From a virus, in IMG/VR virus record IMGVR_UViG_3300045988_136447, positions 2,554 through 66,553 of that record: DNA of 64,000 nt. One strand, given 5' to 3'. Each line of letters starts with the position of its first letter. Position 1 is the first letter of the stretch. Below, in pieces: positions 1 through 64,000 of the stretch. The notes under the pieces were generated by a model. The model was given only the letters and a program-made list of their open reading frames with translations. It had not been told where the DNA came from and did not search any database. The position numbers and the translations under genes are program-made.

Positions 1-162
1 ATGAAGCATGAGAAAGCAAGTAATTAATGGGATGAGGTCGTTCACCGAAATTGATGATAAAATCAAAATTCATTCTCGTTATTGGAGGCATATTAGAATT
101 ATCGGTGTAACTTACTTTGGGGGGTCGTATTCCATCGAAATTGAAGTAGGGGAGCCCATAAA

Positions 163-252
163 ATGAAAACCGTTGGACACTGGTTAAAATATTCAATCGC
201 GCCGTTGGCTTTTTGGGCGGCGGTAATCGCAGCCGCAATCGTTACAGAATAA
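163..252 (+). CDS. tiny hydrophobic peptide (29 aa, MKTVGHWLKYSIAPLAFWAAVIAAAIVTE), single predicted TM helix
   Basis: ATG with GGGGAG upstream; below the 60-aa ORF-track cutoff; paralogue follows immediately. Confidence 0.35.
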   Translation: MKTVGHWLKYSIAPLAFWAAVIAAAIVTE

Positions 253-262
253 AGGATTAGCG

Positions 263-346
263 ATGAAAACCATCTTGTACTGGCTTAAATATGCCGCCAT
301 TCCGATTGCGTTTTGGGTTGCTGTAATCATTTGTGTAATTTGGTAA
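263..346 (+). CDS. tiny hydrophobic peptide (27 aa, MKTILYWLKYAAIPIAFWVAVIICVIW), tandem paralogue of 163..252
   Basis: AGGA RBS 6 nt upstream of ATG; shares MKT..WLKY..P.AFW.AVI pattern with the preceding peptide. Confidence 0.35.
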   Translation: MKTILYWLKYAAIPIAFWVAVIICVIW

Positions 347-367
347 TCAAACATAAGGAAACAAGCA

Positions 368-1027
368 ATGAAATTTAATATTGATGTCAAGAAAAATGAA
401 GTTGTAAACAAGTACGAAGCTGAACTTGCCGAACTCAAAGAAACTGAAACGGTGCTTAAGGGGCTCCCCGATGTGTTTGAGGATTTCGAATTCTTTTTCT
501 ATTCCCCTAGGAAGATGCAGAAGAATGTGATGGGAGTTGTACATTTTTATTGTGATGATGTCAATGAGATTATCGATACCCTGAATAAGGTGCCGGATTT
601 GCTCCCAATTTGCCTTGTAAACGACGGTTGCACATCGGCATATCCGCGCTGCTGCGTGGATATGGATAAGTACAGTAAATACAATTCAAATAATCTCTAT
701 TGTAAAAAATTGAAAGTTCCATATACGCTTGCGGCAGAAGGCTACACCCGCCAAACACTTCCTAGTGTTATCATTAGATGTTTTTACAATATTAAAAATT
801 ATGGGATTGTGGCTGTATGGATATCCGTAAAGAGTAAAGAGTTAGAATCATTCGGTGTTTACTTTGATGCAACATATCGCACATTTAAAGGCGATATTCT
901 TGAAAGTTCTATCAGATTCAATTATCAGTTTACTACTTTCAGAGTAAAAGTATTGTTTCCGAACGTTGTTAAGTTTGAGGGTTACAATTCTTCCGGTACT
1001 CATCTGTTTTATTCGGAGGTTGAATAA
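368..1027 (+). CDS. hypothetical protein
   Basis: 219-aa ORF, AAGGAA RBS, normal composition. Confidence 0.5.
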   Translation: MKFNIDVKKNEVVNKYEAELAELKETETVLKGLPDVFEDFEFFFYSPRKMQKNVMGVVHFYCDDVNEIIDTLNKVPDLLPICLVNDGCTSAYPRCCVDMDKYSKYNSNNLYCKKLKVPYTLAAEGYTRQTLPSVIIRCFYNIKNYGIVAVWISVKSKELESFGVYFDATYRTFKGDILESSIRFNYQFTTFRVKVLFPNVVKFEGYNSSGTHLFYSEVE

Positions 1028-1029
1028 AC

Positions 1030-1218
1030 ATGAGTAAAACGATGCGAAAATGCAATAAGTACCGTTATTGCTATGTTATTCAGGTGAAGAGCGATGGTGT
1101 ATGGCAAGATTGCATGTATCATAGCGATAGAAAATTTATGTACTCGGTGTATAATGGACTAAAATATAAAAGTACGTGTACAGATATACGCATCATACAG
1201 CGGAGGATTTTTAAATGA
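1030..1218 (+). CDS. hypothetical small protein
   Basis: 62-aa ORF tightly packed between neighbours (ATGA overlap with next gene). Confidence 0.3.
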   Translation: MSKTMRKCNKYRYCYVIQVKSDGVWQDCMYHSDRKFMYSVYNGLKYKSTCTDIRIIQRRIFK

Positions 1219-1502
1219 CAGTCTATGAGTTGAAAACTTTACCCATCGATACGATTGTCAAGCTCCATAATATGGCTGGAGGTAATCGCATATATTGTAT
1301 GGATGACGACGAAGATTTTAACCGGGTTGATGATATCGTAACAGAACATCTACGGGTAAAACGTAATTCGGCATTATGGGAATTTGATTCCGCTATGCCA
1401 TACGTTGTAATCGAGCATGGGGATGTAATGAGTTACAACGAAAAAGCGATAAGAGACTATATAGACTACGCCCGAATTATCGAATATGTGCTGTATTCGT
1501 AA
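1215..1502 (+). CDS. hypothetical protein
   Basis: 95-aa ORF, translationally coupled to upstream ORF. Confidence 0.4.
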   Translation: MTVYELKTLPIDTIVKLHNMAGGNRIYCMDDDEDFNRVDDIVTEHLRVKRNSALWEFDSAMPYVVIEHGDVMSYNEKAIRDYIDYARIIEYVLYS

Positions 1503-1609
1503 AATAGGGCAGAAAGCCGCTTCTGAGACGACTTAGTACCTCCCCGTATGGTTTACCTGGTTACTTGCTAAGTCGTCCCATAAGGCTAAACTAAAGGTGT
1601 TTAACGGCT

Positions 1610-1990
1610 ATGACAAATGAACAGTTACAGAACAGTATAAACGCGGTCAAGAATGTAGCGGCGTTTACGGCACTAATGCGAAGTTCTGCAATCGATGAAC
1701 AGATTAAATTATCTGAATACCTTTGCGCTAAAATATTCATCAAGTCTCACACTCCGCGCAATCCAATAGATGATAGTACAGTATTGTATCATCCCATCGA
1801 AGAAGAGATTGTGAAAGCGATTGCAAGCGGTATAGACGTCGATGACTTTGTAGCACAGTTTGTAAGTATGGATATGCGATCGTCGGCATCTATGCTTCGC
1901 AGACGTTATCACAAGATCGCGCATCTACTCTCGATTTATCAGGCATATAGTAAACCACCAATGCAAATCAATTTAGACGGTAAAATTTAG
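1610..1990 (+). CDS. hypothetical protein
   Basis: 126-aa ORF; convergent with the minus-strand gene 1987..2547. Confidence 0.45.
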   Translation: MTNEQLQNSINAVKNVAAFTALMRSSAIDEQIKLSEYLCAKIFIKSHTPRNPIDDSTVLYHPIEEEIVKAIASGIDVDDFVAQFVSMDMRSSASMLRRRYHKIAHLLSIYQAYSKPPMQINLDGKI

Positions 1991-2547
1991 TCATGTGCAT
2001 CGGCATCTATAATCACATCTTTTGGTTTTTCCTGCATGTTGAAAACCACCGTGAGCTTTCCTCCGGTATGTGCATCGGCATTTGCGTCTCCGATATTGGC
2101 AACTTTTACAAGCGTATTGATTGCGTTAACCACATCGGCAGGTTTGTTTTCTTCCTGATTTATAATGTTTTCGAGGCGTTTTGTGACACCTATAATCGTC
2201 GGCTTGTTGATTTCCCATTCTGCTGCTCTGAGAAATTTAATCCGTTCTCTTATCCTTTGTTTCATCATCATGCGGCGCATATTGTTGATGTCGATGTGAC
2301 GGATTCCGGTGATTGGCGTCATGTACTCTCGGTATGCTGTATAATACTCTTCCGTGGTATGTGCATCGGCATCTATAATCCAATTAAGGAAATCTTCAAC
2401 ACGTTTATCCGCAATTGGGATTGCGGGATCGGCATCCTTGTCGTCAAGGCAGGCAGGGAGGCAGTCAAGTGCATCGGCATTTGTATCGATTACTTTTTCA
2501 CCTGTATTTTCTCTGCGTTCAATTTGATTTTTAAGTTTAAAAGCCAT
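1987..2547 (-). CDS. acidic protein with repeated DADAH(T) motif (IIDADAHD, DANADAHTGG, IIDADAHTTEEY, DKDADPAIPIAD)
   Basis: 186 aa, AAAGGAG RBS 7 nt upstream on minus strand; normal composition, whereas the opposite-strand ORF is Cys/Phe junk; the underlying DNA carries a repeated TGCATCGGCAT motif. Confidence 0.5.
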   Translation of the reverse strand: MAFKLKNQIERRENTGEKVIDTNADALDCLPACLDDKDADPAIPIADKRVEDFLNWIIDADAHTTEEYYTAYREYMTPITGIRHIDINNMRRMMMKQRIRERIKFLRAAEWEINKPTIIGVTKRLENIINQEENKPADVVNAINTLVKVANIGDANADAHTGGKLTVVFNMQEKPKDVIIDADAHD

Positions 2548-2628
2548 CTGGAATCTCCTTTTTGTTTCAATATACCATGATACAGTAAAAATTACAAATA
2601 AAAGTTAAAAATTAATGCGCAATAGGGC

Positions 2629-2657
2629 TTGAAACTGTGACGCGTGAATGCTACATT
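2629..2657 (+). promoter_or_regulatory. sigma70-like promoter (TTGAAA-17-TACATT)
   Basis: gggcTTGAAActgtgacgcgtgaatgcTACATT. Confidence 0.45.
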
Positions 2658-2691
2658 AGTTAAAACCGGCGCAATAGACCTAGGAGTAACC

Positions 2692-2979
2692 ATGCAGACT
2701 GTGTATGAAGTCATCGGCGTCCTTGACGCGCACACATGTGTAATCGTCGGCATCTTCACTGACAGGATTGCAATGTGTGATAAGTTGCAGGAACAATTTT
2801 CGAAATGTTATTTGAAGTCAAACGGCAAGATGATCGATATTATCCCTGTAAGCGTCGGCATCTGTATGCGTAATAGATTCTGTAAACTGTACAGTAAGGA
2901 ATCAGGAAAAGAGTTGTACCGAATTTACGCGATAACGTTAAACAAAGTGAATCCTGAGTTGCATGAAAGTTTTAAGTAA
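2692..2979 (+). CDS. hypothetical protein (contains LDAHT motif)
   Basis: Start moved to ATG 2692 (AGGAG RBS), because the upstream part of the 2644 ORF overlaps a sigma70-like promoter. Confidence 0.4.
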   Translation: MQTVYEVIGVLDAHTCVIVGIFTDRIAMCDKLQEQFSKCYLKSNGKMIDIIPVSVGICMRNRFCKLYSKESGKELYRIYAITLNKVNPELHESFK

Positions 2980-4486
2980 AAACGATTATTTATACTATAA
3001 AAGAGATGGTAAGCATTATCGGGTTCCGGCTTCCGATAAAAGCATAAATGCTTTATTGCGCAGGAATTATGACTGTTCCGATGTTCTTACTTTAGGTGGC
3101 AGATTGCGCGTCCCGCTGTATCCATATCAGTATCAGGCGCTTTTACAGGCTAAGAATCACAATTGGAATATTTTAGACGCGGATAGTATGGGATTGGGGA
3201 AGACCCCAACGGCGCTGGGGTGCATCGTTGCCTCGAATGCAAGGAAAGTGCTTATCGTGTGTCCAGCCGCGATTAAGTATCAGTGGAAACGGTATATTGA
3301 AAACTGGGTAACGAAGCCCGGAATCATGTATGTGTGCGAAGGGCAGAAGTTTGAATATGGTGACTGCCTGAGTGTGAAACACGCCAACTACGTAATCATA
3401 AACTATAACATATATGATTATTGGATAGACCTGTTTTGTAAATTGAAGTGGGATATGGTTGTGTACGATGAAGCACATCGGATCAAGAAGGTGAGTATAC
3501 CATCGGCACCTGTAAGGTGCTCTGCCGCTGCTGATATGCTTGTGCCGCACGTTAAATCGTGTATATGCTTAAGCGGCACCCCCTTGACGGATCGCACCGC
3601 CGACATATGGCATATTGTGAAACTTGTGAATCCAAACTTGTTTCGATCATACTTTCTGTTCCAGCAGCGGTATTGCGGGGGAGCATCCGGCGCGTTTTCC
3701 AGCGAATCGAGAAGCGCCAATACGATAGAGCTGCATAATAAGCTGATCGATAGCGGCGTCATGATTCGCAGAACGAAAAAAGATGTGTACAAAGAGATAC
3801 CGAGAGTTGATATCGACGTAGTTCCGTTTAATGTTCGTTCCGCTGCACTGGATACGCTGGAAAGGGAGGCCCGGCATCAGACATTGTGGATGAAGAAACA
3901 GACCGGAAAACAACGCGGGGCCGCTATGTTTAAAGTTCGGCAGTCTTTTGAGAAATACTTACAGGAGGCGATACGATTAAAATTACCGTATATTGTAGAG
4001 TGGCTTAAAGATTTCATGAATGAAACCGATGAAAAGATTGTGATAGGCTGTATACATAAAGAACTGTGCGGAAATGCGCTGTATCGTGAATTTGAGAGGT
4101 CTGCTGTAATCATCAATGGGGATGCGTCGGCAAAACAAAAAGACAAACTTCTTACCGAGTTTAAAACCAACAAACAAAAAAGGATGCTGATATGTAACAT
4201 ACAATCTATGAAAGAAGGGGTGGACGGCCTTCAAAACGTGTGCAGCCATATGGCGATATGCGAACTGCCGTGGTCTCCCGCGGACATCGATCAGCTTATC
4301 GCCCGTCTAGATCGGAACGGGCAGAAAGAGCGTGTGAATGTTTCGTTCCTTGTGGTGTATGACAGCATCGACGAAATGCTTGTCCGTACTTTGGATAGAA
4401 AAAAGAAGATAACAACGGAAGTTCTTGACGGCAGAGCTCCGCATAGAAAAGAATTATTGGTAAACCTATTAACCGGAGGATGTTGA
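2963..4486 (+). CDS. SNF2-family (SF2) DNA helicase/translocase
   Basis: Motif I SMGLGKT, motif II DEAHRIKK, motif III LSGTPL, motif VI ARLDRNGQ. Confidence 0.85.
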   Translation: MKVLSKNDYLYYKRDGKHYRVPASDKSINALLRRNYDCSDVLTLGGRLRVPLYPYQYQALLQAKNHNWNILDADSMGLGKTPTALGCIVASNARKVLIVCPAAIKYQWKRYIENWVTKPGIMYVCEGQKFEYGDCLSVKHANYVIINYNIYDYWIDLFCKLKWDMVVYDEAHRIKKVSIPSAPVRCSAAADMLVPHVKSCICLSGTPLTDRTADIWHIVKLVNPNLFRSYFLFQQRYCGGASGAFSSESRSANTIELHNKLIDSGVMIRRTKKDVYKEIPRVDIDVVPFNVRSAALDTLEREARHQTLWMKKQTGKQRGAAMFKVRQSFEKYLQEAIRLKLPYIVEWLKDFMNETDEKIVIGCIHKELCGNALYREFERSAVIINGDASAKQKDKLLTEFKTNKQKRMLICNIQSMKEGVDGLQNVCSHMAICELPWSPADIDQLIARLDRNGQKERVNVSFLVVYDSIDEMLVRTLDRKKKITTEVLDGRAPHRKELLVNLLTGGC

Positions 4487-4487
4487 A

Positions 4488-5000
4488 ATGAAAGATGGTA
4501 CGAAGCTTGTCATCGTGAATGTGTGCGCGATTGTATTGATTATTTGGGTGGCAGTACTAGGTGCTATCGGGATTCATTATGCTCTTCCCGATCGGCAAAA
4601 GGAAGTCAAGTATGAAGAACCAGTAGTCGAAAACCCGAAAAGCAATGTAAACGTATGCGGACACATCATAGGTGAAGAGTTTGTACCGAAACCGGAGTAC
4701 AAACATAACTTGAAAGGAGACGCCTACATTTACTGGTATGATGCTGTTACTATGATTACGTTTCGTCCTGTAAATGGAAGACTGAAATACGCATCCATTA
4801 CTAAGTTATGCGTTGATGGTGCAGACTGCTACGCTGAGTATTCCGAGATGGGAGCGTATTATGTTAATAGATATGGTGCGAAACCTCAGAAGCAGCCTGA
4901 TTCTCTTCTTACAGAGGACGGTGTATGTATCGATTTGAAGTGCAAAATTGTAGACGGTAAGTGGTTTCTTTCCGTAGTGATCGCTAAACTTGACAAGTAA
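4488..5000 (+). CDS. membrane-anchored protein (N-terminal TM helix)
   Basis: LVIVNVCAIVLIIWVAVLGAIGI hydrophobic segment; ATGA coupling to upstream gene. Confidence 0.5.
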   Translation: MKDGTKLVIVNVCAIVLIIWVAVLGAIGIHYALPDRQKEVKYEEPVVENPKSNVNVCGHIIGEEFVPKPEYKHNLKGDAYIYWYDAVTMITFRPVNGRLKYASITKLCVDGADCYAEYSEMGAYYVNRYGAKPQKQPDSLLTEDGVCIDLKCKIVDGKWFLSVVIAKLDK

Positions 5001-5009
5001 AGGTGCAGT

Positions 5010-5639
5010 ATGAATATCAGTAATATCAGTGTGTACAATCTCGAGAAAGCAGTCGTTGCCAGCGGATACCCCATGCTTACCGAATACGACCCTTGCAGGG
5101 TAATGGACGAAGTATCTGATGTAAAGGAATGGATCGAAACCTATTACAGCATGAAAGGTCAAGCCCCTAATAAGCATATTCAGAGAGCCATTCGCCTGTG
5201 CCAAACTCATTCTAATTCCGGGCATTGTAACTTTCTGTCCGGCATCCTTGTGACGATGGATGTTACAGCCTCTAACGTGTGGTGGCTGCAATGTGGGAGG
5301 TACCACTTTATTCAAAATGTATCTTCTATGTCGAAAATGCACAAACTCAAGGCTATGAGAGCTGCCAAAGATGAATATATGTTTCATCCTAAAGTATCAA
5401 CCGTGATACAGAATGAGTTTTTCGATGACGACGTATTTTCAGATGTGAACGATGACGAAGAACTTTCGTATTCGTGTCCTATGGGAATGCTGCTGACTGC
5501 ACATATCTCTACAAATTATTTGCAGTTGCGAACGGTGTATGAGCAAAGAAAGAATCATAAACTCAGTGAGTGGAGGATGTTTTGTAATATGATCTCTACG
5601 TTACCATTCGGCCCTGAATTTATTACGCAAAAATTTTAG
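5010..5639 (+). CDS. hypothetical protein
   Basis: 209-aa ORF in replication module. Confidence 0.45.
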   Translation: MNISNISVYNLEKAVVASGYPMLTEYDPCRVMDEVSDVKEWIETYYSMKGQAPNKHIQRAIRLCQTHSNSGHCNFLSGILVTMDVTASNVWWLQCGRYHFIQNVSSMSKMHKLKAMRAAKDEYMFHPKVSTVIQNEFFDDDVFSDVNDDEELSYSCPMGMLLTAHISTNYLQLRTVYEQRKNHKLSEWRMFCNMISTLPFGPEFITQKF

Positions 5640-5643
5640 TAAC

Positions 5644-6564
5644 ATGATAAACGGGATTGTACAGCTTCTGGAAGATAACCACATTCCTTACAAACTACGT
5701 AAAGAGTGGGCCAATGTATGCTGCCCTTACTGTGGTGATAATGGTTTTCATTTGGGTCTCACAGACGATGGGAAGGCAACATGTTTCCGGTGCGGAACTC
5801 ATAATATAAATTCTGTAATCCATGAGCTGTTACACTGCGGAGCATCGGAATCAAAATCGATTGTACGGAGGTACATATGCAGATCGAAAAGTGAGCGTAA
5901 CGATGATCCTGCCAGATTATGTTCGTCGGCATTTGAGTTTAAAGTTCCTTCGTCGGGAAATATATTGAGAGCCAAATTTCCTTTCATGTACTTGAGAAGA
6001 AGATTTAAATGGATGTCGATAGATGAGTTTGTAAGCATGGTAAAGCGCTGCGGTATTACATACACGGATAACGAGTTTGTAATGCCGAAACCCGACGGCA
6101 ACCTTACCGGAATGTTTGCAGGGAGGATCGTGTTTCCGTTGATCCATAATGGGATACCTGTATCTTATCAATGCAGGGATTACACGGACAATTGCAAAGT
6201 AAAGTACATGACTGCTTATCCTGAGTATGAACGGATAATGCACAAAGACGTCTTGTATGGGGAAGATGACGTACCTTACAGTAAAGTAATTGTGTGTGAG
6301 GGAGTGTTTGACGCTCTCAGCATCGGTGCAGGGGCCGTACACACCTTCGGTGTCAAGTGGAGCAGAAGCCAGGCTGAATCTCTTTGTGCATACGATAAAG
6401 TGTATATCGCTTATGACAATGATAAAGCTGGAAAACTCGGTGCGGAATCGTTGGCCAGTGCGATTAAGCATCGTGTAAAAGTGGCTATCGTCAGGGTGTC
6501 GGCAAAAGACATAAACAGTTGCAGTCAATCAGAAATAGAAGATATCAAAGCACTTATACAATAA
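5644..6564 (+). CDS. DNA primase (CHC2 zinc finger + TOPRIM domain)
   Basis: CCPYCGDNGFH...CFRCG zinc ribbon near the N-terminus; VCEGVFDALS and YIAYDNDKAG TOPRIM acidic motifs. Confidence 0.75.
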   Translation: MINGIVQLLEDNHIPYKLRKEWANVCCPYCGDNGFHLGLTDDGKATCFRCGTHNINSVIHELLHCGASESKSIVRRYICRSKSERNDDPARLCSSAFEFKVPSSGNILRAKFPFMYLRRRFKWMSIDEFVSMVKRCGITYTDNEFVMPKPDGNLTGMFAGRIVFPLIHNGIPVSYQCRDYTDNCKVKYMTAYPEYERIMHKDVLYGEDDVPYSKVIVCEGVFDALSIGAGAVHTFGVKWSRSQAESLCAYDKVYIAYDNDKAGKLGAESLASAIKHRVKVAIVRVSAKDINSCSQSEIEDIKALIQ

Positions 6565-6573
6565 GGAGGAAGT

Positions 6574-7836
6574 ATGCAGGGATCGGAAATATGGGCTGAA
6601 AGTTGGGGCGTACTGCCGGAAGTTCCTTTGTTTGAAGACAAAGTTACCGGAATCAAATATGATTTCAACTACGGATTTCGATGCCATTCCCCGAGCGACA
6701 GCGACGATATGTTTAACATTCATATCGAAACATCCGCAGGTGACGTATTGTGCGACATACCACTTGCCGCCGGATGCAAGTGGAGCTTTCCTTTTAAGTA
6801 TTACATGGACTACACGGTTACGATAACCGGGAAGCATGGTGTATTCCGGGAGACGCTTGATCTTACTGATAAAACAGTTATGATTATGTGCAGCGTAAGG
6901 ACGCTTGGAGATTCTATTGCATGGTTGTCCGCCGTTCCTGCCTTTGAAAGAAAGCACAAATGTAAGTGTGTGTGCGTCGTGAATAACGATATCTATGAAC
7001 TGCTTAAGGATTCAGAGCAGATCAAAGTAATTAAACTTGAGGATAAATGCAATTACACTCCATATGCTACATACTACTTGGGTTTGTTTTTCGATGAATC
7101 ATACAGTAAATTTTGGCAGCCGTATGATTTCAGGCTTGACGGCCTTCATGAACAGGCCAAAAACATTTTAGGAATCCGCAACGAAGAAACCCGGCACCTT
7201 GAGCTTAGAGACGCAGGCACGAATCCACTGGCCGGTAAAAAGTATGTGTGTATCTCATACTCCGGCAGTAAGGCGAACAAGTTTTGGAATAATCCGATCG
7301 GATGGAAGAAGGTGGTCAAGTACTTGCATTCATTGCAGTATGCAGTTGTGTGCATCGACAAATCTGATGTATGCGGAATTGCCCCCCTATACTACTACAT
7401 GCCGAACGGCGTGATTGACATGACCGGAGACCTTTCTTTGCAGTCAAGAGTTGACGTGCTTAAGGGCGCTGAGATGTTCATCGGCATGGCAAGCGGGCTT
7501 TCGTGGCTTGCATGGTGCAGCGGAGTGCCGGTCGTTATGATTAGCGGTTTCAGTCTGCCGTATGCAGAATTTTACACAAAGTATCGTGTAATCAATACAA
7601 TGTGTGAGTGCATCGGATGCTGGAATGACACGAGAATTCAGTTTTCTCGCCATGATTACATGTGGTGTCCCCGTATCGATAACGAGCTGCAAGCGCTCAA
7701 AGTCTCGGACGCTGAGAGCGAAGCAGAATACCGTCGCCTTTCGCAAAAACGCTTTATGTGTACACAAACCATTACACATAATATGGTTATACAGAAAATC
7801 AATGAAGTTTTAGAGGATCAGCACAGGGAAAATTAA
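6574..7836 (+). CDS. protein with C-terminal GT9 (heptosyltransferase-like) glycosyltransferase fold
   Basis: C-terminal half matches the GT9 pattern: KYVCISYSGSKANKFW...GDLSLQSRVDVLKGAEMFIGMASGLSWLAWCSGVPVVMI (compare G.LSL.EL.ALI..A.L.IGNDSGPMHLAAAL). Confidence 0.5.
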   Translation: MQGSEIWAESWGVLPEVPLFEDKVTGIKYDFNYGFRCHSPSDSDDMFNIHIETSAGDVLCDIPLAAGCKWSFPFKYYMDYTVTITGKHGVFRETLDLTDKTVMIMCSVRTLGDSIAWLSAVPAFERKHKCKCVCVVNNDIYELLKDSEQIKVIKLEDKCNYTPYATYYLGLFFDESYSKFWQPYDFRLDGLHEQAKNILGIRNEETRHLELRDAGTNPLAGKKYVCISYSGSKANKFWNNPIGWKKVVKYLHSLQYAVVCIDKSDVCGIAPLYYYMPNGVIDMTGDLSLQSRVDVLKGAEMFIGMASGLSWLAWCSGVPVVMISGFSLPYAEFYTKYRVINTMCECIGCWNDTRIQFSRHDYMWCPRIDNELQALKVSDAESEAEYRRLSQKRFMCTQTITHNMVIQKINEVLEDQHREN

Positions 7837-7857
7837 GAGCGGAAATTATTAATTTAT

Positions 7858-7911
7858 GGGCTTGAAATAAGTTAAATTCATGTTATATTACATTATTAAC
7901 TTATTTCAAGC
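7858..7911 (+). promoter_or_regulatory. sigma70-like promoter (TTGAAA-16-TATATT) embedded in a 16-bp-arm inverted repeat
   Basis: GCTTGAAATAAGTTAA ... TTAACTTATTTCAAGC. Confidence 0.5.
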
Positions 7912-7925
7912 ATGGAGAAAACCAA

Positions 7926-8720
7926 ATGTTTGACGTCCCTATTTTGTTTTTTGATTTGGAAACCACAGGGGTTGATCCTGAGGAAGACAGGATTGTACAG
8001 TTTGCAGGTATCAGGACGACACCGAATCATGAGCCTGTCGAGTTTACCTTTAAGTGCAATCCTGAAATCGAAATTTCAGAAGGAGCAAGCAGAGTTCACG
8101 GCATCACGAATGAAGAAGCCAAGCAGTATGCTGCTTTCGATGCTTTTTCTGATAAACTTTACCGCATGGCACATGGTGCCATTTGGGCAGGGTACAACAA
8201 CTTCAAGTTCGATATCCCGATGTTTATGAATGAGTTTAAAAGACGCGGGCTTAAAGTTCCTGAGTGTGCCGGAGTGCTGGATGGTTATAAGCTTTTCACG
8301 CATTTTTACGGCCCGGCAGGGAAAGGAAAAAGAACGCTGAAAGCTGCACACGTGCATTACTGCGGTTACGAATTTGAAGATGCGCACGATGCCGTGGCTG
8401 ACATCAAGGCTACGATCAATGTGTTTGAAAACATGATCATCGAACATGGAGATGACCTCAAAGCGTTTCTTAAGGTGTCGGAAGCGATCCCGCTAAAGAT
8501 CGACTTTAAAGGGATGTTCACTTTCGATCCTAAACGGAAAGTAGCCGTATTGGGGTACGGCAAATACAAGGGGGTTCCCCTCGCGGAAGTTCCGGTATCT
8601 TACTTCAAGTGGATTATCGACACGACCGGATTCAATGCAGATACAAAGAAAATCGCAAGCGAAGCCTGTCGTGGTATTTTTCCTCAGTACCAAAGGCCGA
8701 AATTTAAACGTAATTTCTGA
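7926..8720 (+). CDS. DnaQ-like DEDDh 3'-5' exonuclease
   Basis: Exo I FFDLETTG, Exo II YNNFKFDIPM, Exo III HDAVADIKAT. Confidence 0.75.
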   Translation: MFDVPILFFDLETTGVDPEEDRIVQFAGIRTTPNHEPVEFTFKCNPEIEISEGASRVHGITNEEAKQYAAFDAFSDKLYRMAHGAIWAGYNNFKFDIPMFMNEFKRRGLKVPECAGVLDGYKLFTHFYGPAGKGKRTLKAAHVHYCGYEFEDAHDAVADIKATINVFENMIIEHGDDLKAFLKVSEAIPLKIDFKGMFTFDPKRKVAVLGYGKYKGVPLAEVPVSYFKWIIDTTGFNADTKKIASEACRGIFPQYQRPKFKRNF

Positions 8721-9070
8721 TGTGTACAAAAGCTGTTTTATGCGAAATGCTGTATGAGTTACAGTCGAATCAGCTTGAAGTGATACTTGTCCCTCAAGAT
8801 GAACCAGCCAATGTGGGGGCTTGTATTCGTGTGGCGGTTGCATTTAATTGTCAGTGGTACAGGGAACTGTGTGATGCATTTGAATCGAACAGGAAGAGAA
8901 AATATAAAAAATTTAAAACAAAAGTAAAACGTAAGCGTATAGAGCATATACTTTTACGTATGATATCAGGAATTAATGTAGGAGGCATATACGCTGAATG
9001 GATCAGGGAATACGCCACCAAGATGCAGGAAGAATATGATAAGGGAGTAATGAGTTATGGGGCGCAATAA
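8720..9070 (+). CDS. hypothetical protein
   Basis: 116-aa ORF coupled (ATGTG overlap) to exonuclease gene. Confidence 0.4.
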   Translation: MCTKAVLCEMLYELQSNQLEVILVPQDEPANVGACIRVAVAFNCQWYRELCDAFESNRKRKYKKFKTKVKRKRIEHILLRMISGINVGGIYAEWIREYATKMQEEYDKGVMSYGAQ

Positions 9071-9071
9071 G

Positions 9072-9230
9072 ATGATCGGAGAGCAGGAATTTAAAAGAAT
9101 TCAAGAACTTAGAAAGGCCGGATGGTCGTATAAGGCGCTTGGTGAGAAGTTCGGAATTAGTGCCGTATCAGTTTACAAATACCTTTCTGGAAAAACGAAA
9201 TTCGACAGCACGGAAGATGAGAACGCTTAA
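9072..9230 (+). CDS. small HTH DNA-binding protein (52 aa)
   Basis: GWSYKALGEKFGISAVSVYKYL helix-turn-helix; below ORF-track cutoff. Confidence 0.35.
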   Translation: MIGEQEFKRIQELRKAGWSYKALGEKFGISAVSVYKYLSGKTKFDSTEDENA

Positions 9231-9567
9231 TTTAGATTATGGAAATGAAGATTCAGAATTTAACGATGAAGAATCAGCGGCTTCCAAGATACTAAGCAGG
9301 ATAAAGTCGTCTGTTCAAATGCCTTTACGTATGCCATATGGCAAAAAGATGAGAGCGTTTGAGGTATATTTTTCAAAGTTTGATGAAGATACCATAAATC
9401 GCTTTATCAGTAAGCTTTCCAGTTCTGTATGGGTTAAGAATTCTCGGTTCTCGTTGGAGATGGTTGTGCGCGACGATATGGTTAATACGATATTTTTGGG
9501 TACTGCTGATCCGACGGTGTGCAGATATTACAGTATCGAAACTCTTACACTGAAACCTTTAAAATGA
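9217..9567 (+). CDS. hypothetical protein (start uncertain, table ORF begins 9139)
   Basis: In-frame ATG 9217 overlaps the end of the small HTH gene; upstream part of the 9139 ORF overlaps another frame's gene. Confidence 0.35.
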   Translation: MRTLNLDYGNEDSEFNDEESAASKILSRIKSSVQMPLRMPYGKKMRAFEVYFSKFDEDTINRFISKLSSSVWVKNSRFSLEMVVRDDMVNTIFLGTADPTVCRYYSIETLTLKPLK

Positions 9568-10175
9568 AATGCAACATCTGTGGTTCTACTTTAAAGCAGT
9601 ATGTGCTTTTAGGGGTATCATCAGGTCAGCAGACTGAACTATGCCCGAAGTGCCAAGCTGCCTGTGTCGAAGAGGTACGCGCAGTAAACAAAGCTATGAT
9701 TTCTAAGCACTTAGAATCACAGCACGTTCCAATCAGATATCATGAAGCCAGATTACAGAAAGAACATCTCGCTTTCCCAAGCGGGAGGGAAGTGCAGAAT
9801 GGGGAGAAGGGTTTATATATTTTTGGCGATTCAGGTGTAGGCAAGACTTGGCTCCTTGTAGCTTGGATGAAGTATTATCTCAGTAAGGGGGCAGCGTGTA
9901 CTTATGTTGACTGGTCTGATTTTATGGTTGACTTGAGAATGGATATTAAAACATACCAGTCAAAGAAAGCGCACATACTAAGATCAGACTGTGTATTTAT
10001 AGATGACTTTGATAGTTCCAATCCGTACATGTACGATGTCGTGTACAATCTAATTAACAGTTTGTACAGTTGTGGGAAAGTGCTGTTTCTCACAAGCATC
10101 GATCTTCCGACACAGCCTAAAATTGCAATGAGACTTGGTGAGATTACATCTCAACTGCACGTCATAAGACAGTGA
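9564..10175 (+). CDS. DnaC/IstB-like AAA+ ATPase with N-terminal zinc ribbon (putative helicase loader)
   Basis: CNICGS...CPKCQ; Walker A GDSGVGKT; Walker B VFIDDFD. Confidence 0.55.
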   Translation: MKCNICGSTLKQYVLLGVSSGQQTELCPKCQAACVEEVRAVNKAMISKHLESQHVPIRYHEARLQKEHLAFPSGREVQNGEKGLYIFGDSGVGKTWLLVAWMKYYLSKGAACTYVDWSDFMVDLRMDIKTYQSKKAHILRSDCVFIDDFDSSNPYMYDVVYNLINSLYSCGKVLFLTSIDLPTQPKIAMRLGEITSQLHVIRQ

Positions 10176-10185
10176 GTATACTTAT

Positions 10186-11751
10186 ATGGAACTTGAAGAC
10201 GTATCGAATGAGTTTGAGAATAGAATCTGTTATCTATTAGCAACTTCTGATGCTTATATTGACGAAATATCGTGTGTGTATCAGAGGGGATTGTTATCGG
10301 GTAAATACTATTCTTTGTTTGCAAAGTTGTGTCTTGCTTACTATAAAAAGTTCAAGCAAGCCCCTAAAGACAAGTTAAATCGCTTTTTAGACAACGCTTC
10401 CGTGTTGAATAAGTTGTCGGCCGATGACAGGGCCGAATTAAAACTTATTGTAAAATCGTTTGCAAATGAAAAAGAGTGTACGGATATTGACTTTGAAATA
10501 TCCGAAACATTTAACTACTTTCAAGCAACGGCCATTAACCTTGTAAGTAAGGAAGCGCAGGAACTTACAAACGAGGGAAGAATAGAAGAAGCTAAGTCTC
10601 TTCTTGCCAAGTGCGAATCATTTGATCGGGGGAAGGTATCCGGAACCGACGTTTACGCTCTGTCTGATTCAGATATCGAATCTACGGTAAATGAAACGTA
10701 TGAGCAAATAATTACGCTTCCGGGAGCGCTCGGTAAAGTTATGAATAATACGCTGGTGCGTGGAGGATTCATAACATTTGTAGGGAGAATGAAGTCAGGA
10801 AAAACCTATAACATCATGGAGCTGTGCCGATATGCAAGAAATCAGGGTAAGCGTGTGATTCTGTTTTCGGCAGGGGACATGACACAGAATCAGATGATTA
10901 TGCGGGTGTGGCAAGCAGACGCGCGCACGACTTCAAATAAGTATTATCAAGACATGCAGCGTATTCCCTATCTTGACTGCAAAAGAAACCAAATTGGGAT
11001 GTGCATGAACCGGGAAGGTTCCGGAAATCTGCTCAATGACTTTAAGGAAGTTGACCCGTACATTAAAGATGACAATAAGGAGTATAAGCCGTGTACGAAA
11101 TGTGCAAATTCAAGCCAAGATAAAGAATCATACGATTTTGCAATTACGTATAGGAAAGTGCGACGCCCCATTCTCGACAGCGGCATGGTGCAGCGGCTGA
11201 GGGATAAATGGATAGCGTCAGGAAACAAAGGTGTTTTGCATATCGAACACGCCCCGTCAGGAACCCTTACCGTAGCAAAGAGAAGGGCTATCATCAGGAG
11301 CGTGTGCAAGAAATATGGATGGGATCACCCTGACGTAATCGCATATGACTACGCCGGTATTCTTGCGCAGGAGAAGGGGGATGAGCGTGAAAGCACACAT
11401 TACATATGGCAAACTATGCGGGCAGAGGCAGACCCCGAGATGTTCGACTGTCTCGTCATAACTGCAATGCAGTCAAACAGCACATCATTTAATTTTGAGG
11501 ATTTAACGATTCGGTCGTTCTCCTTGGATAAACGATGCTTTGACGAGGTATCGGCAGCTTTTGCAATAAACTGCACTCCGGAAGAGCGGAAAAACGGAAT
11601 TACGAGAATTGCAGCCCTCCTAAAGCGCGAGCATCCGTTTGACGAATCCATGCAAGCCGAGTGTTACGGCTGCCTCGCACTTGGTACTCCTTGGATATGC
11701 TCGAGGATCGTTTTTAGGGAGCCGCCCAAGCCTTTGCAGTTTAGCAAATAA
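10186..11751 (+). CDS. DnaB-family replicative helicase
   Basis: Walker A GRMKSGKT; FSAGDMTQNQMIMRV matches DnaB FSLEMS...RL; YDYAGIL like H2 motif. Confidence 0.7.
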   Translation: MELEDVSNEFENRICYLLATSDAYIDEISCVYQRGLLSGKYYSLFAKLCLAYYKKFKQAPKDKLNRFLDNASVLNKLSADDRAELKLIVKSFANEKECTDIDFEISETFNYFQATAINLVSKEAQELTNEGRIEEAKSLLAKCESFDRGKVSGTDVYALSDSDIESTVNETYEQIITLPGALGKVMNNTLVRGGFITFVGRMKSGKTYNIMELCRYARNQGKRVILFSAGDMTQNQMIMRVWQADARTTSNKYYQDMQRIPYLDCKRNQIGMCMNREGSGNLLNDFKEVDPYIKDDNKEYKPCTKCANSSQDKESYDFAITYRKVRRPILDSGMVQRLRDKWIASGNKGVLHIEHAPSGTLTVAKRRAIIRSVCKKYGWDHPDVIAYDYAGILAQEKGDERESTHYIWQTMRAEADPEMFDCLVITAMQSNSTSFNFEDLTIRSFSLDKRCFDEVSAAFAINCTPEERKNGITRIAALLKREHPFDESMQAECYGCLALGTPWICSRIVFREPPKPLQFSK

Positions 11752-11775
11752 TTTTAACTTTTTAACTTTTAACTA

Positions 11776-11803
11776 TTGCATTTGAAAATTCATGTGCTAT
11801 TTT
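11776..11803 (+). promoter_or_regulatory. sigma70-like promoter (TTGCAT-16-TATTTT)
   Basis: Intergenic, preceded by TTTTAAC x3 A/T tract. Confidence 0.4.
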
Positions 11804-11841
11804 AAGTGGTAAACCCAACTAACCAACAGGAGAAAACAGTA

Positions 11842-12567
11842 ATGGCGAGTAACGAGCAACTGGTGGCGCTTAAGCGTTCTTTGAACAGCTTCAAGGGAAA
11901 CTATACAAGAGCGCTCAAAAAGGCCGCAAACGCGAAGGAAATGGACAAGGTACGTGATACCTATCGCCCGAAAATTGAAGAGCTCGAAAAGAAAATTCAG
12001 GCGCTCGACCCGAGCAGGAAAAGGGTAAAGACGGCCTTTACACTGAAAGGCATGTCGCGTAAAGATAAAGTTATTGCCGTATTTAAGGCGATCGCTAAGG
12101 AGTTCAATCTCGAAGACGGTGAGATCGACGGTGTTGTAACGAAAGATGAAGATTTCATTGTCGCTACAATTAAAGGCACTTACGATCAGATTCTCGAAAC
12201 TGATTTCATCAATATCGAACCGGAACTTCGTAAGTTCATGGTTGAAGAGCTTGATTTTGTACCGTTCGATCAGCGAAAGCTTGCCGAAGAATCAGCAAGC
12301 AAGCGCCTTGCCAATGCGACGTATGAAGACTGCATTGCCGCTACTCTGTTTACGGAATTTGACGGCAAAGTGGACGCTTCCGAGTGGAGAGCCAAAGCAT
12401 GTTCAATGTATAAGGGTATCCATAAGTGCGTCCCCAACCGCATTACGCGCACGTTTGACGCTATGGTGAAGCTGTTCACCCATCCGAATGTCCGTATCCT
12501 TATCAAGTGCGAAGATCATCCGGGTGACGAGGTTTACAACATCAATTTGAAAGCGAAGATTAACTGA
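11842..12567 (+). CDS. hypothetical protein
   Basis: ATG 11842 with AGGAG RBS (table ORF uses upstream GTG 11806). Confidence 0.45.
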   Translation: MASNEQLVALKRSLNSFKGNYTRALKKAANAKEMDKVRDTYRPKIEELEKKIQALDPSRKRVKTAFTLKGMSRKDKVIAVFKAIAKEFNLEDGEIDGVVTKDEDFIVATIKGTYDQILETDFINIEPELRKFMVEELDFVPFDQRKLAEESASKRLANATYEDCIAATLFTEFDGKVDASEWRAKACSMYKGIHKCVPNRITRTFDAMVKLFTHPNVRILIKCEDHPGDEVYNINLKAKIN

Positions 12568-13598
12568 TGGCTACGACACTTAACAGAAAAACGTTTTACG
12601 AGGCCATTCAATGCCTCAAAGACAACGTTACGCCTTCTGAACTTGCGGAGGCGTCCACTTATGCGGTGTTCTGCAATAATCGTATTTGTTGCAGTAATGA
12701 TTCCGTAGGCGTTAGCGTTCCTTTGGTTACGGACGTCAAGAACTGTGCGGTAGAACTGCAACTACTGTACGACTTCATTCGTAAAATGAATGATAAGGAA
12801 GTCATTATCGGCATGCAAAATGGGAATCTCAAGATCAAAGGCAAGAATTCCGTAGCCGAGTTTGCGGTGCGTGAAGATATCATTTATGATGAATCTCTTA
12901 TCCATCTGAACGTGAATGACTTCAAGCGTCTCCCCGAGACGTTTGCGACTGCCTTGAACTTTACAGGATTCGCAACTGATGGCACGAAAGAAGCATACAG
13001 CCGCTGCGTAATTCATGACGGAGCAATGTACGCCTTGTCCAATGTACGGGCGGCAAGATTCTTTATGGGAGAAGAAGCGAAAAGTCTATTTGACGGAATG
13101 ACATTCATTTCTCCTGAGTGTATCGGTTTTGTAAACAAAATGTGTCCGAAGAGGTATTATATCTCTGACGGCTATGTGCATCTCTATGACGACGAAATGC
13201 GCATTTACAGCACGAGAACACGTTCAGACGCAAACTTCCCGATCAACGGTGCGGATGAAGCCCTTGAACTGCCTTCGTCATCGGAATTCCGTTTTCCTCC
13301 TGATTTCGATCAGGTGCTTGACAGGTGCAATCCTTTCAGCGGGAGGGATGCCAAAGTCAAGAGGGTGACGATCGACATTGAAAAGGGAGTTCTTACCATC
13401 CTTGCTAGGCGGGAGGATGGGAGTACGTTCCGTGAGCGGGTTGCGAATGTGCAATGCAAAGAGCACGTAAGATTCACCGTTCTGTTGAAACTGCTTTCCG
13501 ACATGGTTAAGCTTGTCGAGGTGTTCAGGGTTGATTCAAGCAGGATTGTCGGCACAGCGCCGATGTATACCTGTATGGCTTGTTTGTTTGAGGAATAA
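12567..13598 (+). CDS. hypothetical protein; candidate sliding clamp by size and context (speculative)
   Basis: 343 aa, between helicase and polymerase, in a genome that encodes a clamp loader; no motif evidence. Confidence 0.4.
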   Translation: MATTLNRKTFYEAIQCLKDNVTPSELAEASTYAVFCNNRICCSNDSVGVSVPLVTDVKNCAVELQLLYDFIRKMNDKEVIIGMQNGNLKIKGKNSVAEFAVREDIIYDESLIHLNVNDFKRLPETFATALNFTGFATDGTKEAYSRCVIHDGAMYALSNVRAARFFMGEEAKSLFDGMTFISPECIGFVNKMCPKRYYISDGYVHLYDDEMRIYSTRTRSDANFPINGADEALELPSSSEFRFPPDFDQVLDRCNPFSGRDAKVKRVTIDIEKGVLTILARREDGSTFRERVANVQCKEHVRFTVLLKLLSDMVKLVEVFRVDSSRIVGTAPMYTCMACLFEE

Positions 13599-13600
13599 AA

Positions 13601-14815
13601 ATGCTCGACCTTCCGCACATTGTACCGGAGTATGAAAACTCTAATTGCTCTGCTTGCAGACTAGATTGTGGTTCACGGCTGCAATTGGCAGGACATGGCC
13701 ATAAGAAAATTCTGATTGTGTTCGATGCCCAAGACGCAATTCAGCAGACTACAAAAACGTACTTTTGCGGAAGTCGTTACACTTACGTTCGTGATCTGCT
13801 GTACAAGTACGGCATTACGACGGATGACATATGGATGACTTCCACCATTCAGTGTTATTCCGAGTACAAAGAAGAGCAACATGCCATTCACTGCAAGCCA
13901 AACCTCATCAAGACAATAAAGAGGCTTAAGCCGGTACTCGTGATCGGTTTTGGTGAATTTACAGCTAAGATGCTGCTGTCTTACATCATTGAAGACGGTA
14001 TTTTCCTTGACCGAGTTCACGGTTGGGTGCATCCTAATCGTGAACTGGGCTGTAACATGATGTTTACGTACACTCCCCATCCGGGTTCGGCAAAGTATAA
14101 GACGATCGAGGAGTTCATTATCGAGCGCGACGTACATATGGCTATTAAAAGCCTTGCCAAGCCGCCTGACACGTACACGCCGGAAAACAAGTGTGTACGC
14201 CTGCTTGAACCTAAAGAGGCCGCCATGTGGCTGCGAGACCGCATAAATGACAAAACAGAACGGTTTTCCGCTCTTGACTACGAGACTAACTGTCTGAAAC
14301 CGTATAATCCCGCTGCCAAATTGTACAGTTGTGCGGTATGCGAAGATCGCGATAACTCATATGCGTTTAAGATAGATGATACAACGTATTCTCTTATGCG
14401 TGAGTATTGGGCCACAAAGCATATCAGGAAGATAGCACACAACAGTGCGTTTGAACGCATGTGGACTATGGTTAAATTGAAAGTAATGCCAAGAAGACTG
14501 ATCGCTGATACCATGTTGCTAGCTCATGTTCTTGACAACAGAGACGTAAAGTGGCTGTCGATTAAGTTTATCGGCCCTATGCTTACCGGATGCTCCGTAT
14601 GGAATGGCCATATCGAATCTTACTTAGAGCCGAGTAAGCAGGATAAGAAGCTGTACGGAGAATATGCCTTGAACAGGGTTGCATCAATACCGATCAGGCA
14701 GCTTCTTACATACAACGCAATCGATAGTCTTGTAGAGTTTCGTACATTTTTCAAACTGTATGAAATGCTTAAAAATTTTTACGGTACTTTCCCGATTGAA
14801 AGCGAGAGCGAATAA
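13601..14815 (+). CDS. family A DNA polymerase, N-terminal 3'-5' exonuclease part (separate ORF)
   Basis: Exo motifs LDYETNCL and AHNSAFE; stop TAA overlaps the ATG of the next ORF (TAATG). Confidence 0.7.
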   Translation: MLDLPHIVPEYENSNCSACRLDCGSRLQLAGHGHKKILIVFDAQDAIQQTTKTYFCGSRYTYVRDLLYKYGITTDDIWMTSTIQCYSEYKEEQHAIHCKPNLIKTIKRLKPVLVIGFGEFTAKMLLSYIIEDGIFLDRVHGWVHPNRELGCNMMFTYTPHPGSAKYKTIEEFIIERDVHMAIKSLAKPPDTYTPENKCVRLLEPKEAAMWLRDRINDKTERFSALDYETNCLKPYNPAAKLYSCAVCEDRDNSYAFKIDDTTYSLMREYWATKHIRKIAHNSAFERMWTMVKLKVMPRRLIADTMLLAHVLDNRDVKWLSIKFIGPMLTGCSVWNGHIESYLEPSKQDKKLYGEYALNRVASIPIRQLLTYNAIDSLVEFRTFFKLYEMLKNFYGTFPIESESE

Positions 14816-16188
14816 TGATTACGCCAACTACAATGGATGCCTTTAAACTTGTGATGATGGGGGAAGAGGCACTTACTCAGGTATCCGTCAATGGATTTAA
14901 AATTGACAGGGACTACTACGAGAGACAGAAGCCCGTTATCCAAGAAGAAATCAAGCGTTTACGCACTCAGATACTCACTCAGTCGGAGATCGGAAGATGC
15001 TGGCATGAGAGGTATGGGGCTAAGACTAACATCGATTCCAACGATCAGTTGAAAGCCGTACTTGAACACGATATCCATTTCGATAAATTCAAAATCACGG
15101 ACAAGGGCGGTAAGTCGGCAGATGCTTCCGTCATCGAAAAGCTGCCCTATGAGTTCAGTAATCCATTCAGCCGATATAAGCAGTTCGGCAAAATGTGGGG
15201 AAGCCTTATCACTCCCATCATGCTTGGTGCAGACATAAATGGGTTTGTGCACCCAAATATCAATCTTCACACCGTGAGAACTTACCGATCGTCATGCGAT
15301 TCCCCTAACTTGCAGCAGGTTCCGAAGCATAACAAGTTGATTAAAGAAATCGTAAGAAACGGGTTCATACCTAGAAGTCCCAAGAGGATGCTTGCTGAAA
15401 TCGACTTGCAGTCTGCTGAGGTTAGTGTTGGCTGCTGTCTGCACCGTGATAAGCAGATGTTGCAATTCCTGCACGACAAGACGATCGACATGCATACATT
15501 CGTTGAGAAAGAGTTTTATAAGCTCAATGATGATGAATTGTGTAAGGAGTTGCGATCTTCCGTAAAGGGAAGATTTGTGTTTGCTTCATTTTACGGAGCA
15601 GGTGCATCATCGATGGCCGCCTCGCTGTGGGAGTATATAGAAGAATCGAATTTCACACTTCCGACAGGCGAAAAGCTGAAAGACCATATGGCCAAGTTAG
15701 GCGTAGTCGACTATGACACCTGTCTCCAGCATACGGAAAGGGTATTCGATTGGTATTGGAATACTCTCTTCAAGGAGTACGGTGCATGGAAAGAAGCCAT
15801 ATGGGATTTGTACAAAAAACAGGGATACTTAGACTACCCAACCGGATTCCGTGTGGTTGCCGCGATGACAAAGACACAGGCTATGAATACGATTATTCAG
15901 GGGTCTACGTTTCACCTGCTTCTACTGACGCTTATTGAGTTGCAGAAGCGAATGACTTACTATAAGTTAGAATCAAAAATAGTATGTCAGATTCATGACA
16001 GTATCGTTTTGGATTTACTCCCTTCGGAGCAACAGACTGTTTTTGATCTGTATCTTGACAGCCAGGCAGCAGTACGCAAGCGTTGGCCGTGGCTTCTGTA
16101 TCCGATTACCGCAGATGCGGATATCAGCGAAGTAGGCGGTACATGGGCTCACATGACAAGTTATGGAGAAATTACGCATGCAAGCTGA
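14815..16188 (+). CDS. family A DNA polymerase, polymerase (palm/fingers) part
   Basis: Motif A EIDLQSAEVSV, motif B RSSVKGRFVFASFYGAG, motif C QIHDSIVLD. Confidence 0.8.
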   Translation: MITPTTMDAFKLVMMGEEALTQVSVNGFKIDRDYYERQKPVIQEEIKRLRTQILTQSEIGRCWHERYGAKTNIDSNDQLKAVLEHDIHFDKFKITDKGGKSADASVIEKLPYEFSNPFSRYKQFGKMWGSLITPIMLGADINGFVHPNINLHTVRTYRSSCDSPNLQQVPKHNKLIKEIVRNGFIPRSPKRMLAEIDLQSAEVSVGCCLHRDKQMLQFLHDKTIDMHTFVEKEFYKLNDDELCKELRSSVKGRFVFASFYGAGASSMAASLWEYIEESNFTLPTGEKLKDHMAKLGVVDYDTCLQHTERVFDWYWNTLFKEYGAWKEAIWDLYKKQGYLDYPTGFRVVAAMTKTQAMNTIIQGSTFHLLLLTLIELQKRMTYYKLESKIVCQIHDSIVLDLLPSEQQTVFDLYLDSQAAVRKRWPWLLYPITADADISEVGGTWAHMTSYGEITHAS

Positions 16189-17056
16189 TAACTTTGTACA
16201 CTCACCGATGACATATACAGGGTCTAAGGATAAACTGTTATCCTTTTTACTTCCCTTATTCCCTGATAATATATGTACGCTGTATGATATGTTTTGTGGT
16301 GGACTAGCCATCACACTCAATACAAAAGCGGAAAAATATGTTGCAAATGATATATGCAGGCAGCTGATCTGTATGTATAACCACATGCGCATTGCCCGGA
16401 CTTCACTGTTTACACATAGTGTAGATGAGGTTATTTCTAGGTATGCCATTGATACTTTAAGTGTGGAATCATACAATAAACTAAGAGATGATTACAACTT
16501 TATAGTGGCAACGCGGAGAGAGACTGAGTTTGACAGCGCCGTTATGTTATTTGTGTTAATTGCATATGCATATAACAGCGTTGTACGGTTCAATTCTGAT
16601 GGGGAATTTAACACCCCTGCTGGTAAACAGAATAACAATCTAAACCCAAAACGTCGTGAGGCACTAAAAGAGTTTATTAACACTATTGTAAATAAGTATG
16701 TACTGTTTACGGCTATGCCTTTCAATGAAGCTATGCCGCAAATAGAACACATGGATAAGAACGATTTTGTATACTGCGACCCACCGTACATGCTTACGTC
16801 TGCGGAGTACAATAAATTGTGGAGTTACAGTAATGAGTACCTGTTATACTCTACGCTTGACAAACTTAATGCCACAGGAGTGCGGTTCGGGTTATCAAAC
16901 GTAGTCCGGTACAAAGGGAAGTTTAATCATGTGTTAGCTGACTGGATGAGTAAATACACAGTACATTTTATAAACAAGGACGCTTATGCTGGAAGTTACC
17001 GTGTGAAAAGAAAAGAAGATGACATTACACAAGAAGTGTTTGTTTGCAACTACTAA
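16178..17056 (+). CDS. Dam-like N6-adenine DNA methyltransferase
   Basis: DPPY motif (VYCDPPYMLTS); N-terminal SAM region YDMFCGGLA; GGAG RBS before ATG 16178. Confidence 0.7.
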   Translation: MQADNFVHSPMTYTGSKDKLLSFLLPLFPDNICTLYDMFCGGLAITLNTKAEKYVANDICRQLICMYNHMRIARTSLFTHSVDEVISRYAIDTLSVESYNKLRDDYNFIVATRRETEFDSAVMLFVLIAYAYNSVVRFNSDGEFNTPAGKQNNNLNPKRREALKEFINTIVNKYVLFTAMPFNEAMPQIEHMDKNDFVYCDPPYMLTSAEYNKLWSYSNEYLLYSTLDKLNATGVRFGLSNVVRYKGKFNHVLADWMSKYTVHFINKDAYAGSYRVKRKEDDITQEVFVCNY

Positions 17057-17076
17057 ACCAACTGAAAGGGAATAAT

Positions 17077-18027
17077 ATGTCACTGTATTTGAAGTATCGC
17101 CCGAAAACGTTTGATGAGATTGTCGGGCAGCCGGACGCCGTAAAGCTCATGAAGGCGATTGTTGCTCAGAATCCCGAAGACCGCCCGAAAGTATTTCTCT
17201 TTGGCGGGGCTTCCGGCTGCGGCAAGACTACCCTCGCTACTGTATTTGCGAGGGCGATTGGGTGTGATCCTAACCACTCAAACTTTACGGTTATGGATGC
17301 GTCAAAAGACCGCAGCATTGACAGGATCAGAGAACTGTGTGACATGATGGGTACGCGGCCGATCGGCAAAGAAGCGCAGGCGCGTATCTTCCTCCTTGAC
17401 GAGTGTCATCAATTATTGAAGCCCGCGCAAGAAGCACTTCTTAAGAAATGTGAGGATACCCCTCCGCAGACGATTATCATTTTTGCGACTACGGAACCTG
17501 ACGCTTTGGGCAAGGCTCTGAGGAGCAGGTGTAAGATCATTACGATCAATCCGATGTCAAACAAGTCTATTTACGATAATCTTAACCGGGTTATCAAAGC
17601 GGAGGGTATCAAAATTGATGACAAAGACGTTATTAAGATCGCAAGAGCTTCTGACGGGAATACGCGTGTGTCATTACAAATTCTTGAAAACTACATGCTT
17701 AATGGCATGAATGCTGACAATGCAATTTCGATGTGCGGAGGCATGGGTGAGGAGCTGAAAGTTGATACGATCGAAATCTGCCGGATCATTGTCGGCAAGA
17801 AGCAGAATGAATGGGAAAAAGTAGCCGCTTTTTGCGCAAAGTACAAAGGGCAGGGAGAATCTGCCCGTCAAGCTATTTTAGGTTATTTGCGCTCTTGTAT
17901 TTTGAAAAGCACAACCATGAAAGATCGGATGCGATTTGCTACGCTGATCGAAGTGTTTTCTGTCCCGCACTATGACTGCTCAGACGCTGCACTTCCTATG
18001 CAGATTGCGTTTGCTCTTGAAGTGTGA
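17077..18027 (+). CDS. clamp loader ATPase (DNA pol III gamma/tau-like or RFC-like)
   Basis: KYRPKTFDEIVGQ N-terminal box; Walker A GGASGCGKTT; Walker B LLDECHQL; SRC motif LRSRCKI. Confidence 0.75.
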   Translation: MSLYLKYRPKTFDEIVGQPDAVKLMKAIVAQNPEDRPKVFLFGGASGCGKTTLATVFARAIGCDPNHSNFTVMDASKDRSIDRIRELCDMMGTRPIGKEAQARIFLLDECHQLLKPAQEALLKKCEDTPPQTIIIFATTEPDALGKALRSRCKIITINPMSNKSIYDNLNRVIKAEGIKIDDKDVIKIARASDGNTRVSLQILENYMLNGMNADNAISMCGGMGEELKVDTIEICRIIVGKKQNEWEKVAAFCAKYKGQGESARQAILGYLRSCILKSTTMKDRMRFATLIEVFSVPHYDCSDAALPMQIAFALEV

Positions 18028-18028
18028 T

Positions 18029-18355
18029 ATGGGTACAAGTACGTCATCGCTTGAAGTTGCCGATGTAGTCGGCAACCTCATTGCACAGATTATTTATGAC
18101 GCGATATACAATTCACATTCGGATATCGATGATATAAAGAAGTCTGTGAATGCTTTGTTGCAACTCAATCAGGAGGTATTGGAATCGCTGTACCATGTCA
18201 AAGAAAACAGATATAAGCGCACTTTACATGTCTGTAAAAGAGTTGAACATTTTATTGCGGGAGCATCGTATAAACCTTGTTGTAGATTTTATACACGAAA
18301 CTGCTTGCGACGTTTTAGACGACTTGGGCGTGCTGAAACGGATAAACGAGTATGA
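18029..18355 (+). CDS. hypothetical protein
   Basis: ATG immediately after clamp loader stop; overlaps the 18150..18548 ORF, so one of the two is likely wrong. Confidence 0.3.
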   Translation: MGTSTSSLEVADVVGNLIAQIIYDAIYNSHSDIDDIKKSVNALLQLNQEVLESLYHVKENRYKRTLHVCKRVEHFIAGASYKPCCRFYTRNCLRRFRRLGRAETDKRV

Positions 18356-18548
18356 CTATAACGTGTGTAAGAAATTCAGTTATGCTAAATGGCATACGAC
18401 TGTAAAAAACAACACGGCACATTACTTGCCCATGCTGCCACATCATCTGTATGCTATGTTTTTAGTGTGTAGAAAAATGACCATCGAAGATAAAATTATA
18501 GTTATCGAAAATTTTGAACAGACAAGGATATGGAAAAATGTCTATTGA
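18150..18548 (+). CDS. hypothetical protein (start uncertain)
   Basis: 132-aa ORF; possible later start at 18195. Confidence 0.3.
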   Translation: MLCCNSIRRYWNRCTMSKKTDISALYMSVKELNILLREHRINLVVDFIHETACDVLDDLGVLKRINEYDYNVCKKFSYAKWHTTVKNNTAHYLPMLPHHLYAMFLVCRKMTIEDKIIVIENFEQTRIWKNVY

Positions 18549-19863
18549 AGTAAAGATTGTGCATTTTATCAAGGGCATCACTGCATCAAATAAGCGGAAT
18601 GACAAGAGAAACTTCCTGAGTGCGTTTTCGCGTGATGAAGATATCAAGTTGTTTCTCTCGTACATGTATAACCCGTACACTACATTTGGAATCACAGGAA
18701 ATCAGGCAATTACGCATAACTGCTCAGACTGCAAATGCACTGATATCTTTATGTTGTTTAGGATGCTTGCAGAGCGCAAGCTTACTGGAAATAATGCGCT
18801 GTCTGCCGTAAAGTATTATATTGAAACTGCGGCATCCGCAGTTGTCGCATTTCAGCCCGAATATGACTTGACCTCTATTCGAAGTATCTTTGTAGATATC
18901 TTTAATCGCAATTTGAAAATCGGGATCGACAGTGCGACTATCAATGAAGTGCTTATAGGCCTGATTCCTGAATTTAAGGTTGCCCTTGCATTCGACATTA
19001 ATAAAAACGAAAAGTATAGAGATAGGATTTCCAAGGAAGAATATCTCATTTTGCGCAAGCTGGATGGCGTCCGTTGTATCACTATCATTAAGGATCATGA
19101 CATAAGATTTTTCTCAAGAATTGGTAACGAGTTTACTTCACTCGGCACTCTCAAGCGTGAGTTACAGAACTTTGCCAATTTCCACAGAGACTGCGTACTC
19201 GATGGCGAACTGTGCGTAATTGATGACGAGGGAAGAGAAAACTTTAAAGAAGCGGTGTCGCAGATCAAGCGCAAAAATTATGATATGGAAAATGCGCACT
19301 ATAAAGTCTTCGACTACCTGACTTACCCGGAGTTTATGGGGTGTGTTGAAAGCCCGAAGTATGAAGATAGACTGAACTTCATCAGGAAAAGATTCGAGGG
19401 CCTGTCTCCGTCCGTAAGCGTAGTCGGAGCGGTAAGATACACCCCGTATAACTTTACGAAGGCACAGTGCATTGTTGAAAAAAGAGGGTATGAAGGCCTG
19501 ATTCTCAGGGCGAATCAGCCTTATCTGGCGGGGCGCACTTCCGATCTTTTGAAGGTCAAAAAGTTTGTGAGTGCGGAATACGTCATTGAAGATACGATTG
19601 CAACCGAAATGAACATGATGGACATGAATGGGCGCATGGTGCCTGTAAAATGTTTGGGGGCCTTTGTGATTCGCCACAAGGGTAATCCGGTATCAGTCGG
19701 CAGCGGGTTCACCGCCGAGCAGCGTATCGAGTTTTTGAAAAATGAAGAGAAGTACGTCGGAAGAACAATTACGGTTAAATATTTTGAAGAGACAACGGAC
19801 GCGCATGGCGCTGCCAGTTTGCGCTTCCCCATTTTCGTCGGTTTCCGAGATACATTAATTTAG
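18538..19863 (+). CDS. ATP-dependent DNA ligase
   Basis: Adenylation motif KLDGVRC (KxDGxR); AAGGA RBS before ATG 18538. Confidence 0.8.
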   Translation: MSIEVKIVHFIKGITASNKRNDKRNFLSAFSRDEDIKLFLSYMYNPYTTFGITGNQAITHNCSDCKCTDIFMLFRMLAERKLTGNNALSAVKYYIETAASAVVAFQPEYDLTSIRSIFVDIFNRNLKIGIDSATINEVLIGLIPEFKVALAFDINKNEKYRDRISKEEYLILRKLDGVRCITIIKDHDIRFFSRIGNEFTSLGTLKRELQNFANFHRDCVLDGELCVIDDEGRENFKEAVSQIKRKNYDMENAHYKVFDYLTYPEFMGCVESPKYEDRLNFIRKRFEGLSPSVSVVGAVRYTPYNFTKAQCIVEKRGYEGLILRANQPYLAGRTSDLLKVKKFVSAEYVIEDTIATEMNMMDMNGRMVPVKCLGAFVIRHKGNPVSVGSGFTAEQRIEFLKNEEKYVGRTITVKYFEETTDAHGAASLRFPIFVGFRDTLI

Positions 19864-19883
19864 TAATTTTCCGTTTAGGGTAC

Positions 19884-19911
19884 TTGTAAAGTTAAAAACA
19901 CCTGCTATATT
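19884..19911 (+). promoter_or_regulatory. sigma70-like promoter (TTGTAA-16-TATATT)
   Basis: Intergenic between ligase and the next gene. Confidence 0.5.
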
Positions 19912-19944
19912 AAGTTAAACCAAAACTAACACAAGGAGGCGGCA

Positions 19945-20241
19945 ATGTCGAGTATTTGCACAAAAGAAGACTACGTACAGTACACAGAAGAGTACGTAAA
20001 TGCGCTTGGGAAGAGCATGAAAGCAACGGCTGCGTATGAGATCGCCAAGCACAAAACACGCTTGAAACTCTATGCAAAGAAAGCAGCCGGAGAGAAGTAC
20101 ACGGAAGAGCAGATCAGAACGATGTCCATTGTGGAAAATGAGGAGCTGTACATCGAGTATATGAACGCTTCCTGTCGACTGGAAAAAGCACGTTCCGTGC
20201 TTGAATGTATGAAAAATATCTACAACAAGGAGGATAAGTGA
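19945..20241 (+). CDS. hypothetical protein
   Basis: 98 aa, AAGGAGG RBS, downstream of a sigma70-like promoter. Confidence 0.5.
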   Translation: MSSICTKEDYVQYTEEYVNALGKSMKATAAYEIAKHKTRLKLYAKKAAGEKYTEEQIRTMSIVENEELYIEYMNASCRLEKARSVLECMKNIYNKEDK

Positions 20242-21392
20242 TGGGTAACGCGCAAACTTTTCTTGAAAGGCTGAGAGCCGAACGTGAACGGCGTCTTGCA
20301 AAAAACAAAGAAGCGGTCAGCGGAGAATCTCGGGAATTTCTCCTCACCGAAAATCTTCCGGAAGGGAATAAACTGTGGTGGCCTTCCGAAGATACGGAAG
20401 TCACGATGCACATTCTCCCCTTTATGGTGGGGAAGAAAGACAACATTGCGGAAGAGGAAGTCGGGCATTTCGCTATTGTGCGGAAAGTGAAAATCCATTT
20501 CCTCCCGAATCGGGCGGTAAAGGTGTGTCCGGAAACGTATGGGCATACTTGCCCGCTGTGTGAAAAGTATCGCTCGTATGCCAAAGACGAGCGAAGCAAG
20601 AAGGGCAGCCCGGCCACGAAGTACAAAGCAAAGGAACTCGCCCTTTTCAACGCGCTTTTCAGAGTTCCGGGCAAGGACGGAAAGAATCGTCTTGAGGTTC
20701 GGGTTGTGCGCGGAGGTGCTTTCGCCGGGTGGGAAAGCATCATGAAAGAGATCAAAGGCGAAGCTGCCATTAAGGCAAATGCACCTTATGCAGACAAGAT
20801 TTACATGTTTGACGATCTTGTCGATGGGTATTGGATGAATATCCGGTGTAATAAGGCTTCCATTGCTGGCGGGAGCGGCACTGGGGATGCATCGTTCATG
20901 CAGTTTACCCGCGTGAATCTTTTGTGGAAAGAGAAGTCTTCCCCGATCCCCGAAGCCATCATTCCCCGCATTGCGGATATCGACATGCTCATCCCTCCCC
21001 CGGCTACAGCCGATGAACTTCGGTCGGCCTTTGATATGAAGGATGCCAGCGTCACGGAAGCGGAGGAAGAGGAGTTCGAAAGTCTTGAACTTTCGAACGA
21101 GACGCTTGATGAGATTGACTGCGGCCCCAAAAAGAATCCGGAGCCGGAGCCGGAAGCCGAAGAAATCGACGATCTCGAAGAGATGGAGGAAGAAGTGAAG
21201 GGAGAGGTTGAAGAGGAGCCCGAGCCCGAGCCTGAGCCGAAAAAGAAAGCAGAAGTCAAGCGCAAACCCGCCAAGAAGGTCGAGCCGGAGCCGGAACCCG
21301 AGCCGGAGCCGGAAGTCGAAGAAGCCAAATCCGAAGATTCGGAAGAATCTGATGATAGTGACCCCTTTGGCGATGACGAGTTTGATTTGTAA
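20238..21392 (+). CDS. SSB-like protein with EPEPEP repeats and acidic C-terminus (DDSDPFGDDEFDL)
   Basis: Acidic aromatic C-terminal tail as in T7 gp2.5, T4 gp32 and SSB; position in replication module. Confidence 0.45.
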   Translation: MMGNAQTFLERLRAERERRLAKNKEAVSGESREFLLTENLPEGNKLWWPSEDTEVTMHILPFMVGKKDNIAEEEVGHFAIVRKVKIHFLPNRAVKVCPETYGHTCPLCEKYRSYAKDERSKKGSPATKYKAKELALFNALFRVPGKDGKNRLEVRVVRGGAFAGWESIMKEIKGEAAIKANAPYADKIYMFDDLVDGYWMNIRCNKASIAGGSGTGDASFMQFTRVNLLWKEKSSPIPEAIIPRIADIDMLIPPPATADELRSAFDMKDASVTEAEEEEFESLELSNETLDEIDCGPKKNPEPEPEAEEIDDLEEMEEEVKGEVEEEPEPEPEPKKKAEVKRKPAKKVEPEPEPEPEPEVEEAKSEDSEESDDSDPFGDDEFDL

Positions 21393-21401
21393 TCAATAAC
21401 T

Positions 21402-21427
21402 TATAGGGGAGGTGTTCCCTCCCCTAT
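21402..21427 (+). terminator. intrinsic terminator hairpin after the SSB-like gene (AGGGGAGG-TGTT-CCTCCCCT, then T-rich)
   Basis: Seen directly. Confidence 0.6.
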
Positions 21428-21433
21428 TGAGGT

Positions 21434-21643
21434 TTGATAATGGAGATCGGCTACAAACGTACGGTCAGAGTAAGAGCTTACGAATGTATTACGATGGAAG
21501 TCACCGCAGAGGTTGACGAATTCGATTTTACAGAGCTTAAGCAGAAACTCGACAAGGAAATCGAAGAACATGCCGCATACTTAAAGGTAAAGGGAAGCGG
21601 CGTGTGTGACGAAGACGAAGAACATGCTATTTACGAAGAATGA
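21434..21643 (+). CDS. hypothetical small protein
   Basis: 69-aa ORF after terminator hairpin. Confidence 0.35.
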   Translation: MIMEIGYKRTVRVRAYECITMEVTAEVDEFDFTELKQKLDKEIEEHAAYLKVKGSGVCDEDEEHAIYEE

Positions 21644-21948
21644 AAAGACACAGAAAAGAGGTAGACGATATCTACCACGTTGAGCTTGATCTCAATCAAG
21701 TTAATCCCTCTATGTCAGTTGACGATTTGAGGGAGGTTGCACTTCGTAATAACGTGTACCTAAAGTATAAGCGGGATTCGGGACTTACCGACGAAGCTTG
21801 GGTGAGGGCTCTTTCCATCAAAAATGAAAGGGAGCGTGCATATTCGAACCTTACAACTATGGTTCCGAATACCATACTTAACAAGGCGCGAATCGTGTCG
21901 CTCTCAGTTAAAAAACTTGTTTCGACACTACATAACAGAGGATTATAA
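21640..21948 (+). CDS. hypothetical protein
   Basis: 102-aa ORF, ATGA-coupled. Confidence 0.4.
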   Translation: MKRHRKEVDDIYHVELDLNQVNPSMSVDDLREVALRNNVYLKYKRDSGLTDEAWVRALSIKNERERAYSNLTTMVPNTILNKARIVSLSVKKLVSTLHNRGL

Positions 21949-21950
21949 AC

Positions 21951-22832
21951 ATGAAGAAAATCGAAGCTCCTGAAAATGCGGCAAAACTTCTCGTTGATGT
22001 TCGTGGTGTTCTTTATGGTGCCTTCTTTTGGGCGCGAAAAACTTACAATATGGAGAACACGAAAGAGTTTCACGGAGCTATTCTGTACAGATTCTTTCAG
22101 AAGCTGAAATATGCGCATTACTACGCAAATACGAATCGCATTTATTTCTGCCTCGATTCAAAAGAATCGAAACGCAAGGAACTTTACCCTGAGTACAAAG
22201 CGAATCGCATCAAAAATGAAGACCTGATTGCCTGCTTTCCGTTTTTTGAAAAAATACAGAATACCATTCTCCCCGGAATGGGATTCAACAACGTAGTTCA
22301 GTACGAAGGTCTCGAAGCTGATGACATTATCGCCTCTATCTGCATCAATGAAAAGAAGCTCCCTGTTGTAATTTACTCTGAGGACGCTGACCTGTATCAG
22401 TGTCTTAAAGGCAACGTCACGATCCTCAGCCCGAGCCACTCATCTGATAAATTTCCGTCTTTGATGACGGTATTGAAGTTTCAGAAAATTTTTGAGCTCG
22501 ATCCGTCCATGTGGGTTGAAGTGAAGGCTATTGCAGGGTGTGCGACAGACAACGTTAAACTCTTGAAGGGGATCGGTGAGACTACCGCTATCAAGTATCT
22601 GAAAGGCGAACTCAAGGGCGGGATGAAAAAGGCCCTGATCGACGTCAGTCCTGATGTTATCGCGTTTACAAGAAAGCTCGTTGAGCTGCCGTTCGGTGGC
22701 GAAGTTCTTGATATCAAGTATAAGCCCGATGACTTCAACAAGGAATACTTTGCAAAAGTGATCCAAGAATATGGTTTGGCTTCTATGGCCACTGATTCTT
22801 TTTGGAACGATTTCTTTGGGTGGGGTGCATAA
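21951..22832 (+). CDS. 5'-3' exonuclease / flap endonuclease (FEN, PolI 5' nuclease-like)
   Basis: GLEADDIIASI; SEDADLYQCL; HhH motif IAGCATDNVKLLKGIGETTAIKYL. Confidence 0.8.
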   Translation: MKKIEAPENAAKLLVDVRGVLYGAFFWARKTYNMENTKEFHGAILYRFFQKLKYAHYYANTNRIYFCLDSKESKRKELYPEYKANRIKNEDLIACFPFFEKIQNTILPGMGFNNVVQYEGLEADDIIASICINEKKLPVVIYSEDADLYQCLKGNVTILSPSHSSDKFPSLMTVLKFQKIFELDPSMWVEVKAIAGCATDNVKLLKGIGETTAIKYLKGELKGGMKKALIDVSPDVIAFTRKLVELPFGGEVLDIKYKPDDFNKEYFAKVIQEYGLASMATDSFWNDFFGWGA

Positions 22833-23284
22833 TGGTTTTTATCGGGATTGATCCGGGAAAAACAGGAAGCATTACCGTGCTGGACGAGAAGGAAGGCACG
22901 GTAAATATCACATCAATGCCTAAAACGATTGCAGAAATGCAAGACGTGTTTGATTCTATTTGCAGTAATCGGAATATGAATGAACTCTATGCCGTACTGG
23001 AACAGGTTCATTCTATGCCGGGGCAGGGGGTTGCTTCATGCTTTACGTTCGGTAAAGCCTATGGGTGGCTTCAAGCCATGCTTGCCGCACATCATATTAA
23101 GACGATCGAGATTACCCCCCAAAAATGGATGAAACTGATCGGTGCCTTGCCGAAAGACAAGCACGCCCGTAAAGTCGCAATTCAGGATTGGGTACAAAAA
23201 CGGATCGGCAGGGCCTGCGGTCTTGGGGTTGCCGATGGGGTTGCACTTGCTATTTTATGTAAAGAGATTTGGAGGTTGAAATGA
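22832..23284 (+). CDS. RuvC-like Holliday junction resolvase
   Basis: MVFIGIDPGKTGSITVLDE matches the RuvC N-terminal IGIDPG..G motif. Confidence 0.6.
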   Translation: MVFIGIDPGKTGSITVLDEKEGTVNITSMPKTIAEMQDVFDSICSNRNMNELYAVLEQVHSMPGQGVASCFTFGKAYGWLQAMLAAHHIKTIEITPQKWMKLIGALPKDKHARKVAIQDWVQKRIGRACGLGVADGVALAILCKEIWRLK

Positions 23285-23514
23285 ACTACGTCCCTAAACT
23301 TGGAAGATACATTGCAGAGCACGATATCGACCTTCGTCACACCGCAAAGCGTTTGCATATTTCGCTGAATGCGGCGCGGCGCTATGCCTATGAAACAGGC
23401 ACAACACGGATGTTTGCTGCTATGGCTTGGGCTTATGCGCTGAATTGCACGCCTGAGGATTTGCTCGAAACAAAAGAAACTGGTGATGCGTTGCAGTGGA
23501 AAGACAAGAAATAA
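23269..23514 (+). CDS. hypothetical small protein (possible HTH)
   Basis: 81-aa ORF. Confidence 0.4.
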   Translation: MEVEMNYVPKLGRYIAEHDIDLRHTAKRLHISLNAARRYAYETGTTRMFAAMAWAYALNCTPEDLLETKETGDALQWKDKK

Positions 23515-24695
23515 AATCCATCGAGCTTGTCAACATCCAAAAGCACAAGCACATCACATTGTCGCTTTCCGGTATCAACGTATTAATCGGAGAGACGGAA
23601 AGCGGCAAAACGTCAATTTTACGCGGTATTCTGTGGAACATCCTCAACAATACGTCTGGCGAAAAGCTCCTCAATAACGATGGCGCAAAGGCCTGCTCTG
23701 TGACCATTACATGCGGTGACGATGTAGTGTCTCGGAACTGGAGTAAAACGGAAAACACTTACGCATTAAACGGCAAGAAGTTTTCCGCTATCAGAACGTC
23801 TGTTCCGGATGAAGTAAGTAAGCTGTATGCCGTCGATTCCGTAAACATACAGCGCAGACGCGACGTGCCGTTTATGGTGTACTATAAGGACACTGAGTGC
23901 GCTAAACAGTTTGGGGATATGCTGGACGTATCGGAAATCGATCAAACGATCGGGGCCAGTAATGCCCATGTACGCGAACTTAAAACGGAATGTGACGCCC
24001 TGAGCGCCGCGGTATCAAGCGGTGAAAAGGAGCTTGAAGAGCTTTCGTTTATCGATGAAGCTGCTGAATCGTTTTCTGCAATCAAAGAATTAGTAGTGTC
24101 TGCTGATTCTGAGGAAAGAAAACAGGAACGTTTTGGGGTTTTATCCGAGAAACTCACGCAAGCCGCCGAGTACACAAACAAGTACATCGCGCTTGGTGAC
24201 GCACTTAAACAGTTTACTGCGCTTGACAAGTTCAGCGAAGATATAACCTGTATTCAGGGGCAGTTGGAAACCTATATAACTTTGCATACTTCTCTAATGA
24301 GTACGAAGAAGCTGTTTGATAAGTACACTAAGTATGATGAAGCTTATCATCTATTAATGTACTTTAATAATGATGCATCTGTACTTAGGGAAATTATTGC
24401 AGGGGGCAAAGAGCTTTCTGCTCTGAAAAATGAGCTTGTATCTTTAGACTGCTCTAAATTTGAAAATTTAGACGAATCCATTAAGGAGCTGAATCAGATC
24501 ACCAACTCTGCCGAGGAGATCGGTGCTATTGAAAATAAGGTTCATTCTTTATTTTTACTTTCAACGGACTACGTACAGGCGCAGACAGACAAAACGAAAA
24601 AAGAAGATCGGTACAGTGCTCTTCAACGGAAATTCAAGTCAGAAATGCCGAAAGTATGCCCGCTGTGTAATCAACCGATAGAGGTGCATGAATGA
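23496..24695 (+). CDS. Rad50/SbcC-like ATPase, N-terminal half (Walker A plus coiled coil, ending in CPLC hook-like motif)
   Basis: INVLIGETESGKTSIL Walker A; long coiled-coil; C-terminus ...KVCPLCNQPIEVHE; GTG start. Confidence 0.6.
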   Translation: MERQEIKSIELVNIQKHKHITLSLSGINVLIGETESGKTSILRGILWNILNNTSGEKLLNNDGAKACSVTITCGDDVVSRNWSKTENTYALNGKKFSAIRTSVPDEVSKLYAVDSVNIQRRRDVPFMVYYKDTECAKQFGDMLDVSEIDQTIGASNAHVRELKTECDALSAAVSSGEKELEELSFIDEAAESFSAIKELVVSADSEERKQERFGVLSEKLTQAAEYTNKYIALGDALKQFTALDKFSEDITCIQGQLETYITLHTSLMSTKKLFDKYTKYDEAYHLLMYFNNDASVLREIIAGGKELSALKNELVSLDCSKFENLDESIKELNQITNSAEEIGAIENKVHSLFLLSTDYVQAQTDKTKKEDRYSALQRKFKSEMPKVCPLCNQPIEVHE

Positions 24696-25573
24696 AAATA
24701 CTTGCCATAGCGGATATGCACTTGACGGAGCACAGGCCGGTATGCCGCTCTGAAAATGAAAACTGGATTCAAGTAATTGATGAAAAATTCAATCAAATCA
24801 GAGACATGGCAGAAGGATTCTGCGCAGATCAAATCGTCATAGCAGGTGATGTTTTTGACGTTCCGGCAAGAAATACAAACTGGTTCATGTGTCAGTGCAT
24901 TACATGGTTTGATATGCTGAAAACCGTTTGCCCGGTGAATGCAATTCCCGGAAATCATGATTTGATTATGGGGGATCAGGACAGCATTTACAGTACAAGC
25001 TTCGGCATACTCGAACAGGCAGGATGCATCTCTATCCCTGAGAATTTAGGGATTATCCCTTACGGAGAAACTAGAATTCAAGGGGAAACTAAGGCAGTTG
25101 TTGCCCATCAGGGACTATGGCTGAAAGAAAAACCGTTTGAAGGGGCTTCTGACAGCGGAAATGTGCATACTTGGGTGAAAGAGCATTTGCCGGAAGAGTG
25201 CAGACTTCTGATTACAGGACATTTTCACGTTCCGTTCTGTTGCAAGTCTGGAAACACTGCGGTTATTAACTGCGGAAGTATGTTCCGTCTACGGGCCGAT
25301 CAGGTAGACTACCAGCCCGGAATGTGGTTGATTGACTACGATCAAAAGTCAGATTCCGTAAAAGTAAAACGAATGCCGTTTATCCTCACAAACCAAATCA
25401 GGAGAGACTACATTGAAGAAGCAGAAGAAAAAAAGAGACTTGAATCTCTGGTGGGTTCTGTTGAAGGAGACTTTGAATTGTCGCTCAATTTCAAAGATAA
25501 CTTTTACAACCTCACGTCTGAAATTGACAATCGAGAAGAAATAATCAAAGAGTTTGAAAGGTGTACTAAATGA
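24692..25573 (+). CDS. Mre11/SbcD-like nuclease (calcineurin-like phosphoesterase)
   Basis: MKILAIADMHL; IAGDVFD; IPGNHD; GHFH motifs. Confidence 0.8.
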   Translation: MKILAIADMHLTEHRPVCRSENENWIQVIDEKFNQIRDMAEGFCADQIVIAGDVFDVPARNTNWFMCQCITWFDMLKTVCPVNAIPGNHDLIMGDQDSIYSTSFGILEQAGCISIPENLGIIPYGETRIQGETKAVVAHQGLWLKEKPFEGASDSGNVHTWVKEHLPEECRLLITGHFHVPFCCKSGNTAVINCGSMFRLRADQVDYQPGMWLIDYDQKSDSVKVKRMPFILTNQIRRDYIEEAEEKKRLESLVGSVEGDFELSLNFKDNFYNLTSEIDNREEIIKEFERCTK

Positions 25574-25815
25574 ATGTAGCGGAAGAACTTTGTGATCTCA
25601 AACGTGCGTTGGAGACGGCAAAAGAGAATCGTGATCGTGCTCAAGGAAAACTTGAAGTGTTGCACAAGCAGCTTGAAGAGTATGGATTCACTTCCATTGA
25701 AGAACTTCAAAACGCCATCTCTGAGTTGAAATTGTCATACGAAAAGAAGAAAGTTGAGATTCAGGAGAAGATCAATGATTTCAAAAGAAAATATGGGGAT
25801 ATGCTCAACGATTGA
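25570..25815 (+). CDS. coiled-coil segment, probably part of SbcC C-terminal half (frame differs from next ORF)
   Basis: Heptad-rich sequence; overlaps 25754..26398 in another frame. Confidence 0.4.
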   Translation: MNVAEELCDLKRALETAKENRDRAQGKLEVLHKQLEEYGFTSIEELQNAISELKLSYEKKKVEIQEKINDFKRKYGDMLND

Positions 25816-26398
25816 GCAGTCACTACAAAATAAGATTGCATATAAAAATGTAATCATTAAACAGTTGGATGCCAAGAAAGCTCAATACGCTAAACTGAAA
25901 CATGAACTGGAAGTTGCGACAAGTACTCAAGCGCTGATTCAGGAAGCCGCACAACTTACACTATCCAGCATTTCGGTCAAGATAGATACCATCGTAACTA
26001 AGGTTATTCAGACGGTGTTTTCGAAGCCGTATAAATTCCATTTGGAGTTCAGAATCCTGTATGGGAAACTCGCTACGGATATGTATCTTGAGAGAGACGG
26101 AAAGCGCTATGATCCGAAATCAGATAACGGTGACGGCATGGTAGATATCGTAGCGCTGGCACTGAGGGTTGCAGTAATCTGCCTGGATAAGCGAAACTTG
26201 AGAAGGATTCTTATTCTTGATGAGCCTTGCGGAGCACTGTCCGTAAACTTCCAAGAGTACCTTGGAAAGATGTTGGAGTATTTTAGAGAAAAATTGAACT
26301 TTCAAATTTTTATGATTGCGGCACATGGTTCAAATTTGAATATCGAATCCGCAAAATATTTTGATGTTCAGAATTTCATTGAGAATGGAGAATACTAA
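25754..26398 (+). CDS. Rad50/SbcC-like ATPase, C-terminal half (Walker B, D-loop, H-loop)
   Basis: ILILDEPCGALSV Walker B/D-loop; FMIAAHGSN H-loop. Confidence 0.6.
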   Translation: MRFRRRSMISKENMGICSTIEQSLQNKIAYKNVIIKQLDAKKAQYAKLKHELEVATSTQALIQEAAQLTLSSISVKIDTIVTKVIQTVFSKPYKFHLEFRILYGKLATDMYLERDGKRYDPKSDNGDGMVDIVALALRVAVICLDKRNLRRILILDEPCGALSVNFQEYLGKMLEYFREKLNFQIFMIAAHGSNLNIESAKYFDVQNFIENGEY

Positions 26399-26401
26399 TA
26401 A

Positions 26402-26422
26402 AGGGGGCCGAGTGGCCCCCTT
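26402..26422. terminator. bidirectional intrinsic terminator hairpin (AAGGGGGCC-GAGT-GGCCCCCTT) between convergent arms
   Basis: Perfect 9-bp GC stem with T runs on both sides. Confidence 0.7.
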
Positions 26423-26427
26423 TATCA

Positions 26428-26814
26428 TTACACTCCGGTGACAAAGAACTTACGTGTAAACTTATCGTAAGTAATCACGTAAGTCACGTCAGCGGTCAGA
26501 GAAGTAGCGGTAAGCTGCGCCCCCGTAACTCCCGAATACAGCGGAGCGGAAGAACCGCAACACGTAGCGAGAAACACGAGGTTCGATGCCGTAGGGCTGA
26601 TAATCGGAATATTAACCCGAAAAAGCTCATTCCGGCACAGATTGCACATTCTTGCATTGATTCCAACGTTCATAGACGTATCGGAAACGGAAACCGAAGC
26701 CTTATACACCCAATTACCGTTGCAGTCTCGATACTCATTACTGCAAAGACAGTTGCAAGCCATAGTATCACCTCCTTCCATTGAGGATGGGATTAGTTGC
26801 AACCGCAACCGCAC
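26428..26814 (-). CDS. Cys-rich hypothetical protein (last gene of late operon)
   Basis: 128-aa ORF. Confidence 0.4.
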   Translation of the reverse strand: MRLRLQLIPSSMEGGDTMACNCLCSNEYRDCNGNWVYKASVSVSDTSMNVGINARMCNLCRNELFRVNIPIISPTASNLVFLATCCGSSAPLYSGVTGAQLTATSLTADVTYVITYDKFTRKFFVTGV

Positions 26815-27239
26815 GAGGGATACGACTTCACGCCACAGCCTGTAACGATGCTGTTAAGGGTATTGTTGACCTGCGAAAGCTGATTGTTGGTCTGGCAGCC
26901 CACGGCATTGACGATCGCCTGAGTGCGGAGAGCCTGAATCTCATTCGCCTGATCGGTGATCTTCTGCTGATTGATAGCGGCAAACCCTTCACGGATAAGC
27001 TGCGCATTCGCATTGGTCTGCTGAGCGATGAAGTTGAGTCCGGCGCGATTCTCACCAGTATATTCGCCTTGCTGGAAACAGGTCTGACAGCCGCCGCCTT
27101 GCATCGCATTGCCACAGCTTCCAAATCCATTTCCGAAAGCGTTGTTTTTACCAACGAGATAGCCGCCGATACCACCGATTACAGCGCCCCAAAGCGGCCC
27201 CCAACCGTTACCCGTGTTGTTTGTGACTGTTTCGTACAT
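26793..27239 (-). CDS. Gly-zipper / Cys-rich protein (GAVIGGIGGYLVG; C-terminal SCGCGCN)
   Basis: 148 aa; GxxxGxxxG glycine-zipper hydrophobic segment; Gln/Asn-rich. Confidence 0.45.
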   Translation of the reverse strand: MYETVTNNTGNGWGPLWGAVIGGIGGYLVGKNNAFGNGFGSCGNAMQGGGCQTCFQQGEYTGENRAGLNFIAQQTNANAQLIREGFAAINQQKITDQANEIQALRTQAIVNAVGCQTNNQLSQVNNTLNSIVTGCGVKSYPSCGCGCN

Positions 27240-27251
27240 AATCCGTACTCC

Positions 27252-27770
27252 TTATTGCGCTTTATTACTATCTGAATCAGAGCTTGCGCCAGCTTCCGAT
27301 TCAGCCCACGGCGGCTTACCGCCGACCGTGGTACGTTCAACTTTAGGCATCCCATTAGTTTCTTCCGGCTCTTCCGGGATAAGTCCGGCAGCTTTCGCTT
27401 TCGGAATGAATCTTTCAGCCACGTTGTCAGACAGAACTTTCAGCTTTTCGACAGTGGTATCCTTCCATCCCCTGTTCTTTCTGAACGAAATACATACGTC
27501 CATAAGGGAGTAGCCGGAAAGACTGGCGGCGGCAATTTCAGATTCCCAATCTGCAAATCCAAGAGCAAGCCCCCCCTGATAATACCTATCAAACATTGCT
27601 TGCTGTTCTGCCGCTTTATTGACAAGTCCGGGGCCGTTGTTGACGGTATCGATAAATGTGTTGAAAGATTTGATAACATGATCTGCCGGTTGTCTGAATA
27701 TGGATTCAATCTTAGCTTTTGTGCTAGGATTATTCATAATGAAAGGCATAATCAAATCTTGAAGATTCAT
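27252..27770 (-). CDS. hypothetical protein
   Basis: 172-aa ORF. Confidence 0.45.
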   Translation of the reverse strand: MNLQDLIMPFIMNNPSTKAKIESIFRQPADHVIKSFNTFIDTVNNGPGLVNKAAEQQAMFDRYYQGGLALGFADWESEIAAASLSGYSLMDVCISFRKNRGWKDTTVEKLKVLSDNVAERFIPKAKAAGLIPEEPEETNGMPKVERTTVGGKPPWAESEAGASSDSDSNKAQ

Positions 27771-28111
27771 TACTCTTCCTCCATGAGATCATGCGCAAAA
27801 CTGGAAGTCTGAAACTCCATAGCTTCGTAGATCACTTCGGCGAAAGTAACCCAATCACCGGTGACAACGGCTCTACGGATGGCATGAGCGATTTCGTCTT
27901 TCACTTGATCTTCCGTTTTCGGTTTGAAATCGAGGCAGAACACGTTTCTCAAGTTTTCACGGGCCTTATCATGCATCTCTTCAATGTATTCGGATGCCTT
28001 GTCGCACATGTGGGAATACGACCGCATATGATGCTTAGCGATCAGTTCAATATCCGCGCAGTGGAGTTCGACCTCTTTTCCGTCATGCAGCTTAAATTTT
28101 ACGAGTTCCAT
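27770..28111 (-). CDS. hypothetical protein
   Basis: 113-aa ORF, ATGA-coupled. Confidence 0.45.
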   Translation of the reverse strand: MELVKFKLHDGKEVELHCADIELIAKHHMRSYSHMCDKASEYIEEMHDKARENLRNVFCLDFKPKTEDQVKDEIAHAIRRAVVTGDWVTFAEVIYEAMEFQTSSFAHDLMEEE

Positions 28112-28221
28112 ATAACCACCTCAAAGTATTACATCTAACGAGTGAATTCCCGTTGACTGGTGATACATTATTGCAATCGTAATTGTAATGCAAAATAAAA
28201 AGAACATGACTATTGAAAATA

Positions 28222-28623
28222 TCAATAGTCATGTTTAAAGGAATTTAAAATCGAGAGAATGTCTCGAAAAGCTGTTTTATCGAATTTTAGAGACTTGTCC
28301 GGGTACACCTCATGGCGCAACCACAGCCTCCTGCGGCAATGATTGCATACTTGATTTGCGTTCATCTCCTCTTTCGGGAAGTATTTACCGCAACCACCTC
28401 TACAACGTACTCCCCTGTTACACTCCTCTTTATGTTTGGCTTGTTTAAAGATGTAATCATGTAAGCATACCAGTGTAGCGTAATCGTAATGGTAAATCGG
28501 TCTACCAAACGCGGTCTTAGTTGTGAACACCGGATCGATCTCAAGTTTCGAAAGCAGCCACCTAAGCGTTTTATCCGGTAATCCGGTTATTTTCATAAGC
28601 TGTTTTCGGGTATAAGTTTCCAT
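28222..28623 (-). CDS. HTH plus Cys4 zinc-finger putative regulator
   Basis: KQLMKITGLPDKTLRWL HTH; CRGGCGKYF...CNHCRRR. Confidence 0.5.
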   Translation of the reverse strand: METYTRKQLMKITGLPDKTLRWLLSKLEIDPVFTTKTAFGRPIYHYDYATLVCLHDYIFKQAKHKEECNRGVRCRGGCGKYFPKEEMNANQVCNHCRRRLWLRHEVYPDKSLKFDKTAFRDILSILNSFKHDY

Positions 28624-28643
28624 GTAAAATAACCTAAAATCGT

Positions 28644-28690
28644 GTCACTGTGATGTCACTGTGATGTCACTGTGATGTCACAGTGACATT
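28644..28690. promoter_or_regulatory. operator-like array: GTCACTGTGAT x3 tandem followed by palindrome ATGTCACAGTGACAT
   Basis: Seen directly in the sequence, immediately upstream of the minus-strand HTH/Zn regulator gene. Confidence 0.5.
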
Positions 28691-29057
28691 AATTTCGACT
28701 CCTAGACAGGGTTTGCCGCGCGTTGTCGTAGGCGCGTTTGGCATTATCTGCGGTGGTTTGCATTTCTTTCATCTGTGACGTGAACTCGGAAAGTTCTCTT
28801 TGAGTAGACGCAAGATCACGATTCAAGATCAAAACCAAGATAAATGCGATTAGGGCTAAAGTACTTGTCAAGAGGTGGAAGGCGCTGCTTGCGATAAACA
28901 AAATCATGATAACCGTTTTGTTTGAAACCACTTGTTTATCAACGCTGTGCTGGATGTGCTCTTTGAATGCTTCCCAATCATTCATCTGTTCGATGTCAGA
29001 CTTCAATGGATTATTTTGGAGCATACTCATTTCCTTATTTAGTAGTTGTGCGGTCAC
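28689..29057 (-). CDS. membrane protein with central TM and C-terminal coiled coil (possible lysis or spanin-like)
   Basis: VIMILFIASSAFHLLTSTLALIAFILVLIL hydrophobic segment. Confidence 0.4.
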   Translation of the reverse strand: MTAQLLNKEMSMLQNNPLKSDIEQMNDWEAFKEHIQHSVDKQVVSNKTVIMILFIASSAFHLLTSTLALIAFILVLILNRDLASTQRELSEFTSQMKEMQTTADNAKRAYDNARQTLSRSRN

Positions 29058-29844
29058 ATACAGAGTGAATCCACTTAATTACTTCCTGTGTATCAAACGG
29101 TTTAATGCCGTCTGCGTCAATGTACGCAATCGGCCGTTTCCGATAATAGGTAAACGGAAATTTGTTGTGCAAGTGCAAAACCCTTCCCGGGTACATTGCC
29201 GCGGCCATACAGAGGGTTCCGGAGTTTACCCCGATGAATGCTTGGCATTGCTGTAAAACGCCTGTAAACGCTGTTACAGACGGTTCTACACCGCGCGTAG
29301 AGCAGTTTACAAAGTCATACGGTTCATTCTTGACATTATACTGCATGTGCCGGAAATACACTTCGATCGGAACTTTACCGCAGGATTGAATAGCCTGCCA
29401 CACTTGTTTAGCAACGTGGTACGGGATATTATAATTTGAGTTGCTGTTGCACATAAAAGATACCCCGATAAACGGAGACTGTACTTTAGGCGGTTGCCAT
29501 GTGAAATCCAAACTCAAATCAAAATCAATTCCAAGCTCATGAATGCAGCAGCACTCCGGTTTGGAATACTTTTGAAATCTATAATCAGTTGGAGTTTCGT
29601 GAAATACGATTACAAATACATAGTCATAGTATGCCTGCTCTTTTGGCTGCGGAAAGATATCAGTTCTTCCTTCAGCCCATTCAACTGCAATTTCACTCTG
29701 TGGGTACTGATTTTGAAGCCGCAAAAGGAGCGGCATAAACATAACATCATCCCCAAGACCATGAGGAAAGTAAAGAAGGGCTTTGCATCCTTCTTTAAGA
29801 TACTCCGCTACTTTCTTTTTACTAAAATCTCTAATTATAATCAT
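29035..29844 (-). CDS. GT9-like (heptosyltransferase-fold) glycosyltransferase, short form
   Basis: LYFPHGLGDDVMFMPLLLRLQNQYP (N-terminal GT9 pattern); AFIGVNSGTLCMAAAMYPGRVLHL (C-terminal GT9 pattern). Confidence 0.5.
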   Translation of the reverse strand: MIIIRDFSKKKVAEYLKEGCKALLYFPHGLGDDVMFMPLLLRLQNQYPQSEIAVEWAEGRTDIFPQPKEQAYYDYVFVIVFHETPTDYRFQKYSKPECCCIHELGIDFDLSLDFTWQPPKVQSPFIGVSFMCNSNSNYNIPYHVAKQVWQAIQSCGKVPIEVYFRHMQYNVKNEPYDFVNCSTRGVEPSVTAFTGVLQQCQAFIGVNSGTLCMAAAMYPGRVLHLHNKFPFTYYRKRPIAYIDADGIKPFDTQEVIKWIHSVCDRTTTK

Positions 29845-29846
29845 AA

Positions 29847-30578
29847 TCAGTGTTGTTTAATAAACAAATGAAATTGCATACACGAAATTTTACCTAAATG
29901 GATAATCGAAAATCCACATTTTTCTGCAATACATCTCAGCGTATTTTTTGAATACAGCATTACGTGTCCAACCCTCGGACACGTATAGTAATTCGTCTTC
30001 ACCTCCATCATATCATCAGTCACATCAGTACTGACAAGTACTGCACCTCCAAGATAAAGCATATTACTGAACTTTTTAAATGTCTCAACAATATTGTAAT
30101 CGTGTTCAATCACTTCTGTACAGGTTATCAGCTCATATTTATCGCGAAGTGGCTCTGCGTTTACAGAGTAGTATGGATCATAGCCATACACTCTTGAAAA
30201 TCCATCTTTACGCAATCTATCGATCCAAAATCCATTACCGCATCCGTAGTCCAAAATGTAAGCACCGGAGCATAGATAATAGTTGAACATTGTATGCATT
30301 AAATTATACATACAGGTAGGTCTATTTCCATGTTCATTGATAATATCAGAATCATACTTTGCGTATGCCTCATTGTAAACATGTTCTTTAAACTCTGAAG
30401 TGCCCCAATTACGTTGAGTTTCTGAGAAATAAAGACCACACTCACTACAATGCCTGTAATCGATAGTAGGGCTGAAGTCAGACCCATCAAGGTTGATTTT
30501 CCCATTCCTGAAAGGAACTGTAAACACAAAATCGGAGCTGTATCCGCAGACTGGACACAAGGTGGTATTTGTAGTCAT
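29847..30578 (-). CDS. class I SAM-dependent methyltransferase with N-terminal zinc ribbon
   Basis: CPVCGYS...CSECG; motif I ILDYGCGNGFW. Confidence 0.65.
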   Translation of the reverse strand: MTTNTTLCPVCGYSSDFVFTVPFRNGKINLDGSDFSPTIDYRHCSECGLYFSETQRNWGTSEFKEHVYNEAYAKYDSDIINEHGNRPTCMYNLMHTMFNYYLCSGAYILDYGCGNGFWIDRLRKDGFSRVYGYDPYYSVNAEPLRDKYELITCTEVIEHDYNIVETFKKFSNMLYLGGAVLVSTDVTDDMMEVKTNYYTCPRVGHVMLYSKNTLRCIAEKCGFSIIHLGKISCMQFHLFIKQH

Positions 30579-30805
30579 TGTTTACTATCTAATTTGGTTT
30601 CTATTCGATTTAAGGATGCCCTGAATTCCATACACTTATCTTTACAGTCTGATCGTAGCATGTAATCTTCTCTGGTATCATGCAACAAATCAGCAATCTC
30701 TTTTACTGAGGCAGTAAGTTCTTTAAGATTTGGACGGTAGACAAACGCAGCAATCCCCCATACCGCGCCGACAATTCCAACAATATAAGAGATCGATTCA
30801 AGCAT
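30575..30805 (-). CDS. small N-terminal TM protein (holin-like candidate)
   Basis: ISYIVGIVGAVWGIAAFVY hydrophobic segment; 76 aa. Confidence 0.4.
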   Translation of the reverse strand: MLESISYIVGIVGAVWGIAAFVYRPNLKELTASVKEIADLLHDTREDYMLRSDCKDKCMEFRASLNRIETKLDSKQ

Positions 30806-30912
30806 TAAGCGCGTTCCTCCGTTTTAATTTTTAATATAGCGCGCTTATTCGTAAATGCAAGTAATTTTATAAAATTAGCATGGGAAACCTATAAGGTTTC
30901 CCATTTATTTTA

Positions 30913-31359
30913 CTATTCTACGGAAGGTGTAGGATTGGAAATTTGGCTGTTATCTGTTGTATTCTTGAGCAAATCAACTCGATACTGCCAATAGAGTTTC
31001 ATGACTTCGATATAGGAGGCTGCGGCTTCCGGGGAATTTTCGGAAAGGTCGACCAGATAGCCGGTGATCTGCGGGCCGACGTCGCGGCGCAGGCGTTTCA
31101 CGCCTTTGATGTTTCCGGTACTGTCGTCGACCGAAACGCCGTTGTCGGCATCGATTTCGACATCCCAGCTTGCGTTCTCCCGGCTGACGTCGATGACGTT
31201 CAGGCCGTCCGTGTAGCTGGCATTAGCCGTTGCGTTCTGCGGATCAATCCCGAGATTGACACGGGTCCCGAGCGTGAAGGCTCCTGTGTTGTGGCTGCAT
31301 CCCGGCAGCAGCAGCGCGGCGGCGATGACGGTGATGGTGATAAGAATTGTCTGTTTCAT
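30913..31359 (-). CDS. lipoprotein (signal peptide plus LLPGC lipobox), GC-rich
   Basis: MKQTILITITVIAAALLLPGCSH; lies in GC-rich island next to fibre genes. Confidence 0.55.
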   Translation of the reverse strand: MKQTILITITVIAAALLLPGCSHNTGAFTLGTRVNLGIDPQNATANASYTDGLNVIDVSRENASWDVEIDADNGVSVDDSTGNIKGVKRLRRDVGPQITGYLVDLSENSPEAAASYIEVMKLYWQYRVDLLKNTTDNSQISNPTPSVE

Positions 31360-31563
31360 TGTTTCCGGTCTCCTTTATTTAATGATCGCGGCGGTTGTCG
31401 CCGCGATTGCCACGATGGTGGTCGCACGCTTTGTACGACACTTTATGTTTGTCGATCTTGTTGATTTTCCGGAGCATCTGGTTCTGCCCTTTTCGATGCG
31501 TTTCTGCACCCGCAGCCGTCCGAGCAAAAGCGGGCCTACGACTGCAAAGATTTTCCGACGGCT

Positions 31564-32013
31564 TCAAGATGCTCCATTGGCCGCCTCCTTGTACTTCCAC
31601 GCCCAGCCGCCGAATTCGCGCAGGATCGCGTGAAACTTCCGCATCTGTTTGCGAACCCAATAGCGGCGCGGATCGTACCAGCCGTAGCGGTAATTCGCCA
31701 GCTTCAGGCCGTTTTCAAGCATCTCGTCGTCAGCGTCCTTGCGTTCCGCTTCCGTACCGCCGAGCGCGCAGCGGATGTCGTGGATATCGGCGGCAAGAAC
31801 AAGGGTCGGGTTCAATCCGCTGATCACCTCCCGCAGCCATTCAGGCATCCAGTCCGCGCCGATGCCGTTGCAGACGCGACAGGCGCGTTCGCGGTCAAGC
31901 AGCAGTTCCGCGCCGGAAAGTTTCGCCGCTTTCGCAAGCGCAATTTTCTCTTCAATTTCATTCAGACTGTACATCCGTAACCTCCTGTTCCGCTTGTGTC
32001 TCTGCCAATTCAT
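31564..32013 (-). CDS. hypothetical protein (GC-rich island)
   Basis: 149-aa ORF; high local GC makes other-frame ORFs spurious. Confidence 0.4.
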   Translation of the reverse strand: MNWQRHKRNRRLRMYSLNEIEEKIALAKAAKLSGAELLLDRERACRVCNGIGADWMPEWLREVISGLNPTLVLAADIHDIRCALGGTEAERKDADDEMLENGLKLANYRYGWYDPRRYWVRKQMRKFHAILREFGGWAWKYKEAANGAS

Positions 32014-32500
32014 CCATTTTCGCCCGGACTGCTTCGATGGTCAGATCGAACGCGGCGAGCCAAACCGGAACGCGCGAATCCTTTAGGTCGATCTGCCCAC
32101 CGGGAGCGGCGTCGGAGGTCAGCAGCGCCAGTCCCGCGATGCCCTGCTTGAAGGTATCCGGGTTCTGTAGCGCCGCCGCCAGCTGATCCGCTGGAATCAG
32201 CGCATAGAGCGCGTTGATGAACGCTTCCTTATCCACCCATTCTTCCGTCGGTTCCGGCTCGGGAAGTTCGATGATCTCGCCGTCCACGATGTCCAGACGC
32301 GAAAGCGGCAGCGTGCTATCACAGCGCAGGTAGCCGTGTGCGGCGTAGTATTCCGCGCCGCGATAGGGCGGGATGGGCGACTCCTCGACGTATCCGTTGA
32401 TTTTTCGTATGTATCTCATTGGTTCCTCCAAAGTTATGCTTGTTTCGGCGTCAGCGCCGCGATTTCGGCGGCGGAAAGCGCACGGTCGAACAGCAGACAC
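31958..32500 (-). CDS. hypothetical protein, possible tail fibre assembly/chaperone by position
   Basis: Directly downstream of fibre-like gene; likely start at MRYIRK (32419). Confidence 0.35.
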   Translation of the reverse strand: MSAVRPCAFRRRNRGADAETSITLEEPMRYIRKINGYVEESPIPPYRGAEYYAAHGYLRCDSTLPLSRLDIVDGEIIELPEPEPTEEWVDKEAFINALYALIPADQLAAALQNPDTFKQGIAGLALLTSDAAPGGQIDLKDSRVPVWLAAFDLTIEAVRAKMDELAETQAEQEVTDVQSE

Positions 32501-34140
32501 GAATGAATTTTTCCGTAATAGTTACTCCACAAACCATTGCGATTATCCATCAGCGCGAATGAATCGGGACAGGCATAACCATCCATTTTCGGAATCCCGT
32601 TAACAATTTCTGATTTAAGCAGAACTCCGCAATGATAAATGGAAAGTCTGGTTTTATCATCCATCAGCTCGACAACAGCGACAACGGAGTTACGTCCGGC
32701 CAGATGGCCGGGGAGGATTGCCTCCGACAGATGTCTGGCGCCTGCAATATCTACGCTGACTTCGAGTCGATATTCAAGCGTATCTACATTGAGCTGCTTA
32801 TTGTAATTGACGGCAAGCGGAGACGGGATACTTCCTTTCGACGCCCCTTGTCCGGCAAGTTCTTGTTTACAATAATTAACGGATTCATTTTCCAAAGCCG
32901 CCGCGTCAAATTCAACGAACAATGTGTAATCTGAAATTTTTCCGCGCAAATCCAGCGCGGTATCGACCCTCGCCGGTCGCGTTTCGTCCGCCGCCTCGAA
33001 CGCCCCCCGGTTGGTGCGGACGTTCGTTTTCGTGATGAGCCGCACCCGCTCCGCTTCGGACGGATAGCTCCAGACGGTGCGGCCGGAGGTCAGGCTTTTC
33101 CAGTACGTTTCGAAGATGACGCCGTCGAAATCGGAGACCGGAGCCGTTGTTGAATAAACCGCAATTTTCTTCGTTCCAGCCGAAGAAGTTGCCACAACTT
33201 CACCGTCAAATTCGACAGTGACGAACAGGCCGACGCGCTGAATACGGATCGTGTGTTCTCCAAGCTGCCGAATGCGGTCCAGCGGAATCATAAAGGCACC
33301 CACGTCCGTCAGGCGGATGACGCTGTAATTGCCGCCCGTACCGTCACCGGCAAAAGCAATATTGATGCTGCCGTTCTGCGAATTGTGATAGAAAATCTGG
33401 CTGATCGCCGAGCCTTCCGGATAACCGTCCAGCCGGTAGCGGATGAAAAATTCACAGTCATCCTCCCCAATCGAAGGGGCGGTTGTTTCTTCATCCCGCC
33501 ACGCCTCCGGCTCCTCCGCGAAGTTGCGCGGAACGGGCGACGGCCACGGATTCGACGTGTCGTTCAGATCGGAGTATGCTGCCTGCCAGACGGCCGTTCC
33601 CGTCGAATCGTCGGTCAGGGAAACCGCGTGAAGCGTCACCGGGGCGGAGGTCGTCACCACCCGGTTGTAAGCGGACGACTCCACACGTTCGCCGCTCTGC
33701 TCGTACACCGGGCCGTCCACCGTAACCCGTAACGTGGCGCCCTCGACGGCCAGGGTGACTTCATGCCGCCCGGCCAGCGAAGACGCAAACGGAGCGTACA
33801 CGAACACCCCGCCGTTGAACGAGTAACTTCCGAATACAAACCGGCAACCGCGGGCGTCCTTGTCCAATGCAAAGGAGATTCTTCCGTTGCTCTGGTACAT
33901 GATCCAATAGCTGCCGTTTTCGAAATCGTCGGCAACCGTGAAGTCGAACGTAAAGTGATAATCGCTCGTCCAGGGGAGCGACGAATACATGGCGGCCTGT
34001 AGCGCATCCCACCGGTATCCCTCGCTGAAGTCGCGCGGCATCGCCGGGCGCAGACGGCTCCACCAGGAGCCGCCCCGGTCGGGCGTCAGGCAGAGCAGGC
34101 AGGACGGATCCTGCGCGGCGTCGGTGATCGGGTCTCTCAT
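32434..34140 (-). CDS. putative tail fibre / receptor-binding protein (GC-rich)
   Basis: 568 aa beta-rich; position in distal tail module; ATGA overlap with upstream fibre gene. Confidence 0.4.
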   Translation of the reverse strand: MRDPITDAAQDPSCLLCLTPDRGGSWWSRLRPAMPRDFSEGYRWDALQAAMYSSLPWTSDYHFTFDFTVADDFENGSYWIMYQSNGRISFALDKDARGCRFVFGSYSFNGGVFVYAPFASSLAGRHEVTLAVEGATLRVTVDGPVYEQSGERVESSAYNRVVTTSAPVTLHAVSLTDDSTGTAVWQAAYSDLNDTSNPWPSPVPRNFAEEPEAWRDEETTAPSIGEDDCEFFIRYRLDGYPEGSAISQIFYHNSQNGSINIAFAGDGTGGNYSVIRLTDVGAFMIPLDRIRQLGEHTIRIQRVGLFVTVEFDGEVVATSSAGTKKIAVYSTTAPVSDFDGVIFETYWKSLTSGRTVWSYPSEAERVRLITKTNVRTNRGAFEAADETRPARVDTALDLRGKISDYTLFVEFDAAALENESVNYCKQELAGQGASKGSIPSPLAVNYNKQLNVDTLEYRLEVSVDIAGARHLSEAILPGHLAGRNSVVAVVELMDDKTRLSIYHCGVLLKSEIVNGIPKMDGYACPDSFALMDNRNGLWSNYYGKIHSCLLFDRALSAAEIAALTPKQA

Positions 34141-35546
34141 GGCTGCACCTCCAGAATGACGCTGAGGACGACCGCCGTGACGGGAGTGTTCCCGGAATCT
34201 ACGAGGGTGTCGCGTGCGTCGTCAGTGTCGCGCCGGAGCGCAAGCGTCCCGGAGGCGACTTCGAGTGCGAATTCCGCCACGGCCGGAGCCGCTCCGACTG
34301 CAACGACGAACGAGGTGCCGGAGAGCTCGGAGCCGTTCACGACCGGCACGAGGACGATGTTTCCGGTCACGCCGGAATCGATGCTGACCGTCTCGAGCGA
34401 AACGCGCCGGAGACTCCGCACTCTCCCCCGGAAGCTCAGCTGCCGGAACGCCGTATCGAGATACCGGCAGTCGCCCCACGTCTCATCCGCCACCGCCATC
34501 TCCGTCACAGGGTCTGCGATGATCGTAGGGCCTGTCTCTCCGCGCAGCGGGATCGCCGCAGACCAGTCTGCCGATGTCGCCGAGTTCTTGACATAGAAAT
34601 TCCCCTCGTCAGTGGCGAAAAAGACGAAACCCTCTGCCTCCGCGTCATACTGCGCCCGTTCCGAAACCGGCCCCGAAGCATCAAATGCCAGTCCGTTGCC
34701 CGGATCACCCTTGATGTTGATAGGTGTAGGATTAGGCAAGTCCCCATCGTTTATCCACGAAATAACACCGTCAGAACTTACACTGGGGGTGTATATAAAT
34801 CCACGTGCGACGGCGTACCCGGAGCTCCAATCAGCCCCGATATTGGCAATTCTTTCACGGTAATAGTTATCATGATCCTCAGATTGAGAATCAAACCACG
34901 TAATACCATCTTCACTCCACTGACGCTCCAGCGGATTGCGAAAATAGGAATTGATAAATGCAATCGCTTCAGTGCCTGTAGGGGGAACCACTTGTGCAGA
35001 ACTCCAATCACGGATTGTATTTTTAGCAATAAACGGTATCCATGCAATTGTTGAAGGATTTGACAATCCTTGCATATACTGCTTGACATTGATGTATACG
35101 CCCGTATTGATGCTTACTTTGTCCGTTGTAACTTCTTTAAACTTAACGGTATCGGAATTTATCCTTATAGAAAGTTGTCCGGATGCAAAATCCGCTGTCC
35201 CACCGTCAACCCAGTCACCCTCGATATTAAACATATTGGAAGTAGGGTCTGCTTCGTCAAACGGAATGACAGACTGAAGAGATTTTGCCATCAGATAGTC
35301 GTCATCATCAAAGTTGTTATCAGCGACAAACACAAATGAAGTATCTGTGTCAAATGAAATCGGAGTGAATGTAACAGCTCCAGCTTCGTCCATCTGACGC
35401 TCACCGAACTGAATGCACAGGATTTGCCACTGGCCACGCTCAATATTGATATAGTCAGAGGATTTCGTGACAAAAGCCCCGTCTGCATACACCTGAGCGC
35501 GCGTATTTATGTCAATGTATGTAAGGGTCTTTTGCATATATGTCAC
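34137..35546 (-). CDS. putative tail fibre protein, chimeric (AT-rich 5' part, GC-rich 3' part)
   Basis: Composition switches at about 34700 within the ORF. Confidence 0.45.
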   Translation of the reverse strand: MTYMQKTLTYIDINTRAQVYADGAFVTKSSDYINIERGQWQILCIQFGERQMDEAGAVTFTPISFDTDTSFVFVADNNFDDDDYLMAKSLQSVIPFDEADPTSNMFNIEGDWVDGGTADFASGQLSIRINSDTVKFKEVTTDKVSINTGVYINVKQYMQGLSNPSTIAWIPFIAKNTIRDWSSAQVVPPTGTEAIAFINSYFRNPLERQWSEDGITWFDSQSEDHDNYYRERIANIGADWSSGYAVARGFIYTPSVSSDGVISWINDGDLPNPTPINIKGDPGNGLAFDASGPVSERAQYDAEAEGFVFFATDEGNFYVKNSATSADWSAAIPLRGETGPTIIADPVTEMAVADETWGDCRYLDTAFRQLSFRGRVRSLRRVSLETVSIDSGVTGNIVLVPVVNGSELSGTSFVVAVGAAPAVAEFALEVASGTLALRRDTDDARDTLVDSGNTPVTAVVLSVILEVQP

Positions 35547-35590
35547 CTCGTTTTAGCATAATATACTCCGATACTTTCAAATTTCAATCA

Positions 35591-37525
35591 CTAAACAAAG
35601 GATATATCTACAATATCAGAATTATAGTCTTTTCCTGTAAACGTAAGTAAACTACCAGAAGACGCACCCCCGACGCCTTCTCCTGCGATCCCGGCAGTCT
35701 CTGTCCAGTTCATCCATGTAAATGCTGCGCTGCCATCGCCTCCACGTCTTGCATACACATTTGAATTATCTATACCGTTTCTACCAATCACCCTGTAACC
35801 ATTGCCACCGCCCCCACCAGACGGATAGCCGCAAGTTATAGTTCCCGGTTTTTGCAATCTGACACGTAACCCAAATTGATGTTCCGGGCTGATAGCTGTT
35901 GCATAACCCCTGACGGTAGTCATAGTGAACCACCAACGACTGGAGTATATAGACCCACCCACAGACCAGTTATAGCCGTAAACTTCTCCTTGTGAAATAA
36001 GAGTTTCCAGATTTTCACCATCTGGAAGTTGTGCAATACCTCCCTGTGTTATCTGCACAGTAGTGTCACTTGCGTTCTTTATTTTTAAATCAAATACAGG
36101 AGGATCAAGCTCAAAGTTGTTGAATCCATTTTTGTATGGGCCGTATGTACATGTATTGTGCATAGTGATACTATTATTATAAGACTGACCTATACTTGTG
36201 GTCATGCTAGCAAGCCTAACCAAATTTCCTGTTCCATTATGTATAACATTTAAGTTTATGTTACTATTTTTAACATAAACTGCCTCAAACCACAGTGAAC
36301 TATCGACAGTGCCACCCTCCCTGTCGTGATTGCGCGTACCATACTCATTAGATGAGGTATACTTACCTCCCTTTCCGGCTCTTACATTGCTTAAGTCTAA
36401 GTTTAGATTAAATGTACAGGCGTTTACGTAATTTCCGAAGTCCAAAGACAACCCAAGACCATAGACGCCACCGCCATTTCCACACCCTCCATCAGAGTAA
36501 GAAGAGGAAGCTAAACCGTTACCGCCATCACCTCCCCTGCAAGATGGGGCATACGTTACGTCAATTACACATCCATACATCTTTTGGGGGGAAAGATGGA
36601 TAGCTTCTGAACCACCAGTAATACCACCCGATGAGTAGCCGCCATCAACCCCGTCTCCACCACTTCCGGGGTTTCCATAATGCAAATCGAAGGTACAGGA
36701 ATCGTATGCATCAGCACGTAGCCGTATTATACCCGCATCCCCTCCAGCACCACCATTAACCCCGCTTGCTCCGGATGCACCGTTTCCTCCGTTTCCAGTA
36801 GTGATGTCAAGATGGCACTTATACAGATAATTATAACGGCCTGAAAAAAGAGTGAGCCACGGGGTATCACCTTCAACTATATCAGAACCGCTCTTGTAAA
36901 TAGTTTTGTGTTTTGGAGCTGTACCCTCTTCACCACTCTCTGTACCATCTGTTCCGTTATGTTGTACCACCGTAAATGTGCATGTATGAAATACAACCCC
37001 TCCCAAGCAAATACAGGCAGCAGTCAGATTTGAGCGGTCGTAGATCAAAGGCACGGCTTCGCTGGTTTCATACCGGAATGTACAGTTATGGATAACCAAG
37101 TAGTTATAAAAATCAGCTACCGCATTATCTAACTGATTATACACCATGTAGTCAACTACACCACGCACCAGTACATGAACCACTTGCCGCTGTGACACGG
37201 TTGTGTAATGGATTAAGGGATCATGCAACATATCATTCAACGAGGCGTAAGCTGTTTCCCACGACAAGCCATTTCCGCTGACAGCCTTTGAATGGTCTAC
37301 GTATACGGTGTTTCCGATACAGTTAATAGTTGGTATCTCATTGGTACTAAGGCTAAAGTACGCAGGTACTCCACGGCTGTACCCTATGGCCTTTGTCATT
37401 CTAGGGTATCCGACAACAACCCCCTTATTATATGTTCCCGGATTGTAGATCGACCCTCTACGGGTTAAGGCCCCGGCAGGGCCATTAACAGCTAGCGATC
37501 CACGTTTTGTCATGTTTGCAAACAT
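35591..37525 (-). CDS. Gly-rich putative tail fibre / baseplate protein
   Basis: GNGGNGASGASGVNGGAGGDAG... repeats. Confidence 0.45.
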   Translation of the reverse strand: MFANMTKRGSLAVNGPAGALTRRGSIYNPGTYNKGVVVGYPRMTKAIGYSRGVPAYFSLSTNEIPTINCIGNTVYVDHSKAVSGNGLSWETAYASLNDMLHDPLIHYTTVSQRQVVHVLVRGVVDYMVYNQLDNAVADFYNYLVIHNCTFRYETSEAVPLIYDRSNLTAACICLGGVVFHTCTFTVVQHNGTDGTESGEEGTAPKHKTIYKSGSDIVEGDTPWLTLFSGRYNYLYKCHLDITTGNGGNGASGASGVNGGAGGDAGIIRLRADAYDSCTFDLHYGNPGSGGDGVDGGYSSGGITGGSEAIHLSPQKMYGCVIDVTYAPSCRGGDGGNGLASSSYSDGGCGNGGGVYGLGLSLDFGNYVNACTFNLNLDLSNVRAGKGGKYTSSNEYGTRNHDREGGTVDSSLWFEAVYVKNSNINLNVIHNGTGNLVRLASMTTSIGQSYNNSITMHNTCTYGPYKNGFNNFELDPPVFDLKIKNASDTTVQITQGGIAQLPDGENLETLISQGEVYGYNWSVGGSIYSSRWWFTMTTVRGYATAISPEHQFGLRVRLQKPGTITCGYPSGGGGGNGYRVIGRNGIDNSNVYARRGGDGSAAFTWMNWTETAGIAGEGVGGASSGSLLTFTGKDYNSDIVDISFV

Positions 37526-37527
37526 AC

Positions 37528-38553
37528 TTAACTCTCTATGAACGATTCATCAAACAGTACACTTTGAATGGTATCAACTGTTGTACTTGTCCATTTTATA
37601 TCTATTACACCGGAAGTATGGCCTGTGATGTCAGAAACGGCATCATATTGCGACTGCATACCCGAAGAAGAGCTTGAAATTACAATTTCTGATGAGGATA
37701 TTGGTACAGTTGAACCAGCAGCATATTGCGGAGCTTTCCATCCGACAAATACGGGAAGCGTGTACGGTGTGTTGGACACAAATATCCCTGATGGATTTGC
37801 AGTTCCGGCTATGTAGCCATTCACCATGTAATTTCCCGAACTCAACTGCACTGACCCGTTTGGATTACATAGATATTTGTAATCAGAGCCTGTACTAGAC
37901 GTAATAGGCGGCCCCGGAAGGGTACACCACGGCCCAATATATGTAGGGCCGATATCAACAGGGGTGTTTTGCTTTAGAAGCTGTGTAGCTTTGAGTGTTT
38001 TTGTACTCTCATCCCACGTGTAATACCCTATCTGGATTACACTCCCATTGACGCCTCTGACATAGGGTGTACTATTCTCCAAAACGTATACGGCAGGAGT
38101 TTTTGTAACATCCATCACCAAAAACACGTAACGAGTTCCTGGAGTTTTTGACAGCGTATACGATGACACGTAGAACAGATCACCATTACCGAATCGGCAC
38201 TTGCCGGAAGTTCCAGATTTTGGATCATTGGCGTCAACAACTACAATAAACGGAACATTCGACTTTGTGCCGTCTTCATTTTCAACTTCACGGATTTCAG
38301 TTGTAATCGTAAACTGATACTTCTCTCCCGTCGCGGCAGCTTTAGGGGTTTCCGTTTGCGGCAGAGAAGAAGCAATGCCATTCGGTGACGCAGGTTTCGG
38401 TTTTACATAAGCCTGAATCCCGGTTGAAGTTCTGCGCCATGTGACATCTGTTGAATCGACAGGTTGCAGAGCCACAAGCTCTTTGTAGATCATACCCAAG
38501 ACATGACCTAATCCTTGTGTGTAGGTAGTTGGTCTGAACCACTTAAGTTCCAT
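37528..38553 (-). CDS. tail/baseplate structural protein
   Basis: 341 aa, Ser/Thr/Gly-rich, in tail module. Confidence 0.4.
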   Translation of the reverse strand: MELKWFRPTTYTQGLGHVLGMIYKELVALQPVDSTDVTWRRTSTGIQAYVKPKPASPNGIASSLPQTETPKAAATGEKYQFTITTEIREVENEDGTKSNVPFIVVVDANDPKSGTSGKCRFGNGDLFYVSSYTLSKTPGTRYVFLVMDVTKTPAVYVLENSTPYVRGVNGSVIQIGYYTWDESTKTLKATQLLKQNTPVDIGPTYIGPWCTLPGPPITSSTGSDYKYLCNPNGSVQLSSGNYMVNGYIAGTANPSGIFVSNTPYTLPVFVGWKAPQYAAGSTVPISSSEIVISSSSSGMQSQYDAVSDITGHTSGVIDIKWTSTTVDTIQSVLFDESFIES

Positions 38554-38555
38554 AC

Positions 38556-40418
38556 TTAATCCTCAACATACGAATTATCATACTTAGGATTCCAATACAA
38601 CATAGTGAGCGCCTGAATAGTGCACGTGACATTTGTCCACGTTTCATTGTAGCGGTCAACCGTCTCGTTAAGGCTGATATTCGTACCCTTATAGCTTGTA
38701 AATTTACTCGATTTGACATACTTTATCGCATTTTTATAGTATGTGGAAAATGAACGTCTAAGTATAGTACGTGCATTTCCTCGATAATACAAGCTCACAC
38801 TGCACTCAAACATTGGAATTTTTTTGTCGATGTAACTTTTATCCCAAAACCGATCTCTGCCATCCCATTGCGGATAATTTGTTTTATGAGACCTTTCAAG
38901 TACAATAGGAGATACTTCCAAGCACTTCCACGGCATGAAATAGATATTTCGAATACTGTTTCCATCCTGTGGCCAATCTTCTTTAGTAGTCCATGACGGC
39001 TGCGCGTACACGTAACCTGACATCACCAAGTCAGTAAGATCACCTTCCTTAATCGAATCGTACTTATTTTTAGGAATCCTACCAGTTACAGTTGCCCCGC
39101 TATCATCCGTGTACTGACCTATCGGGTAGATAATCGTATCATACCCGATTTTTTTATTGCCCTTAACGGCGGCTATAATGGCACTCTCTGTCCACCCTTG
39201 AACGGCATTGCTTGTCTCAGATGACATATTGATAAATGTCTGAATACTCTGCTGATAGGTAAAAGTGGTTGTAGGAGGAAAGTTAATAATGTAGTAGTCT
39301 ACACCGGAAGCACCCATAGCCCACCCGCACCACAAAGGTTCAATAACGATCTCAGTACTGCTCATTGAGATACCGATTTGATCTTCAAGTTCCTGCTGAT
39401 CCGGGTAGTCGTCAGTGACGATGTTCAATTCATGCTCACCGTGAGCAACTGTATTTACAGAAACTTCGCTGACTGTGCTTCCGGGAAGTCCCAATTCAAG
39501 TGCTTCCTGCCCGACAAGGCCGTCAAATGAATCTTTCAGCTCTTCCGTACTCTGATAGATGATCGTATTTGTAGTATTGATCTCTTTTCCATCTTTGTAC
39601 GTCCGCTTATCTGTACGCACATGCCGCAGTGAGACGTGACGGGCTTCAAACGTGATATTATACCCGAGAACACCCTCTGCTGAAACATTGATGTTATTGA
39701 TAAGAAATCCTGAGTTCGCAGGGAGACCGATGTACTCGGAAGCGTCAGAGCCGATCTCCGGCTTAATCCATGATTCATAGACCGAGTTTGAATAACGCCA
39801 TACAGCAGTGCGCGTTCTCTGCCCGAAGGCATCCACAGTCTCGGCAGGATTTCCGATCATCATCTTAGCCATATCTTTGGCTGTGAACGTAATCAGGTAT
39901 CTTGTCTTTGTCTGAGCTTGGTAACTGGAATTCTCCATCAGAAAAGACGATCCGGCCCACGTTACGGTAGTACCGCTTTCGATCAGATAGTTATCAATCT
40001 CAAGCGGAGAATCGCTTTTGATGTCGATCTGATAAGAAATCGATTTTGTAATCTCATTATTATTTGTGACTTCAACCGATACGTTACCGACTTGTCTCAT
40101 AACGGAAAGGTTCTGCGCATTAGTGAATGTCACCTCGTAATGAGTTCTACCGTCAACGCACACAATGTCGATTGACTGGCAGATGAACGCATCATCTTCT
40201 TCAAATTCAAACGCTTCTCTTCCATCATTCTGCTGGATCGGCCGTTTGTACGGGTCTCCGATATTGCCTGCCCACTCTTCGACCTCATTCTGAAACGCCA
40301 GCCATTTGGCAAAAACATTGTCGCTTTCATCATCAATCAACATCCAAGTAGTTGTGATCGACATGAAACCTTCTTGGTCAATATTTATAGCGGGAGACCC
40401 TTTTAAGCTTACAAGCAT
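38556..40418 (-). CDS. distal tail protein (Dit/Tal-like by position)
   Basis: 620-aa ORF immediately downstream of tape measure. Confidence 0.45.
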   Translation of the reverse strand: MLVSLKGSPAINIDQEGFMSITTTWMLIDDESDNVFAKWLAFQNEVEEWAGNIGDPYKRPIQQNDGREAFEFEEDDAFICQSIDIVCVDGRTHYEVTFTNAQNLSVMRQVGNVSVEVTNNNEITKSISYQIDIKSDSPLEIDNYLIESGTTVTWAGSSFLMENSSYQAQTKTRYLITFTAKDMAKMMIGNPAETVDAFGQRTRTAVWRYSNSVYESWIKPEIGSDASEYIGLPANSGFLINNINVSAEGVLGYNITFEARHVSLRHVRTDKRTYKDGKEINTTNTIIYQSTEELKDSFDGLVGQEALELGLPGSTVSEVSVNTVAHGEHELNIVTDDYPDQQELEDQIGISMSSTEIVIEPLWCGWAMGASGVDYYIINFPPTTTFTYQQSIQTFINMSSETSNAVQGWTESAIIAAVKGNKKIGYDTIIYPIGQYTDDSGATVTGRIPKNKYDSIKEGDLTDLVMSGYVYAQPSWTTKEDWPQDGNSIRNIYFMPWKCLEVSPIVLERSHKTNYPQWDGRDRFWDKSYIDKKIPMFECSVSLYYRGNARTILRRSFSTYYKNAIKYVKSSKFTSYKGTNISLNETVDRYNETWTNVTCTIQALTMLYWNPKYDNSYVED

Positions 40419-40419
40419 C

Positions 40420-43400
40420 TTATTGCCCCTTAACTACAATCGTGTTGTTTGTTTTCATAAAGTTATAAATATCAAGAACTGTCTTACCGGTAGACGCCTG
40501 CGCGTATTCCTGAGACCTGACATAAGCATCAAGAGTGCGGGCCACCGCACTCTGCGCCGATTGAGCATTCTTGTAGTTTGGAATGCCCCGGGTTTCCACG
40601 GACGGCGGCTGCGCTAACGCAAATGAAGCTCGCGGCCCCATTAAGCGTGTCATAAGGTTCAGGCTATGGTAAAGTGCGTCTTGCGTTAAGCGGCCCTTAG
40701 CGTCCTTGTTAGAGGCAAATTGTTGTATCTGATTCAGCATGGCATTTTGTACTTCACGCTGCGCGGCCCCAAAACCCTTAGTTGCGAGGGCGGCATCAAT
40801 TTGAGCATTCTTTAAACTCTCTGTCGCCTGTTGCAGTCGGAAAAACGATTCAACGGTGGGAGATTCGCGATACCGCTGTTCGAATTGCGCAACTTCCTGA
40901 TTCGCTCTGGAAACCCGTCCACTGTATACTTGCCGGACACCGGCCTCGTATGTCGATCCCGAAATCAATCCGGCATTCTGTTCTTTTTCAAGCTGTTGAA
41001 GTCGATATTCTTCTGCCTCATTGATAGCATTAAAATACTTTTCAGACGCAGTATTGTGCTGCTTTACGAGCTCTCGAAGCTGCCGTTGCAAGATGGAAGC
41101 TTGTGATCCCCGCACCCCGTTCGACAACTGCTTTTCGACATACTCGATTTCATCTTGCAAGCCATCAAGGACAGTTTTCTGCATGTTTTGCCGGGCAATC
41201 AGCAGTGTGTAAGATACACGGGAAGTATCAAGCCCTGTACGGTAGAACTGCTGCTCCGCATATGCTGTAATGTCCTCGATGACAGATTCAATATACACAG
41301 AGGATGCTTTTTGAACTTTTTTGCGTGCGGCTGCAAGCTGCTTCCCCGCGTTGTCGATTGCACCAACAATTTTATCCCGCGCACTAGCCTCCAATCTGTC
41401 TTTAACCTTGTCGTAGGCAGTAACGATGGCAGACAGAAATTCTTCGTGTCTTGTCATCATTTCAGATTCGTATTCAAGTCTTGAAGTCAGGTCTTCAACC
41501 CTGCTTACGTCCCGATTCTGCAACAAGTAGCGGGCGCGAGATTCCCCGACGTACTCTTTATTTAGTTTGTGGGCTTTCTCCAAATCTTCGATGTAAAAAT
41601 TAAGATTCACGCCGATAAGATTAGACAGGGCGCTCGCCACTTTACGTTGCGCTTCCCTGAATCTCTGAGTACGCACAGCTTCCGTTTCAGTCGAATTCAC
41701 TTTTTGTATTTGTGAATTCAGTGAAGAAATCACGTTGAACAGAATATTTGTTTGGATATCGCTAAGACCTTTAGCGATGTCAGCATCGCGTAAGGCGGCG
41801 ACATCCTGAACATTCAGAAGTTTATTAAGTTCTGAATAATCACCGGAGCGTGTGGCGTCTGCCAGCATCCGTTTAATGGTATCTATTTGAGACGAAACGC
41901 CCCCTGCCTCTACAAATCTATTAACAGCAGAAAGGTGTCCAGCTGTTAATTGAGGATAGTCACTGAATTCTTTCTGCGTTTCCGGTGTGAGGCTGTAAAA
42001 CCTTGAATAAGGACTACTGCGCTTCTGTGCCAGAGATACGTCATAAGCCGAAGCAAGCCTGTCGATAGCGGAGTAGAAAGCGGTACTGCGGGCTCCTACA
42101 ATCGCATTAGCATCAAATGTTTCCCGCTGGAACCTAGCCAAGCCTTCTAAGGAATCCTGATAACCCCTCTGCGCGTTTTCAATAGATTGTGTGCGCACCG
42201 TTCTGCGGTCGAGTTCCTCACCGTAAGATTTATTCAGTCTTGAAATTGTTTCCTGCAACTGCTCTTTCGTTTTTGCAATCGCTATTTCTGCTTTGAGATT
42301 TTCAGCTTCATAGCTTGTAATCTCATTAGCCATTTTCAAGCTATCAACTCGAGTATTTGCCTGTCTGCGCAGTGCGGCTACATTATGCTGCTCATTCTCT
42401 GTTTCCTGTTTATCGGTATCAATTCCGTAAAACGCATTAACAATGCTTTTAATGAAACCAGAATCCGCAAAATTGAATCTTTCTGCTATCGCTTTTCCGA
42501 TATTGTACCCGATGTCTGCGACAGACCACGCGGCAATAGCAGAAAAGATGCTGTTTCCGATTTTAGACAGCAGACTTCCTGTACCTGTAATTTCACTCAG
42601 TGTATTGGTTACACTGAATTTTCTCCCAACACGAGATGCCATTGAATTGGGATCACGCGGAAACCGAACACCATATGCTTTTGCATACTGATTCAGATCA
42701 CCGGAATCGAGCATGGCCTTCTGTTGATTGAGCTGTGTAAGGCGATTACGCGAAATCGCAAGTCGCTTAGTGGCCGCGTCAAGTCGGTCATGCGTTGTGA
42801 TAAATCTTCTTGTGTATCTGTTTTCAAGATTACGCAATCTTGTTTGCTCTCTAAGAGATGCATTCGATTCTTGCGCAAGTCTGCGTTGCATTTGCACATC
42901 AAGAAGATTATCAGAAGCTACTTGTGCCTTTCCTCCGGCAGACAACAGTCCTCTAAACGAAGAACGAACTCCACGTCTGGCAGACTGCAATTTACGATTA
43001 AGGGAATTTCTTTCAGCCTTCACCGCTTCATTTCTAGCCGTAGCAGCAATCGCGGTATTAGCTGCCTGCGCTCCACCTCTAGGTACAACAGTGGATTGTA
43101 CAGAAGAGGCGGCTCCCGTAGCCCCCGTTGCAACATTATGAATAGCCGCCCGGATGTCATACAGCTCTTTTTTCAAGGCCCTAAGTGCCGTAACTACAAT
43201 GTAAATGTAAGTAGCGTAACGACTAAGGGGCTTAGTATCCCCGAATCCCTTCATGACAGCTTCCGCAAGCCCATACACCGATCGAGTTACCGGCTCGATA
43301 TCGGAACCGATCTGAATCAGCGTCTTTTCCGTTTGAGCACGGAGCCTGACCAAATCCTTATAGGCAGTATCGATTTGCTTTGTAAATGCCTCTTCACCCG

Positions 43401-44325
43401 TTCCGGCCCCAAGCTCAAACTCCCTAAGGGTAGTCATGAAGTTATCGAATTGCCGCCCGGTAAGAGACAGCACAGCACGTCCGGCACGAATATTACCGAA
43501 CATCTTTTCTAGAGCTTCAACGTTACCGCCTACTTTATCGTGCAGCTCTTGCAGCGTTGCGGTAAATCCCTTAGCTTGGAGTGCGGAAGCCCCAAGTTCG
43601 ATATTCCACTTGCGGGCTTCTGCCGCTGCCTGTAAAGTAGGCTTAATCAGGCTGTTGAGCATCTGATTAAGGCCGATCATCGATTGACTGGCCGATTGTG
43701 TACGAGACAAAATAGCAATCGCCGCACCAAGCTCGTTTAACGATACGCCTGTCTCGGCAGCGTTATTGATGACAAGACCTAGAGTACGAGCAAGTTCATC
43801 ACCATGTGCCTTACCTTCCCGAACGGTCAAGTACAGGAAGTCAACAAGCTTTTGGGTATCTTGAATGGACAAGTCATACGCATTTGTGAGCGTAGTCATG
43901 ACGTTGCCGGTGTTCTCGATATCAGCTCGGATAGTAGTTGCCGCTTTACCGACAGCTTTCACATAGTTGGCGACGTCATCAGTTGTGCCGCGCACACCGG
44001 AGGAAATCGTTTCATAGAAAGTGGATGCCGTGTTTGACGGTCTGCCGAACACGTTGTCAAGTTGCAGCAGCGACTTTTCTATCTTTTTGATCTGTAATTC
44101 TGTGATTGCAGAAATATCAGCGATGATTTGGTTGAACTCATTCGCCGCTGCCGTAGCCGCATAAAAAGTACCTGCCACGCCGCCAGCACCAAGCCAGCGA
44201 CGGGCAGATTGGTAGATTGACGAAAGACTACTTTCTACACTGTCAGAAGTGCTATCAAACGCGGTGTTGAACGGCGAAACATCCGCGCTTACCCGTGCCA
44301 ACAAATCAAATACAGTCGTAGCCAT
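40420..44325 (-). CDS. tail tape measure protein
   Basis: 1301 aa, alpha-helical and coiled-coil rich, preceded by two small chaperone-like ORFs. Confidence 0.65.
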   Translation of the reverse strand: MATTVFDLLARVSADVSPFNTAFDSTSDSVESSLSSIYQSARRWLGAGGVAGTFYAATAAANEFNQIIADISAITELQIKKIEKSLLQLDNVFGRPSNTASTFYETISSGVRGTTDDVANYVKAVGKAATTIRADIENTGNVMTTLTNAYDLSIQDTQKLVDFLYLTVREGKAHGDELARTLGLVINNAAETGVSLNELGAAIAILSRTQSASQSMIGLNQMLNSLIKPTLQAAAEARKWNIELGASALQAKGFTATLQELHDKVGGNVEALEKMFGNIRAGRAVLSLTGRQFDNFMTTLREFELGAGTGEEAFTKQIDTAYKDLVRLRAQTEKTLIQIGSDIEPVTRSVYGLAEAVMKGFGDTKPLSRYATYIYIVVTALRALKKELYDIRAAIHNVATGATGAASSVQSTVVPRGGAQAANTAIAATARNEAVKAERNSLNRKLQSARRGVRSSFRGLLSAGGKAQVASDNLLDVQMQRRLAQESNASLREQTRLRNLENRYTRRFITTHDRLDAATKRLAISRNRLTQLNQQKAMLDSGDLNQYAKAYGVRFPRDPNSMASRVGRKFSVTNTLSEITGTGSLLSKIGNSIFSAIAAWSVADIGYNIGKAIAERFNFADSGFIKSIVNAFYGIDTDKQETENEQHNVAALRRQANTRVDSLKMANEITSYEAENLKAEIAIAKTKEQLQETISRLNKSYGEELDRRTVRTQSIENAQRGYQDSLEGLARFQRETFDANAIVGARSTAFYSAIDRLASAYDVSLAQKRSSPYSRFYSLTPETQKEFSDYPQLTAGHLSAVNRFVEAGGVSSQIDTIKRMLADATRSGDYSELNKLLNVQDVAALRDADIAKGLSDIQTNILFNVISSLNSQIQKVNSTETEAVRTQRFREAQRKVASALSNLIGVNLNFYIEDLEKAHKLNKEYVGESRARYLLQNRDVSRVEDLTSRLEYESEMMTRHEEFLSAIVTAYDKVKDRLEASARDKIVGAIDNAGKQLAAARKKVQKASSVYIESVIEDITAYAEQQFYRTGLDTSRVSYTLLIARQNMQKTVLDGLQDEIEYVEKQLSNGVRGSQASILQRQLRELVKQHNTASEKYFNAINEAEEYRLQQLEKEQNAGLISGSTYEAGVRQVYSGRVSRANQEVAQFEQRYRESPTVESFFRLQQATESLKNAQIDAALATKGFGAAQREVQNAMLNQIQQFASNKDAKGRLTQDALYHSLNLMTRLMGPRASFALAQPPSVETRGIPNYKNAQSAQSAVARTLDAYVRSQEYAQASTGKTVLDIYNFMKTNNTIVVKGQ

Positions 44326-44335
44326 TTACCTTCCC

Positions 44336-44620
44336 TCAATCTTTTATTTTTGCTTGCCGTTCAGCCTCCCGTTTAGCCTCCTCAGTGACAACAGACTTCA
44401 ACAAGTCTTTGTCCTCCCTAATTTTAGATTTTTGAACGTCTACAAGTCCGTCAAGGACAGATTTATCATAGCCCGCCGCCCTCCCGGTGTATGCTGTTAA
44501 GCTGTCTAGGGCATCAGCTTTCTCAGACAACTGAAAGAGTCTGATTACGTGACAAAACGGTGTGTCAAGAAGAGCTTTTAAGGTGTAACCTTTAAAAACC
44601 CGCATTATGTTCATCAACAC
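44336..44620 (-). CDS. tail assembly chaperone (T-like part)
   Basis: Position upstream of tape measure. Confidence 0.4.
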   Translation of the reverse strand: MLMNIMRVFKGYTLKALLDTPFCHVIRLFQLSEKADALDSLTAYTGRAAGYDKSVLDGLVDVQKSKIREDKDLLKSVVTEEAKREAERQAKIKD

Positions 44621-44631
44621 GTACTCAAATT

Positions 44632-45195
44632 CTAATTTGTCGGGGAGGGCTCCTTCGTAGGGTTTTGCTTTTTACCCGCTTCCCTGCCATCTTCTTTCTC
44701 TTCATTCAGTGCAGCAGCTCCCCACAACATCAATTGAAGAACTTGAATAGTAAGTGCATCTTCACCCTTCTTCAAGAGTTCAATGATCGGAGTTCCTGCT
44801 ACATATTTTCCAATGAATTCATGGATTTCATCCGTGAGTTCATGGCTTTTCTTCACAAGTTCGCCGATCTTTTTATGCGTGTCTTCAATGGCGAGCATGG
44901 CTTTTTCGATCTGATCGAGCGTAAACTTTTCTTTCAGTTCCTCCGCTCTTTCAGGATGCTCTTCAAGCTCTTTCTTAGCTTCTTCACAGGCTGCTGCCCG
45001 CTGCGTAAGTCGCACTTGAAGAATCGCATGCTGTGTGCGAAGGGACGAATGCCGAGAAAGAAACGTCTGTGCCATAGCCGCATCACGGGCAGTAATCAAC
45101 GGGAGATCATACATTGTCCCGTCAGGGAACGGGATTTGCACCTGTTCCCTGTATGCTTCCATGTTTTCAAACGAGATGCCGGAAATTTTAGGCAT
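44632..45195 (-). CDS. tail assembly chaperone (G-like)
   Basis: Acidic 187-aa protein between tail tube candidate and tape measure. Confidence 0.4.
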   Translation of the reverse strand: MPKISGISFENMEAYREQVQIPFPDGTMYDLPLITARDAAMAQTFLSRHSSLRTQHAILQVRLTQRAAACEEAKKELEEHPERAEELKEKFTLDQIEKAMLAIEDTHKKIGELVKKSHELTDEIHEFIGKYVAGTPIIELLKKGEDALTIQVLQLMLWGAAALNEEKEDGREAGKKQNPTKEPSPTN

Positions 45196-45214
45196 GATAA
45201 ATCCTTATTTATGA

Positions 45215-45697
45215 TTACGCCTTGCTGGAAACCATAAGATATGCGCCCGCACTATCAACATACGCCTTGAAGTTCAACGAAAGACCTTGAGGCGTAGTCT
45301 TCATGAACGAAATCCCATCGTCCATAAGCGGGGTAGCTTTCGGCAAGGTGTAAATTTTCGTATCCGAAGAATCGAGCGGAACCAGTTTCAATTCAGAAGC
45401 AATCGATTTCATATCGATTCCGATAGGATCGCTGAATGTGCCGTTATCCGCACCCGGAATGAGGTTAAGATTTTCCTCGTTGACCTCACCAAGAATGCAA
45501 TCAACTGACGCTTCCATCTCTGTGATAATGTCCTTAAGAGGAAGTGACGCTTGATCCGGCGTAATCGGTGTAGGTGTCATTGAGATGTTGATCTTGACAC
45601 TGTCGTTGAGTGTGTATCCAAGGCACCGACTATTGTAAAACAGTGCGGCAGGCCCCATGTGGATATCGGCAGGATTTCCTTGAAAAACATCAGCCAT
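45215..45697 (-). CDS. putative major tail (tube) protein
   Basis: Position and size. Confidence 0.4.
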   Translation of the reverse strand: MADVFQGNPADIHMGPAALFYNSRCLGYTLNDSVKINISMTPTPITPDQASLPLKDIITEMEASVDCILGEVNEENLNLIPGADNGTFSDPIGIDMKSIASELKLVPLDSSDTKIYTLPKATPLMDDGISFMKTTPQGLSLNFKAYVDSAGAYLMVSSKA

Positions 45698-45710
45698 GGT
45701 AATACCTCCG

Positions 45711-46097
45711 TTATTTAGCTGTAATTCTTAAATTAGCCGAAACGGTATACGCCGTTTGCGTATTTACCATTATTTTTATCGGCATTGTAATGTACTCTAC
45801 TTCGGTGTAGATTGCAAGTCCGTTACCTAGCGGATCACCCTTTTTATTAAAGTTTTCAGTTATTTTCTGAACATCCGTGACACACTCAGGGCGGCCTTTT
45901 CGATTTTCTACGATTCGTGCATTGCATTTGATTAATCCGTGCTGATCGCTCTCTTGTGATTGAATGTCAGTAACGTATGCGCTGCGATTAACAAGCTGTT
46001 CAGGATTATACATTTTATCACATACAATCCCGTCATTGAAAACCGTATCACAAAGATCACAAAGGTAATCTTCAATCAATTTTACGTTACTATTCAT
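45711..46097 (-). CDS. head-tail joining / tail terminator candidate
   Basis: Position. Confidence 0.35.
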   Translation of the reverse strand: MNSNVKLIEDYLCDLCDTVFNDGIVCDKMYNPEQLVNRSAYVTDIQSQESDQHGLIKCNARIVENRKGRPECVTDVQKITENFNKKGDPLGNGLAIYTEVEYITMPIKIMVNTQTAYTVSANLRITAK

Positions 46098-46764
46098 TCA
46101 TCTCACCGTCTATCTGATCCGCTGCACGTTCAAGCATAGCATTAATCACATCTTCCGACAAGTTTTCGTTATAACTGAAAAGTCGTTTTGCAATACCTTT
46201 TGCAAGATTATTGCCCTGTTCGATGTCATACCAAGCACGAGTAAGGAATCGGCTACCGACACGTTCACCAACGGCTGCTTCTTTCCTGTGCTTGCGTTTT
46301 AATCCATCTTTTGTTTCACCGATGAAATCATCATAGTAATCATGGATATATGCAATCAATTCAGGAGAAGAAGTCGGATACCCTCCGGCAGCGGCTATCT
46401 TATCATAACTACTATGCCATGAATCAAGAACACCAACAATCGCAGTTATACGCCCTCTGCCCTTGAGACTTGTAATTTCTGGTACAGATACCTTGATAGA
46501 ATGCTCAAGAGCCCCCGAATAATGCGGAGCACGTGCAATCGCCCCCCTTCCGACTTCACGTACCGTACTTTTAATTTCCGCAAGGGCGGCTTCGAGCATC
46601 TTTTTCTTGATATCGTCTGTAAAGGTCTTCCAGCCTCTGAAATTATGGGAAAACGTGAATGAATAGCCTTTTGCTTGAATGGAGAAAGATTCAGCATTGC
46701 GTATTGCTCTGCCAATAGGAGGATTGTAATCCGCTCCTCTTTCTCCAAATCTGCCTCTAGCCAT
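46090..46764 (-). CDS. structural protein (head-tail module)
   Basis: 224-aa ORF. Confidence 0.4.
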   Translation of the reverse strand: MARGRFGERGADYNPPIGRAIRNAESFSIQAKGYSFTFSHNFRGWKTFTDDIKKKMLEAALAEIKSTVREVGRGAIARAPHYSGALEHSIKVSVPEITSLKGRGRITAIVGVLDSWHSSYDKIAAAGGYPTSSPELIAYIHDYYDDFIGETKDGLKRKHRKEAAVGERVGSRFLTRAWYDIEQGNNLAKGIAKRLFSYNENLSEDVINAMLERAADQIDGEMNE

Positions 46765-47104
46765 TCGAACACCTTATTGTATAGCCCACAAGTTCACCGT
46801 AAATATCAGGTCTTGGGCTGACGCCACTGACATAGTATTCTTTACCGCGCCACGTACAGACGTCACCAATCTGTGGAGTTGCATGTGATCTAGGATTATC
46901 ATCCGTATCCGACGTATAGTGAACCAGCGTACCAATGTTTGTAAAAGCGGCAGAGCCCATCATTGCGAACTCTTCCGTAGACTGACCCCTGAAAATGCCG
47001 TAACCAAAACCGATACGAACGCGGGAAATTTCCGCTTCGTCCCGGTCTTTTACGACTTCAAAGACTTCAATCTTATTTTCTTCTACAACTAAGTGATCTA
47101 GCAT
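46757..47104 (-). CDS. head-tail connector protein candidate
   Basis: 115-aa ORF. Confidence 0.35.
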   Translation of the reverse strand: MLDHLVVEENKIEVFEVVKDRDEAEISRVRIGFGYGIFRGQSTEEFAMMGSAAFTNIGTLVHYTSDTDDNPRSHATPQIGDVCTWRGKEYYVSGVSPRPDIYGELVGYTIRCSNG

Positions 47105-47538
47105 TACCGAATAATCCTGACATCTTGGCAGATCATACCGAGGTATTTACCCGCCGGGCTGTTTTTGATTACAGAAATGATAGCTCCACCATTATTGCCG
47201 CCGTTACCTGTACCGGAAACGTATGTTTCACGACCAATCCCGTCAACCGTTACGGATGTGGCTCCAAAAATTCGATTATTTGTAATCTGATTGAGTTTAG
47301 CCTTATTTGTATACATGTACACGGCCCACTCAAACACTGCCGCCTGATAAGCCGTGTAAGGCTTACTTTGGCTGATTACATTTGAATCGATGTTTGAAGT
47401 TCGCAAAGCGGCATTGATGTCATTTTCAGCGGTTTCAATCAAAATCGCCTTATCCTCAGCACTGATCTTATTCCACACGTCACGGTTCATAAAATTAGTG
47501 CTGAAATAATCATCTGCCATTTCAACGGTATTAAGCAT
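47104..47538 (-). CDS. head completion / connector candidate (start trimmed to MLNTVE)
   Basis: N-terminal 104 aa of the table ORF look non-protein-like and overlap the upstream gene; ATGCTTAA start/stop overlap. Confidence 0.4.
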   Translation of the reverse strand: MLNTVEMADDYFSTNFMNRDVWNKISAEDKAILIETAENDINAALRTSNIDSNVISQSKPYTAYQAAVFEWAVYMYTNKAKLNQITNNRIFGATSVTVDGIGRETYVSGTGNGGNNGGAIISVIKNSPAGKYLGMICQDVRIIR

Positions 47539-47998
47539 TGGGTTTCCTCTTCCTGAATGTAGGAATGTGGCGATCCAGTTCGCTGTCGTTCTGGGGATCG
47601 TACTTCCCTTTACGTTCAGCTTCCTCAAGCGCCTTTGCCTTTCGTTCCCTTTCTTCTTGTGCCTTAATATCGTCAAACGGATCGACGAAACTTTTCTGCA
47701 CAAGCCAACTGGAAATTTTACGGACTTCACTCCTTCTGTAATCCGGAAGCTTGTTTGTAAACTCAACCGGAAATTCAGCTGCATGAGAAGCGATAACAGG
47801 CTCAAACGCCTTTCTATCTTTAACTGCGATGTACACTTTGTAGTAGTCATGGCGTGATGGATTATAATCTTTACGATTCATCCGATGATCCAAGTCCTCG
47901 TACAAAATGCTAAAGCAACTAGCATAGAATTGCGCCTGAGGAAATTCCGTAGGGCTGGCCAGTAAAACAATCCTGCGATCAAACATTATGCACTCCAA
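47531..47998 (-). CDS. hypothetical structural protein
   Basis: 155-aa ORF directly downstream of capsid gene. Confidence 0.45.
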   Translation of the reverse strand: MECIMFDRRIVLLASPTEFPQAQFYASCFSILYEDLDHRMNRKDYNPSRHDYYKVYIAVKDRKAFEPVIASHAAEFPVEFTNKLPDYRRSEVRKISSWLVQKSFVDPFDDIKAQEERERKAKALEEAERKGKYDPQNDSELDRHIPTFRKRKPNA

Positions 47999-48031
47999 AA
48001 TAGGGGCCTTTCGGCCCCTATCGGTTCACGA

Positions 48032-49051
48032 TTAGGAAACGATACGAACGTTTGTAACCTGCGAAACCTCATCAAGGGCGGCCTTCGACTTGATGAGGAC
48101 ACCGGCCGTAAGCTTTTCGGTATTGACCCACATCTCCCAATTCGACGAGTTGGAAAGTTCCGAATCCGTAGGATTGGTTCCGACGGTGGACTTGAGCTGG
48201 TAGCCCTTGACATAATTCCACATGTCACCCTCACCCTGAAACAGGGACGCAAGGTTTTCGTTGCCGACCTGGGTCTGCATGGCAAACTGTGTATTGCCAT
48301 TATCCCGAAGCGTGACCGCGTTGTCCGTAAGGAACAGCGTTTTGTACTTGGTAGCGCCGCTGTCCTGATAGGTGAGCTCGGGGTTATCCGTAACGATAAC
48401 CGGCTTATTCATGGTGGCCGGAGTGCCGCCATACATCATGAGACCCTCGCCAAGCGTAAACTTGGTATTGAGAACCTGATCCTTGAACAGGGTGAAAAAG
48501 ACCGCCGAGTGCATAATCAGAGCCCGGAGACGGCTGGCAGCGTCACCGAACCGCGCCATCGCGTCAATTTCGGTGGCCATGCTGAAATTCTGCGAACCAG
48601 CATCAACGACACAGTTTGTGCGGCTCCCGATGGCGGCAGCGCAAATTGTGATTGCCTGTTTGACGGTGAATTCCACTTTCTTTTCGGCCAGCTTTCGGCC
48701 AACCATGAACATGACTTCATCATTTGTCATGTTGTCGGAAGTCTTGAAAGCTGTCCACTGCCACGCAACGGGCTTGAACTTCCAAAAGGTCTTGAACGCG
48801 GTATGCTCGGCGCGTTCGATCTTTTCAGCAACCTGTGCGCTGTCGGTAGTGATGTCGCGGCGCTCCATCGTGCCGAAATCACGGAAAAACGCCTCATGCT
48901 TTTTCGTGCCTGTGGTGTTTTCCGATTCAAGACGGATCGTACCGCCGCTGGCGGCATTCAGAATGTTGACAGCGTAAGTCAGCTGCTCAATATAGCCTGT
49001 ACGCAGATATTGATCGTAAGGCAGGAGGTCAGACAGAAATGTAAGTGCCAT
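48032..49051 (-). CDS. major capsid protein
   Basis: 339 aa following the scaffold gene in the order terminase, portal, scaffold, capsid. Confidence 0.65.
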   Translation of the reverse strand: MALTFLSDLLPYDQYLRTGYIEQLTYAVNILNAASGGTIRLESENTTGTKKHEAFFRDFGTMERRDITTDSAQVAEKIERAEHTAFKTFWKFKPVAWQWTAFKTSDNMTNDEVMFMVGRKLAEKKVEFTVKQAITICAAAIGSRTNCVVDAGSQNFSMATEIDAMARFGDAASRLRALIMHSAVFFTLFKDQVLNTKFTLGEGLMMYGGTPATMNKPVIVTDNPELTYQDSGATKYKTLFLTDNAVTLRDNGNTQFAMQTQVGNENLASLFQGEGDMWNYVKGYQLKSTVGTNPTDSELSNSSNWEMWVNTEKLTAGVLIKSKAALDEVSQVTNVRIVS

Positions 49052-49063
49052 GACTGCAATCCT

Positions 49064-49729
49064 TTACTGTTCGGGAGATTCGCCCTGCTCATTGCGCACC
49101 AAATTCAGGTAGGCGTCATTCCCATTTTCTTTAATGTACTTGACTTTTGTAGCAACATCCCACTGGCTTACCGGAGTTTTGACTTCGGCATGGGCCGGAG
49201 GCTGCTTGCCACTCCCCGAACCGCCATTGACCGGAACGAGGCACAATTCAGGTTCTTTCTCCTTGACTTCGGAAAGAAACCCTTTGAGCTTTTCGGGATC
49301 ATTCACATCAACCCCTTCTTTCTGTGCTTTCCACACAAGGTAGTCAGGATTCTTGAAAATGACACCAAGCTCATTTTTTGTAGCGAGTGTTGTGAACTTC
49401 AAGAGATTGCTTGTTTCAGACGCTTTAGTCCGCAATTCGTTATTTTCCGTAGTCAGGTTTTCAACCTTACCGGAAAGTTCCGAAAGTTGCGCATTGACTT
49501 GATCTTGCACTCGCTGTTCCGCTTCCGTTGCCGCAGTCTTGAGTTTCTCGTTTTCTTCTGTCAGTGTTTTGATTTGAGATTCGAGTTCGCTCTTTTTCTG
49601 AGACACCTCATTGAAGCGATACGTAGGACGAAATTCCCTGTCAAAATCAGCAATTTCTTCCTGAGTAAGTGCTTCCCCGCGCTTAATCTTCGCCATCAGT
49701 TCTTTGTAGTCCATACTGCTCCTTATCAT
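49064..49729 (-). CDS. scaffolding protein
   Basis: Coiled-coil, charged (KLKTAATEAEQRVQDQVNAQLSELSGKVENLTTENNELRTKASE). Confidence 0.6.
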   Translation of the reverse strand: MIRSSMDYKELMAKIKRGEALTQEEIADFDREFRPTYRFNEVSQKKSELESQIKTLTEENEKLKTAATEAEQRVQDQVNAQLSELSGKVENLTTENNELRTKASETSNLLKFTTLATKNELGVIFKNPDYLVWKAQKEGVDVNDPEKLKGFLSEVKEKEPELCLVPVNGGSGSGKQPPAHAEVKTPVSQWDVATKVKYIKENGNDAYLNLVRNEQGESPEQ

Positions 49730-49803
49730 TTTATACGCGGTTTTGTCCGCTAATCCTTATAATACACTGCAATTCAAAATTTTCAAGTAGGTTTTTACTT
49801 ATT

Positions 49804-51453
49804 TTACAGATTTTCCCCCTTACTGATTGAAGCTGTTCTACTTTTAGCATAATCGCTGCGACTGCGGATGCCGTCAGGGGTGCTCCCACTTGCGTCAGTC
49901 TTGTGTTTAGCCTTACTGTCAAACGTCATTGGGGCGACTGCCTGTGTATTGGCATCAATTTCTTTCTTGATCTTTTCATACACCTCATCAGGCACGTGAC
50001 GGATTGTGTCAAGGGTATCGAGGGCGGTGATCTTGATCTGTTTCTGATACTCATTTCCAGCGTCAAGATTAGCAAACTCAACAATTGCCGCAATCACAGA
50101 TTTCAATTCGTGAATATCATAATTTGTGTTGTACAGGACTTTCGGAATCTTGATCGAGGGATCAAACAGGTTCATGAATTTCCACACTTTGTTCTCAAGT
50201 TCCTGCAAGTGGGAAGCGATCCCCGAAAGCTGTGCGGCAAGACTGATGTTGTCTGCGGACTTACTTTCCGCAGAAGAGCGCTGTGTCGTATCAACACCAA
50301 TAAGAAATCCGTACATCTTAATCAGTGTATTGATAAGACGGTCGTCATGCTGGATGATGCTTTCGATATTGGCCCCATTCGGTTGAATGTAACGAGAAAT
50401 GCCCCGTTCTTCCGCATCTTCCGGGATATGCTTGGTACGGGACAGCACCAAACTCGCTTCCTGAGCAATGATCTTTTCAACAGCCGGGTCGTTGATGTCC
50501 AGTGTGGGATTCTCCTGTTGGAGCTTCATCCTGATACGAACGATCGTAGATTGAAGGGTAGAGGGGAGAACCAGTTGCCCATAAGTTTGTTTAAGGATAT
50601 TGGTAAGCAACTCAGATTCCCCCTTAAGTACGGAATCGTGAATTGTAAGAATATCATCGATTTCAGGTACATTGAAATATCGATTAAACATGATACTGGA
50701 ATACGGGATGGCAGGAACGACACCAAGGGTATTCACATGCGGATCGCTGGCGATGATAAGATCAACTGGCTCCGGATCGTCTCCATTGTCAATGATGTAA
50801 TCAAAAGTCTGCCAGTATTCTTTTGTGTAAAGTGTTCTCCTGAGTTTTACAACTGGCTTCCTTTTCGGATTGCTTTTTTCAGTGATAGTCTCTTGCCGGA
50901 TCACCCAACTCAAGCTCCCGTCAGAATCGTAGTCCCAGTCAGGGATATCCATAGGAGCAAGGGCCTCCGCATACGGTCTGATTTTGTCTCGTTGCTTCGT
51001 CTTGAGGTCAACAAGATTATAGTTGAGTGCTGGATTATCGATGAAAACCCAAGCAAGACCATAGATTGTATGATAGTCAAATACTTCGCGCATGACGCTG
51101 TTAACGGATTTACTTTTCCGGTCGAAGTCGTCCGCGATATCCGCATTCACATTTTCTCTGCGCGGCGGTTTTGAGAAAATGTAATCCCCAAATTTACGAG
51201 TGCTGTATTTAATCAAATTGATGTTATATGAGTATTGTTTCCGATCGTTAAACTCTTCATCCGTTTCCGACGGGTGCTTCTGCAATGTATTCTCGATATA
51301 CGCGCGTCCACCATTGTACGCGCGCGTAGCCTTACACCACAAAGGAAGAAGTTTACAATAGTACGGATGTTTTCGCGTGAAAACGTAAAAATTAGGGTCA
51401 TTCGCACTGACAGACGGCACTAGCGAATACAAAGATTCAAGTTCCATATTCAT
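49804..51453 (-). CDS. portal protein
   Basis: 549 aa between terminase large subunit and scaffold. Confidence 0.6.
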   Translation of the reverse strand: MNMELESLYSLVPSVSANDPNFYVFTRKHPYYCKLLPLWCKATRAYNGGRAYIENTLQKHPSETDEEFNDRKQYSYNINLIKYSTRKFGDYIFSKPPRRENVNADIADDFDRKSKSVNSVMREVFDYHTIYGLAWVFIDNPALNYNLVDLKTKQRDKIRPYAEALAPMDIPDWDYDSDGSLSWVIRQETITEKSNPKRKPVVKLRRTLYTKEYWQTFDYIIDNGDDPEPVDLIIASDPHVNTLGVVPAIPYSSIMFNRYFNVPEIDDILTIHDSVLKGESELLTNILKQTYGQLVLPSTLQSTIVRIRMKLQQENPTLDINDPAVEKIIAQEASLVLSRTKHIPEDAEERGISRYIQPNGANIESIIQHDDRLINTLIKMYGFLIGVDTTQRSSAESKSADNISLAAQLSGIASHLQELENKVWKFMNLFDPSIKIPKVLYNTNYDIHELKSVIAAIVEFANLDAGNEYQKQIKITALDTLDTIRHVPDEVYEKIKKEIDANTQAVAPMTFDSKAKHKTDASGSTPDGIRSRSDYAKSRTASISKGENL

Positions 51454-51464
51454 AATTTTCTCCT

Positions 51465-52760
51465 TTAAAACACAAATGCATTCATTTTATCCACACCATA
51501 AGAAATATACCGCACGCAGTCGATAACGTCATCATCTATTTTGATGGGAGATTCCTTATTCGACACTTCGCTGCTGCTTTCATGCCAAGAATAGTTTTGA
51601 AACTCCGTGATGATGCTTTCACATGTGTTAAAAACTTGAAGTCTTGGTTTTCCGGTCTTACGATTGATCATTAATCTCTGGGCGATAGAATTAATCCCAT
51701 CAGCCACCGACTTATGAGCGGGTTTCGTATAGATACCCTCTGATTGTAAGTATGCACGATCTGCCGCAGCATGGTCAGCCCATCTTACCATGTAAATATC
51801 TTTATTCTTTTTCTGATAGTCGTTGATCTCGTTTGCGGCTTCACGGATTGTAATTCCAGATTTTTTAAAATCATGGTAAAAGTACAGAATATCGTTCACA
51901 AAGTCATGCGCTGCGCATACAAATGCAAACGGGTGTTTGTACCCAAAGTCGATCGCTGAAAACTTAGCCCAATACGGGGGTATAGTAAAAGGCTCTACAA
52001 CGTGTATGCGCTCATCAAATTCTTTGAAAATCTGCCCCTCACCCCCACACCACCTGCCATGCAACATTCTTTCTCTTTGAATTTCAGGGAGCGCGTCAAG
52101 TGTATCAATGTATCCCGGAGGTAGATTCTCTAGGTTGTCATAGGCTGTCCAGTGCAACAGAGCGTGTTTATCTGCATCTTTGAGCTTCTTAAACGGCTTG
52201 GAAGCAGGATCAAGTAGCTGAACTCCCCAAATGTACAGCCAGTGCCTTTCAGACTGCGGATTGCAGTCGAGAATCATCTTGTTTACCGCTACAAATGTTC
52301 CGGTGATATCTTTCACTTTCTGTGCAAGACGGGTTTTCAGCATGCCGATAACTTGATAAGTCATCTGCGTAGCCTCGTTACAGAAAATCGTAATGTACTC
52401 AGTACCCAAACATTTCTGCGCTCGATCTTCATCATCAAGACCACCCAATACGATTACAGAACCGTTACTGAATTGAACTTTCAACTCAGATTTTACTAGC
52501 GTGTATTCGCTATCAGGGATGTACAGATTCAGATACTTGGGCAAGGAATCATCCCAAATTGAATTACGTGCGTCAACCAAATTTTTGCGCACAATGAGTT
52601 GCCGACTTCCGGGAAACTGAAACGCTCTTCCAATCATATATTCCATAATAAGGAAGGTTTTACCGGAGCGTGATCCTCCGGTAAACAAGATCGTTTCCTT
52701 ATCCGGGTTTTGAAGCAGCTCAAGCCCCGTTTTCTGTTTAGCTGTCAGCTTTAGCGGCAT
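51465..52760 (-). CDS. terminase large subunit
   Basis: Walker A TGGSRSGKT near N-terminus; size 431 aa; position. Confidence 0.8.
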   Translation of the reverse strand: MPLKLTAKQKTGLELLQNPDKETILFTGGSRSGKTFLIMEYMIGRAFQFPGSRQLIVRKNLVDARNSIWDDSLPKYLNLYIPDSEYTLVKSELKVQFSNGSVIVLGGLDDEDRAQKCLGTEYITIFCNEATQMTYQVIGMLKTRLAQKVKDITGTFVAVNKMILDCNPQSERHWLYIWGVQLLDPASKPFKKLKDADKHALLHWTAYDNLENLPPGYIDTLDALPEIQRERMLHGRWCGGEGQIFKEFDERIHVVEPFTIPPYWAKFSAIDFGYKHPFAFVCAAHDFVNDILYFYHDFKKSGITIREAANEINDYQKKNKDIYMVRWADHAAADRAYLQSEGIYTKPAHKSVADGINSIAQRLMINRKTGKPRLQVFNTCESIITEFQNYSWHESSSEVSNKESPIKIDDDVIDCVRYISYGVDKMNAFVF

Positions 52761-53157
52761 CTCTTTCCTTATCCTTATTTATCTCTACCGTGAGTTGATG
52801 TACAAATTTTCTGTAAATCGATTCCATAAGATAAGTCAATGATTCGTGTTCTTTTTTGAAATCAATGTTGACTTCATCCAATATATTTATGGCGCAATGT
52901 AAAACTTCATGTGCAAGCGAACCGTACTCACTGCACGATCCCGTAAATTCAGGCATCCAGATTACATATTTTGTGCCGAAATATTCATGCTGAAAGGTAA
53001 ATGCACCTGCTGCCCATGTTGAGGGTACTAACCCCTCTGTACTTTCCAGTCCCTTACACAGTTTGCGAATATAACGATAAAACTTATCGCGCGGCCCCAC
53101 AAACAAATAACAGGGGGCTGAGTATACATCAACATAGTAAAAATAACTACTCTTCAT
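52738..53157 (-). CDS. small HExxH zinc-metallopeptidase-like protein (ImmA/IrrE- or SprT-like)
   Basis: SLAHEVLHCAINIL. Confidence 0.45.
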   Translation of the reverse strand: MKSSYFYYVDVYSAPCYLFVGPRDKFYRYIRKLCKGLESTEGLVPSTWAAGAFTFQHEYFGTKYVIWMPEFTGSCSEYGSLAHEVLHCAINILDEVNIDFKKEHESLTYLMESIYRKFVHQLTVEINKDKERDAAKADS

Positions 53158-53482
53158 ATCGGGGCTCCATCGCTTCCACTACCCACACATCCTGAAAGTT
53201 ACCGGTATCCAATAGTGCGGTAGCTATCTCTTCTGCTTCCTCGTAGCATGGGAACTCTGTTTTACGGTACCGTTCCGGTACCGTGACTGCTCTTTTATGG
53301 TGCATACATATATACAACCTGCGCGGGCTCAGTTTCCGTTGTACCGTAATAAACCATCTGCGGTTCATTGTAGGCTTCTCTACCGGAACTCCATGCTTTA
53401 CCATGTTGGCGTATGCATGTTTGCCGCACAGAATGACGCAGGAATCGTCTTTAAGACTTTCTTCAAGAACAAGTTTGTACAT
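53147..53482 (-). CDS. hypothetical protein (small terminase candidate by position only)
   Basis: 111-aa ORF upstream of large terminase. Confidence 0.3.
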   Translation of the reverse strand: MYKLVLEESLKDDSCVILCGKHAYANMVKHGVPVEKPTMNRRWFITVQRKLSPRRLYICMHHKRAVTVPERYRKTEFPCYEEAEEIATALLDTGNFQDVWVVEAMEPRYEE

Positions 53483-53484
53483 GG

Positions 53485-53688
53485 TTATACTCTCCTGTTG
53501 CTCAATTCGGCATCAAGTCCGGCATTCAAGAAACACATCTGAGCATACCAGTTGGTTTTCACGCAGTAATTCCGGCAAACGTCACATGACCTGTTTAGTC
53601 TTTTACAGTATAGGTCATCACTGTTGATTCTGATTCCGTACATGCAGTTTTCACATGCCACATCGCGTATGACTGTCTTGGTTTTCAT
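53485..53688 (-). CDS. Cys-rich zinc-finger protein, first gene of late operon
   Basis: CENC...CKRLNRSCDVCRNYC. Confidence 0.4.
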   Translation of the reverse strand: MKTKTVIRDVACENCMYGIRINSDDLYCKRLNRSCDVCRNYCVKTNWYAQMCFLNAGLDAELSNRRV

Positions 53689-53712
53689 ATATCTCCTTTA
53701 TGGTGTTACTTT

Positions 53713-53740
53713 AATATACTTAGTTATGTTAATTTGTCAA
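53713..53740 (-). promoter_or_regulatory. sigma70-like promoter for late minus-strand operon (TTGACA-16-TATATT)
   Basis: Reverse complement reads TTGACAaattaacataactaagTATATT. Confidence 0.6.
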
Positions 53741-53782
53741 CCACTGTAAAAATAAAAAGCAAAAATAAAGTAAAAACCGCAA

Positions 53783-53811
53783 TTGACATTTTTCAGCTGC
53801 CATGCTATATT
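53783..53811 (+). promoter_or_regulatory. sigma70-like promoter (TTGACA-17-TATATT) upstream of the tRNA genes
   Basis: aaTTGACAtttttcagctgccatgcTATATTag. Confidence 0.6.
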
Positions 53812-54114
53812 AGTTAACGAAGGCGGCTTAGCGGGCTTCAACGCGACAGCGCTATGGTCAAATTCCGCGTACCAGCAGCGTTGCCGCCTTACTTTATCAA
53901 GGTTACTATGTGGTTTAAGAAAAAGCATTTGTTTGTGTCTTATTTCGGGTATAAAGATCATACTAACGGCAGGGAATGGGTATTTGGGAATTGTTTTGAT
54001 TTTCAATTCGAAATCTCAAAGATAACTCCCCGCACTTTGTCGCTTGCAGAAACCGATATTAAACAAAAATGTGAACTTGATAACGTTGTTATAATCAATT
54101 TTAAGTTGTATTAA

Positions 54115-54189
54115 GCCGATTTAGCTCAGTGGTAGAGCAGCAGTTTTGTAAACTGCCTGTCATCGGTTCAAATCCGATAATCGGCTCCA
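54115..54189 (+). tRNA. tRNA-Thr (anticodon UGU)
   Basis: Cloverleaf folded by hand: acceptor GCCGATT/AATCGGC, D arm GCTC/GAGC, anticodon stem GCAGT/ACTGC with loop TTTGTAA, T arm ATCGG-TTCAAAT-CCGAT, 3' CCA encoded. Confidence 0.8.
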
Positions 54190-54194
54190 AATAT

Positions 54195-54268
54195 GGACGT
54201 ATGGTGTAACGGCAGCACAGTTGATTTTGGTTCAACTAGCGCAGGCTCGAATCCTGCTGCGTCTACCA
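54195..54268 (+). tRNA. tRNA-Gln (anticodon UUG)
   Basis: Acceptor GGACGTA/TGCGTCT (two G-U pairs), anticodon stem GTTGA/TCAAC with loop TTTTGGT, T arm GCAGG-CTCGAAT-CCTGC, CCA encoded. Confidence 0.7.
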
Positions 54269-54287
54269 TTAATCAAAGGAAATAATT

Positions 54288-54425
54288 ATGCCTGTAAAGA
54301 AGTGTCAGAGCGGGAGTAAATCCGGTTACAAGTACGGAGATTCCGGTAAATGTTACGTAGGAAAAGGAGGGAAAGCAAAGGCAGAAAGCCAAGGCAGGGC
54401 GATCAAGGGAAATCAGGGAAAATGA
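54288..54425 (+). CDS. small Lys/Gly-rich protein (45 aa)
   Basis: AAAGGA RBS; below ORF-track cutoff. Confidence 0.35.
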   Translation: MPVKKCQSGSKSGYKYGDSGKCYVGKGGKAKAESQGRAIKGNQGK

Positions 54426-54583
54426 GCAGTTTAATTGACTACATTGGCCGCAAGGAGCCCCCCGCGAGTGCCCCAAGCTGCCGGAATCTTGATTGCCTGT
54501 ACAATGAAGATGGCAAATGCACACAGGGGCTCGCGTGTAAACAGGATGAAACTTACGAAAAGAAATGGTTCAAACATGCCTAA
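54422..54583 (+). CDS. small Cys-containing protein (53 aa)
   Basis: ATG overlaps upstream stop (ATGA); CRNLDC...CTQGLAC. Confidence 0.35.
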   Translation: MSSLIDYIGRKEPPASAPSCRNLDCLYNEDGKCTQGLACKQDETYEKKWFKHA

Positions 54584-54767
54584 TCAAAAACCAAAACAAC
54601 AATTTCACAAACTAGTATGCTACAACACGTGTGAGGCGATGCAAATCCTAGACATGCTGGTACGGCACTGGGATTCAATCGGCATGAAAGTCGTAGACGA
54701 AAAATGGAATATCAAATACCGCATCACAACCGTAGAACTCATTACAGAGAAACACAATGAAGATTAA
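54576..54767 (+). CDS. hypothetical small protein
   Basis: In-frame ATG; upstream part of the table ORF overlaps other genes. Confidence 0.35.
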   Translation: MPNQKPKQQFHKLVCYNTCEAMQILDMLVRHWDSIGMKVVDEKWNIKYRITTVELITEKHNED

Positions 54768-55185
54768 GTTTAAGAAACTCAGCAAAACCGCTGTTGCCCC
54801 GTTTCAGGGGAGTAAATTTGCCGCAGGATTTGATCTTACAGTTGATGAATTGGAGTTTTCTAACGATCAAATAAAGTATAATTCTAATATTGCAGTTGAA
54901 ATTCCTGAAGGCTATGTTGGATTATTGTTTCCTAGAAGCAGCGTTTACAAGTATCACATCCTACTTACAAACAGTGTCGGGGTGATCGATTCTGACTACA
55001 GGGGCCCCATTAAAGCGGTGTTCCAGCGAGAAGAAGCTATCCGCTATAAGATTAGCGGATATAGGGTCGGTGAAAGGTTCGCGCAGCTCGTGATCGTTCC
55101 TAATCCTAAAGTAGAGTATGTTGAAACGGAAGAACTCAGTGAGACTACGCGCGGCACCGGCGGCTATGGGAGTACCGGAAAATGA
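54757..55185 (+). CDS. dut: dUTPase
   Basis: AAGFDL; PRSS; GVIDSDYRGP motif 3; C-terminal RGTGGYGSTG motif 5. Confidence 0.8.
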   Translation: MKIKFKKLSKTAVAPFQGSKFAAGFDLTVDELEFSNDQIKYNSNIAVEIPEGYVGLLFPRSSVYKYHILLTNSVGVIDSDYRGPIKAVFQREEAIRYKISGYRVGERFAQLVIVPNPKVEYVETEELSETTRGTGGYGSTGK

Positions 55186-55373
55186 GCAGAAAACTGTGTA
55201 AGCATAGAGTTGCGGTCATCATCGAGACTAATGTTCCAATCGACAAACAAGACGCCCTGAACTATGTGAATCACGTGGTGCAGATAGCACTGGACAATAT
55301 GCCGATTGACGAGTTTGTGTCTGAACCTAAACCAAAAACATATGTGGAAATTGAAGATGTTACAGTTGGATAA
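55182..55373 (+). CDS. hypothetical small protein
   Basis: 63-aa ORF, ATGA-coupled. Confidence 0.4.
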   Translation: MSRKLCKHRVAVIIETNVPIDKQDALNYVNHVVQIALDNMPIDEFVSEPKPKTYVEIEDVTVG

Positions 55374-55617
55374 GTATGAAGTTGTGCCGATACTTCTTAC
55401 GTTTGTGGGTATCGGATCAGTAGCTGTTCTTTTATCTTTGATATTCTATTCTATTACCTGCAAAACAGTTCCAAGTCAGGAAACGGATGTTGTTATCGAG
55501 ACTATTGAGTATGACGGTTGCGAGTACCTTAAGTATTCCCCAAATCGCGGCTCATCCTACTGCTGCCTGACCCATAAAGGGAACTGCAAACGCTGTGCAG
55601 AAAGAAATGGTAAATAG
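55357..55617 (+). CDS. small membrane protein
   Basis: VVPILLTFVGIGSVAVLLSLIFYSI TM; start uncertain (table 55306). Confidence 0.4.
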   Translation: MLQLDKYEVVPILLTFVGIGSVAVLLSLIFYSITCKTVPSQETDVVIETIEYDGCEYLKYSPNRGSSYCCLTHKGNCKRCAERNGK

Positions 55618-55708
55618 ATTTCTAAAAATTAACGGAATCGTAGCTTGATTTATCGTAATTACAGGCTATTTTATACGTAAAGAGGTTGCCGTCTCTTTTC
55701 TTGCCTTT

Positions 55709-55746
55709 GGGGGAGGGAGGGTTTGTTGGTTTTCCTTCCCTCCCCC
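55709..55746. terminator. G-rich hairpin (GGGGGAGGGAGG...CCTTCCCTCCCCC)
   Basis: 12-bp stem; no canonical U-tract. Confidence 0.4.
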
Positions 55747-55819
55747 ACCTATCGCGCCCCTCAGTGAACTTTTATTCACAGATCAGGAATAAAAATAGTA
55801 ACTTTGGGGCTATTTTTAT

Positions 55820-55847
55820 TTGCAATTCTCCAATTCAATGTTATATT
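55820..55847 (+). promoter_or_regulatory. sigma70-like promoter (TTGCAA-16-TATATT)
   Basis: tTTGCAAttctccaattcaatgtTATATTg upstream of the HTH gene. Confidence 0.5.
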
Positions 55848-55912
55848 GTAGTATAGTGCAGTAGAAAACAAGGTGTGCTGTACTTTTACCCACAACTAAA
55901 ACAAGGAGAGTT

Positions 55913-56266
55913 ATGCGGACGTACACAAAATACACAAAAGCGGGCGCGCTGGTGTCTAAATTTATGCGCACACAGGGCATTTCCTGCCTTTCCGTCTGCC
56001 AAAAGCTCAATATCCACCCAAGCTACCTGAGCAATGCACTGAGAGGGCGATCCCCTTTCGGGATCGCCCTCTACGACAACCTGGTACAGGCGTACAGTGG
56101 TCTCTTTACCGAAAAAGAAAAAGAAGAGCTGTACCGTGCCGTGTGGGATGGGAAGAAAGAGCTGCGAGTTGATGTATCCTGTTGGGATATTGACAGTAAG
56201 ATTAAACTTGCAACACTTGCCGAATCCATTAAAAATGAAATTGAAAACTCAAAAAGGAATAAGTAA
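55913..56266 (+). CDS. XRE-like HTH regulator
   Basis: QGISCLSVCQKLNIHPSYLSNALRGRSP. Confidence 0.5.
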   Translation: MRTYTKYTKAGALVSKFMRTQGISCLSVCQKLNIHPSYLSNALRGRSPFGIALYDNLVQAYSGLFTEKEKEELYRAVWDGKKELRVDVSCWDIDSKIKLATLAESIKNEIENSKRNK

Positions 56267-56481
56267 TGAAACTCATCGAATTTAAACTGACACTCGCAGT
56301 CCCGTGTGACGTTGACGTAGAACCCATTAAAGAAGCAAGTATTGGGAATACGATAAGAGACTATGCATCCAACTGTAATATCGAAGAGTGCGGAATTGAG
56401 TTGGCCAGAATGGACAAACCGCAAACGGCATCAGAGCCCAAGGCACAGTCCGGTACCAAACAAGCAAACAAAATGAGGTGA
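56266..56481 (+). CDS. hypothetical small protein (paralogue of 59512..59667)
   Basis: MKLIEFKLTLAVPCDVDVEPIKEAS... versus MKVINFTLTVIVPNDINDPVKPES... Confidence 0.45.
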   Translation: MKLIEFKLTLAVPCDVDVEPIKEASIGNTIRDYASNCNIEECGIELARMDKPQTASEPKAQSGTKQANKMR

Positions 56482-56484
56482 AAG

Positions 56485-56613
56485 ATGAGATTCGAAATCA
56501 CAATGCGCAACTATTTCTGCATCACGGAAGAAGATATTCTCGACGCAATCGTTAAATGTATTGGTGTGGATGAGGACGACATTGAAGTAACTCAGATCGA
56601 TACGTGTGAATAA
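56485..56613 (+). CDS. small acidic protein (42 aa)
   Basis: GAGGTGAAAG RBS. Confidence 0.3.
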   Translation: MRFEITMRNYFCITEEDILDAIVKCIGVDEDDIEVTQIDTCE

Positions 56614-56614
56614 C

Positions 56615-56704
56615 ATGAATGAAATACTCCGATTAATAGGGATCATGGCGATATTGACTGCGTTTATATGGTTAGCCATAGGGGACAATTGGGATGAATA
56701 CTGA
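56615..56704 (+). CDS. tiny TM peptide (29 aa)
   Basis: MNEILRLIGIMAILTAFIWLAIGDNWDEY. Confidence 0.3.
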   Translation: MNEILRLIGIMAILTAFIWLAIGDNWDEY

Positions 56705-57101
56705 CTACACGCTGACGGAAGAGGAAACGGCTAGAGTTGAGGGGGAAGTAGAGAAGGAACGAAACTACTTACAAGCGGTACGCAAGTGTACCGATAAAGA
56801 AATTGAAAAGATGCTGCGGCTCGTCCGTAAACGGGCAGAACAGAACATTATTTACTTTAAATTAAAGAAAAAAGAAGGGGAAGAAAGACTTAGAACTGCG
56901 AGATGTGAAGTAGTGCGAGAATCCTTAGTTGAAGCGATCGACACTACTTTTAAACTTTTGTTTCCTCCGGAAAACCCTGAAAGCAATCGTGTAAAGGTAC
57001 TTAGTGAATCACAGATCAAGTTCCTCGTAGAGCGCACAGCCGCAATCATCACTGCATATGTGCATGAATCTGTAAATAAAACTGAGGAAAACCAGCAATG
57101 A
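56694..57101 (+). CDS. hypothetical protein
   Basis: 135-aa ORF. Confidence 0.45.
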   Translation: MNTDYTLTEEETARVEGEVEKERNYLQAVRKCTDKEIEKMLRLVRKRAEQNIIYFKLKKKEGEERLRTARCEVVRESLVEAIDTTFKLLFPPENPESNRVKVLSESQIKFLVERTAAIITAYVHESVNKTEENQQ

Positions 57102-57184
57102 ACTGGCCACAAGCTACTGTCGATATCGCAACCGGGCTATTCGCCGTTCTTGTGCTTTACATAGTCATGGTTAAAACTAACTAA
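57098..57184 (+). CDS. tiny TM peptide (28 aa)
   Basis: MNWPQATVDIATGLFAVLVLYIVMVKTN; ATGA-coupled. Confidence 0.3.
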   Translation: MNWPQATVDIATGLFAVLVLYIVMVKTN

Positions 57185-57222
57185 CTAAACCAAATACCAA
57201 TAAATCAAGCAGAAAGATCAAC

Positions 57223-57378
57223 ATGAAATATGCGAGCGTCTGTTCGGGAGTGGAGGCGGCCTCCCTCGCGTGGAAGCCGCTCGGATGGGAACCGGTGTGG
57301 TTTTCCGAAATCGAGCCGTTTCCGTGCGAAGTGCTGGCTCAACGCTTCCCCGGAGCGCTGGAAGGAGCGGGAAAATGA
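57223..57378 (+). pseudogene. N-terminal fragment of a C5-cytosine DNA methyltransferase (motif I region), truncated at 51 aa
   Basis: SVCSGVEAASLAWKPLGWEPVWFSEIEPFPCEVLAQRFPG resembles the C5-MTase N-terminus (FSGIGG...WFSEID...); locally GC-rich. Confidence 0.45.
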
Positions 57379-57539
57379 AGTGCGATATTTGTAAAGATGA
57401 CTTTCCGGACGATGAATTGGTGGAAGCTGACATTATGACGTGTGACGATGACGGCAACATTTGTGAAGGCCCCAAATCTAATGTGTGCTACATGTGCCGC
57501 ACACTCATTGTTGCGGTGGGTATCGAAAATCAGAGCTGA
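57375..57539 (+). CDS. small Cys-rich protein
   Basis: MKCDICKDD...CDDDGNIC...CYMC; GGAGCGGGAAAATG RBS. Confidence 0.4.
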   Translation: MKCDICKDDFPDDELVEADIMTCDDDGNICEGPKSNVCYMCRTLIVAVGIENQS

Positions 57540-57674
57540 ATAATTAAAAAGAACAGCGGAATTCGAGGAAACAGAAAAATCTGATTCGACAAATTCCGCT
57601 TGTTCAGCGTTAGATACTGTTAATGTAGCATATTTTGTCAACTTTTCAAGGTTTTACACAGTAGAGGATTTGAA

Positions 57675-58058
57675 ATGAGCGAAGAGAAATGCCAGAAGTG
57701 CTGGAATGGTGAGTATCCACTTTTTATCGAGTGGGACGAATCCATGCAGATGGAGTTCGTTGACGACGAGGAAGAATTGGTGGAGTTTTGCACTTCGCAC
57801 CAGCTTAACCCGCGCGAACTTCAGTATTATGATGCGGTACCCCTGTATGCGTGGGAGGGTGTTCACATCGATACTGAAGAATTGGAAAACGACGACGGAG
57901 AACTGGACGAAGAAGTTCAGGCGCTTATTGATGAGTTCAGACAGAAGCTCCGGACGATAAAACGTCCCATCATACACTGGGCTTCTGATAGGCCGATCAA
58001 AATTTCTGCGTCCCTGTTGGAAGAATGGTATGCAAAAGTGAAGGGTGGTTTAGCATGA
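57675..58058 (+). CDS. hypothetical protein (CxxC N-terminus)
   Basis: 127-aa ORF. Confidence 0.5.
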   Translation: MSEEKCQKCWNGEYPLFIEWDESMQMEFVDDEEELVEFCTSHQLNPRELQYYDAVPLYAWEGVHIDTEELENDDGELDEEVQALIDEFRQKLRTIKRPIIHWASDRPIKISASLLEEWYAKVKGGLA

Positions 58059-58194
58059 ATGAACTTGAATCGGGCGTGCCGCCACTGAAGCTGTGCAGGC
58101 AGATTTCTGGACAGCTTTCCGAACTGTTGAACTGCCCGGTCGTCTGCAAGTACGACGAATCGGAAAATCGAGTGAGCAGCAAAGGAGGTTTGAG

Positions 58195-58431
58195 ATGAGC
58201 GAATGGGATAACTATTGCGATGAAATCGGCGGTGTTTGCAAGGATATGGAAGCGCAGGCCGCCCGGATCGCGGAGCTGGAGGCAGAGAATGAGCGGTTGC
58301 GGAAGGAGCTGAATCTGATCGGCACCAAAGCTGATTTTTGTGCTGATGAATGTGAATACGGTCCAGACGCGACAAGTTTTAGATTGATTGCTGATGACGC
58401 GAAACGTGCGCTGAAAGGAGCGGGAGAATGA
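58195..58431 (+). CDS. small coiled-coil/Cys protein
   Basis: AAAGGAGG RBS; AARIAELEAENERLRKEL. Confidence 0.45.
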   Translation: MSEWDNYCDEIGGVCKDMEAQAARIAELEAENERLRKELNLIGTKADFCADECEYGPDATSFRLIADDAKRALKGAGE

Positions 58432-58913
58432 GCGAAGAATTGAAACCGTGCCGCCGTTGCGGTCTAGATGTGTCTTCAGATGGGATTGAAGTTACACAAA
58501 CCGATACCGGAACATATACGGCAAGATTCGAGTGTCCGGATTGTGGAGAAGTGGCGGAAACGTGTATGAGACATTCTTCCGAAAATTTTGCAATCGCTGA
58601 TGTGATTGATGATTGGAACCGGCGTTGGATTGATCCTGCTCTAACCGCTCGAATCGAGGAGCTGGAAGCAGAGCGCGACCGACTCCGGGAGGCACTGAAA
58701 GAAGTTCTGAACTGTGAAGTTGTAACGGACAATGGAGATTATTCTAAAGGCGGTACTGGATTCGATTGTAATGAAGTAAAAGAAATTATACGCGGGGCGC
58801 TGGAACATGTGGTAAAATTACTTGATCGCCCCATGCTTAAAGTCGATATGTGCTTGTATATGGATAGCGCTATAAGAGTGGCGCGTGAGGCGCTGAAAGG
58901 AGCGGAAGAATGA
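58428..58913 (+). CDS. zinc-ribbon protein with coiled coil
   Basis: CRRCG...CPDCG; ARIEELEAERDRLREAL, a paralogous segment to the upstream gene. Confidence 0.5.
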   Translation: MSEELKPCRRCGLDVSSDGIEVTQTDTGTYTARFECPDCGEVAETCMRHSSENFAIADVIDDWNRRWIDPALTARIEELEAERDRLREALKEVLNCEVVTDNGDYSKGGTGFDCNEVKEIIRGALEHVVKLLDRPMLKVDMCLYMDSAIRVAREALKGAEE

Positions 58914-59245
58914 AATGTCCGAAGTGTAGGTCAGTACGTGTTTCTAAAGAGCGCCGGATCGATGGTAATTACATTTGCATGGACTGCCACCATCGTGGGA
59001 AGCCTGAGGAGTTCCGTCAGAAAACCAACTTTGAAAAGCTGACCGCCAGCCCGGAGGCGCTGGCAGAAGAAATGGTATTTGAATCCATAAAGGGAATATG
59101 GAGATACAGGATCGGCGAGAAAATATCGATGCAGGCTTTTCGAAGTAGAGGGGAAGCAGAACAAGGCGCGGTCGAATATCTCAAGCATAGGTATGAACAG
59201 GGCTGGCTGGACTGGCTGAACAGTCAGGCGAAAAGCGAGAGGTGA
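58910..59245 (+). CDS. zinc-ribbon protein
   Basis: CPKC...CMDC. Confidence 0.5.
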   Translation: MKCPKCRSVRVSKERRIDGNYICMDCHHRGKPEEFRQKTNFEKLTASPEALAEEMVFESIKGIWRYRIGEKISMQAFRSRGEAEQGAVEYLKHRYEQGWLDWLNSQAKSER

Positions 59246-59248
59246 GAA

Positions 59249-59455
59249 ATGAGTTGTGATAAATCAAAAATAACTCCGATGTGCATCAATTGCTCGCGCT
59301 ACAGGGAAAGTATTCTTTATGGCGGTCATGCATCTTGCAACAAGCGAAAGACAATCATTAAAGATGAGTATGCTGTCTGTTCTGATTGGAAATTGTCAGA
59401 ACAAAAGCGTAAAATCGCAATTTTTCAGCAAATGCAGAAAATCGAAGATAAGTAA
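59249..59455 (+). CDS. small Cys-rich protein
   Basis: 68-aa ORF. Confidence 0.45.
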   Translation: MSCDKSKITPMCINCSRYRESILYGGHASCNKRKTIIKDEYAVCSDWKLSEQKRKIAIFQQMQKIEDK

Positions 59456-59511
59456 TACATATAGTGATTTAGCGGTAATACTGGATTCAAAATGTAAAGG
59501 TTATAAATAAA

Positions 59512-59667
59512 ATGAAAGTAATAAATTTTACACTTACAGTGATCGTACCGAATGATATTAACGATCCTGTTAAACCGGAAAGTCTTTTGGAGTGTATGCG
59601 AAACTATGCTGAGGAATTAAACCTTACTGATTGTGCAATTGAAATCAGTCAAGAAAAAGCTAAATGA
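59512..59667 (+). CDS. hypothetical small protein (51 aa), paralogue of 56266..56481
   Basis: Sequence similarity to 56266 ORF; ATGA-coupled to next gene. Confidence 0.4.
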   Translation: MKVINFTLTVIVPNDINDPVKPESLLECMRNYAEELNLTDCAIEISQEKAK

Positions 59668-60068
59668 AACAATACAGTATACACTGTGAATGGGAACATA
59701 AAATGAACGAGTACAAGATTAATGAAATATTTATCCATACTGATGGCAAAGTCTATCAATGCGTAAGGGCTGAAGGCACTTGCGAAGGGTGTGCACTTAG
59801 ATGTGGGTGGGACTGCCCCGGTAGGTCTTGTACCGGGGATGAAAGAAAAGATGGTATCGATGTTAAGTACGTTCTAGTCACGGAGCCCTCCAACGGGATG
59901 CTTTACCGCGCCGGAGACGGGGAAATGTACCAGTTAAAATACAGAGATCCACCATCAGTCGGATGCGCCTGTAATGTTGGCATGTACGGTTGCGGCTGCC
60001 TTGATGATAGGGTGTGTCGTATAGTATTGGAATGGGATCGTTATTGGGGAAATACATTTGATGAGTGA
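59664..60068 (+). CDS. Cys-rich hypothetical protein
   Basis: 134-aa ORF. Confidence 0.5.
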   Translation: MKQYSIHCEWEHKMNEYKINEIFIHTDGKVYQCVRAEGTCEGCALRCGWDCPGRSCTGDERKDGIDVKYVLVTEPSNGMLYRAGDGEMYQLKYRDPPSVGCACNVGMYGCGCLDDRVCRIVLEWDRYWGNTFDE

Positions 60069-60080
60069 TTATTATGATGT

Positions 60081-60311
60081 ATGTTATGCCATGTGGCTTC
60101 GTGGCTTGCCAAGCCCCCTATTGATAGTTATGAATACCTGCACTTGCATTGCGATATGAATGATGAGGCCATTGTCAATCATTTTGAAAAACAGACAAGG
60201 GATGCGGAATTGGATCATTATCAGAAAAAAGAAAGCGAGTATTCAAGAAAGGAGCAAGAATGCGTTGCCCGGATGTTGCGGGATGGTTATGATATAGATG
60301 ATATATTTTGA
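60081..60311 (+). CDS. hypothetical small protein
   Basis: 76-aa ORF. Confidence 0.4.
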   Translation: MLCHVASWLAKPPIDSYEYLHLHCDMNDEAIVNHFEKQTRDAELDHYQKKESEYSRKEQECVARMLRDGYDIDDIF

Positions 60312-60333
60312 CAACTACTTACTATTTTATAAA

Positions 60334-60447
60334 ATGATAGATAGGGACGAGCGGGAGGCATTTATTCTTGTTGGAATTACAATTTTAATTTCAGTAATTA
60401 TTATTGTTTCAATTTGCTATGGGTGTGCGTGTCACGTTGGTTTATGA
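60334..60447 (+). CDS. tiny TM peptide (37 aa, MIDRDEREAFILVGITILISVIIIVSICYGCACHVGL)
   Basis: Paralogue pair with next peptide. Confidence 0.3.
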   Translation: MIDRDEREAFILVGITILISVIIIVSICYGCACHVGL

Positions 60448-60469
60448 CTAAATAAAGAGGTTGAAAGAG

Positions 60470-60583
60470 ATGATAGATGATGAGCATGAAGATGTAAATT
60501 TTTATGGGATTACTATTTTGTTTACGTTTTTCATTGTGGTGGCGCTGGTGGGTTGGTTGCTTTGTCGGATGGATATAAGTTAA
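60470..60583 (+). CDS. tiny TM peptide (37 aa, MIDDEHEDVNFYGITILFTFFIVVALVGWLLCRMDIS)
   Basis: AAGAGG RBS; shares MID.E.E...GITIL with the preceding peptide. Confidence 0.35.
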   Translation: MIDDEHEDVNFYGITILFTFFIVVALVGWLLCRMDIS

Positions 60584-60641
60584 CAATTCTAAAAGTTGGG
60601 GGCGAGTGTGTGTACAACACTAACCCGCCCCCGCCACAAAA

Positions 60642-60700
60642 ACTCGAGCCGATTTGGTGCTCCTAATAGTTAGGGATTCATAACCAAATCGGCTCGATTC
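60642..60700. terminator. long inverted repeat (CGAGCCGATTTGGT ... ACCAAATCGGCTCG) between convergent genes
   Basis: 14-bp arms seen in sequence. Confidence 0.5.
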
Positions 60701-60882
60701 GATTCGATTTTCGATTTTAACTTATTGCTTAATCCCCCGGTTTACTTGCTTCGATATCGTTTATATGCGCTGCCGGATCGCTTGATCCCGGTTTTCGGTT
60801 TTCGTACACCCGGCAACCTGTCCGCTTTCTTGATATAGTGTTTCATACGACCGCCGGGCGGTTGCGCCCGGCCCGATAACGA

Positions 60883-61518
60883 TTACTTGCCAACTTCCGG
60901 GGCGGCCGCTTCCTTGCCGTCCTCCTTACCATCCTCCTTACCGTCCTCCTTACCGGCTTCCGTCTTGGCCTCCGCTCCCTGTTCAGCCTGAATCGGAAAA
61001 TTGACCTGTTCACGCAAGTAGACCAGCGCGGGTGACGGCTCCGGCACCACAGTATACCCATTACGGACGGCGGCAATCAAGGCTTGCGCAATCGTTCTTG
61101 TTGCGGCGATTGCCATGTCCTCCCCTGTTGCGTCACGCATAACCCGGACGCAAGCCCGCGCGAAAGCGTCTACTTCACCGCGGTAGCCTGTGAATGTAAA
61201 ACCCTCGCAACAGACAAGCCGCGCTGCAACTTCGGCCATGGTAAGGGCCTGTGGCTTATTGGCCGCCTTGACCTTTTCAAGCGCCTTAGTAGCGGCCTGA
61301 ACGGTTGCGGAAGCCGTCATAATCTTTTCAACGTCACCGGAAGCGGCAATTGTGCGAAGATTGTTTGTAGCCTCCTCCAAAGCCGCCTCAGCTGCCTTAA
61401 CGACGGGCGAAACGGCGGGTCTTGCCAGTTCCGCAATCATGCGGCTATAGGCCGTTTCCGGCAAGACTTCAATGCCTTCCTTGGCGATTTTCTCGTTGAT
61501 CTCTTTCATGATATCCAC
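60883..61518 (-). CDS. GC-rich Ala-rich protein with C-terminal KEDG x3 repeats
   Basis: 211-aa ORF; local GC about 58%. Confidence 0.5.
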   Translation of the reverse strand: MDIMKEINEKIAKEGIEVLPETAYSRMIAELARPAVSPVVKAAEAALEEATNNLRTIAASGDVEKIMTASATVQAATKALEKVKAANKPQALTMAEVAARLVCCEGFTFTGYRGEVDAFARACVRVMRDATGEDMAIAATRTIAQALIAAVRNGYTVVPEPSPALVYLREQVNFPIQAEQGAEAKTEAGKEDGKEDGKEDGKEAAAPEVGK

Positions 61519-61576
61519 CTTTCGTTAGTTTTGGCGGCCGCTATGGACGCCTGTTACTGTATTCACCTTATTTTAA

Positions 61577-61933
61577 TTAATCACGATTGCAATAATTAAG
61601 TTTATAGACTTTTACAACTGCTCCGCTATCGTCCTCAATATCATAACTGAAAAACATTTCACAAAATCCGTATACTTCATTAGAAGATACATTATTCAGG
61701 CTGCAATGTGAAATAGTGTGTACCGTAACGAAATTATCACAAAACACCAATTCACAGTCTATAATCGAAAGCGTATGATCAATAAACGAATGCTTTTTGG
61801 CGTGCCGCCTAACCAAATCGTAAATACGTGCTTCCGTATCAAGTTTATTGCTTTTCAATTCTTTAATACGATTGCGGATTCCTTTTCCGTATACGCTTCT
61901 GCTAAAATCGCTGGTAATGTACTTAATGTTCAT
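61577..61933 (-). CDS. hypothetical protein
   Basis: 118-aa ORF. Confidence 0.45.
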   Translation of the reverse strand: MNIKYITSDFSRSVYGKGIRNRIKELKSNKLDTEARIYDLVRRHAKKHSFIDHTLSIIDCELVFCDNFVTVHTISHCSLNNVSSNEVYGFCEMFFSYDIEDDSGAVVKVYKLNYCNRD

Positions 61934-61989
61934 GATTACGCCTCCCTTGCTAGTTGTAACCTTTCATTGGTTTTGGCGGCAAGTTAAAC

Positions 61990-62301
61990 TCAACGTATAA
62001 ATCCCGGCACTGACACAATTTGTCCGTTAACATATACAGCGTCCGGGTGACCATACGCCGGACAAACAAGGTCAGCACGTTGCGGCTCGGCCGTTTTCAC
62101 AATTTCCGCCACAATATAAATTGTGTTTTGAGAGGCGACAGGGAGATTTACCACCTCATGCTTGATAGTCGCGATGCCATTCGAATCGAAGCCTGTGCAT
62201 GTAGCAGTTCTACGCGCAATGATTCCGGACGGCGGAAAGACCCTGCCGTCATTTAGCCGCACTTCATATGCCGTACAATTGACAAACTTTATAGTGTTCA
62301 T
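61990..62301 (-). CDS. hypothetical protein
   Basis: 103-aa ORF. Confidence 0.45.
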   Translation of the reverse strand: MNTIKFVNCTAYEVRLNDGRVFPPSGIIARRTATCTGFDSNGIATIKHEVVNLPVASQNTIYIVAEIVKTAEPQRADLVCPAYGHPDAVYVNGQIVSVPGFIR

Positions 62302-62546
62302 GATTGCGCCTCCTTGTGTTGTGTTTTCCTGTTACAGTATATAACATACATGCTTTTCAGAACAATTCAAGCATGTTTTCAAAGAATTTTTAACTTATTT
62401 TTCGATAACAGAAAAATTCAATTATTTTCACGGTTTATTGCAATTCTAACTTGACTTTACGGGAAATATGTGCTATCGCGCGCACGTACATTATATAGGG
62501 CGGCGGCCGGGCGAATTTAGTTCAGGAATTGGCGATCAAAGAGTTT

Positions 62547-62612
62547 ATAATTAGGATTTCCTGATAATTAGGATTTCCTGATAATTAGGATTTCCTGATA
62601 ATTAGGATTCCG
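62547..62612. repeat. 17-bp tandem repeat ATAATTAGGATTTCCTG, about 3.8 copies
   Basis: Perfect tandem copies seen directly. Confidence 0.9.
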
Positions 62613-62662
62613 GAAGCAGCCGCCCCGGGCTGGGATTGCGTAATCATATGTATATGGATTAT

Positions 62663-62873
62663 TTTATATGCATCGGCATCCAAGTTTTGATTTTATATGC
62701 ATCGGCATCCGATAATGATATTTGTGTTCATCGGCATCTGGTATTGATATTGATATCAATAGCGGTATTTAAGTTAACGGAATAGCACAAATCGCTCATT
62801 TTATGATTTTATAGGGATGGCGGCCTATGGTACTGAAATGATACCATGGTTCAATTTTATATGCATCGGCATC
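62663..62873. repeat. 3 copies of TTTTATATGCATCGGCATC (62663, 62691, 62855) plus a CATCGGCATC variant at 62729 and the palindrome TTGATATCAA
   Basis: Seen directly; same CATCGGCATC core as in gene 1987..2547. Confidence 0.85.
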
Positions 62874-63542
62874 TAAGTTATGACTGGATGTCGTGTTTTA
62901 TACCAAATAACACAAATGTATTTAGGCTTTCCGGCGGGATAATATCACAAAATGCAATGTGGTTATGGTGATTTTGTGCTACTTTTTATGATTTGCTATT
63001 GAAATTTCCGGGAAGAGCGCGTATATTTATATGTTGAGGGGGCGGAATAGTGATTAGCGTAAACTATTTGCAATGATGTAGATACAAAAGTATAGGCGGC
63101 GGCATATGATGTACGATTTCCGTAAAAGATTATGATTGTGCGGGCGTCGGACGAATGGTGATTTCGTGCTATTTATTTATCACATTTTATAATCCCAAAT
63201 AGCATATAATCATTACCAAAGATGGCAAACGCTACCGCTCAGAAACATGTTTCTAAGTTAATAAAGGTACTTTATAAATTAACTTTACAAAGTATCCATG
63301 GTATCGAAATAGTACCATAAACGGCACGCGCAATAGCACAAAACAATCACCAGCCCGCCCCCGTCTGGCTATGGATTCCGGCTAGCTATGGATGCCCCCA
63401 TAAAGATTACGTATTGATTACGTCCCGCCTGATTATGGCTTCCACAATAGCACAAATCGCTCATCCGGCCAGGTACGTTGATGCCGGATTTCGCCTCAAC
63501 TGCCTTTGCAGAAAGTTAACGATAATAGCACAAAACGCTCAT
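62781..63542. repeat. dispersed AATAGCACAAA(A/T)CGCTCAT motif family: direct copies at 62781, 63332, 63446, 63524; inverted copies at 62968, 63157
   Basis: Seen directly; three copies identical over 19 nt. Confidence 0.8.
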
Positions 63543-63656
63543 CAACGCCGTAAACGATCTGTATTGATTATCGGGTTTATTTCCCGGACGGAAGGGGACT
63601 TACCGTTTGTAAAGTAAATTGATTTACAGGGGGCGCGCGGGCTAACAACCCTTAAA

Positions 63657-64000
63657 TTTTCAACGGAAACGGCTCTCTGACGCGACTTAGCATATTGCCG
63701 GTAAATTATGCGCCCGGGCCGACGAGCGAAGCGAGGAGGCCGTTTGCGTTGAATTTTACGGCATTCTAACATAACTCGAAAAGAGCGGCCGCAAGGACGC
63801 GAATTTTCGAATAAGCGGAAACGAGACAGTATCGATTTTTTCAACGGAAATGGCTTTCTCATGCGACTTGTTACATTGCCGGTAAATTATGCGCCCGGGC
63901 CGACGAGCGAAGCGAGGAGGCCGTTTGCGTTGAATTTTACGGCATTCTAACATAACTCGAAAAGAGCGGCCGCAAGGACGCGAATTTTCGAATAAGCGGA
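63657..64000. repeat. about 181-bp tandem direct repeat (at least 1.9 copies, truncated by window end)
   Basis: Copy 1 63657-63837 and copy 2 63837-64000 nearly identical. Confidence 0.85.

Follow-up and report, generated by a model that had tools for sequence, protein, structure and literature searches.

The window, a 64,000-nt stretch of DNA, represents about 96% of the ~66 kb genome of an uncultured tailed phage of the human gut, and around 15 related contigs from human-gut metagenomes share the repeat region at its right end. Structural genes and a complete replisome are encoded in the window; the replication genes, at 1-26 kb, comprise a DnaC-like loader, a DnaB-like helicase, a primase and a PolA-type polymerase, and a 5'-3' exonuclease is also encoded. 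Relatives bridge the window end to the window start with about 2.6 kb, and on this circle the genes run outward from the repeat region to meet near 26.4 kb, about halfway round. The closest cultured relatives reach at most 36% identity in the terminase, for which Leptospira phage LE1 is the nearest relative (36%), and about 24% in the polymerase, for which T5-like phages are among the best database matches (~24%). Searches of the region and of 24 kb by blastn and megablast against 50,697 phage records gave no match.

A gene-free region of about 2.3-2.6 kb separates two gene blocks transcribed away from each other. The rightward block, as judged from relatives, starts about 600 nt past the window end and runs on into the replication genes. 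The 1.65 kb repeat stretch constitutes the left two-thirds of the gene-free region; repeats make up most of this region, which is the only repeat-rich non-coding one of the genome. The reference genes on the left are:

51465-52760, minus strand: terminase large subunit gene, followed by small ORFs taken for the small subunit, to 53482
62301 back to 60883, minus strand: leftward gene block

The repeat region is non-coding. The preliminary description of this DNA had seen no credible ORF in 62350-64000, and this holds: the six ORFs of at least 41 aa have no Pfam or PHROG match, and all four of those compared with relatives are broken by frameshifts or stop codons. The first rightward gene, ORF198, is real, with variable sites distributed 26/22/75 by codon position. 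Its homologues are restricted to the clade, its AlphaFold model is poor (pLDDT 63), and its top Foldseek matches, PUR-alpha/Whirly ssDNA binders, are unspecific (E >= 0.014, TM 0.2-0.3), so that ORF198 as a candidate initiator is a lead only. The flanking genes are small and of early type, with a weak, sub-threshold Lar-like match and genes typical of conjugative leading regions; comparison with Pfam and PHROG detected no Rep-type or other DNA-binding family among them. We found no iteron-like cluster beside the loader and helicase genes, and GC skew, proposed earlier as a means of locating the origin, follows gene direction and gives no independent origin signal.

The region carries 19-bp boxes with the consensus AATAGCACAAAAC(G/A)nTCA(T/C), interspersed with promoter-like sites:

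62451..62479, plus strand: promoter-like TTGACT, 17 nt, TATCGC, with TGc before the -10; in all relatives of an eight-genome alignment
62781..62799, plus strand: box AATAGCACAAATCGCTCAT, candidate iteron, with AAGTTAACGG before it; conserved in relatives
62906 and 62941, plus strand: two degenerate AATAGCACAAA-type boxes
62906..63290: most conserved non-coding block, with four boxes and the facing promoter-like pair; few differences in the eight-genome alignment
62965-62983 and 63155-63173, minus strand: two reverse-complement AATAGCACAAA-type boxes
62999..63027, plus strand: promoter-like TTGAAA-17-TATATT; hexamers invariant in relatives, spacer variable
63201..63228, minus strand: promoter-like TTGCCA-16-TATGCT, facing the 62999 site
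63332..63350, plus strand: box AATAGCACAAAACAATCAC
63446..63464, plus strand: box AATAGCACAAATCGCTCAT
63524..63542, plus strand: box AATAGCACAAAACGCTCAT, with AAGTTAACGAT before it

Exact copies of AATAGCACAAA lie on the plus strand at 62781, 63332, 63446 and 63524, and three of these four are full 19-mers. With at most one mismatch, nine matches are found window-wide against 1.9 expected, a count that none of 100 shuffles reaches. Eight of them fall within 62781-63542, in agreement with the at least six copies on either strand over 760 bp noted before, and the ninth is a single-mismatch match at 42535. Furthermore, the five genomes that span the region contain 7-11 AATAGCACAAA-type boxes, whose order and orientation are constant (layout + + + - - + + +). 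The box spacings (125, 35, 32, 190, 169, 114 and 78 bp) are irregular and two boxes are inverted; a regular 32-bp box tandem is found in L035 only. Single-nucleotide indels among relatives within 62906..63290 argue against coding. In bacterial genomes the box pattern had two single chance matches, and thus provides no host clue.

The promoter-like sites were compared with the phage's own consensus, TTGAAA-N14-TGnTAYATT. The site at 62451 points rightward into the repeats, and its -10 hexamer is a poor one owing to the terminal C. At 63201..63228 both the -35 and the -10 hexamers vary in relatives and remain promoter-like.

The same stretch also holds tandem arrays, further boxes and palindromes:

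62547..62612, plus strand: perfect tandem of the 17-mer ATAATTAGGATTTCCTG, 3.7-3.9 copies
62661..62739, plus strand: three TATRTGCATCGGCATC boxes with 29 bp phasing, the third a variant
62750..62759: palindrome TTGATATCAA, not conserved; the stretch is replaced in relatives
62826..62849: palindrome TATGGTAC-N8-TACCATGG, copy 1, conserved in relatives
62854..62874, plus strand: fourth box of the CATCGGCATC family, TATATGCATCGGCATC
63296..63319: palindrome CCATGGTA-N8-GTACCATA, copy 2
63361..63441, plus strand: GC-rich variable stretch with three CCGnCTrGCTATGGAT-type 17-mers and GATTACGT repeats

The perfect 17-bp tandem, previously put at about 3.8 copies over 62547-62612, was recovered as 3.7 perfect copies at 62547-62609 followed by a partial copy to about 62612. 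Its site is hypervariable: relatives hold 0-1, about 1.7, 3.7 or 7 copies, or have the array replaced by unrelated 15/16-mer tandems (TTATGGATCGTCCAG xN in L035, GGAATTGACTATCGC x5 in L036), and four independent contigs break there. A link between the neighbouring genes and the 17-mer was rejected, since L038 lacks the 103-aa gene at 61990-62301 and has the same 17-mer array. CATCGGCATC occurs six times in the window against 0.12 expected, and the three box copies, one variant and palindrome reported at the outset were all located, as TTTTATATGCATCGGCATC at 62662, 62691 and 62855, TTTGTGTTCATCGGCATC at 62721, and TTGATATCAA. Boxes of the CATCGGCATC family number 0-4 in relatives, the whole cluster being deleted in L029. 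We infer that both the 17-mer array and the boxes of the CATCGGCATC family are accessory and dispensable; variation and deletion are what would be expected of accessory sites.

Additional repeat families are the two TATGGTAC-N8-TACCATGG palindromes, CTATGGAT(T/G)CC repeats and GATTACGT repeats, and a TTAGGAT/TATGGAT core is common to the 17-mer and the first of these. The initial picture of four unrelated repeat families is therefore not correct: there are more than four, they are interleaved, and two share a core. The segment flanking the second palindrome copy occurs twice in four relatives, which also carry one more box and a GC-rich insertion there, and the 63361..63441 stretch differs between relatives in copy number and content. 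A CRISPR array was considered and rejected, the 181-bp unit described below being duplicated whole and the 17-mers lying head-to-tail without spacers. There is no clustering of GATC.

Short tandem repeats near a promoter-like site are also found in the parC and tubC centromeres, and phage LE1, closest by its terminase, persists as a plasmid. We nevertheless consider it very improbable that the region is the centromere of a plasmid-like prophage, a partition site being one of the options raised in the preliminary description: no ParA/ParB, ParM/ParR, TubZ/TubR or similar partition gene came up in a scan of ~60 of the ORFs, nor did an integrase or repressor, and close relatives either lack the 17-mer tandem or have another array in its place.

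The conserved palindrome at 62826..62849 has the form expected of an operator bound by a dimer. Boxes and palindromes could be operators through which phage regulators time the two diverging early operons, the region being a transcriptional switchboard only and the origin lying elsewhere. Such a role would fit the position between diverging operons, the palindromic operator-like and promoter-like sites, and the CATCGGCAT motif, which has a second cluster at 1880-2870 surrounding an isolated minus-strand gene that has a promoter of its own, an arrangement like that of a regulon. However, the AATAGCACAAA boxes mark no regulon, since their sole match outside the region is the one at 42535. About 2.5 kb with at least six motif families is far beyond the needs of two promoters, and the extreme AT tract and conserved hairpins described below would remain unexplained, which makes this explanation unlikely in our view.

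The right end of the window is occupied by a repeated hairpin module:

63657..63837, plus strand: 181-nt hairpin module, copy 1
63696-63763: long imperfect hairpin in module copy 1
63723-63735: hairpin tip, invariant CGAGCGAAGCGAG, a GCGAAGC mini-hairpin flanked by tandem G.A pairs
63775-63811: terminator-like stem-loop between A and T runs
63838..64000, plus strand: second copy of the 181-nt module, with 95% identity to the first, ending at the window edge

The tandem repeat of about 181 bp running to the window edge, described earlier as GC-rich, is present in 1.9 copies over 63657-64000 with 95% identity; it is only mildly GC-rich (~0.5 vs ~0.44 for the genome) and forms no long array. Counting copies, as had been proposed, shows that relatives have a single full copy, in some cases with a second one truncated at about nt 163. 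This truncation point coincides with the window end, and the module array most likely stops at the window edge.

The tip reads GCGCAGC in some copies, which still fits GCGNAGC, and is otherwise invariant, and U-rich runs follow the stem-loops. Across 14 copies the module hairpins are 96% paired, with changes on both sides at four pairs and most pairs invariant; the covariation score is 0.090 vs 0.065 in shuffles, and none of 500 shuffles reaches 0.090. G.U pairs outnumber A.C cells on the plus strand by about 15 to 5, which favours a plus-strand RNA. The 54:93 pair is broken in one more distant relative, and the folding z-scores are -1.5 for the plus strand and -1.05 for the minus strand. A long-range helix, the strongest in the single-sequence fold of the module, was rejected because mismatches in relatives break its pairing, and two local hairpins are accordingly preferred. 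Collectively, this pattern suggests a duplicated stem-loop pair kept by selection on pairing. A search of the window end and of the full L024 region against Rfam 15 gave chance-level matches only (mir-2518, 21 vs 61 bits; GA-cis, 17.7 vs 34.7). An exact 33-mer from the module had no match in IMG/VR. Two extra IMG/VR contigs matching the conserved tip were rejected, both matches being in unrelated coding sequence, as was L057, tried as a deeper relative via ORF324, where the gene is in a different context with no comparable region.

Past the window end, relatives continue for about 600 nt with a conserved hairpin, a pyrimidine tract and an AT tract, followed by the first rightward gene. The hairpins beside the AT tract keep their pairing via compensatory changes, with three compensatory variants and U.G intermediates in the downstream hairpin. 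The AT tract reaches 84-87% AT over 120 bp in five relatives and is the most AT-rich of the genome; the window maximum over any 120 bp is 76.7%. It lies about 100 nt past the conserved hairpin, at an estimated 250-400 bp past the window end, a position placed by homology only. The pentamer AGCGG recurs after hairpins, and the idea of a Chi site was rejected on its weak strand bias (91 vs 64 window-wide) and lack of local excess.

These structures raise the question of a transcribed non-coding RNA locus, in which rightward transcripts with the module stem-loops and the downstream hairpin would be structured RNAs. Such RNAs might serve as regulators, as protein sponges or as a primer for the AT tract, by analogy with ColE1 RNA II/RNA I and the T4 R-loop origins, and the facing promoters at 62999 (plus) and 63228 (minus) could supply an antisense partner. 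We find this reading doubtful. It draws on the rightward promoter-like sites, one of them with conserved hexamers and a variable spacer, on the module covariation and plus-strand G.U excess, on the compensatory variants of the downstream hairpin and the U-rich runs, and on the PolA and 5'-3' exonuclease encoded by the phage. But neither the window nor the relative has an Rfam match at E <= 1 beyond chance level, the z-scores are modest and most pairs invariant, the 54:93 pair fails in the distant relative, and the strongest predicted helix of the window sequence alone is broken in relatives. Moreover, identical hairpins would form in ssDNA, and the -10 of the 62451 site is weak. In a more specific form, which is rather unlikely, the region is transcribed rightward with the module as a structured RNA and, with the sense/antisense promoter pair, primes or gates replication at the AT tract. 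The 165-181-nt module may in that case be an undescribed RNA, a hairpin with a tandem-G.A/GNA tip and then a terminator-like stem-loop. The origin may be RNA-dependent, ColE1- or T4-like, in a gut phage with its own PolA, and the hypervariable arrays downstream of the promoter may tune or sponge a binding factor.

We tentatively prefer to read the region as a putative iteron-type replication origin that doubles as an early control region. Among the three roles raised in the preliminary description (origin, partition site, packaging or terminal region), an origin is the best fit, because the boxes are conserved, the region sits between diverging operons and beside the replication genes, and the AT-richest 120 bp of relatives adjoin it. 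What stands of the original proposal of an origin with iterons is the conserved boxes, the location and the AT tract; on the other side, no initiator gene was found, and DnaA boxes (TTATCCACA, at most one mismatch) are present neither in window positions 60000-64000 nor in the full L024 region. The arrangement also suggests a landing pad for several sequence-specific DNA-binding proteins. Under this hypothesis, the 19-bp AATAGCACAAAAC boxes would act as iterons, on which a phage-encoded protein would bind and build a nucleoprotein complex. This complex, possibly aided by rightward transcription from the conserved promoter-like sites, would open the AT tract, where synthesis would start via the DnaC-like loader, DnaB-like helicase, primase and PolA-type polymerase. 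Slippage, duplication and deletion would meanwhile turn over the two accessory arrays, those of the 17-mer and of CATCGGCATC, and the module would either signal priming on unwound ssDNA or direct termination or processing of the transcript. For uncultured gut phages, hardly any origin or early control region has been mapped to our knowledge. Should the origin reading be true, the AATAGCACAAA boxes together with the AT tract would identify the origin throughout a clade recurrent in human-gut metagenomes, and would offer a handle on the cognate initiator among the clade's many unannotated proteins.

With this putative function, the region belongs to a known kind of element, not a new one. Iteron origins include P1 oriR/incA, lambda ori and SPP1 oriL, and promoter-driven origins include the T7 primary origin, T4 oriF/oriG and ColE1; the phage region shares with them 17-22 bp boxes beside an AT-rich unwinding element and promoters directed toward the element. 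As in an iteron origin, several such boxes are concentrated in one non-coding region with the AT-rich element adjacent. Classic iterons are regularly spaced, in one orientation, and lie next to or inside the initiator gene, whereas here the spacing is irregular (32-190 bp), two boxes are inverted and no initiator was recognised. An RNA-primed mechanism as in promoter-driven origins is a possibility only.

The satellite PLE of Vibrio cholerae offers a close comparison, with a 2.7 kb non-coding region that contains four repeat families and an iteron origin bound by a RepA_N initiator (PMC7145576). Both regions are gene-free, of about 2.5 kb, located between gene clusters of a mobile viral element and equipped with several repeat families. 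Replication of PLE requires only some of its repeats, much as one family is conserved here and several others seem dispensable. In contrast to PLE, where the RepA_N initiator adjoins the region and replication has been demonstrated, no initiator family was recognised here and the origin is putative; the motifs share no sequence similarity, and the phage region belongs to a full phage with its own replisome. The module tip (GCGAAGC or GCGCAGC) likewise fits the GCGNAGC mini-hairpins found at phage and plasmid priming sites, namely the complementary-strand origins of G4, St-1 and alpha3 and plasmid ssiA (PMC13037366). In G4, host primase reads the hairpin on a single-stranded genome, whereas the module lies in a double-stranded context and is a putative signal.

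Counting against an origin, the injection-stop region (iss) of phage T5 is equally repeat-rich and not known as an origin (bioRxiv 10.1101/866236). A DNA-entry or genome-end element of this kind, or a concatemer junction or packaging site, would account for the close likeness: both regions are long non-coding stretches, T5 being a lytic phage with a PolA-type replisome, both combine a short tandem array with palindromes and nested direct and inverted repeats, and in both the relatives keep the order but differ in the small early genes alongside. The T5-like polymerase matches, the small early-type flanking genes with their Lar-like and conjugative-leading-region types, and the many contigs that end within the region are in line with it. 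However, T5 iss has paired DnaA boxes, a proposed conserved hallmark of iss, and the phage region has none that we found; there is no sequence similarity between the two; and T5 iss lies inside a ~10 kb terminal repeat, next to the pre-early genes A1/A2, whereas the assemblies of this phage, in which terminal repeats cannot show, give no hint of one. The contig ends are scattered over the 17-mer tandem, ~63100-63470, module unit 2, the box tandem and the AT tract, and since they fall at different repeats we rejected them as physical termini. At least four independent contigs read through the region, in which it is interior, and the terminase genes are 9 kb away and transcribed away from it. 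A packaging or terminal region, as first suggested, is thus not supported, and we consider the entry or genome-end explanation decidedly unlikely.

The same contigs bear on whether the repeats are an assembly artefact from collapsed or chimeric reads, the outcome that the preliminary description had named as refuting. Assemblies do often break in the region. Yet assemblies made independently, by several projects and with several assemblers, share one element order and differ by ordinary sequence divergence (IMG/VR 3300045988 and 3300029782; ENA ODME01, ULLC01, OIWQ01 and ERZ809201; Logan SRR31800294 and SRR31800457), and this recurrence of the architecture means that an artefact is as good as ruled out. 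The comparison of relatives instead shows that boxes, hairpins and AT tract form a constant framework, within which tandem arrays appear, expand, get replaced and flip by small inversions; such fluid arrays within a constant framework explain why assemblies of these phages often break here.

The right end of the window (62350-64000) is packed with repeats. Direct reading of 61000-64000 and three repeat finders confirmed every repeat that the preliminary description had listed there, namely a 17-mer tandem, a box family with a variant, a family of spread boxes and a 181-bp unit.

Repeat families at the right end of the window
62547-62609: perfect tandem of the 17-mer ATAATTAGGATTTCCTG, 3.7 copies (repeat finders)
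TTTTATATGCATCGGCATC boxes: three copies and one variant, with 29-bp phasing of the first three boxes
CATCGGCATC boxes: 6 matches in the window versus 0.12 expected
AATAGCACAAA boxes (at most 1 mismatch): 9 matches in the window versus 1.9 expected, with no shuffle as high; 8 of the 9 within 62781-63542, two of these eight on the opposite strand
63657-64000: 181-bp unit, 1.9 copies, 95% identity, running to the window edge

An 8-mer enrichment count recovered the same three short repeat families. The tandem of the 181-bp unit does run to the window edge as described, but related contigs hold either one full copy or one full and one truncated copy, and the truncation falls at ~nt 163, where the window stops; the array most likely ends there. 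Furthermore, neither Pfam nor PHROG gave a match for any of the region's 41-106 aa ORFs, and all four that were checked in relatives are interrupted there by frameshifts or stop codons. This makes the region truly non-coding, which bears out the claim that it holds no credible ORF.

Relatives were gathered from public collections using the box sequence first and then the neighbouring proteins as queries, giving ~15 related contigs, from human-gut metagenome assemblies wherever the record title names the source, with proteins 77-93% identical. Two IMG/VR and two ENA contigs span the region without a break and join the window end to the window start via ~2.6 kb, so that the assembled genome is a circle of ~66-67 kb, of which the window is a cut. 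With the structure of the region repeated across independent assemblies, an assembly artefact, which the preliminary description had allowed for, has next to no probability. Contig ends do occur in the region, four in the 17-mer tandem and others at ~63100-63470, in a box tandem, in unit 2 and in the AT tract described below, and short-read contig ends coincide with the variable hot spots of the region. Scattered as they are over different repeats, these ends point to assembly breaks, and we ruled them out as a physical terminus. For a T5 iss-like or terminal element, the matching look (bioRxiv 10.1101/866236) and a polymerase with distant T5-like affinity have to be set against this lack of any sign of a fixed end and the absence of DnaA boxes, and we consider such an element improbable.

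The continuation past 64000 was read about 100-600 nt beyond the window in six related contigs (L024, L022, L038, L002, L007 and L062).

Features downstream of the second 181-nt unit in relatives, in order
1: short variable microsatellite, (AACGAT)n, (GGGAAT)n or (GAGAC)n
2: long hairpin, its stem kept by three different compensatory variants and U.G intermediates
3: pyrimidine tract
4: 120-bp stretch, 84-87% AT
5: G-rich and C-rich inverted tracts
6: promoter, then a 198-codon gene

The 120-bp stretch is richer in AT than every part of the 64 kb window (maximum 76.7%) and carries a small conserved hairpin, GTAAAA..TTTTAC, at its edge. Judging from its variable sites, which split 26/22/75 by codon position, the 198-codon gene is genuine. 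With the continuation leading up to a real gene, the gene-free region measures ~2.3-2.6 kb, lies between operons diverging from it, and has the repeat-packed part as its left two-thirds. The first rightward genes (L024:4395-4850 and 4962-5936, just upstream of window position 1) include a DUF4121 protein, of a family that presumably comes from Bacteroidota conjugative elements, and a 324-aa protein that also occurs in an unrelated phage context (contig L057); both resemble early cargo that may serve in anti-defence. On the other side, comparison of 61577-62301 with relatives L005/L024, L033, L035, L036 and L038 found two small leftward genes (118 aa and 103 aa) in swapped order in one relative and the 103-aa gene missing in four others, making the region's edge a gene-shuffling spot.

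The most informative result came from an alignment of eight genomes combined with motif counts, which separates fixed from fluid features. Fixed are the AATAGCACAAAAC..TCA boxes (7-11 per region-spanning genome, in the order + + + - - + + +), a block at 62325-62545 with a promoter-like site, a core at 62906-63290, and two TATGGTAC-N8-TACCATGG palindromes. The core contains a promoter-like TTGAAA-17-TATATT with invariant hexamers and a variable spacer, faced by a promoter-like site on the minus strand. Fluid are the 17-mer site, with roughly 1-2 diverged, 3.7 or 7 copies, or in two relatives tandems of unrelated 15/16-mers (one clearly grown from the local flank); the CATCGGCATC boxes, numbering 0-4, with the whole cluster deleted in one relative; and the GC-rich middle part, where CTATGGAT- and GATTACGT-type repeats come and go and four relatives have a duplicated segment. 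Exact inversions of the inside of a short hairpin turn up twice, each in a single relative: in the module hairpin of L002 (versus 63783-63803) and just after the 17-mer array of L024 (versus 62612-62630). These inversions lie between the short inverted repeats CGAAAA/TTTTCG and CCGG/CCGG, and look like template-switch inversion at quasi-palindromes.

The window represents a tailed phage, and none of 50,697 deposited phage genomes is related to it at the DNA level. Genes on its + strand between 1 and 26 kb code for a helicase, a primase, a DnaC-like loader, a DnaB-like helicase, a PolA-type polymerase, a clamp-loader-like ATPase, a ligase, an SbcCD-like pair and a Dam-type methylase. The polymerase is split over two adjacent ORFs, with the proofreading exonuclease and the 5'-3' exonuclease as separate genes (13601-16188, 7926-8720, 21951-22832), and a family-9 glycosyltransferase (heptosyltransferase) domain with a weak TibC-type N-terminal match (6574-7836) is unusual cargo amid the replication genes. 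Between 26.4 and 53.5 kb the minus strand carries the major capsid protein, portal, large terminase and further ORFs, including one of 1301 aa, outside the scanned set, that we took for a putative tape measure. After two tRNAs at 54.1 kb come many small genes, one of them for a dUTPase. Among ~60 ORFs scanned there was no integrase, repressor or partition gene; a partition site, also proposed in the preliminary description, is very unlikely. The phage promoters share the consensus TTGAAA-N14-TGnTAYATT, often followed by A(A)GTTAA, and the AAGTTAAC string seen after promoters also stands before two AATAGCACAAA boxes.

Consensus promoter sites
2629, 7862, 11776, 19884, 53783, 55820: + strand
57649, 2597: minus strand

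This consensus and the strong Shine-Dalgarno sites on phage genes point to a host polymerase of sigma-70/sigma-A type.

The reading that we tentatively prefer is that the region would serve as an iteron-type origin and also control early transcription. It draws on a conserved, region-specific box family and on the downstream AT tract, the most extreme in the genome and flanked by conserved hairpins, both of them features expected of iteron origins, as well as on the divergence of genes at the region, roughly opposite the 26.4 kb convergence point, and on the lack of any other repeat cluster in the genome, including near the loader and helicase genes. Furthermore, the proven 2.7 kb origin region of the Vibrio PLE satellite, with four repeats, looks the same (PMC7145576). 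Against an origin, no initiator was recognised among the genes examined, DnaA boxes are absent from the region, and the boxes are irregular in spacing and orientation, whereas iterons should be regularly spaced. The suggested GC-skew analysis of the window was uninformative. A pure operator region would account neither for the size nor for the AT tract and hairpins, and we regard it as unlikely. The candidate origin would work like known phage or plasmid origin or control regions while having sequence in common with none; as a known kind of element, it is of moderate interest to those annotating or assembling gut phages and no surprise to a phage replication specialist.

The fold of the 181-nt unit consists of two local hairpins. 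Over 14 copies, pairing holds in 96% of cells, versus ~36% in slid controls, four pairs are changed on both sides, and the covariation score is 0.090 versus 0.065 in shuffles (0/500 as high). Because most pairs are invariant, the structure was derived from the same sequences as tested, and folding z-scores are weak (-1.5 and -1.05), the support for selection on pairing is real but modest. G.U pairs exceed A.C cells on the + strand, which favours a + strand transcript. These strand-biased wobble pairs, the promoter-like sites and the phage's own PolA would also suit a transcribed structured RNA or an RNA-primed origin, a somewhat doubtful alternative. The hairpin tip CGAGCGAAGCGAG, invariant save for GAA to GCA, fits the GCGNAGC mini-hairpin described for priming sites of phages and plasmids (PMC13037366). 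The second hairpin, with A and T runs on its flanks, resembles a two-way terminator.

A second cluster of the CATCGGCAT motif, all on the + strand, lies at 1880-2870; the window holds ten such motifs, with zero on the minus strand.

Copies in the second cluster
1995, 2361: + strand, GTGCATCGGCATC
2070, 2469: + strand, GTGCATCGGCATT
1880, 2744, 2852: + strand, weaker TCGTCGGCATC copies

The four strong copies sit inside a lone minus-strand gene with its own promoter (1987-2547), whose 186-aa protein matched no known family, and encode a repeated DADAH peptide with codons always identical, while the weaker copies fall in other reading frames of + strand genes nearby. The 1.15 kb around this cluster is 96-98% identical among relatives, versus 87-97% for the adjoining 1-1500. 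The second and the non-coding cluster likely have a DNA-level signal in common.

Elsewhere, a long perfect-stem hairpin at 60640-60701, where the + strand small-gene block and minus-strand genes converge, is probably a two-way terminator, and Rfam returned only a chance microRNA-like match for it. A near-perfect 11-bp tandem, TGTCACTGTGA x4, occupies 28643-28686 in a 65-bp gap between two minus-strand ORFs of unassigned function. The 12-bp tandem TCCTTACCGTCC x3.8 at 60911-60955 lies within a 211-aa gene and encodes GKED repeats, and one relative carries a different 12-mer x5 at this position.
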